Virus record (IMG/VR): IMGVR_UViG_3300005404_000013
Location: 1-33,396 of that record
Length of the DNA stretch: 33,396 bases
Source of the DNA: a virus
Taxonomy: Duplodnaviria; Caudoviricetes
Direction: 5' to 3' (one strand)
Shown here piece by piece: positions 1 to 33,396 of the stretch. The number at the start of each line of letters is the position of its first letter. The first letter of the stretch is position 1. The position numbers and the translations under genes were made by a program. Below the pieces are notes generated by a model. It was not told the DNA's origin. It saw nothing but the letters and a program-made list of their open reading frames with translations, and made no database searches.

Positions 1-2
1 AT

Positions 3-1600
3 ACAGAAACACTTTCAATTGCTGATTCTGCTATAGGTAATAGTGGTGCACCTGCTGTTACTTTTGATGTAAGTGGATTAGGTGGATTCCAGTATAATAA
101 CGTTGCTACAACTAACTCTGGTAATGGTAACAACGCACTGAAATTGAATGTTACTATTGATGGTGCTGGTGCTGCAACTGCTGTAACCGTAGGTAATAAC
201 GGAGGTTTGGCATATGCAATCAATAATACTATAACAATTGCAGACTCAGTTCTAGGTAATAATGGTGCTCCTGCTCTAACATGTGATGTTGCTACAATTG
301 TCGCTCCTCAAACATATAGTGGTGTTGCTGCAACCTCAACAACTGGTTCTGGTAGTGGAGCAACCTTTGATGTCACTATTGATGCTAATGGTGCTGTAAC
401 ACTTGCTGTTGCAACTGCTGCTGGACTAGGTTATGCAGAAGATGATCAATTACAGATTCAGGATTCTAATTTAGGTAATAGTGGTGCTGCAAATATAGAC
501 TTCCAGGTAAATACTCTGAAGGCACCTCCATTATACAGTAATGTACCAACTTCTACTAACGGTAGTGGTACAGGGTGTACGTTCCAAGTTACGATTAATA
601 CAGATGGTTCTGTTGCTAACTTAAACGTTACCGCCCCAGGAAATGGATATCAGGCTGGAGACACATTAACTATCGCTGATGCCAATGTTGGTAATAATGG
701 TGCTGCTGCAATTACTTGCAATATTGCTACTGTATCTGGTGGTGCTCTATACAATGGGGTCGCTCCACTTGGTACCACTGGTAACGGTACTGGTGGCACA
801 TTCAATATTACTGTGGATAGCGGTGGTGCTATCGCTTCTCTTGTAGTTGCAACTCCTGGTCGTGGATATGCTGCAGGTGAAGTTATTACTATTGCTGACT
901 CTACTATTGGTAATCGTGGTGCTGCTAACTTCACATTTGAGATAACTGCAACTCAAGGAATTACATATTCAGGTATAAGTGCATGGTCTACTAATGGATC
1001 TGGTATTAATGCTGTATTTGATGTAGTAATCGATAATTTGGGTGCTTTCACATCAATGACTGCAACCAATCGTGGACAGAATTTTGCTTTATCAGATCAA
1101 GTAACGATAACTGATGCAACTTTAGGTAATCAGGGTGCTGGTGGTCTTGTAATGGCTGTCGCTTCTATACAAGGTCATCAATATAATGGAGTTGCACCTA
1201 CAAGTAATGGTAATGGTGAGAATGCTACATTTAATATTACAATAGATGGTACTGGTGCTGCATCAGCAGTTGTTGTTGCTAATGCTGGTCAAGAACATCA
1301 AGTAGGTAATGTATTCACTGTAACTGATGCTCAGATTGGTAACTTTGGTGGTACTAATTTAACATTCGACGTTGCAAGTCTAGCAGCAATACAATATACC
1401 AATATTACTGCTGCTGGTGGATCTGGTGTTAATGCATCTATCAATGTTAACGTTGCTGCTAATGGTGCAACGACCATTGAGATGAATAAAACTGGTCGTA
1501 ATTACAAATCTAGTGAAGTACTTACTGTAACTGATTCTCAAATTGGTAGTTATGGATATTCCAATATAACTTTCAATATTGCAAGTGTAATTAACGTATT
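3..1600 (+). repeat. Seven complete plus one partial ~72-aa Gly/Asn-rich beta repeats in gp7
   Basis: Repeating unit YxGV..(T/S)xGxGxGATFxVTIDxxG..xxVxxxGxGYxxGDxLTIxDxxxGNxGAxxxTFxV, with starts at QYNNVAT, TYSGVAA, LYSNVPT, LYNGVAP, TYSGISA, QYNGVAP and QYTNITA. Confidence 0.9.
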
Positions 1601-4600
1601 TGATCAGACAAAACAGAATAATGGTACTGCATCTCTTTATAATGCAACAAATGCTATTATTGATAGCACTATTAAGAAGTTTGGTACTGATTCAATTAAG
1701 TTCCAAGCAGAGAACCATTATAGTGTTACAGACATCAATCTAAACGGTAAGGAATGGACACTCCAAGCATGGTTTAGAATTGAGAGTACTATTCATACTG
1801 CTGCTAACAGTTATCCAACATTCTTCTTCACTGAACCTAATGATGCTTCTAACCCTTCTAATGAATTAAGACTTTTCATTGATGGTGATCAGACTAGTGG
1901 TGATTATGGTAAGGTTAAAATTGCTGCTGCTGGTGTAGAGGTCATGGAGACCGCTAGTGCAACTATTTGGACTAACTTTGCTGCTGATGCTTGGGTTCAT
2001 ATTGCCTTTGTTAAGGATGAACCAACTCTCGGTAATTTCACATATACAGTCTTTAGTAATGGTACTCAGATTGGACAGTGGTCTACAACTACAGATATAC
2101 CAGTAGATAACGTATATGTTGGTGGTTTACTAACACCAACTGCAACTACTTCATTACTTGGTAATGTTGATGATTTCGTTATAGATGCAACTGCTCAGTA
2201 TACTGGATCATCATTTACTTCTCCTACAGCAGAAATTCCTGTACGTACTAATGACAATAGTATTGCACTTGTAAAACTTGATAGAGAACATTTAAAGCGT
2301 GGAACTCATACATTAAGTGGATTAAGTGATCATACTTCTGCTGTTATTGTTGAGGATTCAAATTGGACATATAACTCAACTACTGGACCTGTAGTAACCA
2401 ATTGGGCAATTGGACCTGGCGGATTACAAATCCTTGACTACTCTGATATAAACAGTCAACTTACACCTGGCACTTATACATTTGATAATGATTCATTCAT
2501 ATATGGATCTAAGACTTCTACTGTACCAACTCCAGGTGGTAAGAAGTTAATAATCAGTCCTGTAGTTACACCGAAGTATTATATTAAGGATGCTTCTTAT
2601 ACTAAGATTGATAGCGTTCAACAGATGGTATTTAATCAGGACGTTAAATTTACTAAGGGAACTATCTTACAACAGTATAATGATTCTGATGTTGTCGGTG
2701 CATTTGGAACTATCGTAGAAACACCAGTTGGTGAAATTGCAACACCTGGTCTTGGAACTACATATAAGATTGGTAAAATATATCCTGCAGGAGCAACATT
2801 TAATAATACAGACAAATTCAAAACCACTACTGCTGCTGATACTGAGTCAAACGTAATCTCCGACATAGTGTTCACGGCCGAACGTGTAGAAGCGGAATGG
2901 AAGGCTGCCACTGCATACACTGCTGGAGATGTTGTATATGCAAACGGTAAGTTCTACGCTGCTACTACAAATGCTACTTCTGGTGCAACTAGACCTTCAC
3001 ATAGTACTGGTAACCAATCTGACGGTGGTGTTTCATGGGATTATACAAGTAATGCAACTGATGCATTAGAACTTGATCTTGCTAATACTGCATATCCTGT
3101 TCCTAGACAACCAAAATGGAAGGAGTTAGTTATACATGAGGTTGGTGATGAAGTTTATAATGGTAGACAACTTTATAGATGTACAGTAAGTGGTCGTACA
3201 TCTAGGGTTGCTCCTACACATACTACTGGTACTGCAACTGATGGTACTGTAACTTGGGAATGGAGACAGACATTTGATCCTCTTAGCAGTTATGCTAGAT
3301 TTAAGACTTATGATGCTGCTGAACCATATTATCAGATCCAAGTTAATGAGATCTATCATGATTCTAATTCTATTGTTAATGATAGTCTAAGTATTGGTGG
3401 AACTATTACAGTTAATCCTAAAGTAGGTGAACCAACTGTTTTACAGATTAATAATATCAATAGTATTAAGAAAGTAACCATTCAAGCAATTCTTGATAAG
3501 ACTATTCTATTATCAACTGGTGGTCAAACAAGAACTGAAGATGTTTATTGTGTTGCTAACTCAAGGCATAATTTCTCTGCTGGTAATATTCTATTCACCG
3601 AAGGATTCTCTACTTCAGAATTTAATGGATCATTCTTTGTTAAGGAAGTATTCTCATCTAGAGATTTCACATTTACTACCCGTGCTATTCCTAGTGCTGA
3701 ACCAGCATTTGAAAATGCAAGTATTGCTAGAGTAGACATATACACCAAGCATCCTACATTGATGCTAATAAGGAATCATAATTATATCTTTGATATGAGT
3801 GATTCTTCCAACGCTGGATATTTCCTATCATTCTCTCAAGATAATGAATTCAAACTAGAATACTCATTTAACAATATTGAAAGATCAGGAACCCCTGGTG
3901 TATTTGATGGTACTAATGCACCATTTGTTAAATTTAAGATTGATGGTCAGGTAACAAATATTTCTTACTACTTCGACCCATCTAGAATTGGTAGTAATTC
4001 TCCTGTTGGTGCCCAATCCTTTATTGATGTTAAGAAGACTCCTTTCGATGGAACTTATACTGTCACGAAGATTATTGATGATACTAACTTCCAATTCCCA
4101 CTTGCATTCGAACCTGAGTTTACACAGGCTAATGTAGGTAATGATGATCAAGGGGTAGCATACTCTAAGTATTCAACTACATCACTTAAAGCAATTGGTC
4201 CTATCAATGCAATTAAACTAATATCTGCTGGTGGATTCTATAAGAAGTTACCTATTATCTCTGATATTGCATCATTCCGTCAGATTGAAAGAGTTAATAT
4301 AACTGCTGGTGGATCTGAATATGCAGTTGGAACTTATGATCAGGTACCTATTATTGGTGATGGTGAAGGTGGTCTTTGTCGTATAGAAGTTACAGTAGAT
4401 GAAACTATTGGTTCTGGAACTATTAGTAGTGTAACTGTTACAGATCCAGGTAAAGGTTATAAGACTGCAAGTATAGATGTTGATGGAATAACTGGAATTC
4501 TTGGACCTCAGTTGACTGGTTCTGGTGCAGAACTTGCTGTAATTATTCCTGATGAGGGAACTGGTGCTTCTGTATTCTTAACTGGTAAGAATATTGGTAA

Positions 4601-7600
4601 GATTAAGAAGTTGAAGAATAATGAGTTTGGTTATGGTTATTCACATGACTATACTCTGAAACCAGAAATTACCTTCCCAATTAACTTACAACTATTCAAT
4701 ACATCAATACTTTCACAGATCAAAATCACCAATCCTGGTGCTGGATATACTTCTCCACCAGCAGTCATCGTAACAGGTGGTGGTGGATTTGGTGCAGAAG
4801 CAATTGCTGTTGTTAAGAACAATCGTCTATCAGAAATTCAAATTAAGAATCCTGGTGCTGGATATAGTTCTGAACCAGTTGTTACTCTTAAATCTGAGTT
4901 TAACTACGTTGTTAACACTGATTTAGGATATCTACAATTTAACTTCCCACATGGAATTACACAGGGTGCTGCTATAACATTCCGTGCAGATGATGTTGGT
5001 AACACTGTAGGTGTTCTACCTCAACCTGGATCTGCTGGTTTGACTGCATTGATTGAAAATCAAATCTATTATGCTATTTCTGGTGAAGCAAATTCACTTG
5101 AAACTGATCAATTAAGATTTGCTCTAACACCTGCTGATGCTGAATCTGGCAACTATATCACTTTCGTAGATGGTTCTGCTGGTACTGGTTCTGGTCGTCA
5201 AGTACTTCTAACTGAGGTATTTGGTGGTGAAGCAGAAGCAGTAGTTGAGACTTCCGTATTCTTGGAAGGTGAGAGAGTTTATATGGGTGATAGTGAAGAT
5301 CAAGCAACCATATTTGCAACTGTCTCTACAAATGATGGTTGGCAGATTGGACCTAAGATCTTAAAACTAATTGATGCTACAGGAACATTTGAGGCTGGAT
5401 ATAGAGTCAATGGTACTGTATCTCGTGCATCTGGTGTTATTGATAATGTATCACTTGCTAAAGGTGTATTGAATATTGGTTCATTAACTGAGACACCAGG
5501 TAAATTTATTGATGATGTTGGTAAACCATCAGAGATTGTTCAGAAAGTTCAAGACTCCTTCTTCTATCAGAACTTCTCATATGTTATCAAATCTCAGATT
5601 CCTATTAATGAGTGGAAGCAACAAATTCTTGATAATAACCACCCTGCTGGTTTCAATATGTTTGGTCAGTTACAACTGACTGGTGGTAAAGACGTATCTG
5701 GACGTAAAGTTGGAACTGAGTTTATTAAGCAGGTTAATATTAATGAGTACTCCAATGTTAATGAAGTAACATCATTTGCTGCTGCTCAACCAATATATTC
5801 TGATTTCAATAACACTGAAGTACTTTTCCGTAAGAAGCGTTTAACTAACTCTGAGGAAATTCTAACTTCTATTGTTAAGAAATTGGATGATATCTCTGGT
5901 GACTTTGATGGTATTAAGAAAGGATTCCCTCTTACTGTAGAGAACCAACAGGTTATCGTTAAGAATGACCAGTTGTTAATTACATTGAATGGTGTTATTC
6001 AGGCACCTATCGATTCATATGATATTGTTGGTGGACAGATTGTATTTAAAGAAGCACCAAAGGCACCTTCTAAGATTGTCTACAAAAACGTTAGTGTTGA
6101 GTTCTTAAATATCACTCGTTTGAATTTAAGTGATGTTGGTGGTATATATCCTGAAATTGGTTATACAGTACAGGGTGATAATAGTGATACTTATGCACTT
6201 GTTGTTGCTACTGGTACTAATACAGTTGATGTTGTAGATTTACAAAATACTGGTGGATCAGCAATATTCGAACTTAATGAAGTAGTTAGAGTAAGTGCTC
6301 TAGGATGGAGTGGAAGACTTGATTCAGTAACGCTACTTAGTGCAGAAAACATATATGAATTTGATGAGACAGTTATTGGTACAAATCGCAGTAAGAATAA
6401 TCCAACTGCTCAAATAACTGAAATCAACTTGAATGAAGATGGTACTGCTGGTAATGATATAGTTTTATCTAAGACTTCTGGTACTGCTAAGTATGAAACT
6501 GGAGTATATGATTTTGATCTTCAAGATATCATATATTCAAATCGTTCAAACGTTGCTGCAAGAATAACATCTCAGGCACCTTATCCTGTTGGTACAGATG
6601 AGAATAGAGGTATTCAGGAATTAACTTCTGGATCTACATTCTATGGTCTATTATTTGAACGTCTAGTTAGTCAATCTTATCCTAATATTCTTCTAGACAA
6701 TATTGCTAAATCTACTGTTACTCCAACTGAACTTTTAGATAATGAGGCTCGTATAAATGGTGACTTCCTAGACTTCGAAGCAATTCGTTCTTCAGAGGTT
6801 ACATATACAGATTTGTCAAATGGTGTATTCAGTGTTGGTGATACACTTAGAAATATTAAGGTAAGATACAATAACCCAATTCTCGGATCCACATACGGTA
6901 TTGCTGCTAACAGACATGCTGATGGTTCTCGTTCTATAACCAGATGTAGAGATGAGATTGTTGACTTTGGTGATGCTCAGATATCAGTAGATCATCCAGA
7001 TTTCTATTATCCAGGACAGTCACAGACTGATGGAAGATCACGTTTCCGTGATGCTTATAGAATGATAATCAAGAATAAGGATTATATCGTAGCACAAGCA
7101 TATGTGGATATGGTTGCTCAGTATCCATCAACTTCTATACCTAGTTCTACTAAGTGTAAGAGAGACATGGCATACTATATCGATGCAGTTGCATACGATA
7201 TGTACTCTGGTGGTAATAAGTATGCACGTAAATTTATTACAGAATACTTTAGTGGAGCAAGTCTACAGTATATCAATGCACAGGTAACTGAAACTGTTTG
7301 GGGTTATTCTAAGTGTAGTGAGTATATGAATCAGGTGGTTACTAACCAACTATCTGGTACTATCACTGTTGACGGAACACCATACACAATATACCAAGAT
7401 ACAACTCTAACTGAAGGTAGAGCAAATTACACTGATACTTCAGGTAGTACTATTAGCAATACAAATAATGGTGCTTGTGCTGATGTTCGTGCTGCTCTTG
7501 ATACACTTAAGAATACTATTAGTGAAACACTTCTACAGAATCAGAACTTTGATGATATTGAGGCAACTGAACCATCTTACAATGCATCTGAGACTACATG

Positions 7601-10600
7601 TCGTCGTGACTTAGGTCTCTTTGTTGATGCATTAGCACAAGATGTTAAGAGTGGTGGTAATCTATCAAGCGTTAAGTTTGTTCGTTCATACTACAATACT
7701 GATGGTACTATCATTTCAGGTCTTCATGCTTCACAAGCAGGTACATCAATAACTCATGCTCGTGATCTTTCGAAGAAAGCAATTAACAACTTACTCTATG
7801 TTAAAGATCTAAGTTCAACAGGTTACAACCTAAATGATCCTACCACTTATAGTGGTGGTGTTGCTCCTGCACAATACTATGATGTTAACTATGCATCTGG
7901 TAATAATCAGACAGCAACGAATTGTGCTAACGTTCAATCTACGATTGATACTCTAACTGGCATCGTTACAACTGCATTTACTGCAGGTAATCAGAATAAT
8001 ATTAATGCACTTGCAAGTATTGATGATGGATCATTCCGTGATGGTGAAACTGTTCGTGTTGTTAAGATTGCTTATAAGGATAAGTCAGCTGGACTATTTT
8101 CTACTGGTAATGTAATTAAAGGTGTATCATCTGGTGCTTCAACAACACTTGAAGGTGTTAACTCTGGTCTAGGATGGATATTCAGTGATAGTAGTGGTGT
8201 AACAGGAACATTTACAGACCGTGAATATATCACTAACTCTACTCTTGTTAATACTGGTGGTGTTACTCAGAGTGTTATCGTTACTAAGTCTGAGTTAGCT
8301 AATTCCAAAAAATCGCTAAAATTTGCTTCTGGTGCATATCTTAAAGCTGTAGATACATATGACTTTGACTTTGACACAGGAGATTTCACACTTGAAGCAT
8401 GGATTAATCCCACTTCTGTAAGTGGCACACAGATGTTGTTCGACTTACGTAGAACTGCTGGATCAGGTTTAAGAGTTAATATGTTCGATAAGGCTATCCG
8501 TGTTTACAACGGAAGCACTAGCATCATACTTTCTGGTGACGTATTTAATACAGCAAATACTTGGTATCACGTTGCAGTCATAAGAAATGGCGGTGTGATG
8601 CAAGCATATGTCAATGGAACACAAGCAGGTAGTAATGCTGCTAATAGTGATGACTTTGGATATGGTCCTTGTTACATTGGATCTGATTTAGCAGGTTCCA
8701 ATGACTTCACTGGTAACATGGATAATGTTATCGTAAGAAAAGGAATTGCAACATTCACTGCTGCATTTACACCTCCTGTTGCTCCAGATTTCACTGATGA
8801 TAAGATCGTTCTAGGTTTAACAGGTGAGACACCATTTATATGTTCTACTACTGAAACTTATGCTAAGTTCACTGGTCAAACTATATCATCTGCAACTGCT
8901 AAGAAGATCGATTATGATTCTAAGCGTGTAATTATTGAAGATGTAGATCTTGGTAGAGATGAGCATCGTCGTTGTGCACAACAAGTACAACAGAATGATA
9001 AGTGGATTTCTGAGACTGCCGTTGCAATGATGAAGGCTAAGTTCCCAGACTTTGTTATTCGTGGTGATGATCCTGCAACTAATAACTACCTTGGTACTTA
9101 CTACTGCTTGAGGGATACTGAAGAATATATTATCGATGCTATCATTAAAGATCTTAAGTATGGTGGTAACTACTACACCACTGTTGCTGCTAAGGGATAC
9201 TTAACTGCTACTGGTGGATTAGATTTCGTTAATAAAGAACTTCTACAAACTCTATACACTTGGCAGAAAGTTGGTGAAATTATCAATTTTGTAATCACAA
9301 CAACAAGTACTGATTTAGAGAACTATGAAAGTGTTAAGTATACAGAAAGATTACGTGTACCTAACAACTTCTCATCACCTGCATCTTCTAATGTACAAAA
9401 TGAAGTTACAGCATTAGTTGATGGTATTCTTGATATTCTTGGACCTACTGGTGCTAGATATCGTGATGCTGGTGATGCTATGTGGCAGAACCGTGATTTC
9501 ATTGCTGAAGAGGTTGCTGCATATATTCAGAATAAGTGGCAGGTTGAAATTGATGGTACAACTTATGATAAGTTGGAGATGCCTGGTTATGGTCAACCAT
9601 ACTGTGAAAGAGATATTAAAGATTTCGTTATTCCTGGTATAATTGCCGACTTGATTACTGGTGGTAATGCTGGTACTAATGAAGTAATTGACAGGTATTT
9701 GGATGAAGATCAAGATATCCTTCATGTAGATGAAGAACTTCTTCCAATGTTGGATGCTATTGAATTTACTAAGTTCTTATCTATTAAAGCAGCAAACCAA
9801 CTCTTAGTTCAATTTGGTAACTCACCTGATGCAAATCAAGGTCAGACAAATATAGATGATTACTATACTGCTGTATACACACAAATTATACCTAAGACAG
9901 TTCATAATACTGATGCTGATTGGGATACAGTAACCTTCCCACCTGATCCACAAGGATATGATCCAGGACGTTCTGATGGAGATAGGTTCCTAGACGCAGC
10001 TGATATGATCGAAAGAAATAAGGATCAGATTGCTTGGGAAGCAGTTCATACAATGAACGATACTGCTAGATTCCAAGATCATACTTATCCTGAAGGTCAA
10101 AGTCAGCAAGATTGTGTTGATGATGTTAATGATTATCTTGATGCAGTTATTCACGATCTTCGTCTTGGTGGTAACAGTAAGGTTTGGGATGCTTCAAATT
10201 ACTATATCGAACCAGAAAATAATGGTATTAAGCACATTGCTGGTGAAGAAGATGCATCTATCTACACATATAAGTTAGCAAGAGATATGGCAATTCTCAC
10301 AATGAGAAATGCTTTTGGACGTGATAACTTCTATGCTCAAGGTGTTAATGATGTTAATACATTAGTTGGTGCTATTGATCCTGGTGTTGATTCATACGAT
10401 CAGAACCCAGTCATTTCAAGACAGATTGATGCTGCTAATATTATCGAACGTAATATTAGATTCATCTCAGAAGAAGCAGTATATCGTGCAAATATTCAAT
10501 ATCCACAACTTCATATCACAAATGGTGATAAGTCTTGTGTAGATGATATATGTGACTTCCTACGTTCCATGACCTTCAATATGAAGTATGGTGGAAACAG

Positions 10601-13600
10601 TAGAGTTTGGGATGCTGCTGATTTCTATAGAAAGGCATCAACATATCATTTAACAAATCAGATGCCAATATATGCCTTCAATGAGGCAAGAGATATGGCA
10701 ATTCAGGCTATGCGTAATATTCCAATTATTGCACGTGGTCAGAATATTCATGGTAAGGTTCAAACATTCTTTGAGCAATTAGACTTCTTCCCTTACAACA
10801 GTAAGGAACGTGATAATCCTAAGATGGAAGCATCACAATTGGTTGGTGGTATTAACGTTAATAAGTCTGCTGATACCTATCAGTTAATTCTTAATAACTC
10901 TCGCTTCGTTGCTGAGGAAGCAGTATATCGTTATACAAGAGATAATGATCTAACACCTGTAACTGAGTTTACTCCATCTGATGCAACATACGATGCTGCA
11001 ACTGGTGATCTAGTATTATCATTACCATCACATAATTTAACTACTAATGATTCTATCTCGATAGATGCAAATTCATTAATCTTTACTTGTGACCAAGATG
11101 ATCATGCTTCAGAGCATAGTTATCCTCGTGAAACTGATCCTTCATATAATGAGAGATTAGCAATCACTGCTGTTGGTACTAATGCACATACACCAACAGA
11201 TGCAGATTACAATGCTGAAACTGGTGCATTAACTTTAGATATTGCAGCACATGGATTAAGACAATCTGAAGCATATACTGTATCTGATGCAGATTACAAT
11301 CCTAAGACTGGTATTTTAAAACTTGCTGTTGCTAATCACAACTTTAGAAATGGTGACAGAATTAAGTTCTCTCATGATGCATTAATCTTCCAGTGCGATA
11401 ATGATAACTACAATACAAACCACACATATCCACGTAAGGGTGTTGACCCATCTAGTGATAAGTGGTTACCTGTAAGTGCTGTAACTGATGGTACCTTTGA
11501 GGTACAGATTGGTAAGACTGCTGCTGCTGGTCAACATAAGTTTGTTGCTAACAGTCAGTTGAATGTTACTGATGCTGATTACAACCCAACAACAGGTATA
11601 ATGACACTTACCAGTGCTGCACATGGCATCAATAATGGTGAGTTCATTAAGATTACTGACGGTTCATTAGACTTTACTTGTACACAAGGTGGCGGTACTT
11701 ATAGTTACCCTCGTGCACAAGTATCACAACACACTGCAGATACAGGTACAACATATAATCCAACTACAGGTATATTGAGCATCACAACAAGTTCTGCTCA
11801 TAACATGGCAAATGGTGAGTGGATTAAGTTTGCTGATAACGCATTAACCTTCACTTGTGGAAGAGATAATAATGCTACTAACCATACATATCCTCGTTCA
11901 TCTGACCCTGCTAGTGGTAAGTTCTTAAGAATATCAAATGTTACAGCAAGTACATTTGAAGTCAAAGTACTTGAGATTACTCCTTCAACTAACACAAGTG
12001 TTCATGCATTTGTAACTGGTGCAAATAATGGAATTACACATGCTGACCCTGCTGCTGCAGGATATGTAAGAGCATTCAACGTTGCTGCCGACACATTCGA
12101 TGTTCAGGTATTAGCAAATGCTCCTTCTACAAACACAACAGTCCACACATATACTGGTGGAACTGCATCTAATGCAATCACTAGAGCAACATTTGAGAAG
12201 GCAAATGATTCTGTCTTAATTGAAGATGGTGCACTTACATTTACATGTGATGCTGATAATCATCAATCACAACATCCATATCCAAGATATACTGATTATG
12301 CTAGTGACGAGTGGTTACCAATAACAGAAGCATGGAACGATAGTTTCAAAGTCGATGTACATGTTGCTCCAGTTATTGAGTACACTCCAACTGCTGCTTC
12401 ATTCACTCCGACTACTGGTCTTCTTGAATTAACAATCGGATCTCATGATCTCTCTATTGACTCTAAAGTCATGATCAAGACTGGAGGATTAACCTTCCGT
12501 TGTGATCAGGATGGTCAGTCAAGTGATCATGCATATCCAAGAAATACAATTGATACACATACCGCTGGTGCTGGTACAACATATGATCCTGTTACAGGTC
12601 TTATGACTATTAACACAGGTACCACACATGGTATTAAGGTAGGTGACTGGGTTAAGTTTGATGATGGTGCTGTAACCTTCCGTTGTGATGAAGATAGTCA
12701 ATCATCTGATCATGCATATCCAAGATCTACTGACCCTGTAAGTGGTAAGTGGTTACAAGTTTCCGCTGTTGCTGCACAAACATTTACAGTTAAAGTCTTA
12801 ACAACTACACCTTCCACAAACGTAACTACTCATGTATTCCAGAGTGGTACTGCTAATGGTATTAAGCAAAAGCGTGATAGATCATTCGAACAGCATGTTC
12901 CTGTTACTGCAATAACTGGTACAACTATTACTCTTGACGTTGGTGTTTCTTCTAATAACACAACTCACGTATGGCAGTCTGCTCTTGCTGGTGCTATTCA
13001 ATTCAACCCACTATATCAGCATACATTTGTTTCTGCTGTAACTGGTGGTGTTAAGAGTCAAGACGGTACTGTTACCGTAAATGTTGGAACAACTGCTGCT
13101 GTTAATTACACTCCAACTGCTGCTACATATGATCCTGAGACAGGTGACATGTGGTTGAATGTTGGTTTACATAACCTAACTGAAGGAACGACAATTAAAC
13201 TTGCTGATGATTCCTTAACATTCACATGTAGTATGGATAATAATGGTACAAACCATACTTATCCAAGAGCATCAGATCCAGTTAGAGATACCAATATCCC
13301 AATTAAAGAAGTTGGTACTATATCTAAGACAGTTACAGGTGCACTTTATGATCCTAATTCTGGTAATTTAGTTCTTACTGTACCTGCTCATGGATTCTCC
13401 AATGGTAACAGAGTTAGAATTGCAGACGGATCATTAGTATTCACATGTGCTGCTGATCAACATGCTACATGGCATAGATATCCACGTCCAACAGATCCAT
13501 TCAGTGATGAGTGGTTAGTTATCTCTGGAGTATCAACAGATTCATTCCAAGTTAATATTGGTGTTTCTCCTAATCAATCCGCACATACATTTATCAGTGC

Positions 13601-16600
13601 TTCTAACAATGGATTAGAGAAGCAAGATGGATCAATCATCATCAACGTTGGTTCTACACCAAATATCAACTACGATGTATCAAATGCAACTTATGATCAT
13701 CAAACTGGTGTAATGGTTCTAACCATTGGATCACATGGATTGAAGACAGGTGATAAATTAAAACTCGGTGCTGAAACTCTGAAGTTTACATGTGCAATGG
13801 ATGGAAACTCCGCACAGAAGACTTATCCAAGAAGACTTGCAGGTGATGGTGGAACAGACCCATTCTTCAATACTTCTATTAATGTTGATGCTGTAGGATC
13901 AACACAGCATACTGCTACTGATGCAACTTATGTACCTACAACTGGTGTAATGACACTAGAAATTAGTGGTCATAACTTTAATGCATCAACAACTCATACT
14001 GTAACTGGTGCACAGTATAACGCTAAGACTGGTGTAATGAAGATGACTCTAAACGGTCATGGATTTACTCCTGGCGATCAGATCAAGTTTAGTCCTAATG
14101 CATTGACATTCCAGTGCACAATGGATAGTGGAGCATCAAACCATACTTATCCAAGATCTAGTGATCCTGTTGCTAATAAGTGGTTAACAATCACATCTGT
14201 CACAACAAACACATTCGAAGTTATTGTTGGTAAATCTCCAATAGTTCAGTGGGATGTATCTAATGCTGAGTACGATCAGGCAACTGGTCATATGATTCTT
14301 ACTACACCTGGTCCTCACGGTCTTCGTGGTCACTCAGATCATACAGTTACAAGTGCAACATACACTGCTTCAAGCGGTCTAATAGTTCTTACTATTCCTA
14401 ATCATGGATTCTCTAATGGTGATAAGATTAGGATTGCTGATCATTCATTAACATTCACATGTAATCAGGATAGTCATCAATCTGAGCATACATATCCAAG
14501 ATCTACTGATCCTTCAAGTGGTAAGTTTATTACTATATCAAACGTAACTACAAATACATTTGAGTGTAATATTCTTCAGGGAACTTCACCAACTAACACT
14601 ACAGCACATACATTTATCACTGCTGCGAAAAATGGCGTTAGACGTGCTGGTGAGACTGTTAAACTTGAAGCAAATTCATTAACATTCCGTTGTGCACAAG
14701 ATGACTATGCTACAGATCATGCATATCCAAGATCTAGTGACCCTGCATACAACGTTCCTCTTCATATAGTTCATTCTACAGAGAAGACAATCACTGTTGA
14801 TGTTGGTGTTGCTGCTAGTTCAAATCAGTTTGCTCACAACTTCGTTAATGCTGCTACTGGTCAAACAACACATACTATTACTGATGCATCATACACAGCA
14901 TCAAGTGGTGTAATGACTCTTACTGTTCCTAAGCATGGATTTGCATTAGGTGAACAGATTAAGATTGATAATAATGGAATCACATTCAAATGTGAGATGG
15001 ATGATTATGCTACAGATCATGCATATCCACGTGCTACTGACCCTGCTAGTGATAAGTGGTTGACTATATCTAACATTACTGAAAACACATTTGATGTTAA
15101 TGTTGGTAATACTCCACTATCCACCTATACTCCAACTGGTGCTTCATATAATCCAACTACAGGTAATCTACAAATTGTTATTGGATCACACACTCTTGCA
15201 GAAGGAGACAGTATTAAGTTAGCAGAGAATGCTATTACTTTCCGTTGTGATGAAGATGGACAAGCAAGTGATCATGCATATCCTAGAAGTCTAACTGATT
15301 CACATACTGCTGTAGCTGGTGGTACATCATACAATCCTACTACTGGTGTTTTGACTCTACAAACTGCTGGACCTCATGGTTTGGCAACTGGAGATTGGAT
15401 TCAGATCGCTCAGAACTCATTAACATTCAGATGTGATGAAGATGGTCAGGCAACAGATCATACATATCCTCGTTCATCTGACCCTGTAAATGGTCGTTGG
15501 TTGAAGATTACATACGTTAATGCAAGTAAGTTTAGTGTTGTTGTACTTGATGATATTCCTTCAACAAATACAACTACTCACGTATGTACAGCAACATCTG
15601 CTAGTGGAATCACATCTAAGCGTGACCCATCATACGATAATGCATTACCTATCATTGCTGCTGATTCTACTTCAATCACAATCAATGTTCTGAATACTGC
15701 ACCATCTACAAATACTACAACTCATGTATTCCAATCTGCACTTACTAACTCAGTAGTTGCAGGTGGTAACTATGCACATATGTTTGTAAGTTCTGTTGGT
15801 GGAGCACTTAAGAAACAGACTAAGGCATTAATTACTGGTGGTAATTATGCACATACATTTGTTTCTGCAACAAGTGGTGGAATTGAGAAGGCAAATGACT
15901 ATGTACAGATTGTAAATGATTCACTAGTCTTCCGTTGTGGTAAGGATGACTTTGGTTCACTTCATGCATATCCTCGTGCAACTGATCCGTTCAGTGGAAG
16001 ATGGTTACCAATATTCAATGTACAGACAAATGAATTTGATGTAAATGTTGGAATATCACAAAACGAATCTCAACACAATTTTGCATCTGCTGTTGCTAAT
16101 GGAATTCTAAGACAGAGTGGTACTGTCACAATTAACGTTGGTTATGATTCTCTTCCTGCTAATCAACATGCTCATGTATGGGTAGGAATGGAGAATAAGT
16201 TAACTGCTGCTGCAGGTACAACTTATGATCCAACAACAGGTGTAATGAAGATTAAAACTGCTTCTGCTCATAAGTTGGAGAATGATGAATGGGTTAAGTT
16301 TGATGATGATGCTGTAACCTTCACCTGCACACAAGGTGGTGGTAATCATTCATATCCACGTGCTACTGACCCAATGTCAGGTAGATGGTTGAAGGTTCAA
16401 AATGTAACCACTGACACATTCGAAGTTGTTGTTCTTGATGTTATTCCTTCAACTAACGTTACTGTTCATACATTTGTAACTGGTGCAAATAATGGTATCA
16501 CTAAGGCATGTGTTATCACTGGTGGAATTCATAAGCACACATTCGTAAGTGCAACTTCTGGTGCTATACAAACTGGTGGTGCTTACACTCATAAGTTTGT

Positions 16601-19600
16601 ACGTGCACATGATAATGCAATTAACAAACTTTATACAATTCCTGGTGGAAATCAGAATTGCTGTGATGACGTTGAGCGTATATTAAGAGGTGTTGCATAC
16701 CATATTGCATATGGTGGTAACAATGAAATATATGATATGGCAATGGAGTATGTTACTCAGACTCACCTCAACAATTACTTCGAGGAGAAATGGAGTCTTG
16801 GTATTATGACTCTAACCAAGGAGATCATCACTCAAATTATTAGAAATATTCAGACTCCTGTATATGGTAATCATGGTCTTCTACAGTATAGAGATACAAC
16901 AATCACTACTGATGTAACACAACCAGCATGTCCAACAGAGGTCGCTGCTGCAACTACATTAATTGACATCGTAATGGATGCAATTACTACCAATGCAGTT
17001 AGTGGTACTCGCACATTACCTACAGGTTCAGGTAATGGTCCTTGTGCTAATGTCGCTGCAACAATAACTACCATGTTTGGTATTATTACAGATACCATTA
17101 GTTCTAATGCAAGTTTGGATGGTGTTGGTCGTCAGATACCATCTATCTGGCCATGTCATTATCACGGTGATGTTGCTGAGAGAGATCTAACAGTTACATA
17201 TCAAACTGCAGCTGCAACTTGGAATCAGACATGTGCAACTACTGCTTCTGCTATAAGCACATTATTTGATGTTGTTGTTAATACAATAGAAAGTGCTAAG
17301 ACTAATACAAACCACTTAAGTGGTTTAACAAGAACTGTACCACCATACGCTAATACACTTTATCAGCATTATACTTGCTATAACGTTGTATCTGCAATGA
17401 CAACTCAGTTCGATTTAATTATCGATACTCTTGGTGCTGGTACATACTCTAATCGTAACGTTGCACATTACTTAAGATTTAATGATAAAGCAATCACTGA
17501 TCGTGCTCTTGCTGCAACTCAAGCAAATTATCCTGTAGGAGATAATCCAGATCTAGCATTCTTTAAGAACGTTCTTGAAGCTGGTTTATATGATTTAACT
17601 ACAAATGGTAATGCTTCTGCGTTTGAACTTGCTGGAACATGGTTCGATGGTGAAGGTCAATTTATCGCTTATCCTACAGTAGATAGAATTCGTTTACTCT
17701 ATGGTTTGAATAAGGTAAGAGAATATTGTAAGGAAGTTGTTCAAGATCCAACTAATGCTGGATGGAATACATATGCTGTTTATCGTTATCCTGAAGTAAA
17801 TGGATATCGTCGTCACGTAGAATGGGATCAGGAAACTACAGAATTTAATTTTGATAGTTCACTAAACTGCTTAGAATTTGCTATAGAAAGAGCAACATTC
17901 CCAACAGATAACTTGGTAACATTTAATGCTGCCACTGATGTAATTAATTACTCTAATCAGTATGATGAAGGTGTTGATTACAATACTGATCCTGCTCTAG
18001 TAAATCTAACTCCAACAATTGAAGTTGGATATGAAAGAGTAGAGAATCGTGCACGAATTAATAGAACTAACTTCTTCCGTCGTGGTGATGTTGTTAAGTA
18101 TGTTCTTGCATCTGCTCAATCACTATCTGGTGCTAATGATCAAGATTACTACTACGTCCTCAATGCACAACCACAGTGGTTTGAGATTGCTCGTATGCCT
18201 AATCATGATGCAAGATACCGTGCATTTGCATTAGATACAACTAATGCTGGTAACCAGCAATTCTTCACAGTTCGTCGCTCTGGAATTGATCGTGTTGCTA
18301 ACACTTACGGTGTACGTGATATTGATCAACCAATTACTGCTGGATTCAATATTGCTGATGTTCTAGTTGGTACAACAACTGGTGCATCTGCTGAAATCTC
18401 ATCTAGTTTCATTAATAGTGCGAATGTCATTAAGACCTTCAAGTACTATGGTTTAAATACCATGTCTGCCACCGCATTTACAAACGGTGAGCAAGTTCAG
18501 GTACAAGGTGCAACTGCTAATAATGGTTATGTAATGCAGAGAGTTCTTAGAGATGAGAATAACTTAGGTTGGATTAAACTTGAACTTGTTCAGGGAACTA
18601 TTTCCGCTGGTCAAACTATTGAAGGTGTTGATTCTGGTGCAACTGCTGTTGTAACTTCAGTCATAGAAGATCGTCTATTAATCAATGAGAAGGTAGGTGA
18701 ATTCCTACAAGGTGATTGGTTGTTTAAAGATACAACTGCTACAGAAGCATACGCAAGTGCTTATGATAATAAGTCAGGTGTTCTTACAGATAATAGCGGT
18801 GGTCGTGTAACGATAGACGTTGAAACTATTACTGGTGCTTTCACATCTGGTGATATTATCTACGGATCTAAGACAGAAAAAATTCTCGACTTTGTAGGTA
18901 TTACAGACGGTGGATCTCCAATTACAATTAACACCTACGTACATGGTGAGAAGGTTAGAAAATTAACTCTATCTCAGGTAATTACGGATAGTGAATATTC
19001 TGGTACATTTGTCGCTGGTGATAGAGTTTATCTACTTCAGGGAACTACACCAACCAATCCTGGCTGGTGGGGATATGTAACCAAGTATGATTACAGACCT
19101 GACGATAACGTTAACGATCTCTATATTGCTGGATTACAAAATTACTGGACAGGTGATGCATCAGAACCAACAACTGAACCTGATGGATCTTTAGCTGCAA
19201 CTGCTGGATATAACATTGGTAAGTTTGATAACTTACAGAACTTCCCATTAATCTATGCAACAGCATCAAATTACACTGAGACAGGTTATTCATCATACGG
19301 TAAGATTATTGCTATTGAACAATCTGGTATTACTGCTCGTTGCTGGTTAGAAGATGTACAAGGTGATTTTGTAGATAACATGACAGTTAAGTCCGATAAT
19401 GGATGGATTGCTGGTGTTACATCTGCTAAGAGTTTAATTGGACGTGTTGATCGTTACTTCCGTGGATTTGACGGTACGCAGACACAGTTTAATCTTACAA
19501 TCTCTAATGGTCAGCAATATCTACCTGATCCTGCTGGTCACATGTTGATCTTCGTTAATGGAATTCTACAACCACCTGGTGCTACTGGTGCTTACACTGC

Positions 19601-20783
19601 ATCCTCAGACATTATCACATTCGCTGAACCACCTGAAGTTGGATCTGATTTCATCGGATACTACATTGGTAAATTACGTCAGTTAGATGATATCTCCTTC
19701 GAGTTTGACTCATTGAGATCTTCATTCAACCTTAAGCAGAGTGGTGGATTCTACTCACTAACACTAACCGAAGGTGTTCAGTCTAACGTGATTAAACCAG
19801 AGAATAATATCATGGTTTCACTGAATGGTGTTATTCAGGAACCAGGCGTAGGTTACGAACTGGTTGGTTCTAGAATCATCTTCGCTGAAGTTCCACGTGC
19901 GGGTACAACATTCGTTGGATTCTCATACATTGGTTCTGACGCAGACGTTATTGCTGCTACAGTCGTACCTCCAATTGAGGCAGGTGACCAACTCTTCATC
20001 GAAGGTGAAGATGAGATTGTTCCACGTGAGGTTGCTCTAATTGAGTCTTCTAACTCTCTTGTAACATTCGAATACACTGGCACAGTTAAAGGACGTAATG
20101 CAGAAGCATTAGCAAGTGTTCGCTCTGGTACCATTGATCAAGCAATCATTACCAACCCAGGTAACGGTTATACTCAACGTCCTTCAGTTAGTGTTATTTC
20201 ATCTACTGGATTTGATGGTCGTGTACGTGCATTAATGGGCGTTGCTAGAATCGATGTTGGATCTGCAGGTATTGGATATGCTCAACCAATCGTTGAGGTA
20301 CAAAATACCGTTGAAGATACATTTGTATCTCCAGATGGACCTCCAGTTAACGGTGGATTTGATGTCTACGCAGGTGAAGGAATCAATGCTCAAACTGGTG
20401 AACCAATTGTCGTTGAAGCTGGTTTGATTGCTATCACACGTAATCCTTCCAACGTAACAGTTAACCAAGGTCAGACTGCTAGCTTCACAGTTGTCGCACA
20501 CTTCAGTGCTGCAGATGGTGATCCTGCTGAGACAACAGTCGGACTCAACTATCAGTGGCAAGTCAAGCAGTACGGTGAAACTGCATGGTCTAATATCACT
20601 GGTGCTACAGCAGCAACATATAGCAGTAATTCAACCATACAGGCTGATGATGCAGATGAATTCCGTGTTGCAATCACTTACGCTGGTGCAACTCCTGTGT
20701 ACTCCAACTCCGCAGTTCTATCTGTACAAACTGGTAACACAGTAGTCTCGAACTTCACTCCTGACCAAATCTTTCAACAATAA
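3..20783 (+). CDS. gp7: Giant baseplate wedge initiator (T4 gp7-like) multidomain virion protein; 5'-truncated by the window (>6,926 aa)
   Basis: Frame 3 is open from nt 3 (TETLSIADSAIGNSGAPAVTFDV...) to TAA at 20781-20783, so the TTG at 144 is not the true start. Contains the motif QDSFFYQNFSYVIKSQIPINEWKQQILDNNHPAGFNMFG (5550-5667), comparable to the T4 gp7 'IKS..P..W......HPxGF' motif, and lies upstream of gp8 in T4 wedge gene order. Confidence 0.85.
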   Translation, partial: TETLSIADSAIGNSGAPAVTFDVSGLGGFQYNNVATTNSGNGNNALKLNVTIDGAGAATAVTVGNNGGLAYAINNTITIADSVLGNNGAPALTCDVATIVAPQTYSGVAATSTTGSGSGATFDVTIDANGAVTLAVATAAGLGYAEDDQLQIQDSNLGNSGAANIDFQVNTLKAPPLYSNVPTSTNGSGTGCTFQVTINTDGSVANLNVTAPGNGYQAGDTLTIADANVGNNGAAAITCNIATVSGGALYNGVAPLGTTGNGTGGTFNITVDSGGAIASLVVATPGRGYAAGEVITIADSTIGNRGAANFTFEITATQGITYSGISAWSTNGSGINAVFDVVIDNLGAFTSMTATNRGQNFALSDQVTITDATLGNQGAGGLVMAVASIQGHQYNGVAPTSNGNGENATFNITIDGTGAASAVVVANAGQEHQVGNVFTVTDAQIGNFGGTNLTFDVASLAAIQYTNITAAGGSGVNASINVNVAANGATTIEMNKTGRNYKSSEVLTVTDSQIGSYGYSNITFNIASVINVFDQTKQNNGTASLYNATNAIIDSTIKKFGTDSIKFQAENHYSVTDINLNGKEWTLQAWFRIESTIHTAANSYPTFFFTEPNDASNPSNELRLFIDGDQTSGDYGKVKIAAAGVEVMETASATIWTNFAADAWVHIAFVKDEPTLGNFTYTVFSNGTQIGQWSTTTDIPVDNVYVGGLLTPTATTSLLGNVDDFVIDATAQYTGSSFTSPTAEIPVRTNDNSIALVKLDREHLKRGTHTLSGLSDHTSAVIVEDSNWTYNSTTGPVVTNWAIGPGGLQILDYSDINSQLTPGTYTFDNDSFIYGSKTSTVPTPGGKKLIISPVVTPKYYIKDASYTKIDSVQQMVFNQDVKFTKGTILQQYNDSDVVGAFGTIVETPVGEIATPGLGTTYKIGKIYPAGATFNNTDKFKTTTAADTESNVISDIVFTAERVEAEWKAATAYTAGDVVYANGKFYAATTNATSGATRPSHSTGNQSDGGVSWDYTSNATDALELDLANTAYPVPRQPKWKELVIHEVGDEVYNGRQLYRCTVSGRTSRVAPTHTTGTATDGTVTWEWRQTFDPLSSYARFKTYDAAEPYYQIQVNEIYHDSNSIVNDSLSIGGTITVNPKVGEPTVLQINNINSIKKVTIQAILDKTILLSTGGQTRTEDVYCVANSRHNFSAGNILFTEGFSTSEFNGSFFVKEVFSSRDFTFTTRAIPSAEPAFENASIARVDIYTKHPTLMLIRNHNYIFDMSDSSNAGYFLSFSQDNEFKLEYSFNNIERSGTPGVFDGTNAPFVKFKIDGQVTNISYYFDPSRIGSNSPVGAQSFIDVKKTPFDGTYTVTKIIDDTNFQFPLAFEPEFTQANVGNDDQGVAYSKYSTTSLKAIGPINAIKLISAGGFYKKLPIISDIASFRQIERVNITAGGSEYAVGTYDQVPIIGDGEGGLCRIEVTVDETIGSGTISSVTVTDPGKGYKTASIDVDGITGILGPQLTGSGAELAVIIPDEGTGASVFLTGKNIGKIKKLKNNEFGYGYSHDYTLKPEITFPINLQLFNTSILSQIKITNPGAGYTSPPAVIVTGGGGFGAEAIAVVKNNRLSEIQIKNPGAGYSSEPVVTLKSEFNYVVNTDLGYLQFNFPHGITQGAAITFRADDVGNTVGVLPQPGSAGLTALIENQIYYAISGEANSLETDQLRFALTPADAESGNYITFVDGSAGTGSGRQVLLTEVFGGEAEAVVETSVFLEGERVYMGDSEDQATIFATVSTNDGWQIGPKILKLIDATGTFEAGYRVNGTVSRASGVIDNVSLAKGVLNIGSLTETPGKFIDDVGKPSEIVQKVQDSFFYQNFSYVIKSQIPINEWKQQILDNNHPAGFNMFGQLQLTGGKDVSGRKVGTEFIKQVNINEYSNVNEVTSFAAAQPIYSDFNNTEVLFRKKRLTNSEEILTSIVKKLDDISGDFDGIKKGFPLTVENQQVIVKNDQLLITLNGVIQAPIDSYDIVGGQIVFKEAPKAPSKIVYKNVSVEFLNITRLNLSDVGGIYPEIGYTVQGDNSDTYALVVATGTNTVDVVDLQNTGGSAIFELNEVVRVSALGWSGRLDSVTLLSAENIYEFDETVIGTNRSKNNPTAQITEINLNEDGTAGNDIVLSKTSGTAKYETGVYDFDLQDIIYSNRSNVAARITSQAPYPVGTDENRGIQELTSGSTFYGLLFERLVSQSYPNILLDNIAKSTVTPTELLDNEARINGDFLDFEAIRSSEVTYTDLSNGVFSVGDTLRNIKVRYNNPILGSTYGIAANRHADGSRSITRCRDEIVDFGDAQISVDHPDFYYPGQSQTDGRSRFRDAYRMIIKNKDYIVAQAYVDMVAQYPSTSIPSSTKCKRDMAYYIDAVAYDMYSGGNKYARKFITEYFSGASLQYINAQVTETVWGYSKCSEYMNQVVTNQLSGTITVDGTPYTIYQDTTLTEGRANYTDTSGSTISNTNNGACADVRAALDTLKNTISETLLQNQNFDDIEATEPSYNASETTCRRDLGLFVDALAQDVKSGGNLSSVKFVRSYYNTDGTIISGLHASQAGTSITHARDLSKKAINNLLYVKDLSSTGYNLNDPTTYSGGVAPAQYYDVNYASGNNQTATNCANVQSTIDTLTGIVTTAFTAGNQNNINALASIDDGSFRDGETVRVVKIAYKDKSAGLFSTGNVIKGVSSGASTTLEGVNSGLGWIFSDSSGVTGTFTDREYITNSTLVNTGGVTQSVIVTKSELANSKKSLKFASGAYLKAVDTYDFDFDTGDFTLEAWINPTSVSGTQMLFDLRRTAGSGLRVNMFDKAIRVYNGSTSIILSGDVFNTANTWYHVAVIRNGGVMQAYVNGTQAGSNAANSDDFGYGPCYIGSDLAGSNDFTGNMDNVIVRKGIATFTAAFTPPVAPDFTDDKIVLGLTGETPFICSTTETYAKFTGQTISSATAKKIDYDSKRVIIEDVDLGRDEHRRCAQQVQQNDKWISETAVAMMKAKFPDFVIRGDDPATNNYLGTYYCLRDTEEYIIDAIIKDLKYGGNYYTTVAAKGYLTATGGLDFVNKELLQTLYTWQKVGEIINFVITTTSTDLENYESVKYTERLRVPNNFSSPASSNVQNEVTALVDGILDILGPTGARYRDAGDAMWQNRDFIAEEVAAYIQNKWQVEIDGTTYDKLEMPGYGQPYCERDIKDFVIPGIIADLITGGNAGTNEVIDRYLDEDQDILHVDEELLPMLDAIEFTKFLSIKAANQLLVQFGNSPDANQGQTNIDDYYTAVYTQIIPKTVHNTDADWDTVTFPPDPQGYDPGRSDGDRFLDAADMIERNKDQIAWEAVHTMNDTARFQDHTYPEGQSQQDCVDDVNDYLDAVIHDLRLGGNSKVWDASNYYIEPENNGIKHIAGEEDASIYTYKLARDMAILTMRNAFGRDNFYAQGVNDVNTLVGAIDPGVDSYDQNPVISRQIDAANIIERNIRFISEEAVYRANIQYPQLHITNGDKSCVDDICDFLRSMTFNMKYGGNSRVWDAADFYRKASTYHLTNQMPIYAFNEARDMAIQAMRNIPIIARGQNIHGKVQTFFEQLDFFPYNSKERDNPKMEASQLVGGINVNKSADTYQLILNNSRFVAEEAVYRYTRDNDLTPVTEFTPSDATYDAATGDLVLSLPSHNLTTNDSISIDANSLIFTCDQDDHASEHSYPRETDPSYNERLAITAVGTNAHTPTDADYNAETGALTLDIAAHGLRQSEAYTVSDADYNPKTGILKLAVANHNFRNGDRIKFSHDALIFQCDNDNYNTNHTYPRKGVDPSSDKWLPVSAVTDGTFEVQIGKTAAAGQHKFVANSQLNVTDADYNPTTGIMTLTSAAHGINNGEFIKITDGSLDFTCTQGGGTYSYPRAQVSQHTADTGTTYNPTTGILSITTSSAHNMANGEWIKFADNALTFTCGRDNNATNHTYPRSSDPASGKFLRISNVTASTFEVKVLEITPSTNTSVHAFVTGANNGITHADPAAAGYVRAFNVAADTFDVQVLANAPSTNTTVHTYTGGTASNAITRATFEKANDSVLIEDGALTFTCDADNHQSQHPYPRYTDYASDEWLPITEAWNDSFKVDVHVAPVIEYTPTAASFTPTTGLLELTIGSHDLSIDSKVMIKTGGLTFRCDQDGQSSDHAYPRNTIDTHTAGAGTTYDPVTGLMTINTGTTHGIKVGDWVKFDDGAVTFRCDEDSQSSDHAYPRSTDPVSGKWLQVSAVAAQTFTVKVLTTTPSTNVTTHVFQSGTANGIKQKRDRSFEQHVPVTAITGTTITLDVGVSSNNTTHVWQSALAGAIQFNPLYQHTFVSAVTGGVKSQDGTVTVNVGTTAAVNYTPTAATYDPETGDMWLNVGLHNLTEGTTIKLADDSLTFTCSMDNNGTNHTYPRASDPVRDTNIPIKEVGTISKTVTGALYDPNSGNLVLTVPAHGFSNGNRVRIADGSLVFTCAADQHATWHRYPRPTDPFSDEWLVISGVSTDSFQVNIGVSPNQSAHTFISASNNGLEKQDGSIIINVGSTPNINYDVSNATYDHQTGVMVLTIGSHGLKTGDKLKLGAETLKFTCAMDGNSAQKTYPRRLAGDGGTDPFFNTSINVDAVGSTQHTATDATYVPTTGVMTLEISGHNFNASTTHTVTGAQYNAKTGVMKMTLNGHGFTPGDQIKFSPNALTFQCTMDSGASNHTYPRSSDPVANKWLTITSVTTNTFEVIVGKSPIVQWDVSNAEYDQATGHMILTTPGPHGLRGHSDHTVTSATYTASSGLIVLTIPNHGFSNGDKIRIADHSLTFTCNQDSHQSEHTYPRSTDPSSGKFITISNVTTNTFECNILQGTSPTNTTAHTFITAAKNGVRRAGETVKLEANSLTFRCAQDDYATDHAYPRSSDPAYNVPLHIVHSTEKTITVDVGVAASSNQFAHNFVNAATGQTTHTITDASYTASSGVMTLTVPKHGFALGEQIKIDNNGITFKCEMDDYATDHAYPRATDPASDKWLTISNITENTFDVNVGNTPLSTYTPTGASYNPTTGNLQIVIGSHTLAEGDSIKLAENAITFRCDEDGQASDHAYPRSLTDSHTAVAGGTSYNPTTGVLTLQTAGPHGLATGDWIQIAQNSLTFRCDEDGQATDHTYPRSSDPVNGRWLKITYVNASKFSVVVLDDIPSTNTTTHVCTATSASGITSKRDPSYDNALPIIAADSTSITINVLNTAPSTNTTTHVFQSALTNSVVAGGNYAHMFVSSVGGALKKQTKALITGGNYAHTFVSATSGGIEKANDYVQIVNDSLVFRCGKDDFGSLHAYPRATDPFSGRWLPIFNVQTNEFDVNVGISQNESQHNFASAVANGILRQSGTVTINVGYDSLPANQHAHVWVGMENKLTAAAGTTYDPTTGVMKIKTASAHKLENDEWVKFDDDAVTFTCTQGGGNHSYPRATDPMSGRWLKVQNVTTDTFEVVVLDVIPSTNVTVHTFVTGANNGITKACVITGGIHKHTFVSATSGAIQTGGAYTHKFVRAHDNAINKLYTIPGGNQNCCDDVERILRGVAYHIAYGGNNEIYDMAMEYVTQTHLNNYFEEKWSLGIMTLTKEIITQIIRNIQTPVYGNHGLLQYRDTTITTDVTQPACPTEVAAATTLIDIVMDAITTNAVSGTRTLPTGSGNGPCANVAATITTMFGIITDTISSNASLDGVGRQIPSIWPCHYHGDVAERDLTVTYQTAAATWNQTCATTASAISTLFDVVVNTIESAKTNTNHLSGLTRTVPPYANTLYQHYTCYNVVSAMTTQFDLIIDTLGAGTYSNRNVAHYLRFNDKAITDRALAATQANYPVGDNPDLAFFKNVLEAGLYDLTTNGNASAFELAGTWFDGEGQFIAYPTVDRIRLLYGLNKVREYCKEVVQDPTNAGWNTYAVYRYPEVNGYRRHVEWDQETTEFNFDSSLNCLEFAIERATFPTDNLVTFNAATDVINYSNQYDEGVDYNTDPALVNLTPTIEVGYERVENRARINRTNFFRRGDVVKYVLASAQSLSGANDQDYYYVLNAQPQWFEIARMPNHDARYRAFALDTTNAGNQQFFTVRRSGIDRVANTYGVRDIDQPITAGFNIADVLVGTTTGASAEISSSFINSANVIKTFKYYGLNTMSATAFTNGEQVQVQGATANNGYVMQRVLRDENNLGWIKLELVQGTISAGQTIEGVDSGATAVVTSVIEDRLLINEKVGEFLQGDWLFKDTTATEAYASAYDNKSGVLTDNSGGRVTIDVETITGAFTSGDIIYGSKTEKILDFVGITDGGSPITINTYVHGEKVRKLTLSQVITDSEYSGTFVAGDRVYLLQGTTPTNPGWWGYVTKYDYRPDDNVNDLYIAGLQNYWTGDASEPTTEPDGSLAATAGYNIGKFDNLQNFPLIYATASNYTETGYSSYGKIIAIEQSGITARCWLEDVQGDFVDNMTVKSDNGWIAGVTSAKSLIGRVDRYFRGFDGTQTQFNLTISNGQQYLPDPAGHMLIFVNGILQPPGATGAYTASSDIITFAEPPEVGSDFIGYYIGKLRQLDDISFEFDSLRSSFNLKQSGGFYSLTLTEGVQSNVIKPENNIMVSLNGVIQEPGVGYELVGSRIIFAEVPRAGTTFVGFSYIGSDADVIAATVVPPIEAGDQLFIEGEDEIVPREVALIESSNSLVTFEYTGTVKGRNAEALASVRSGTIDQAIITNPGNGYTQRPSVSVISSTGFDGRVRALMGVARIDVGSAGIGYAQPIVEVQNTVEDTFVSPDGPPVNGGFDVYAGEGINAQTGEPIVVEAGLIAITRNPSNVTVNQGQTASFTVVAHFSAADGDPAETTVGLNYQWQVKQYGETAWSNITGATAATYSSNSTIQADDADEFRVAITYAGATPVYSNSAVLSVQTGNTVVSNFTPDQIFQQ
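1670..2240 (+). other. LamG/ConA-like lectin beta-sandwich domain 1 in gp7
   Basis: KKFGTDSIKF...EWTLQAWF...WVHIAFVK...VFSNG...YVGG...GNVDDFVI...YTGSSFTSPT follows the Laminin_G_3 pattern seen in phage proteins. Confidence 0.8.
2890..3265 (+). repeat. Two CBM5/12 (ChtBD3)-like Trp/Tyr carbohydrate-binding modules in gp7
   Basis: AEWKAATAYTAGDVVYANGKFYAA...PSHSTG...DGGVSWDY and PKWKELVIHEVGDEVYNGRQLYRC...PTHTTG...DGTVTWEW. Confidence 0.65.
8305..8820 (+). other. LamG/ConA-like lectin domain 2 in gp7
   Basis: SLKFASGAYL...FDFDTGDFTLEAWINP...WYHVAVIRNGG...YVNG...YIGS...FTGNMDNV...FTPP. Confidence 0.85.
10959..16628 (+). repeat. 18 nested ~105-aa His/Cys beta-domain repeats (YxPxTG..HG..GD.IK..LTFxCxxD..HxYPRxxDP..W..I..F.V.V..HxF)
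   Basis: I counted 18 N-terminal 'Y/F-x-x-x-T/S-G' openers, 18 'YPR' cores and 18 C-terminal 'H-x-F/W/Y/C' closers over 1,890 codons. Confidence 0.92.
19440..19935 (+). repeat. Two 'FDG/S..F.L...LNG(I/V)xQxP...Y.....I.FxExP' modules, with a third copy at ~5890-6080
   Basis: FDGTQTQFNLT..VNGILQPP..ITFAEPP; FDSLRSSFNLK..LNGVIQEPG..IIFAEVP; FDGIKKGFPLT..LNGVIQAP..IVFKEAP. Confidence 0.8.
20420..20735 (+). other. C-terminal Ig-like (I-set-like) domain of gp7
   Basis: ITRNPSNVTVNQGQTASFTVVA...LNYQWQ...WSNITGATAATY...DDADEFRVAIT...SNSAVLSV. Confidence 0.8.
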
Positions 20784-20786
20784 ATA
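20779..20786 (+). promoter_or_regulatory. T4-type late promoter (AATAAATA) overlapping the gp7 stop codon
   Basis: NATAAATA ends 10 nt upstream of the ATG at 20797 and resembles the gp55-dependent TATAAATA consensus. Confidence 0.65.
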
Positions 20787-20796
20787 ATCAGAAAAA

Positions 20797-22377
20797 ATGA
20801 GTGCTACCGCCACTTACAATCCAGGTACAAATATCTTGGACGTTGCATCTAACGGGTTACCTAGTCCTGTTACATATGGATCGTTTCCAAACCTGAACAA
20901 CCCCAATACGGTTACTGAACAAGATTTCGATCATGACTTCACATACCGTGGGGGTACCTTTGGTATTGAAAGAACATTTGATAGTAATGCATTTACTCAG
21001 GAAGGGTATGCTATAAACATTACTTTATCTTCTGCAGATAATACATTACTAGGTGATGAAACTACAGGAGAGATAAGACCTGGAGATAATTTATTATTCA
21101 AATTTAGTGATGGTAGACATCAGAAGTTTGTATATAATGGAACTACTTTTACTTCATCAAATGGTTATTGTTGGAGATCTACTGATACTAATTTACAGTT
21201 AGTTACAAATACATCACAGTATGTAAGCGGTACTTACACATACTATGATCAAAGAAATGGTAGAACAGAAACACCTTTGGGTGCAGTTGGTATAACAGCA
21301 AATGGTGTTGTTGTTTTTAATCCTTCTGCAGGTCTAGGTGGAAACCCACCCGCAGGTTTTAATTGGAATGCTCACTATGAATATTCACCTGTAGATTTTG
21401 GTGATGATTCATGTGGTGGTCATCCAGAACAGACTGGGCAATATCATTACCATGATACTCATTTCATTACTTGTTGGAATAATAATTCCATCATGTCAAC
21501 ATATAATGATTATTATGGATTAAGTCAGTACAACGGTGATACATTACGTCACCCAGACGGACATTCAAAAATTCTTGGTTATTCATTTGATGGATTTCCT
21601 GTATATGGTCCTTATGGATATACGGAACCATTTGGTGTATTGACTTCTATTAAAACTATGAGGTCTTCTTATCAATTGAAGGCAACGGAAGTAGCAGGAA
21701 GACCTGCTTATGGAAACTCATTAGCAAACCCTGCTGCTGGTTCGTTTATACAGGACTGGGAATATAATGAAGGTCTTGGTGATTTAGATTATCATAATGG
21801 ACGTTTCTGTTTTACACCAGAATATCCTGCTGGTACATATGCATACTTCCTTAGTGTAACTGAACAGGGTGATCCTGGTTACCCTTATATGATTGGTGTT
21901 ACTACTAGAGAAGTAATAGATCAACCAGCAAACAATGGTGCTCAAGCACCAGCCGCACCTCCTTCTGGTGGTGATGGTGAGGCACCACCAGCAACCCTTA
22001 ATATTGCTTCACAGCCTCAGAATTCTACTGTCAATTCTGGTCAAACTGCTACGTTTACCCTCTCAGTTAATATTGTTCCTGAAGATGGACCTAAGACATA
22101 TCAGTGGTACAGATCTACAGATGGTGGATTTGCATATTCAACGTTGAATGGTGCAACTTCATCTACTTACCAGTTTACAGCATTGTCTTATATGACTGGG
22201 TATAAGTTTAAGTGTGTTGTTGCTGGTCCAACTGGTGCTACACCAGCTCAAAACTCCCCACTTGAATCTGATGTTGCTACTCTTACCGTTACTGGTACTG
22301 GTGGTTCAACCAATAATACATTCGATAATACTAATTTGACTCTTGATGCTACAACATCTCGATTCGACCAAACCTAA
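20797..22377 (+). CDS. YHYH-domain virion protein with a C-terminal Ig-like domain
   Basis: PLGAVGITANGVVVFNP, DSCGGHPEQTGQYHYH, HSKILGYSFDGFPVYGPYGY and GDLDYHNGRF...YAYF are YHYH family motifs. A Pro/Ala linker precedes the Ig domain (IASQPQNSTVNSGQTATF...TYQWY...GATSSTY...YKFKCVV). Confidence 0.88.
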   Translation: MSATATYNPGTNILDVASNGLPSPVTYGSFPNLNNPNTVTEQDFDHDFTYRGGTFGIERTFDSNAFTQEGYAINITLSSADNTLLGDETTGEIRPGDNLLFKFSDGRHQKFVYNGTTFTSSNGYCWRSTDTNLQLVTNTSQYVSGTYTYYDQRNGRTETPLGAVGITANGVVVFNPSAGLGGNPPAGFNWNAHYEYSPVDFGDDSCGGHPEQTGQYHYHDTHFITCWNNNSIMSTYNDYYGLSQYNGDTLRHPDGHSKILGYSFDGFPVYGPYGYTEPFGVLTSIKTMRSSYQLKATEVAGRPAYGNSLANPAAGSFIQDWEYNEGLGDLDYHNGRFCFTPEYPAGTYAYFLSVTEQGDPGYPYMIGVTTREVIDQPANNGAQAPAAPPSGGDGEAPPATLNIASQPQNSTVNSGQTATFTLSVNIVPEDGPKTYQWYRSTDGGFAYSTLNGATSSTYQFTALSYMTGYKFKCVVAGPTGATPAQNSPLESDVATLTVTGTGGSTNNTFDNTNLTLDATTSRFDQT

Positions 22378-22380
22378 ATA
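22373..22380 (+). promoter_or_regulatory. T4-type late promoter (CCTAAATA) overlapping the YHYH stop codon
   Basis: TAAATA core ends 23 nt upstream of the ATG at 22404; an SD-like AAGGA lies at 22389-22393. Confidence 0.6.
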
Positions 22381-22403
22381 ACATTGTAAAGGACTAGAAA
22401 AAA

Positions 22404-23900
22404 ATGGCAAAGCAGTCTATTGGTATTGGTTCTTCTGCTAACGACGGTACAGGTGATACCCTTCGTGATGGTGCAGTGAAACTCAATTCCAACTTCACAG
22501 AGATATATCAAGCCCTTGGAGAGGGTTCTAATCTCCAAATTGATATTGGTGCTGGTATAACTGATAACCAAGTTTTAAAGTGGAATGCATCTAATACACA
22601 ATTTGAAGGTGCAAACTATGATACATTAACATCTGATTTGGATGTTGGTGGAAATTATATTGTTTCTAGTTCTGCTGGCGATGTAGTTATAAAACCAAAT
22701 GGTACTGGTGATATTAAATTTTGGGCAGGTGGTAGTGGTCAAGCATATGCTGTATGTGATGGTGCTGATGGGTATTTCAAATGGAATGCTCCATATACTG
22801 ATGTAGCAAGTCTTCCAAGTGCATCAACATATCATGGTATGTTTGCTCATGCACATGACACAGGTAAAGCATACTTCTCTCATAGTGCTGCTTGGATTCC
22901 TCTCATCTCAGAGAACAGTAGTGTATCACTATTGAGTGATGTTGATACAACTGTTAATGGCGGTCCTTCAGATGGACAAGTTCTTAAGTGGGTTGCTGCA
23001 ACATCAAAATGGTCACCTGCTAATGATGAGACAACTTCTGGAGGTGGTGGAGGATCAACTCAAAACCTCTTTGAAACAATTAATGCTGATACTGGTACAA
23101 CCACTGCAAGTGCTGCAACAGATACATTAATCTTTGCTGGTGGAACCAATATTGCTACATCTATCACAGGTGATACTGTCACAATAGCAATGACAGGGAC
23201 ACTTGGTGATCCAGATCAAAACCTTTTCTCAACGATTGGTTCAGATGCGGGTAATAAAACTGCAGCAAGTGCAACTTCTACTATTAACATTCTTGGTGGT
23301 ACTGGAATTAGTACTGCTGTATCGGGTGACAACCTTACTGTAACAAACGATTCACCAAATGTTGTACAAAACGCCCTCCAAACGGCAACTGCGGATACGG
23401 GTTCTTATACTGCTGCTGCTAGTGATTCTACTCTTACTATTTCTGGTGGGTCCAACATATCTACTACTATTACTGGCTCCACTCTTACTATAAACAGCAC
23501 TGCTACAGCATTGCCAATAGTAACAGAGGGTCAAAGTATTGTTGCTACAGGATCCAATACTATGAATGCTTATGCATCTCCAGTATTGTCCTATACAACT
23601 TCTAATAATGGTGCTGGTGCATATAGATTGACAGGTCCAGGAGTTAATAGTAGTACAGACAATCCAACACTATTCCTATACAGAGGATTCACATACAGAT
23701 TCAATAACACCACAGTAGGTGCGAATCACCCATTCGAATTACGTGTGGGTTCAGGTGGTGCTGCTCTTACTGATGGTGTCTCTGGTTCAACAACTGGAGT
23801 AATAGTATACACGGTTCCCATGACCGTTGCTGCTGGTACAACTTATGTTTATCAGTGCACAATACATGGTGCAATGGTAGGAAATCTCACTATAGTCTAA
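22404..23900 (+). CDS. Fibre-like baseplate-associated protein: T4 gp9/gp10-type N-terminus, three shaft repeats, C-terminal cupredoxin-like domain
   Basis: N-terminus MAKQSIGIGSSANDGTGDTLRDGAVKLNSNFTEIY resembles the T4 gp10 start (MKQNINIG..DDGTGDYLR..KINENFDELY). Two 'DxQVLKW' fibre motifs. C-terminus HPF...YQCTIHGAMVG. Confidence 0.8.
   Translation: MAKQSIGIGSSANDGTGDTLRDGAVKLNSNFTEIYQALGEGSNLQIDIGAGITDNQVLKWNASNTQFEGANYDTLTSDLDVGGNYIVSSSAGDVVIKPNGTGDIKFWAGGSGQAYAVCDGADGYFKWNAPYTDVASLPSASTYHGMFAHAHDTGKAYFSHSAAWIPLISENSSVSLLSDVDTTVNGGPSDGQVLKWVAATSKWSPANDETTSGGGGGSTQNLFETINADTGTTTASAATDTLIFAGGTNIATSITGDTVTIAMTGTLGDPDQNLFSTIGSDAGNKTAASATSTINILGGTGISTAVSGDNLTVTNDSPNVVQNALQTATADTGSYTAAASDSTLTISGGSNISTTITGSTLTINSTATALPIVTEGQSIVATGSNTMNAYASPVLSYTTSNNGAGAYRLTGPGVNSSTDNPTLFLYRGFTYRFNNTTVGANHPFELRVGSGGAALTDGVSGSTTGVIVYTVPMTVAAGTTYVYQCTIHGAMVGNLTIV
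23061..23510 (+). repeat. Three ~50-aa tandem shaft repeats
   Basis: QNLFETINADTGTTTASAATDTLIFAGGTNIATSITGDTVTI / QNLFSTIGSDAGNKTAASATSTINILGGTGISTAVSGDNLTV / QNALQTATADTGSYTAAASDSTLTISGGSNISTTITGSTLTI. Confidence 0.9.
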
Positions 23901-23901
23901 T

Positions 23902-25767
23902 ATGGCAAGAACAGTTCCAGGATCAGGTGCAGCAATTTCACCAGTCTTTAATAGTACGTTTGGTGTTAAGGACGTTTTTGTGGTGTCTGGTGGAACTGGA
24001 TACACTGCTTCCGATCCACCAAAATTAATTATTTCAAATTGTGGTACTCCTGTTCGTGATGCAGTATTACGTCCTGTCATCAATAATGCTGGAGAGATTC
24101 AATCTGTAGAAATTATTGATCCAGGTGAAGGATATGATCCATTAAGACTTGTAGTTGAAAGTACTGATGCTGGTGCTTTTGGTGCTGATGCTGATCTGTT
24201 TTTAAAGGAAGATGGTAGCGTTGATCTGATACAGATGCGTACCAATGGTGATGGTTATTTTGGTGGTACTACAGCGAAATTAGAAGGTGGTGGTGGAGCA
24301 GGTGCAGAATTGGTACCTGTTACTGGATTTGTTACTGGTTTATCATTAGAGAATCAAGGTAGAAATTATAGTAGAGATGATGTAACTATAGTTATTAGTG
24401 GTGGTGGAGGTGAAGGTGCCACTGGTATTGCTGAGGTTAATGAGTTTGGTAAATTAGAAAATATAACAATTAGTAATGAAGGTGAGTTCTTTGAAACTCC
24501 ACCTATTATTCAAATTATTGGTGGAGGTGGTAGTGGTGCTACTGCTGAAGCAGAGATTAATCTTGGTAAGATTACAGATATTACTATCACCAATCCTGGT
24601 GGTGGATATAGTCCTGATCCATTAAAGGCACCTGATATAATCTTTACCAGAAATACAAACTTAATAAGAACAACAAGAAATCGTCAATCTTTAAATTCAG
24701 TAGTATATAACGTTACTGGTCTTACTAAAGATGTTGCTGTTTCTGATGTAACTATTAACGTTGAAACTACTAATGCATTTCCTGGTTCTGGAAAAGCGTT
24801 AATAGGGAAAGAACTTTTTCGGTATACTTCTAAAACTGCTACCCAATTTAAGGGAGTTAGTAGAGGTATTAATTTTAAATATGATCAAAAGGTAACGTTA
24901 GATACATTGCAGGATGATCCTGGGACTGGAATAACTGGATATTCATTTACTATTAATGACAGAGTTCGTCGTGTACAAGAGAATAGTGATAATAAAATTG
25001 CTATTGTATATGACTGGAGACCTGCAACTAGAGATCTATATCTAGTATTCCAAGTAGATGAACTTGCATTTATTGATGCAGGTCGTTCTCAGACAGAGGC
25101 ATCAATCGTTGCATTCGTTGCTGGTGTTGCATCATCTACTGCTACTGGTGTTGAACCACATGTATTAGTTGATTCTAATGGTGATGAGATCATACTCTTC
25201 ACTGATCCTTTAACGGTATTCCCGAATAAGAAATTTGAAGATGATGATGAACTGTCTGGTGCTGGTGATGGTATTCCTGACCTGGTAAATACTGGTACAG
25301 ATTTTGAATATGAAACCAGTCTAGACGGTGGTATTGCATCTTCATTATATGGTATTGAAGAAACAGTTGGTGGACAGAATACAACATTACTAGCAGTTGG
25401 TGATTCCATCTATGATGGTAGTCAATCACAACTAGTTGCCTCAGTTCAGTCTGCTGGTCAACTTGGTGATGGTGAAATTCATCTTGCGACATATACGATA
25501 TCAAGTAAGACTTGGCCAGTTACAACACCTTTTCAGGTTAACGAAACTGTTTCTGGTTCTACTTCAGGGGTTACTGCTGTTGTAACTAGTTGGACTCCTG
25601 CTTCTGCTTCAGGACAATTTTCATACTTAGGTTTGAAAACTCCTACGAATAATGGAGCAAATTATCAATTCACTACAGCAGAAAATGTTGTTGGTGGAAC
25701 ATCTGGTGCATCTATAAAACCTTGGGAGATTAGTTATGATTCCGAGTTGAGAAACGAACCAGAGTAA
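23902..25767 (+). CDS. Gly-rich virion structural protein (cyanophage-type, GxGY/GGGG-xGA repeats)
   Basis: 621-aa ORF tightly coupled to the upstream gene (TAATATG). Repeated 'I.I.NxGxGY..P.I.I.GGGG.GA.A' units and 'F..xE.V.G.TSG' units typical of T4-like baseplate proteins. Confidence 0.8.
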   Translation: MARTVPGSGAAISPVFNSTFGVKDVFVVSGGTGYTASDPPKLIISNCGTPVRDAVLRPVINNAGEIQSVEIIDPGEGYDPLRLVVESTDAGAFGADADLFLKEDGSVDLIQMRTNGDGYFGGTTAKLEGGGGAGAELVPVTGFVTGLSLENQGRNYSRDDVTIVISGGGGEGATGIAEVNEFGKLENITISNEGEFFETPPIIQIIGGGGSGATAEAEINLGKITDITITNPGGGYSPDPLKAPDIIFTRNTNLIRTTRNRQSLNSVVYNVTGLTKDVAVSDVTINVETTNAFPGSGKALIGKELFRYTSKTATQFKGVSRGINFKYDQKVTLDTLQDDPGTGITGYSFTINDRVRRVQENSDNKIAIVYDWRPATRDLYLVFQVDELAFIDAGRSQTEASIVAFVAGVASSTATGVEPHVLVDSNGDEIILFTDPLTVFPNKKFEDDDELSGAGDGIPDLVNTGTDFEYETSLDGGIASSLYGIEETVGGQNTTLLAVGDSIYDGSQSQLVASVQSAGQLGDGEIHLATYTISSKTWPVTTPFQVNETVSGSTSGVTAVVTSWTPASASGQFSYLGLKTPTNNGANYQFTTAENVVGGTSGASIKPWEISYDSELRNEPE

Positions 25768-25772
25768 ACTCA

Positions 25773-25780
25773 CATAAATA
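25773..25780 (+). promoter_or_regulatory. T4-type late promoter (CATAAATA) upstream of gp8
   Basis: NATAAATA lies in the 35-nt intergenic gap, 22 nt before the ATG at 25803. Confidence 0.7.
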
Positions 25781-25802
25781 AAAAGAAGGTAAACGCAGCT
25801 AA

Positions 25803-27338
25803 ATGGCACTACTTACTGACCAATTTAGAATTTTTACTGCCAATAAGTTCATTAAGGCTTTAGAAGGACCAGATCCAATACAGTCTGATGCTGCTGCTGG
25901 TGCCAGTAGAGATCGTCTATACGTCTTCATAGGAAGACCTCAAACGTGGGATAATGAAAATAATCCACCTACTCCTGTAGATTCCTTTCAGGAATTTTCG
26001 GATGTCTATGATGACCTGATATCACTCAAACGTGTTCTAGCGAATGATGTAATTCAAGTTATTAGACGTGTTGACTGGACTCCTCCAGAACAGACCACTG
26101 GTGGTCTGGGTTACGTATATGATATGTATCGTCATGATTATTCCTCGACTAAGACCGCATCTTCGGGTGCTACGAAATTATACGACGCAGATTTCTTCGT
26201 TGTTAACTCGTCCTATCAAGTTTACAAGTGCATTTACAACGGCACATCTCCTTCTGATCCTAACGGTAAACCTTCTACTATTGAACCTACAGGAACGTCC
26301 ACCAGCATTATCACAACTGCTGATGGCTACCGTTGGAAGTATATGTACACGATCCCTGTTGGTCAAGTCCTAAAATTCTTCTCTAACGAGTATATGCCTG
26401 TACTATCTGACACTGCTGTTGTGTCTGATGCTGTGGGTGGTGAAATTGATACTGTTGTTATTCAGGCATCTGGTGCTGGATATAACAATGGTACTTATGA
26501 AAACGTCTCTATAAAAGGTGACGGTACTGGTGGTCGTGTTTCCATTGTTGTAGATGGTGGTAAAGTTGTTTCTGCAACTGTAACATCTGGTGGTTCTGGA
26601 TACACATTTGGTAAAGTTATTATTGATGAGATCAATGGTATTGGTGCTGGAACTGGTTCTGGTGCTGCTATTGATGTTATTGTTCCACCTATCAATGGTC
26701 ATGGTTCAGTACCATCCATTGAACTTGGTGCTTATCGTGTGATGATTAACACGAAGTTCACCTACGCTGAGGGTTCAGGTGACTTCCCAACTGATAACGA
26801 CTACCGTCGTATTGGTCTTGTTATGAATCCTGACAGGTTTGGTACTACCGAATTGGTAGCAGATCTAACTTTGTCTGGTACAAATGCAGCAATATTCTCA
26901 CCTACATTCACTGGTCAGTTCCAAACTGATGAAATCATTACTCAATCTCGTACCGTTGGTGGTCAGCAGGTAACTGCAAGAGGTAGAGTTATTTCTTGGA
27001 ACAGTACTACAAAGGTTTTGAAGTACTATCAGAACAGAGTTGACGGTGTGTTCCCTGAAATTACAGGTAACCTAGTTGACTTTGAAGGTGGTAACGCAAT
27101 AGTTGGTGCTACATCTGGTACATCAGGTGACCCCGACATTAACTTCCCAATCATTGCTGGTTCATCAACCCGTGTTATTAACAACACTGAATATGATTTG
27201 GGTATGTCATTTACTAATGGTTATGCCACTCCTGAGATTCAACCAAACTCAGGTGACGTAATTTACATAGATAATAGGAGTGCGATCTCTCGTGCTGGTG
27301 ACCAAATCGAAGATATCAAGATCGTAATCGAGTTTTAA
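25803..27338 (+). CDS. gp8: Baseplate wedge subunit gp8
   Basis: LYVFIGRPQTWDNENNPPTPVD, VIRRVDW, VYKC, PSTIEPTG...DGYRWKYMYTI, YRRIGL..NP and SGDVIYIDNR..I.R..DQIEDIKIVIEF are T4 gp8 family motifs. Confidence 0.92.
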   Translation: MALLTDQFRIFTANKFIKALEGPDPIQSDAAAGASRDRLYVFIGRPQTWDNENNPPTPVDSFQEFSDVYDDLISLKRVLANDVIQVIRRVDWTPPEQTTGGLGYVYDMYRHDYSSTKTASSGATKLYDADFFVVNSSYQVYKCIYNGTSPSDPNGKPSTIEPTGTSTSIITTADGYRWKYMYTIPVGQVLKFFSNEYMPVLSDTAVVSDAVGGEIDTVVIQASGAGYNNGTYENVSIKGDGTGGRVSIVVDGGKVVSATVTSGGSGYTFGKVIIDEINGIGAGTGSGAAIDVIVPPINGHGSVPSIELGAYRVMINTKFTYAEGSGDFPTDNDYRRIGLVMNPDRFGTTELVADLTLSGTNAAIFSPTFTGQFQTDEIITQSRTVGGQQVTARGRVISWNSTTKVLKYYQNRVDGVFPEITGNLVDFEGGNAIVGATSGTSGDPDINFPIIAGSSTRVINNTEYDLGMSFTNGYATPEIQPNSGDVIYIDNRSAISRAGDQIEDIKIVIEF

Positions 27339-27341
27339 AAA

Positions 27342-30300
27342 ATGCCACAGAATACCAACCTTAATATAAGTCCGTATTTTGACGACTTCGATAAGGATAA
27401 AAACTTTTACAGAGTACTCTACCGCCCAGGATTCCCAATCCAAGCGAGAGAACTTACTACCATGCAATCGATTCTGCAGAATCAGATTGAATCAATGGGT
27501 CAGCACTTCTTTAAAGAAGGCTCGATGGTCATTCCAGGTCAGATTGGTTATGACCTAGATGTTAAAGCAGTTATTCTACAACAGAACTTCTTAGGAGTTA
27601 ACGTTGAGAATTATCGTAATCAACTTACAGGACAAGTAATTACTGGTGTTACTTCTGGTGTTAAGGCAAAGGTATTATATTCAATTCCTGCAACGGAATC
27701 TACTAAAGGTTATATAACGTTATATGTAAAATATATTGACTCTGGTGATACTGTTTCTGCTGAGACAGTTAAAGGATTTATTGATAATGAGCAGTTATAT
27801 GCTGAGAATGAAATAACATTTGGTACTACTTTGATCGAAGTAAGTTCACCATTTGCTCAGTTATTACCTGCAAATGCAACTGAAATTGGATCTGTTGCTT
27901 ATATTAATGCTGGTGTATATTTCATACGTGGTTATTTTGTTGATGTTCAATCAGCACACCTTCTATTAGATCAGTATACAAACAATCCATCATATCGTAT
28001 TGGATTAGAGGTATCTGAATCGATCATTACACCTGAAGATGACTCATCTCTAAATGATAATGCTGCTGGAGCATCAAACTACTCAGCACCAGGTGGTCAT
28101 CGTTTCCGTATTAAGACTGCTTTAACTAAGAAAGCAATCAATGATGATACAGATAAGAATTTTATTGAATTATTACGTCTAAACAATAGTAAGGTAGAAC
28201 AGTTAGTTACAAAGACTGCCTATTCAGAACTTGAAAGGACAATGGCACGTCGCACATATGAAGAGAGTGGCGACTATGTTATTGATAGTTTTGATGTAAC
28301 ACCTCGTGAGCATTTAGATGACCTATTTAACAATGGTGTCTTTAGACAAGGTACAACATCTAAGGATGGTGTTTCTGCATCTGATGAATATCTCGCTGTA
28401 GAAGTTGGTCCAGGTAGAGCATACGTTAGAGGATATAGAACTGAGTTCTTAACACCTCAGTATAAGTCTATTCCAAAACCAAGAACATTTTTGAGTAGAG
28501 AGAATGGAATTATTTCATTCGAACTTGGTCAATATGTCAGAGTATATGATGTATTTGGTAACCCACATCTAACTGGAGACGGTATTACTAATGCATATCA
28601 GACTATTGAATTGAGAGATGGTTGGAATATTGCTCCAAATGGTACTGCAAACTATTCAGATTACACTGGTACTGCCCAAGGAAAGATAATTGGTAAGGCT
28701 CGTGTAGTACAAATGAAGTTCTACAAGACTGATACCCAATTAGGAACAGATTTCCATAATCTATTCCTGTTTGATATTCAAATGTTCACCGCTATTAACT
28801 TCAAAGCGAATGTAACTTTGAATGACGGTGATCTAATTATCGGACGTACCTCTGGTGCACGTGGATATGTATTCCAAGGTGCAAATAGTGGTAACTATGG
28901 TGTAAGAGATTACGCATTACTCTATCAGATCTCTGGAGAATTTAATAATAATGAAGTTGTGACTCGTGATGGAAGAGTAGTTGGTGAAGTTGATGCTGTA
29001 TTCCCTTATCAATTTACTGATACTCGTTCAGTAGTGGGTAGAACAACAGGTAATGCTATTATATTTGGTGCTAGTTTAGCAATGAACGATCAGTATCAGA
29101 TCGATTGCTATAACGTTATTGTTGATCAAGCAGGTAATAATAGAATTGAAGGATTTGGATCTAACTTTGGTACAGAGTTGAGACCAGGTGAAGTTATTCG
29201 TGTAGTTGGTACAACCCAAAAAGCAGAAAAAACCCTAAGACTTCGTAGTATTGATGATACAAACATCAACCTGAGTGCTGCAAACTCTGGTACTGGTGCT
29301 TCTAACATCATTTTTGACTATGCACAACAACATGCACTCCTTGGAACTGGTAAAGGAACAACACCAGATGGAGATTATACACAGGGTACTGTAGTTAGAA
29401 TGCGTCCTTATGTCTTTAATAAGGATTATCAGAATGGTGAACTATCAATTGACTTACCATATCGTTCAATGAAATCATTGGATGATGAATCATTCTATGT
29501 TTACAGATCATTCATTAACAAGGTTGTAAGTAACGGTGACATCACTATTACTCTACCTGAATCAGAAGCATTTGCTGCTCTAGCAAAAGGTGATTACACT
29601 GTAACAATTGCTGCTCAGTCTGGTTCTGCTTATGTTGTTGGACAAATTTTAGATCTAGACACAGAGGATACTGCTGGTAATCTTACAGTAACCTTTGGTG
29701 CAGAAAGACAGTCTGTATCTATTGCTGGTCTTACTAACGTTACCCAGATTCATTTAAATGCATTGGTGTCTAAGAACACTGTTGCACGTAAGATTAAGAC
29801 TGCATCTAAGATGCGTGTTTTAAAGGTAATTAAAACAGACAAACAAGATGATGTTCTTAAGTTTGGTCTTGCATATGGTAACCTTTATGGTACACGTATT
29901 GAAGATAAAGAGATATCATTTGGTTTAAATGATGTCTATAAGATTCATGCTGTTTATGAATCTGCTGATGAGAACGATGCTCAAGTACCATATGTTGTAC
30001 TAGATGAATCTACTTTCTTTGATATTGGAAGTGTGATCATTGGTCGTACTTCAGGTGCAAGAGCAAGAGTAATATCATTCGTTAACTCAACACTTCGTTT
30101 GTATAACGTAGGATTAAATGAGATACCTTTCATTCCAGGTGAAATTATAGATGGATATGACGATACTGATGCTCCATTAACAGCATTGATTGATGACGCT
30201 GATGGATCTGTTGTATTGGGTGCTAAGAATATCACATCTCAATTTAAGTTGGATCCTGGTCAAAATTCACATTTCTATGATGTGTCTAAGATGATAAGGG

Positions 30301-33300
30301 AACCAAATACTGCTCCACCAACTAGAAGATTGATGGTGGTATTTGATTACTTCTTACATGAGCAAACTGGTGATTACTTCTCAGCACAATCATATACAGG
30401 TATACCATTTAAGGATATTCCCAACTATAAGTTAGATGGTAACATTAACTTCCTAGTTGACACAATCGATTTCAGACCTGGTGTTGGTGAACAGGCAGAA
30501 GGATCAGGTACAGTTACAGCACCATACTATGTGAACTGTACATCATTTGATTTTGATTCAAGAGAATTTAACACAACTGGTGGTCAAGGTGGATCAACCA
30601 TCTTTGACATCATGCGTGTAGAAACAGACTTCCGTGCTGACTACAGTTGGTATCAAGGTAGATTAGATCACCTATATCTTGGACATAATAACGAGTTAAT
30701 CGTTGCTCAAGGTAAACCAGGTGATGATTTGGTACCCCCAGATAAAGTTGAGAACGCAATGCTTATAGCAACGTTAGAACTTAAACCATATTGCTATGAT
30801 CCTGAAAGAGATGTAATTGTAAAACTTGAACAGATTCGTCGTTATACGATGAAGGATATTGGTGATCTTGAAAAACGTCTTGGTCAAGTTGAATTCTATA
30901 CTTCATTATCAATGCTTGAGTCATCTGCTGATAGTGCTAAAGCATATGATGAGAATGGATTCGATAGATTTAAGAATGGATATGTAGTAGATGATTTCAC
31001 CGATCATACTGTTGGTGATGTACTTAGTGAAGATTATAAGTGTTCTCTAGATTTCTCAGAAGGATTACTTAGACCTGCACATTATACAACTAACGTTGCT
31101 TTAGAGTGGAATGAAACTGCTTCTTCTAATGTTATTAAGCATGAAGGTAATATCATTACTCTTCCTTTTACGGAACAGAAGATTGTTGAGCAACCTTATG
31201 CTTCACGTCAAGAAAACGTTAACCCATTCAACGTATTCACATTCATCGGAAGAATAGATTTAACTCCATCATCTGATGACTGGGTTGATACAAATAGATT
31301 ACCAGCAAGAGTTGAGAACGTTGAAGGTGACTTCTCATCTGTTTCTGCTGATATGCAAGTTGACCAGAATGGTTTTGCACCTATTCAGTGGGGTTCATGG
31401 CAAACCAACTGGACGGGTGAATCATTAACATCAACAAATAGATTCCAATCACAATCTGGTACTTATGGTATTGGTCGTCAGTTAGGTCGTGCTGGTCACG
31501 GTCAACGTCGTCAAGGTCTATTCTATCTACATGAGCGTCGTACTTATCGTGTTGTTAATAACCAAGCACGTCAGGGTATTAGAAGTCGTGTGGTACCTAG
31601 GATTGATCGTAAATCTTTAGGAGATTCAATACTATCACAGACTGCAATTCCTTGGATACGTTCTAGAAACGTTGGATATAAGGTTGCTCGTATGAAACCT
31701 AATACTCGTTTCCATGCATTCTTTGATAATGTAAATGTTTCTACTTATCTCACACCTAAGATTATTGAGTTAGTTAAGGACTCTTCTGCAGATCCAACAA
31801 CTAATGAAACTCCATATGTTGTAGGTGAAGTAGTAGTTGGTCAAACTTCTGGATGTAGACTTCTTGTAGCACTACCTAATGATGGTGGACAATTCAATCC
31901 TTACACAGGAACAGAAACACTATTACCAGAATCATATGCATCGCAGACTGATATCTTGAATATTGATATCGCTGCAATGGCAGAAACAAAGAATCCTGAC
32001 TACTATGGAAACATTCAAGTTGGTGAAATTCTATTAGGACAAACATCTGGTGCTAGAGCAGTTGTAAAAGATCGTAAAATCATTTCCAATAATGTTGGAG
32101 AAGCAGCAGGTACCTTATTCATTCCTAATCCAGGAGAAGATGCAAACCCAAGATTTGCAACTGGTACTCGTACACTTAGATTTACTACTAACGAAGAGAA
32201 TAGTAAGTTACCTGGAACTGTTGATTCATCTGCTGAAACAACATATGAAGCAAGAGGAACATTACAAACTGTAAGAGAAAATATTCTTGCTGTTAGAAAT
32301 GCTGAGATTGTTCGTGACACTGTATCTGAAGATAGAGTTGTTACAACTACTAGAACTGAGGAACGTCAGGTTGGTTGGTATGACCCTCTTGCACAATCAT
32401 TCATTCTAGATGAAGATGGTGGTACATTTATCAACTCAGTTGATATATTCTTTGCAAGTAAAGATGGTAACATTCCGATCTCTATGCAGATCAGAACTAT
32501 GGAAAATGGTTATCCTACTGCTGCTATCCTTCCATTCTCTGATGTTACTTTAAATCCACAACAAGTGGAAACTTCTGAGAACGCAGCGATTGCAACGAAA
32601 TTTACTTTCCGTGCTCCTGTATATCTTAAGAAGTCTACAGAATATTGTTTCGTTCTATTATCAGACTCCAATGAATATAAAGTATGGATATCCCGAATGG
32701 GTGATGTTGATATTACTGGTACTAGAACCATTTCAGAACAGCCTTATGCTGGTGTACTCTTCAAGTCTCAGAACGCATCTACGTGGACTGCTGACCAATA
32801 TGAAGATCTTAAATTCACAATGTATCGTTGTCAATTTGGACCTAGTAACGGTATTGCAACCTTTAATAACTGTACACTTGGAAAAGGTAATGGCGGTGTT
32901 CACAATCTAATTGAGAATCCAATCCTTACACTTAAACCAAAACAGATATTAGATCTACCAACTGGAAACCTATCACTTTCTAGTGCTCCAGCATCATTTA
33001 CTGTGGGTGCAAGAGTTGTACAGGATCCTTCTGGTGCTCAAGGTACAGTTACAGAATTTGATACTACAGGAGCAAATCCTAAAGTAACGTTAACAGATAT
33101 TACAGGAACATTTGCTTCTGGATTTACTCAGTCTGGTGGTGGTATCTATCAAGTATTGAAATCATCTCAGTCTAAAGTAACCATTACATGTTCTGTTGTT
33201 AACCCTGCTACTGGTTTTGCTGTAGGAGATATTATTACTAATGGTGCAAATGCTGAAGCAGTTGTTACATCATTCACAGTGGGTACTGGTGTATTAGAAG

Positions 33301-33396
33301 CAAATTACGTTAAAGGTCTATTTGTTGATACTGACACTATCACTGGTGGTACTCCAACTGTACAGGCAAGTATCCAAGCAAGTGGAGTTGTCTATC
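27342..33396 (+). CDS. vrlC: VrlC/DUF4815-type large virion structural protein; 3'-truncated by the window (>2,018 aa)
   Basis: ATG at 27342 gives MPQNTNLNISPYFDDFDKDKNFYRVLYRPGFPIQARELTTMQSILQNQ. Later motifs: NYSAPGGHRFRI, ARRTYEESGDY, RRYTMKDIGDLEKR, DRFKNGYVVDDF, ENVNPFNV, GWYDPLAQSF, LFKSQNASTW..DQYEDLKF. The same frame reads open at the window end (..VQASIQASGVVY); it is presumably missing from the ORF track because it has no stop. Confidence 0.88.
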   Translation, partial: MPQNTNLNISPYFDDFDKDKNFYRVLYRPGFPIQARELTTMQSILQNQIESMGQHFFKEGSMVIPGQIGYDLDVKAVILQQNFLGVNVENYRNQLTGQVITGVTSGVKAKVLYSIPATESTKGYITLYVKYIDSGDTVSAETVKGFIDNEQLYAENEITFGTTLIEVSSPFAQLLPANATEIGSVAYINAGVYFIRGYFVDVQSAHLLLDQYTNNPSYRIGLEVSESIITPEDDSSLNDNAAGASNYSAPGGHRFRIKTALTKKAINDDTDKNFIELLRLNNSKVEQLVTKTAYSELERTMARRTYEESGDYVIDSFDVTPREHLDDLFNNGVFRQGTTSKDGVSASDEYLAVEVGPGRAYVRGYRTEFLTPQYKSIPKPRTFLSRENGIISFELGQYVRVYDVFGNPHLTGDGITNAYQTIELRDGWNIAPNGTANYSDYTGTAQGKIIGKARVVQMKFYKTDTQLGTDFHNLFLFDIQMFTAINFKANVTLNDGDLIIGRTSGARGYVFQGANSGNYGVRDYALLYQISGEFNNNEVVTRDGRVVGEVDAVFPYQFTDTRSVVGRTTGNAIIFGASLAMNDQYQIDCYNVIVDQAGNNRIEGFGSNFGTELRPGEVIRVVGTTQKAEKTLRLRSIDDTNINLSAANSGTGASNIIFDYAQQHALLGTGKGTTPDGDYTQGTVVRMRPYVFNKDYQNGELSIDLPYRSMKSLDDESFYVYRSFINKVVSNGDITITLPESEAFAALAKGDYTVTIAAQSGSAYVVGQILDLDTEDTAGNLTVTFGAERQSVSIAGLTNVTQIHLNALVSKNTVARKIKTASKMRVLKVIKTDKQDDVLKFGLAYGNLYGTRIEDKEISFGLNDVYKIHAVYESADENDAQVPYVVLDESTFFDIGSVIIGRTSGARARVISFVNSTLRLYNVGLNEIPFIPGEIIDGYDDTDAPLTALIDDADGSVVLGAKNITSQFKLDPGQNSHFYDVSKMIREPNTAPPTRRLMVVFDYFLHEQTGDYFSAQSYTGIPFKDIPNYKLDGNINFLVDTIDFRPGVGEQAEGSGTVTAPYYVNCTSFDFDSREFNTTGGQGGSTIFDIMRVETDFRADYSWYQGRLDHLYLGHNNELIVAQGKPGDDLVPPDKVENAMLIATLELKPYCYDPERDVIVKLEQIRRYTMKDIGDLEKRLGQVEFYTSLSMLESSADSAKAYDENGFDRFKNGYVVDDFTDHTVGDVLSEDYKCSLDFSEGLLRPAHYTTNVALEWNETASSNVIKHEGNIITLPFTEQKIVEQPYASRQENVNPFNVFTFIGRIDLTPSSDDWVDTNRLPARVENVEGDFSSVSADMQVDQNGFAPIQWGSWQTNWTGESLTSTNRFQSQSGTYGIGRQLGRAGHGQRRQGLFYLHERRTYRVVNNQARQGIRSRVVPRIDRKSLGDSILSQTAIPWIRSRNVGYKVARMKPNTRFHAFFDNVNVSTYLTPKIIELVKDSSADPTTNETPYVVGEVVVGQTSGCRLLVALPNDGGQFNPYTGTETLLPESYASQTDILNIDIAAMAETKNPDYYGNIQVGEILLGQTSGARAVVKDRKIISNNVGEAAGTLFIPNPGEDANPRFATGTRTLRFTTNEENSKLPGTVDSSAETTYEARGTLQTVRENILAVRNAEIVRDTVSEDRVVTTTRTEERQVGWYDPLAQSFILDEDGGTFINSVDIFFASKDGNIPISMQIRTMENGYPTAAILPFSDVTLNPQQVETSENAAIATKFTFRAPVYLKKSTEYCFVLLSDSNEYKVWISRMGDVDITGTRTISEQPYAGVLFKSQNASTWTADQYEDLKFTMYRCQFGPSNGIATFNNCTLGKGNGGVHNLIENPILTLKPKQILDLPTGNLSLSSAPASFTVGARVVQDPSGAQGTVTEFDTTGANPKVTLTDITGTFASGFTQSGGGIYQVLKSSQSKVTITCSVVNPATGFAVGDIITNGANAEAVVTSFTVGTGVLEANYVKGLFVDTDTITGGTPTVQASIQASGVVY

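What the first reader, a model, noticed from the sequence alone, without database searches (positions are those of the whole stretch)
6900..17890. Phycobiliprotein-like domains, with both bilin-attachment Cys positions, built into a phage baseplate protein
Seen in sequence: about 8 helical units share four motifs, e.g. RFRDAYRMIIKNKDYIVAQAYVDMVAQYP ... TKCKRDMAYYIDAVAYDMYSGGN ... ETVWGYSKCSEYMNQVVTN ... GACADVRAALDTL. Established knowledge (reference sequences recalled from memory, to be verified): allophycocyanin-alpha has [28 protein letters not shown]; alpha-phycocyanin has [23 protein letters not shown] (Cys84 bilin site with the chromophore-contacting Arg/Asp); beta-phycocyanin ends GDCSALASEIASYFDRAAAAVS (beta-Cys153/155 site). 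The phage closing helices GPCANVAATITTMFGIITDTIS (17043) and QTCATTASAISTLFDVVVNTIE (17232) align with that last motif, and the order of the motifs matches the fold. Inference: these are phycobiliprotein/globin-fold modules on the virion, possibly chromophorylated. Some cyanomyophages encode ho1, pebS/pcyA and a CpeT-type lyase (T-type lyases serve beta-Cys153/155) whose targets are unclear, so a pigmented or light-responsive baseplate would be a new system. None of those genes is in this window. Alternative: the Cys residues form structural disulfides in an unpigmented scaffold.
Basis: partly seen in the sequence, partly recalled or inferred. Interest (0 to 1): 0.93.

Follow-up and report, generated by a model that had tools for sequence, protein, structure and literature searches.

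The report
Bilin-pigment domains built into phage baseplate
A giant baseplate protein of a marine cyanobacterial virus contains eight, partly nested, relatives of the host's light-harvesting pigment proteins, six of which keep the residues of both pigment-attachment sites, so the virus particle itself likely carries pigment, which would give a use to the unexplained pigment genes of such viruses.

Summary
Confirmed and extended. ORF 3..20783 (6926 aa, gp7 position, T4-like cyanophage) holds eight phycobiliprotein-derived units. Pfam PF00502 passes its cut-off; an AlphaFold model of unit 2 (pLDDT 91.5) matches beta-type phycobiliproteins best (Z 16.8, 2.3 A). Six units keep both beta sites: Cys82/84 with its Asp, and Cys153/155 with Asp39. 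In relatives each Cys is kept or lost with its own Asp (59 of 59 versus 1 of 16), the pattern of bilin pockets, not of a disulfide. In 32 phage genomes cpeT never occurred without the domain (17 of 17), but the domain occurred without cpeT five times, and the tree gives too few independent contrasts. New here: a single-site family sits in psbA-less large viruses, and 4 of 4 near-complete ones encode heme oxygenase plus bilin reductase. The S-SZBM1 ortholog is a virion protein (PMC9146016). Pigment on virions is inferred (about 0.7), not shown; light-gated attachment is weaker (about 0.3). No paper found in ten searches. This scan noted the domain before on at least 12 other genomes.

The parts
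3..20783 (+). Giant virion protein, 6926 aa, 5' end cut off; gp7 (baseplate wedge initiator) position
   Evidence: same gene order as S-WAM1 gp6-giant-YHYH-gp9/10-x-gp8; PHROG 701 virion structural protein; ortholog S-SZBM1_208 in virion MS with 71 peptides
6912..7980 (+). Unit 1 (opening helix 6912-6977 with Asp39-equivalent, core CRRD at 7599, closing Cys 7923); unit 2 is inserted inside it
7029..7535 (+). Unit 2, uninterrupted: Asp39-equivalent 7050, CKRD 7155, closing Cys 7476; the unit that was modelled
8290..8840 (+). LamG/concanavalin-like beta domain between units 1 and 3 (inferred from motif; bounds approximate)
   Evidence: sequence; PF13385 is listed for orthologs; not scanned on its own
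8961..9440 (+). Unit 3, single site: CLRD at 9105 kept; Asp39-equivalent is Arg and closing Cys is Ser
9456..9800 (+). Unit 4 opening and core (Asp 9465, CERD 9603); closes at 17364-17430
9984..10310 (+). Unit 5 opening and core (Asp 9993, CVDD 10113); closes at 17220-17285
10419..10718 (+). Unit 6 opening and core (Asp 10428, CVDD 10536); closes at 17031-17096
10863..10928 (+). Unit 7 opening helix (Asp 10872)
10950..16600 (+). About 1900 aa of beta-rich tail-fibre-type repeats inserted inside unit 7
   Evidence: PF16190 weak; PHROG 5342, 14 stretches
16644..16982 (+). Unit 7 core (CCDD at 16659) and closing helix (Cys 16929)
17031..17430 (+). Closing helices of units 6, 5 and 4 in reverse order (Cys 17043, 17232, 17376); assignment inferred from nesting
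17448..17890 (+). Unit 8, degenerate: no core Cys, no Asp87- or Asp39-equivalent
20797..33395 (+). Downstream baseplate genes that fix the context: YHYH protein, gp9/10-like, wedge protein, gp8, DUF4815/VrlC-type protein

Best explanation
The baseplate protein carries eight domains derived from beta-type phycobiliproteins, and the virus likely attaches bilin pigments covalently to them, up to 13 per chain, so that the finished particle would be pigmented. Shown: homology, both Cys/Asp pairs in six units, nesting. Shown for a relative: the protein is in the virion. Inferred steps: (1) nested insertion makes the chain run out and back as a rigid arm of stacked globin-fold domains; the N-terminal 30 or so residues that pair alpha with beta subunits (role recalled) are missing, so no phycobilisome rings form. 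(2) During late infection bilin comes from the host or, where the host has little, from phage heme oxygenase plus reductase. (3) The Cys82/84-like site would load by itself or through a host lyase; the Cys153/155-like site would be the target of the phage T-type lyase CpeT. (4) Purpose, least certain (about 0.3): light absorbed by the bilins would shift the arm and permit attachment in daylight. The confidence given is for covalent bilin on the virion, not for step 4.
For: PF00502 over cut-off. Model pLDDT 91.5, pTM 0.89. All 37 listed Foldseek PDB rows are phycobiliproteins, nearly all beta chains, TM 0.52-0.66; VIA Z 16.8, rmsd 2.3 A, 144 residues to phycoerythrin 5aqd_M, top 8 rows all phycobiliproteins, best other globin-like fold 11.1. 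Profile Asp aligns to beta-Asp39 and closing Cys to beta-Cys153; beta-Asp39 binds the pyrrole nitrogens of the beta153 bilin (PMC6614406, passages). Core Cys is followed by Asp at +3 in 133 of 134 and 633 of 633 units. Among directly closed units in an independent set, Asp39 present: 59 of 59 have the closing Cys; absent: 1 of 16. cpeT in 17 of 32 genomes, all 17 with the domain; a near relative of this phage (G003, gp8 92% identical) has both. T-type lyases serve the 153 position (PMC10452541, passage). All 6 Prochlorococcus-host phages with the domain have a bilin reductase against 2 of 14 Synechococcus phages. 4 of 4 near-complete viruses with the single-site family encode adjacent heme oxygenase and reductase and no cpeT, cpeS or psbA; CXRD globins can load bilin without lyases (PMC10151467, passages). 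6 of 13 partial contigs picked by the reductase alone carry the domain. P-HM2 (domain present) does not adsorb in the dark; P-SSM2 (domain absent in its species-mate P-SSM5) does (PMC6628666, passages).
Against: No bilin has been measured on any unit or virion. The domain occurs without cpeT in 5 of 22 genomes, and those keep both Cys. The terminase tree gives only 2 well-supported independent contrasts, sign test not significant. Units 5-7 have Asp in place of Arg86 (37 of 134 units in relatives). Foldseek E-values were all above 0.001. The pocket and the Cys-Cys distance could not be measured in the model. Reductase genes occur without the domain (P-SSM5, S-SSM7); 7 of 13 reductase contigs lacked the domain and 0 of 28 domain-bearing fragments held the reductase (all incomplete). 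For step 4: P-SSM2 adsorption is also raised by light without the domain; the BBAG holoproteins described in the passages read were photoinert; arrays of 20-30 copies look more like a coat than a switch.
Confidence: 0.7

Rival explanations
1. Pigmented, but as a passive shield: many photoinert bilins absorb light or quench reactive oxygen around the tail machinery and slow decay of the free virion. This shares the pigment claim and differs only in purpose.
For: Copy numbers of up to about 30 stretches per protein; presence in psbA-less viruses; photoinert, weakly fluorescent BBAGs.
Against: The pigment would sit on baseplate and fibres, not round the DNA; some phages carry a single domain in an 836-928 aa protein; strict light dependence of adsorption in P-HM2 and S-PM2 is not explained.
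Confidence: 0.28
2. Unpigmented scaffold: a captured phycobiliprotein fold used only as a stiff helical spacer or host-binding module; the Cys/Asp pairs are kept for folding.
For: Unit 8 and its orthologs have lost all site residues yet persist; five phages have no lyase for the second site.
Against: Cys and Asp of each site are kept and lost together; 566 of 578 closing helices have Cys although that column was masked in scoring; link to phage bilin genes in two virus groups.
Confidence: 0.17
3. The two Cys form a structural disulfide.
For: Exposed virion proteins can be oxidised after lysis (general knowledge); most two-site units keep both Cys.
Against: In phycocyanin the bilins at these two positions lie 38.7 A apart (PMC6614406 Table 3) and the model has that fold; 5 of 57 Cys-closed units lack the core Cys; the single-site family has one Cys per unit, e.g. 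8 cores and 9 Cys in 1143 aa. Bonds between domains or chains are not excluded.
Confidence: 0.05
4. The domains bind a tetrapyrrole loosely or only inside the cell (bilin sink, assembly checkpoint tied to host photosynthetic state), and mature virions carry little pigment.
For: Bilin genes are usually read as acting in the infected cell (PMC11480375, passages).
Against: Attachment Cys is conserved in 92% of 288 units; thioether bonds are stable (general knowledge).
Confidence: 0.08

Closest known systems
Beta subunits of phycocyanin, phycoerythrocyanin and phycoerythrin (CpcB, PecB, CpeB; Pfam PF00502)
   Same: Globin-type fold over 144 residues, Cys82/84-x-Arg-Asp site, Asp39 plus Cys153/155 site, loop before the last helix.
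   Different: No N-terminal 30 or so residues; domains of a 6900-aa virion protein, nested in one another with long inserts; 10-17% identity; Arg86 often Asp; shorter B-E linker; no evidence of alpha/beta rings.
Bilin biosynthesis-associated globins, BBAG-1/-3 (PMC10151467)
   Same: CXRD globins found with heme oxygenase and a bilin reductase; load bilin without lyases. Resembles the single-site viral family.
   Different: BBAGs are stand-alone bacterial proteins encoded in the same cluster; the viral domains are tandem repeats in giant proteins about 115-160 kb (linear distance) from the cassette. No direct sequence comparison with BBAGs was run.
ApcE core-membrane linker bilin domain (PDB 4xxi)
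   Same: Phycobiliprotein domain with an insertion, fused into a large scaffold; Z 14.1.
   Different: One domain, cellular, energy transfer to photosystems.
T4 gp7-type baseplate wedge initiators and giant tail/fibre proteins of cyanomyophages (PHROG 701, 4527, 5342)
   Same: Gene position, virion location, N- and C-terminal parts.
   Different: Annotated only as structural or tail proteins; no pigment role found in print in my searches.

Membership tests
Phycobiliprotein family (PF00502) | Profile score above Pfam cut-off | tested here: met
   27.3 and 35.4 bits against 22.2; the 16500-17900 piece alone scores 13.4
Phycobiliprotein family (PF00502) | Phycocyanin-type globin fold | tested here: met
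   unit 2 model; other units not modelled
Phycobiliprotein family (PF00502) | Cys84-x-Arg-Asp bilin site | tested here: met
   CxRD in units 1-4, CxDD in units 5-7, absent in unit 8
Beta subunits (CpcB/CpeB) | Second site: Cys153/155 with Asp39 | tested here: met
   6 of 8 units; alignment; covariation
Beta subunits (CpcB/CpeB) | N-terminal X/Y helices that build the alpha-beta monomer | tested here: not met
   matches begin at residue 30-39 of the solved chains
Phycobiliprotein family (PF00502) | Covalently bound bilin | not testable with these tools
   needs spectroscopy or MS
Phycobiliprotein family (PF00502) | Assembly into trimers/hexamers and energy transfer | not tested
   architecture argues against it; no model run
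BBAG | Globin gene clustered with heme oxygenase and reductase | tested here: not met
   no such gene among the window's long ORFs; in G051-G054 the cassette is in the genome but far from the domain gene
gp7-type baseplate wedge initiator | Position between gp6 and gp8, present in virion | tested here: met
   order downstream matches S-WAM1; gp6 lies outside the window; ortholog in virion MS

The most novel reading that the evidence does not exclude
Many large aquatic phages build pigmented, light-responsive virions: bilins on phycobiliprotein-derived baseplate and fibre domains gate host attachment by light, and the phage genes cpeT, pebS, pcyA/pcyX and heme oxygenase, long read as support for host photosynthesis, exist mainly to pigment the particle, including in viruses of non-cyanobacterial hosts.
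Probability: 0.3. Interest if true: 0.97.

Novelty: categorically new. Interest (0 to 1): 0.9.

Why it matters
It offers one testable target for three open questions: what phage CpeT acts on, why phages of Prochlorococcus and of non-cyanobacterial hosts make phycobilins, and how adsorption of some cyanophages depends on light without host photosynthesis (PMC6628666). The family is large: 352 of 50,697 phage records, all Synechococcus, Prochlorococcus, 'Cyanophage' or 'Marine' by name, and 1509 clusters at 50% identity, a count that may include true phycobiliproteins. The first test, Zn fluorescence of purified S-PM2 or P-HM2, is a day's work. Monomeric two-site bilin domains could also be useful fluorescent tags.

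Tried and rejected
Single-sequence AlphaFold of 6900-8000 was useless (pLDDT 33). Pfam CpeT missed divergent phage genes (14 of 32), so a phage alignment was used (17 of 32; 14 of the 17 were in that alignment). Idea that cpeT-less phages have lost the second site: rejected, all five keep both Cys. Idea that they use an S-type lyase: no PF09367 match in them; the only match over cut-off is in S-B68, which lacks the domain. Exact co-occurrence with cpeT, claimed in an earlier scan note: not reproduced. General coupling to pebS/pcyA in cyanophages: rejected. Search for the reductase in 28 domain-bearing fragments found none; they are 18-64% complete and the cassette lies far away in the complete genomes, so this is uninformative. 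Phylogenetic test of cpeT against the domain: too few contrasts. Model coordinates are not returned, so the Cys-Cys distance was inferred from phycocyanin. The paper on phage CpeT (PMC5336146) is not held; my memory that it bound phycoerythrobilin but no host target was shown is recalled only. Literature searches gave no paper on phycobiliprotein domains in phage structural proteins (10, 11, 99, 104 returned nothing); others were for background. Subscription journals are mostly not covered, and no supplements were read.
Full report
Context. The window is a whole 33.4-kb virus record, 18% complete. One frame runs from 3 to 20783 (6926 aa), followed by YHYH, gp9/10-like, wedge, gp8 and DUF4815 genes. 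S-WAM1 has the same order, with its giant gene directly after gp6, so this is the gp7 position. The ortholog S-SZBM1_208 (6619 aa) was found in CsCl-purified virions with 71 peptides (PMC9146016, passages and table).

Observation. Three helix motifs (opening, core, closing) parse the region into eight units: u1[u2], u3, u4[u5[u6[u7[beta repeats]]]], u8. Closing helices return in reverse order, as expected when each domain is inserted into a loop of the previous one; relatives show the same grammar in 56 architectures among 121 proteins. Seven units have the core Cys, six also the closing Cys.

Homology. PF00502 passes its cut-off on two of three pieces. A profile of nine units hits 49 PDB sequences at E<=0.01, all phycobiliproteins by name but for one 164-aa 'fluorescent protein alpha'. 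A 54-row alignment gave a model of unit 2 with pLDDT 91.5 and pTM 0.89; the single-sequence model failed. Foldseek lists only phycobiliproteins, nearly all beta chains, with probability 1.0 and TM 0.52-0.66 but best E 1.3e-3. The full aligner gives Z 16.8, rmsd 2.3 A over 144 residues to 5aqd_M, residues 30-184; its top 8 rows are phycobiliproteins and the best other fold scores 11.1. Matches start at residue 30-39, so the subunit-pairing N-terminus is absent.

Two sites. The profile aligns its opening Asp to beta-phycocyanin Asp39 and, as a weak second stretch, its closing Cys and the loop before it to Cys153. In that very structure family Asp39 binds the pyrrole nitrogens of the Cys153 bilin, and the two beta bilins are 38.7 A apart (PMC6614406, passages and Table 3). 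In 288 non-redundant units the core has Cys 92%, Arg 75%, Asp 92%. Covariation, training set of 166 units: among the 59 directly closed, Asp39 present 53 of 53 with closing Cys, absent 4 of 6; 41 had no closing helix scored (34 of them lack Asp39) and 66 followed by another opening were set aside. Independent set of 655 units from 145 new proteins: among the 75 directly closed, 59 of 59 against 1 of 16; 580 were set aside as nested, tandem or unscored (Fisher p 7e-15, overstated because units are kin). The closing profile was seeded on Cys-bearing helices with that column masked, so it finds Cys-less ones less well. Core Cys is followed by Asp at +3 in 133 of 134 and 633 of 633. The core Cys is lost on its own in 5 of 57 Cys-closed units. 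The window obeys the rule: the two units without Asp39 are the two without a closing Cys. Each Cys thus travels with the Asp that holds its bilin, not with the other Cys.

Spread and partners. The region matches 352 of 50,697 phage records, all cyanophage-type names. In 32 records (31 cyanophage-type, 1 pelagiphage; 6 picked for the domain, 1 for cpeT, 17 through gp8, 8 by recalled accession; one is labelled partial) the domain is in 22 and cpeT in 17: both 17, domain only 5, cpeT only 0, neither 10 (Fisher p about 1e-4). On a terminase tree of 30 of them the domain changes 6 times and cpeT 4, never in opposite directions, but only 2 contrasts are well supported, so the link is not proven. An earlier scan note (e1-9913036) gave this lead; its 'exact' match did not hold. 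The five cpeT-less phages keep both Cys and have no S-type lyase. G003, close to this phage, has cpeT. Bilin reductases are not tied to the domain in cyanophages overall (12 of 32, two without the domain), yet all 6 Prochlorococcus phages with the domain have one, against 2 of 14 Synechococcus phages.

Second family. The profile search found 1509 clusters. Many of the best 150 are tandem single-site arrays. Of 60 viral loci for one of them I tested five of the six largest contigs: the four at 97-100% completeness each encode adjacent heme oxygenase and PcyA-like reductase, and none of the five has cpeT, cpeS or psbA; the 37% fragment has none of these. Twenty-eight further fragments lacked the reductase. 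In reverse, of 80 reductase loci I took the 13 new contigs of 80 kb or more: 6 carry the domain (two near-identical), none psbA, all incomplete. No reductase-free control from the same clade was run. Such cassettes are known and their purpose is open (PMC11480375, passages); CXRD globins load bilins without lyase (PMC10151467, passages). A site that needs no lyase, in viruses that make their own bilin and lack cpeT, fits the pigment reading; a second site plus a T-type lyase, which serves position 153 (PMC10452541, passage), fits it in cyanophages.

Mechanism and purpose. I commit to covalent bilin on the virion (0.7). For purpose, light-gated attachment (0.3) narrowly leads passive shielding (0.28). 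P-HM2 and P-HM1 do not adsorb in the dark and P-SSM2 does, though less; in S-PM2 the effect does not need host photosynthesis, and light-sensitive tail fibres were proposed (PMC6628666, passages). P-HM2 and S-PM2 have 6 and 13 matches, the P-SSM2 species-mate P-SSM5 none. That is three phages, and P-SSM2 still responds to light, so it is a lead only. Unpigmented scaffold 0.17, intracellular binding 0.08, disulfide 0.05.

Novelty. It works like a beta phycobiliprotein but is not a full member: no pairing helices, no shown pigment. Databases already mark PF00502 on many of these proteins, but searches found no paper describing the domains; PMC10665884 and PMC2984593 (passages) treat phage lyases as host-directed. 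The scan's own notes list the domain in at least 12 other genomes; these are unchecked notes, not support.

Noticed in passing
L242:3608-12808, L250:464-14323, L253:1979-5407, L273:8552-15121 (G051-G054): Second family of the domain: tandem single-site units (core Cys/Arg/Asp kept, Asp39 and closing Cys lost) in large psbA-less viruses; all four near-complete genomes encode adjacent heme oxygenase and PcyA-like reductase. Hosts unknown.
   Followed up: partly
G087:C1:12291-12653; G091:C1:18673-19023: A 292-307 aa gene right after the giant gene holds one more domain; similar-sized genes follow the giant gene in L242, L250, L253.
   Followed up: no
window 10950-16600: Beta-rich repeats with a recurring C..D....H.YPR..DP motif and many His inside unit 7; could bind metal; PHROG 5342/1276.
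   Followed up: no
window about 2900-3280: Two chitin-binding-type (CBM_5_12-like) repeats; one scores 23.1 bits, below the cut-off of 26.2.
   Followed up: no
G020:C1:28915-29788; G038:C1:31834-32695: Two cpeT copies in tandem.
   Followed up: no
W26 (P-SSM7) 13407-13838: cpeT match contains one TAA stop and lies directly before the bilin reductase gene at 13936.
   Followed up: no
L086 (S-PM2) 17743-31058: cpeT lies about 1.5 kb before the domain-bearing giant gene; in 15 phages of this type the gap from cpeT to the domain match is 0.9-4.1 kb, but in window-type phages such as S-WAM1 and G003 it is over 50 kb. The record also lists 16 tRNAs inside the giant CDS, probably an annotation offset.
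   Followed up: partly
L170, L171, L172 (Sf-CH8, S-T4, S-SKS1): One two-site domain in an 836-928 aa fibre-like protein, in phages without cpeT.
   Followed up: partly
L274:702-2696 (G054): Reductase and heme oxygenase are preceded by ClpS-like and small heat-shock genes.
   Followed up: no
L209 (phage B3): Terminase frame is 900 aa against about 550 in the others, perhaps an intein.
   Followed up: no
W27 (S-B68) 77006-77185: S-type lyase gene in a phage with no domain match, so that lyase has another target.
   Followed up: no

Follow-up and report, generated by a model that had tools for sequence, protein, structure and literature searches.

A probable nest of phycobiliprotein-like globins and small beta-barrels in a giant cyanophage virion protein

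Nested architecture in a phage virion protein

In a 33,396-nucleotide stretch of phage DNA (the window), the region 9450..17440 lies within a 6,926-aa giant protein, a T4-like cyanophage virion protein of family phrog_701, and probably encodes four phycobiliprotein-like globins and an 18-barrel tree that together would act as an extendable arm on the baseplate for attachment to the host. The four globins would make up a chain in which each is inserted whole in the G-H loop of the preceding one, with the tree occupying the B-E loop of the innermost globin, U6. We hold the nested architecture with high confidence, while for the host-attachment role the chances are about evenly balanced. At the sequence level there are a bracket grammar, clean indels, and loops into which copies of whole domains have been pasted; the globin fold, the reverse pairing of two closing helices (closers) and the closing of a globin around one inserted barrel are predicted from structure models.

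Host protein and genomic setting

The window contains no N bases and is a 33.4-kb genome fragment, 18% complete, whose source is likely a virus of marine cyanobacteria; the virion protein family comprises 345 phage records, every one Synechococcus, Prochlorococcus or 'Cyanophage'.

3..20783, + strand: giant open reading frame, 6,926 aa, open 5′ end; cyanomyophage virion protein phrog_701
8349..8729, + strand: LamG / concanavalin A-like domain (PF13385, E 3.5e-21)

In S-WAM1 and S-SZBM1 the phrog_701 protein carries the name 'baseplate wedge initiator'. In S-SZBM1, a phage without long tail fibres, the orthologue was detected in purified virions with 71 peptides (PMC9146016). Its gene stands after a wedge subunit gene and before the wedge genes, a position in common with T4 gp7, the baseplate wedge initiator, whose gene is flanked by those of the wedge proteins gp6 and gp8. 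In the window a gp8 match lies downstream of the giant frame and the upstream side is cut off. Searches with window 3903-6902 and 18003-20780 gave no PDB match at E 0.1, to solved gp7 or to any other entry.

Helical units and their closers

The motifs and core Cys residues on which the original prediction was built were all found where it had placed them, within a single open frame (window 3-20783). What it had not recognised in the helical units, and what PF00502 and fold matches now add, is their predicted globin identity.

6900..7991, + strand: globin units U0 and U1, with U1 (7035-7547) within the U0 B-E loop; both CxRD; U1 above the PF00502 cut-off
8955..9452, + strand: U2, self-contained globin unit; CLRD; closer without Cys
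9453..9812, + strand: U3, helices A-G, outermost stalk globin, level 1; Cys 9603, CERD
9978..10313, + strand: U4, helices A-G, level 2, within the U3 G-H loop; Cys 10113, CVDD
10413..10721, + strand: U5, helices A-G, level 3; Cys 10536, CVDD
10857..10949, + strand: first half of U6, helices A-B, level 4, within the U5 G-H loop
10950..16628, + strand: tree of 18 small beta-barrels within the U6 B-E loop, nested up to 8 deep; deepest unit 15312-15611
16629..16850, + strand: second half of U6, helices E-G; Cys 16659, CCDD
16923..16997, + strand: closer H1, helix H of U6
17037..17111, + strand: closer H2, helix H of U5
17226..17300, + strand: closer H3, helix H of U4
17370..17444, + strand: closer H4, inferred helix H of U3, by elimination and with weak sequence support
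17445..17897, + strand: U7, divergent globin-like unit; core Cys absent

The closer profile detected no closer for U7.

The helical units are predicted to be phycobiliprotein-like globin domains, with the closers as their helix H. The PF00502 profile gave 35.5 and 25.6 bits summed against a curated cut-off of 22.2; taken singly, U1 scored 28 bits (above the cut-off) and U5 15.9 (below). Sequence matches to phycobiliproteins span helices A-B-E with a best E of 8.5e-7, and 60/60 among the matches listed are phycobiliproteins. Models of the homologues L013 and L038 were used in place of the window's own 2,666-aa region. L013 (pLDDT 75, pTM 0.60; 445/741 residues identical to the window) is a natural homologue without the beta block that has the layout of the fused construct originally proposed for modelling, and it stood in for that construct; L038 (pLDDT 78) combines U5 with one barrel. 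The globin fold runs through helix H in both, and helical units of a homologue model match phycoerythrin beta at VIA Z 16-17. The large L013 model as such gave no Foldseek match at E 0.001 or better. The closest phycobiliproteins, the phycoerythrin and phycocyanin beta subunits, have in common with the phage units the globin fold, the helix E Cys and Asp, and a PGG motif in the B-E loop. Unlike phycobiliprotein subunits, the phage domains belong to a single giant chain and are interrupted by inserts, just 4/8 of them have the CXRD motif, and they start at helix A, with matches that begin at chain residue 32-40. The N-terminal X-Y helices, which in phycobiliproteins serve alpha-beta pairing, are absent from the single-unit model.

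Clean insertion of the beta block into U6

The claim that the beta block splits one helical unit held up, as the two halves of U6 match an unbroken stretch of homologue P0001, residues 6103-6139 and 6140-6420. From opening to core the window spans 1,931 aa, where 11 proteins and 7 loci have 37 aa, which gives an insert length of 1,894 aa. The clean indel sought in homologues lacking the block was found at precisely this loop, with U6 uninterrupted in 11/120 homologues; the junction was fixed by local alignments, as global alignment with cheap gaps spread the long gap. Two further contigs, L004 (97% identical, 18 units) and L005 (73%, 24 units), carry the block at the identical site, so an assembly artefact is ruled out.

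Four closers do follow in a row downstream. The units left open before them are three and not four as first proposed, because the fourth (Cys 16659) has its closer motif, PACPTEV, 90 aa past the core Cys, a spacing that fits adjacent pairs (median 92 aa, 5-95% range 87-119, 267 pairs).

Order in which closers pair with units

Pairing of closers with units in reverse order, examined on natural homologues, is supported by indel mapping, duplicated cassettes and predicted structure. Neither of the two refutation tests set out with the original prediction, one on the packing and order of the closers and one on a clean indel at this junction, came out against it. In 42 three-unit homologues the missing unit is U6 in every case, and the missing closer is H1 in 40, H2 in 2 and H4 in none. 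In the L013 model closer 3 completes U4 and closer 2 completes U5: residues 163-714, from U4 to the end of H3, match phycoerythrin beta (Z 16.5, rmsd 2.3, 144 aligned), and two ranges that run from U5 through H2, residues 303-655 and 305-652, match haemoglobins (Z 6.4 and 5.7, both below 8). One further L013 match, spanning 195-646 (8j2y_B), fits neither pairing cleanly. None of the L013 structural matches spans U3 together with H4, and we infer this pair by elimination and from weak sequence evidence. Similarity matrices of units and closers agree better in reverse order in 23/24 related proteins. Within the six-unit family, an exact reverse-order match between missing unit and missing closer is seen in only 4/12 cases, and a forward-order match in none.

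If closers instead paired in forward order, or were swapped between the chains of an oligomer, there would be no out-and-back nest. A nearest-neighbour test prefers forward order in 6/6 six-unit and 7/12 five-unit proteins, and the closers resemble each other, so that an interchain swap would be compatible with the single-chain model. However, H4 is lost in 0/42 three-unit homologues, duplicated cassettes hold their closers inside, and the L013 model completes U4 with H3; we therefore regard forward or swapped pairing as very improbable. The nearest-neighbour test itself is mixed, with reverse better than forward in 32/43, 8/8, 5/12 and 0/6 proteins, and is too noisy to decide the order. Under reverse pairing, the proposed out-and-back stalk tipped by the beta tree stands as a topology.

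The beta-barrel tree and nesting depth

As originally claimed, the helical domains are nested and the whole beta tree lies inside one of them, in the U6 B-E loop. Barrel units were parsed with profiles, as simple pattern matching gave no parse; the parse left out 2 weak profile hits and took in 3 terminal strands placed by eye. With the outer helical unit taken as level 1 and a beta block 8 deep, the total depth is 12, replacing the earlier estimate of about 13. In chance controls, a bracket parse was obtained for 0/100,000 shuffles of the 90 beta tokens and for 2/200,000 shuffles of the helical tokens in the window.

One modelled barrel unit matches 4hiz_A 253-340 (Z 8.0, rmsd 1.9) and 4p22_B (Z 8.4, rmsd 2.5), and Pfam E1_FCCH matches the barrel weakly. 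The FCCH domain of ubiquitin E1 and the phi92 endosialidase barrel, which binds sugar, are similar small inserted beta-barrels, though a Z near 8 marks a moderate likeness only; they occur singly, whereas the phage barrels are present as 18 copies nested in one another. Among the 50 matches listed for the barrel, FCCH and endosialidase folds were matched and no entry was recognised for the hybrid-motif (HABAS) domain, the repeating unit of Si3-type insertions. In the L038 model, residues 1-277, comprising U5 with one barrel, match 5aqd_M 32-184 (Z 13.9, rmsd 2.8).

Growth of the nest across homologues

A balanced-bracket parse was obtained in 97/121 proteins, with layouts between a pure tandem and a branched nest six deep, and failed in 24/121; the count was 77/121 before two filters were altered, and in 55/97 parsing proteins the last unit was permitted to stay unclosed. 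The homologues share kinship, so the survey counts are not independent. In P0093 an inserted unit is, closer included, 86% identical over 170 aa to a free-standing unit in the same protein, and in P0012 a cassette of two units and two closers shares 73% identity over 329 aa with the preceding cassette. The U5 G-H loop is empty, or holds U6, another insert or 1-28 barrels. These natural intermediates, from tandem to branched, show nest growth by whole-domain pasting into loops. In both domain types the chain ends would be near each other, and for that reason a copy placed in a surface loop would leave the host domain intact; repeated insertion could then extend and branch the arm with its anchored ends untouched, and the barrels and other tip modules would be its variable, putative binding parts.

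Conserved Cys residues

CXRD, which serves phycobiliproteins and self-loading BBAGs as their attachment motif (PMC10151467), is present in U0-U3 (CRRD, CKRD, CLRD, CERD) and absent from U4-U7 (CVDD, CVDD, CCDD, and U7 without Cys), so that among stalk units only the outermost, U3, keeps it. The same architecture could therefore carry covalent bilins, in which case a pigmented arm would sense light, or reshape in light, and gate adsorption. Beyond the motif in U0-U3, this is favoured by its retention in U3 in 50/51 relatives, by the closer Cys retained in 51/51 for H3 and H4, and by a closer Cys 19 residues before the aligned end, a register that fits beta Cys153 in a 172-aa chain, judged from alignment end points only and assuming no gap. 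Related units also occur in P-HM1 and P-HM2, two phages that fail to adsorb in darkness (PMC6628666). On the other hand, CxDD or CxHD replaces CXRD in U4 (51/51), U5 (50/51) and U6 (9/9 relatives), the BBAG holoproteins tested are photoinactive (PMC10151467), and host receptors may be the seat of the light effect (PMC6628666), which leaves the bilin arm doubtful. Quite improbable is its fuller form, a bilin-loaded twelve-deep arm derived from a captured phycobiliprotein beta subunit, in which light absorbed by the stalk would move the barrel tree and gate adsorption, giving phage bilin enzymes a virion target.

The conserved Cys might alternatively be joined in disulfides, stapling the nested domains together, with a purely structural globin fold. 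One helix E Cys and one Cys at the start of helix H occur in 376/464 distinct units, and each barrel has a single conserved Cys. Yet the H2 Cys is lost in 18/51 relatives in which the U3-U5 core Cys are all kept, the U2 closer never has a Cys among relatives, and the two corresponding Cys of phycocyanin beta each bind a separate chromophore; stapling is thus unlikely.

Comparison with known nested and out-and-back proteins

In streptococcal antigen I/II and in flagellin D0-D3 the chain goes out and back through long paired segments to a variable tip domain; each step of the phage stalk differs in being a complete globin minus its last helix on the outbound path. The published showcase for nesting is the Si3 insertion of cyanobacterial RNA polymerase beta′ (RpoC2), a six-level recursive insertion (PMC13114784). 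The likeness lies in A1-B1-C-B2-A2 nesting, branching nodes and one small domain family that is both host and insert (PMC13114784); the phage homologues, too, have inserted domains that themselves host domains, with branching. The differences are that the phage nest mixes two folds (globin and barrel) in 22 domains of a virion protein, compared with eight domains in Si3, and is about 12 levels deep, double the six of Si3, although counting conventions may differ by one (PMC13114784). The accessible part of its description makes no mention of phage or globin (PMC13114784). In the literature covered, which lies mostly outside subscription journals and wholly outside supplements, we found no description of these domains or this nesting.

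The nest poses a folding question, since the last helix of three globins would come about 2,000 to 2,500 residues later. It also places phycobiliprotein relatives within a phage virion protein, and therefore a phage-borne sensor for light-dependent adsorption, a long-open question, becomes testable. Finally, the rule in the Si3 paper that an insert is smaller than its host (PMC13114784) is contradicted by the phage insert of 1,894 aa within a host of about 160 aa.

Bracket grammar of the helical units

The nested architecture is real, and it lies within a single open frame of 6,926 codons that is matched along its length by phrog_701. Features of this giant ORF, in window coordinates, are as follows.

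3-20783: the open frame, its 5′ end cut
3-1600: at the truncated 5′ end, roughly eight Gly/Thr-rich repeats in tandem, each of some 60 aa
2895-3290: a pair of repeats resembling carbohydrate-binding modules (weak PF02839 match, E 7e-5, under the cut-off)
6810-6900, 8030-8290 and 18240-19400: copies of a short strand motif (G-D/E-T-hydrophobic) on both sides of the helical region, some apparently truncated; possibly the two halves of an outer domain hosting the stalk
6900-7991: a second, upstream nest, with globin unit U1 inserted into U0 at its B-E loop, the loop that in U6 takes the barrel tree
10950-16628: the tree of 18 small beta-barrel units

Profiles were built for four parts of the phycobiliprotein-like globin units (U0-U7): opening helices (O), Cys core (C), helix G and closer (H). 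All motifs and Cys coordinates of the original prediction were found where it had placed them. The token order in the window is OOCHCH OCH OC OC OC O[18 barrels]C HHHH OC, and a bracket parse arose in just 2 of 200,000 shuffles of these helical tokens. The predicted run of four closers (H1-H4) was recovered, but only three of the four units said to lack an adjacent closer do so, since the fourth has its own closer 90 aa off, at the usual spacing (median 92 over 267 adjacent pairs). Balanced-bracket parses were obtained for 97 of 121 proteins, with 24 failing and 55 allowed an unclosed last unit; the first pass gave 77 of 121, rising to 97 after isolated strong closers were retained and weak core hits inside barrels discarded. 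Parsed architectures extend from tandem arrays of four to six free units, by way of nests with four, five or six levels, to branched trees. The U0/U1-type pair is nested via the G-H loop instead in 10 relatives (P0017 type), and residues 689-2840 of homologue P0114 hold 11 globin units, branched, up to five deep and nested mainly via the B-E loop.

Within the barrel tree, each barrel has five parts, and the 90 tokens yield a parse eight levels deep once two weak hits are removed and three terminal strands added by eye; 0 of 100,000 shuffles parse. A total nesting depth of about 13 had been proposed, while the parse gives 12 (four globins plus eight barrel levels), and an alternative reading of a fused terminal strand near 14830 could raise it to 13.

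Insertion of the barrel tree into U6

The split of U6 around the beta block, with homologues lacking that block, was borne out among the 120 homologues analysed of 189 from the search. The distance from U6 opening to core is 37 aa in 11 of the 120 and in seven loci, versus 1,931 in the window, and the residues of protein P0001 matched by the window's two U6 halves are contiguous. In other phages, barrels have entered the U5 B-E loop independently, in one to three copies, at a point a few residues off that used in the window. In the 97 parsed proteins, 38 barrel blocks separate O from C, 33 separate C from H and five lie elsewhere. The B-E and G-H loops are two permissive sites that receive copies of whole domains.

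At about 20 loci, including L034-L042, at least 20 barrels follow helix G of U5, in a block that extends past the end of the DNA analysed. At three others (L069:8493-10895, L071 and L082), a Gly/Trp-rich insert of about 200 aa, LamG-like by eye, replaces U6 in the U5 G-H loop.

Order of closer pairing

Reverse-order pairing of the stalk units (U3-U6, U6 innermost) with H1-H4 is supported by missing-closer counts, duplicated cassettes, within-protein similarity and model alignments. Of 42 three-unit homologues, all lacking U6, 40 are without closer H1, two without H2 and none without H4, whereas forward pairing predicts loss of H4. An H2 homologue directly follows U5 in S-WAM1 and S-SZBM1. One unit of P0093 and a free unit in the same chain share 86% identity over 170 aa, closer included, and a two-unit, two-closer cassette is repeated in P0012 (73% over 329 aa). 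Of 24 related proteins, 23 have internal similarity patterns that favour reverse order (r 0.62-0.91 versus -0.14 to 0.73, one tie). Among 86 self-contained units of other architectures, 36 are nearest U3, and 25 of these carry a closer nearest H4. Counting against reverse order are a nearest-neighbour pairing test of mixed outcome and indel mapping among near-identical paralogues, which fitted it exactly in 4 of 12 cases. All these pairing counts overstate independence because the sequences are kin.

Predicted structures

Reverse pairing was examined on a model of L013, a natural four-unit homologue without barrels (771 aa, 31-row alignment, pLDDT 75, pTM 0.60), rather than on a fused construct; the model suggests pairing of U4 with H3 and of U5 with H2. 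In a second-look alignment, each of the 50 rows is a phycobiliprotein whose match stops at model residue 713-726, where H3 ends; the tightest rows begin at U4 (163-714, Z 16.5, rmsd 2.3). A wide search gave two haemoglobin rows, 303-655 and 305-652, spanning U5 through H2 (Z 6.4 and 5.7). Row 195-646 is ambiguous as to pairing, and no L013 structural row covers U3 together with H4. Foldseek alone returned no match to this model at E 0.001 or better; its phycoerythrin rows nonetheless had probability 1.00. A second model, of the L038 U5 interrupted at the B-E loop by a single barrel (pLDDT 78), aligns with phycoerythrin beta on through the insert (1-277, Z 13.9); the barrel itself aligns with the FCCH domain of E1 and with the barrel of phi92 endosialidase (Z ~8). 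Host domains are predicted from these models to close around inserted ones.

Identity of the globin units

A profile of 30 complete units matched phycobiliproteins only, among the best 60 of 123 rows (best E 8.5e-7). Unlike phycobiliproteins, the phage units lack X-Y helices; they behave as phycobiliprotein-fold domains, yet we do not class them as phycobiliproteins. Among 464 distinct units, the Cys motif is CxRD in 204, CxDD in 192 and CxHD in 34 (the profile favours Asp). In the window CxRD occurs in U0-U3 and not in U4-U6, a split kept in 51 relatives. Counted back from the aligned end, the phage closer Cys is 19 residues in, as is beta Cys153 of the 172-aa chain 6jpr_B (PMC6614406), so that the two may share a register. 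Bilin binding by these units appears unlikely, with U0-U3 more likely candidates than the inner stalk units. Light-dependent adsorption is attributed, in PMC6628666, to host receptors and/or tail fibres.

Genomic setting and possible function

The window record is a 33.4-kb viral fragment in which the giant ORF is followed, in order, by genes for YHYH and gp9/10-like proteins, one unnamed gene, gp8 and a gene for a DUF4815 protein. The helical region has relatives in 345 phage records, every one bearing the name Synechococcus, Prochlorococcus or Cyanophage; S-SZBM1, S-WAM1 and P-TIM40 come nearest (42-44% identity). According to PMC9146016, the S-SZBM1 orthologue (6,619 aa) was detected in the virion proteome by 71 peptides, and long tail fibres were not seen by its authors.

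Domain insertion would lengthen and branch an arm whose ends probably remain anchored in the baseplate; the variable parts would be tip modules, matching expectation for a receptor-binding part. Attachment is our best guess at the function of the nested arm, at roughly even odds. A literature search of limited coverage turned up no account of globin domains, or of nesting, in virion proteins of cyanophages, and the portions available of PMC10151467 and PMC11480375 mention no virion globin. Recursive insertion has already been described, with six levels, in the RpoC2 Si3 region (PMC13114784).

A second family, P0063 and kin (P0012-P0015, P0063-P0110; about 4,000-5,900 aa), has as many as eight globin units close to the N-terminus, nested to six levels, and its members in cultured phages are named short tail fibre or YapH.

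Follow-up and report, generated by a model that had tools for sequence, protein, structure and literature searches.

Recursive insertion of a domain into copies of itself is already known, mainly from cyanobacterial RNA polymerase, and the phage protein described here is a variant of it. The Si3 insertion of that enzyme has eight domains in six levels in the relevant part of PMC13114784, and eight SBHMs, four of them discontinuous, in that of PMC10895346. Six levels is also the deepest nest shown in the passages concerned of the 2026 survey, which covers 2.7 million classified domains (PMC13114784). The gp7-type giants of cyanomyoviruses have been presented as tail-fibre-like fusions to the baseplate wedge initiator, and the parts of that paper on these giant proteins do not describe nesting (PMC1079782). 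In the open-access literature (main texts, as distinct from supplements) we found no description of such nesting in a phage or virion.

In this work we analysed a window of 33,396 nt, a viral record which carries an array of 18 copies of one ~103-105-aa domain at 10959-16631. The explanation that best joins our results, to which we give a probability of about 0.55, is a nine-deep branched tree of barrels which would project from the baseplate and grip host sugars multivalently.

The giant gene and its nested array

The array lies in frame within an ORF at 144-20783 (+) of 6879 aa; the reading frame is already open at nt 3, and the gene therefore begins before the window does. Gene order matches P-SSM4 gp7-gp9-gp8-VrlC and P-RSM6: gp9-like and gp8-like genes follow the giant gene, which thus occupies the T4-type gp7 position of the baseplate cluster, and gp6, which precedes the P-SSM4 counterpart, would fall beyond the window end here. 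P-SSM4 orf080 and P-RSM6 CPXG_00128 (PHROG 701) have gene order and domain content in common with the window giant. The gp7 label itself derives from the GenBank annotation of relatives and from PMC1079782. The source is classed as a T4-like cyanomyovirus and the gene as gp7-type. The features are as follows, the letters a-e denoting five insertion sites.

144..20783, +: giant gp7-type baseplate wedge / virion structural gene (putative), 5'-truncated by the window; from ORF, PHROG 701 and gene order
9456..17435, +: H4, the outermost helical domain; front 9456-9821, last helix 17376-17435
9978..17297, +: helical domain H5, host of H6; front 9978-10310, last part 17157-17297
10416..17108, +: helical domain H6, host of H7; front 10416-10718, last helix 17043-17108
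10860..16985, +: helical domain H7, phycobiliprotein-like, direct host of the tree; pieces 10860-10931, 16632-16985
10959..16631, +: unit 1, root barrel; pieces 10959-11183, 13059-13100, 16575-16631; children 2 (c), 8 (d)
11184..13058, +: unit 2; pieces 11184-11270, 12201-12377, 13005-13058; children 3 (a), 6 (d)
11271..12200, +: unit 3; 11271-11555 and closing strand 12189-12200; child 4 (e)
11556..12188, +: unit 4; pieces 11556-11720, 12042-12188; child 5 (b)
11721..12041, +: unit 5, leaf
12378..13004, +: unit 6; pieces 12378-12542, 12867-13004; child 7 (b)
12543..12866, +: unit 7, leaf
13101..16574, +: unit 8; pieces 13101-13319, 13623-13661, 16521-16574; children 9 (c), 10 (d)
13320..13622, +: unit 9, leaf
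13662..16520, +: unit 10; pieces 13662-13901, 16113-16199, closing strand 16506-16520; children 11 (c), 18 (e)
13902..16112, +: unit 11; pieces 13902-13988, 15891-16112, ~630 aa apart; child 12 (a)
13989..15890, +: unit 12; pieces 13989-14240, 15837-15890; child 13 (d)
14241..15836, +: unit 13; pieces 14241-14333, 14643-14861, closing strand 15816-15836; children 14 (a), 15 (e)
14334..14642, +: unit 14, leaf
14862..15815, +: unit 15; pieces 14862-15116, 15762-15815; child 16 (d); modelled as one barrel (AlphaFold2)
15117..15761, +: unit 16; pieces 15117-15290, 15618-15761; child 17 (b)
15291..15617, +: unit 17, deepest leaf (depth 9); modelled as a beta-barrel of FCCH / endosialidase type
16200..16505, +: unit 18, leaf

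The original prediction had read this stretch as the tree 1[2[3[4[5]],6[7]],8[9,10[11[12[13[14,15[16[17]]]]],18]]], and an independent pushdown parse with a closing-strand rule returned the identical tree, with the same maximum depth of nine, the same six leaves and the same five reused sites (after HG(L/F)xx, YPR, (A/E)VG(T/S), VNVGx(T/S)P and HxF). The number of openers, 18, was recovered by an independent search, and the 18 YPR motifs of the entire protein all fall within the array. Most of the 18 predicted HxF closers hold, but four read HxY, HxW or HxC; similarly, the proposed start at 10959 stands, but unit 1 closes at ~16631 and not at 16628. The 30 fragments close last-in-first-out, as had been proposed for the orphan closers, with no orphan and no unit left open; first-in-first-out pairing fails on the window fragments. 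Read with a profile that ignored the stack, the region broke into 31 fragments; one merge reduced these to 30, namely 18 openers and 12 resumptions. The short resumptions of units 1 and 8 (after AVGT/EVGT) were absent from the blind pass and were recovered by the pushdown parse only. Clean parses arose in none of 200,000 full shuffles and, when only the resumptions were shuffled, in 5 of 200,000 trials. A parser lacking the closing-strand rule read 3/4, 13/15 and 10/18 as siblings at depth 8, which is ruled out by extra closing stretches: among homologues, a stretch of at least 4 residues (median 5) occurs at 116 of 137 double-occupied sites as against 47 of 721 single ones. Because these stretches mark double-occupied sites, they also support the fifth (after-HxF) site.

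A single profile covers all 18 units, so that insert and host are of one family; some hosts carry more than one insert (two-child parents are units 1, 2, 8, 10 and 13), nearly always with one child per site. The discontinuous hosts close last-in-first-out around complete inserts, which is what recursive domain insertion means, and we regard the branched, nested architecture of 18 units as very probable.

Four phycobiliprotein-like domains are nested one within another around the tree, which is inserted in the innermost, so that the levels total 13. Searched with a profile built from 29 helical units, the PDB gave 97 matching sequences (best E 1.9e-6), and the 60 listed of these 97 are all phycobiliproteins. 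The invariant Cys of the helical units aligns in register with bilin Cys82/84. No match to cpeT was found on this 18%-complete record, which says nothing on the rest of the phage genome.

Predicted barrel fold and candidate function

AlphaFold2 models were made of window units 15[16[17]] (pLDDT 88.8) and of a seven-unit relative, L054, covering all five sites (pLDDT 84.6); the relative was chosen because the outer units 11-14 of the window gave only 3 alignment rows. Rows of the model alignments were picked for agreement with the parse, and alignments A1 and A3, whose rows joined pieces of different units, were dropped before folding. The modelled barrel is of the FCCH type, superposing on UBA1 FCCH (215-296; Z 8.0, rmsd 2.6, 78 aligned), and the phi92 endosialidase has the same barrel (Z 7.8, rmsd 2.1, 80 aligned); Z of 7-8 is within the range that the fold-search tool calls common, and the fold is also common to reductases and EF-Tu. 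The top fold matches listed are FCCH, endosialidase and reductase-type barrels; none of those listed is an RNA polymerase SBHM/HABAS domain, with which the units may nevertheless be akin. The leaf sequence had no match in the PDB up to E 10, and Foldseek gave none there at E 0.001. PF16190 reaches 30.2 bits summed over the region against a cut-off of 29.5, with no single stretch passing alone, and the nearest named Atlas cluster is E1 FCCH.

What could such a tree do? In T4, six copies of gp7 are present in the virion baseplate. The barrel tree here probably sits at the virion periphery and projects from the baseplate, from where its branched barrels would engage sugars of the host surface through many simultaneous contacts. 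For K1F, the part of the study concerned describes the endosialidase barrel as a polysialic-acid binding site and a host-discrimination hotspot (10.1101/2025.10.06.680778). LamG and CBM5/12-like matches upstream of the array in the same giant protein (Pfam scan) also count toward sugar binding. We see an even chance that the barrels bind host surface sugars.

A possible but less favoured reading is that the same branched fold has a purely structural role at the baseplate rim, as scaffold, spacer or shield, and that its barrels bind no ligand. The invariant residues C43, Y54, P55, R56 and D59 appear structural, and the conserved residues are core-like and kept equally in parents and leaves. A scaffold would also suit the variation in unit number, from 2 to 30 among clean arrays, and the almost constant closing lengths (28, 15, 21 and 18 residues), as for rigid joints. 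However, branching adds tips more than reach, and the closest phage barrel with known function has a sugar-binding role. Moreover, the four units with the highest dN/dS against the relative L093 are all leaves (per-unit values from this one pair); leaves 17 and 18 have low dN/dS.

Could the barrels instead be mainly metal-binding (zinc or iron), a chain then offering as many as 18 sites for capture or mimicry of metal? Cys43, Asp46, His52 and His92 are all present in 487 of 686 units, and the covarying pairs 44-91, 45-90, 48-93 and 51-95 bring the His92 strand beside the Cys43 hairpin. This Cys-Asp-His-His cluster may join the core hairpin to the closing strand and is a candidate metal clasp. 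We nevertheless consider metal binding as the main role improbable, given that His52 is Lys in ~17% of units with the other three residues kept and that a structural clasp accounts for the cluster equally well.

Pairing of the split units

In the model of 15[16[17]], the check suggested by the original prediction, the front piece of unit 15 and its last-out closer form one barrel around the two children. Single PDB barrels of 70-100 residues superpose on model positions 1..317 (or 4..317) in 8 of 50 fold-search rows; unit 16 of the window was picked by none of the 50. For L054, the span of a single bracket-defined unit is matched by 44 of 50 and 46 of 50 rows. The matches cover the bracket range of each of the seven units, including the after-HxF site and the three-child node, though for the three-child root there are only 2 weak rows (Z ~3). 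In these predictions, separated pieces therefore fold as one domain for unit 15 and for the seven units of L054, the root weakly. Pairing of split halves with linear neighbours, which would have spoken against the nest, was not seen in either of these predicted models, both of which pair bracket partners.

Cross-split covariation of bracket-paired halves agrees with that of unsplit units at r 0.32-0.46, whereas re-paired halves agree with it at r 0.18-0.26 at most (20 within-protein re-pairings per site); bracket partners are favoured at four sites. Nearest-neighbour pairing gave mixed results: the bracket partner came first in only 5 of 14 window cases, its ranks were 2/6, 1/6, 1/6 and 14/120, and site d was near chance (75 of 379, chance 68.5). 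The models, which follow the brackets, together with the covariation support the proposal of a branched tree rather than beads on a string. The original prediction did not foresee that the barrel is a known fold, that Si3 is a precedent or that a further, helical nest surrounds the tree. Each split unit is predicted to close with its bracket partner into an FCCH/endosialidase-type barrel with its ends together. Folding may proceed inside-out, leaves first, each parent being completed as the chain returns.

The sequence might be nested and the native protein still partly domain-swapped or interdigitated as in Si3, its tree then differing from the bracket tree. Element swapping is described for recursively inserted HABAS domains in some cases (PMC11515920, the part concerned). 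In the phage protein open halves wait up to ~1,800 residues, and 13 of the 50 rows extend from unit 17 into the second piece of unit 16. These rows, however, gain only 1-4 residues (for K1F endosialidase, 79 aligned to 144..254 and 80-83 to 144..277), and the covariation at four sites and both models side with the bracket partners, so that we think swapping quite unlikely.

Relatives and comparison with known systems

In the phage collection all 263 records matching the domain are cyanophages or marine viruses, and nested arrays are also found in the isolates P-SSM4 (11 units), P-RSM6 and Sf-CH3; each gp7-type giant of the cyanomyoviruses has a separate tree. Relative L002, 66% identical, contains the full window array and, at 6 places, nine additional whole units; window-only gaps all stay below 30 aa.

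L002 extra units: in the unit 3 d loop; in the unit 13 b and d loops (two); near the unit 18 a loop

Between L109 and L117, which are 95% identical, the difference is a single 111-aa unit at site a. Whole balanced subtrees are gained or lost between relatives. In FastTree phylogenies the units cluster by occupied site (61 label changes, against a mean of 113 and a minimum of 101 in shuffles) and not by phage (144 vs 149). Junction 6|7 equals junction 16|17 at 80% identity over 91 nt. We infer that the trees are rebuilt by recombination which copies a child together with its parent flanks. No recent within-gene duplicate above 73% identity was present in 107 arrays, so that copying within a genome was not observed directly; divergence next to an indel was clearly raised in the closest pair only. 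Transposon-like insertion was rejected, as junction repeats were at most 1 nt at the three gaps examined. Perhaps the protein is a programmable dendrimer, with a five-site, one-child grammar, a bracket-only metal clasp, 13 levels on a captured phycobiliprotein stalk and subtree swaps that tune host binding, but we offer this only tentatively.

The trees could also be a nearly neutral, tolerated expansion, in which recombination carries an end-joined domain into loops of its own copies and the phage gains little. The 34 shapes among 62 clean arrays and the differences of whole units between near relatives would fit this. Yet dN/dS in the tree is 0.20-0.23 against three relatives, a purifying selection that could, however, reflect a need for folding only, and the array takes 5.7 kb of packaged genome; we consider neutral expansion very unlikely. 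Lastly, an assembly artefact or a chance pattern in a tandem repeat, conceivable for a 33-kb uncultured fragment that is 18% complete, is refuted by the null tests and the isolate arrays, and the array is a real nest because its units have diverged (average identity 39%, range 24-62%), its longest exact DNA repeat is 28 nt and the identical tree occurs on contigs from separate assemblies (L001/L077, L092, L093 and L094).

Nine levels in one family, and 13 overall, exceed the deepest surveyed nest. Relatives supply dozens of natural variants with known insertion sites, which makes it testable how deeply discontinuous domains can fold without mispairing and how domain insertions originate and spread, a point left unexplained in the relevant part of the Si3 literature (PMC11515920). 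Ocean cyanomyoviruses may use the tree as an adsorption structure, and genetically encoded branched proteins could be modelled on it.

How does it compare with known systems? The E1 FCCH (PF16190; UBA1/UBA6) is alike in fold (Z 7.4-8.1, rmsd 2.5-2.8, 76-79 residues), which leaves ~25 of the 105 residues of the phage unit unaligned. It is single per chain in E1, in contrast to 18 copies here, and the giant protein has no E1 adenylation domain in a Pfam scan, so it is not part of a ubiquitin-activating enzyme. The endosialidase barrel (K1F, phi92) is also alike (Z 6.9-7.8, rmsd 2.1-2.5, 79-83 residues) and likewise belongs to a phage tail protein, but it has 10-16% identity to the units and is a single copy beside a propeller enzyme; the Pfam scan of the giant protein found no sialidase domain. 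Phycobiliprotein subunits (PF00502) match the helical hosts significantly only over the first 60 profile positions, and the domains here are nested within a virion protein. Si3, the beta' insertion of RpoC2, is like the phage tree in that one small beta domain is self-inserted, some hosts have multiple inserts and the whole set sits in a loop of another domain. It has six levels as against nine levels and 18 units here (13 with the helical hosts, and up to 30 units in relatives), and it is part of an enzyme, whereas the phage tree, known by sequence and models, belongs to a virion protein; its host is a phage structural protein and not the trigger-loop location of RNA polymerase beta'. The phage units use five fixed sites, and their top matches are closed FCCH-type barrels. 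Finally, RNA polymerase insertions are described as ancient in the part of PMC11515920 concerned, whereas the shape of the phage tree differs even between 95%-identical phages.

Nesting of the barrel and helical domains

We have investigated the barrel units, each of about 103 residues, in a giant protein of the gp7 type and the genes that lie beside it:

144-20783, giant gp7-type ORF of 6879 aa matching PHROG 701, its reading frame already open at the window start
10959-16631, barrel array with all 18 YPR motifs of the whole protein and 18 openers
20797-22377, YHYH-domain structural gene (Pfam PF14240) directly after the giant gene, as in the P-RSM6 gene order

The virus record is a 33-kb fragment, 18% complete; genes of the gp9, gp8 and VrlC types follow the YHYH-domain gene, an order shared with P-SSM4 and P-RSM6. 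The P-SSM4 counterpart is described as a tail-fibre-like fusion to the baseplate wedge initiator (PMC1079782). One leaf (uninterrupted) unit matched 263 phage records, all from cyanophages or marine viruses. The giant protein also carries N-terminal Gly/Ala/Thr-rich repeats of about 74 aa with the motif G.G.G.TF.VT, apparently in tandem (144-1600).

The original prediction was that the units are inserted into one another's loops to depth 9, as 1[2[3[4[5]],6[7]],8[9,10[11[12[13[14,15[16[17]]]]],18]]]. We made a 103-column profile from units without an interruption in 77 sequences; its final build used 321 such units. Read without a stack, it yielded 31 fragments, reduced to 30 by a single merge, and these pair off last-in-first-out with no orphans. 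Such clean closure arose in 0 of 200,000 full shuffles and in 5 of 200,000 when only resumptions were shuffled. A pushdown parser, which assigned 1703 of 1880 residues to profile columns, returned the predicted tree except for three edges that it took as siblings. In homologues, additional closing residues (a stretch of median length 5 aa) are found at 116 of 137 double-occupied sites vs 47 of 721 sites with one occupant, and they are absent from the few pairs whose first tail is long. With this rule added the tree became identical to the predicted one, every edge of which was right. The nested architecture is real. Insertion uses five sites, which follow the motifs HG(L/F) (site a), YPR (b), VG(T/S) (c), VNVGxxP (d) and HxF (e). 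A single child is present at 1402 of the 1451 sites that are occupied.

The helical repeat around the tree is nested as well, as H4[H5[H6[H7[tree]]]], three orphan last helices being stacked past the closure of H7; as parsed from sequence, the combined depth is 13 across 9456-17435. Other helical domains flank this nest:

6909-7976 and 8955-9446, phycobiliprotein-like H1 (two pieces) hosting H2, and unsplit H3, upstream
17454 onwards, H8, probable

The helical profile matches phycobiliproteins, and a Cys that is invariant in 29 rows aligns with their bilin site 82/84 (7032-7541; alignment A7). Often (24 of 34) another Cys lies close to the last helix, aligning near beta-153/155 without significance. 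Phage bilin lyases might act on these domains.

Pairing and predicted folding of the split units

Between the two halves of bracket-paired units, covariation correlated with that in unsplit units (62 arrays) at r 0.46 (a), 0.40 (b), 0.32 (c) and 0.38 (d), beating all 20 within-protein re-pairings per site, whose maxima were 0.26, 0.21, 0.18 and 0.18. Nearest-neighbour tests supported bracket pairing less strongly than covariation did: among front pieces with a 70% match the bracket partner was nearest in 17/19 cases at site b (chance 7.2), 5/5 at c (1.6), 62/104 at a (33.2) and 11/44 at d (6.7), and for the window's own units it was nearest in 5/14.

Top fold matches of the barrel were the E1 FCCH domain (Z 8.0) and an endosialidase barrel (Z 7.8); BFVD matches were headed by cyanophage structural proteins. 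Residues C43, Y54, P55, R56 and D59 are 98-100% conserved, H24 96-98%, D46 and H92 88-95% and H52 roughly 80%, with similar values for 404 parents and 282 leaves. Judged by covarying pairs, the Cys43 hairpin adjoins the His92 strand, and we infer a metal site that would be completed only once the closer returns.

Split units are predicted to fold as barrels with bracket pairing. The model of units 15[16[17]] (31-row alignment) has pLDDT 88.8, with closers at 82-92. In a wide fold search leaf 17 was matched in 28 of 50 rows, and in 8 one barrel aligned 69-81 of its residues to the range 1..317 or 4..317, the best being 9jlf_E (Z 7.4, rmsd 2.7). A further 13 rows extend from unit 17 to residue 277-279 (with K1F endosialidase the longer range gains just 1-4 residues), one is a poor two-domain match, and none of the 50 chose unit 16. 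For a seven-unit subtree of the homologous array L054 that uses all five sites (30 rows, pLDDT 84.6), one search matched a single bracket span in 44 of 50 rows, namely leaf 13 (19), d-split unit 8 (15), leaf 11 (5), e-split unit 9 (3), leaf 10 (1) and a-split unit 12 (1), the other 6 reaching beyond one span on multi-domain targets. A further search gave 46 of 50, with 18 rows on the e-split unit that stop at the short closing strand; the three-child root (1..743) was matched only weakly, by 2 rows at Z 3.2 and 2.8. Since only rows that agreed with the parse were kept in the alignments, the models present the bracket fold as feasible and confident, not as the sole possible fold. Because the ends of the predicted barrel meet, we infer that a finished child would re-form the loop it splits, so that folding from leaves to root would be possible.

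Variation among relatives and possible origin

From 127 ORFs we obtained 112 distinct arrays; all 80 with both flanks within the locus are nested, in a set that is interrelated, includes some contigs twice and was read by a parser that itself assumes a nesting grammar. With a cruder stack-blind parse, many homologues retained orphans or resumptions that were out of register. In 62 of the 80 every unit scores at least 50 bits; these 62 arrays take 34 different shapes, comprise 2-30 units each and reach a depth of 11. Root units placed head to tail are rare, with 4 such pairs in 1226 units.

Array L002 is 66% identical to the window array over 1859 residues and adds 980 aa, or nine units, in six places, one of them at site e; no gap of at least 30 aa lies on the window side alone. 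Eight of nine compared pairs have gaps of about unit or subtree size, the remaining pair having none at the threshold used. L109 and L117, 95% identical, differ by 111 aa at site a, with divergence peaking beside the indel (13-19% vs 5%). These comparisons show that subtrees are gained and lost among relatives.

In some arrays (L038, L053, L056, L065 and, from P-RSM6, L074) the first element is an orphaned late fragment and the last is an opener left unclosed, which would fit a root unit that is circularly permuted or has helical domains interleaved with it. Several proteins (L003, L004, L005, L034, L074) have 2-4 separate barrel nests, those of L074 being separated by helical domains. In S-SSM7 (L075) a gp9-like gene lies between two gp7-labelled genes, and in Sf-CH3 (L076) the structural gene that carries a three-unit nest is not part of the gp6-gp8 cluster.

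Purifying selection was shown to act on the tree (dN/dS 0.20-0.23, flanks 0.11-0.18, three pairs). Leaves 7 (12543-12866) and 9 (13320-13622) gave 0.75 and 0.55 against L093, well above other units, in one pair with small counts.

How might children spread? If a unit recombined by double crossover with a homologue already carrying a child, the child and its junction would be copied together in a single balanced step, and this would explain the recurrence of the five sites. Units cluster by site, not by phage, with a contribution from common ancestry of orthologous units, and junctions 6|7 and 16|17 are 80% alike over 91 nt. No fresh copy of a unit was caught in the compared arrays.

Function and comparison with Si3

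In the T4 baseplate gp7 is present in six copies. Perhaps the barrels bind host surface sugars multivalently, a reading to which we give about even odds because the endosialidase barrel has a sugar site (10.1101/2025.10.06.680778), LamG and CBM-like domains occur in the same chain and the tips are variable. The main rival is that the tree is a plain scaffold.

Our search of the open-access literature found no paper on this nesting in phages. The closest likeness is to Si3, the recursively self-inserted domain set of the cyanobacterial RNA polymerase beta' subunit, and it lies in the architecture of recursive insertion (PMC13114784, PMC11515920, PMC10895346). The phage tree is not a member of Si3; it is deeper, larger and more variable than that precedent and is located in a virion protein, and in these respects it is new.
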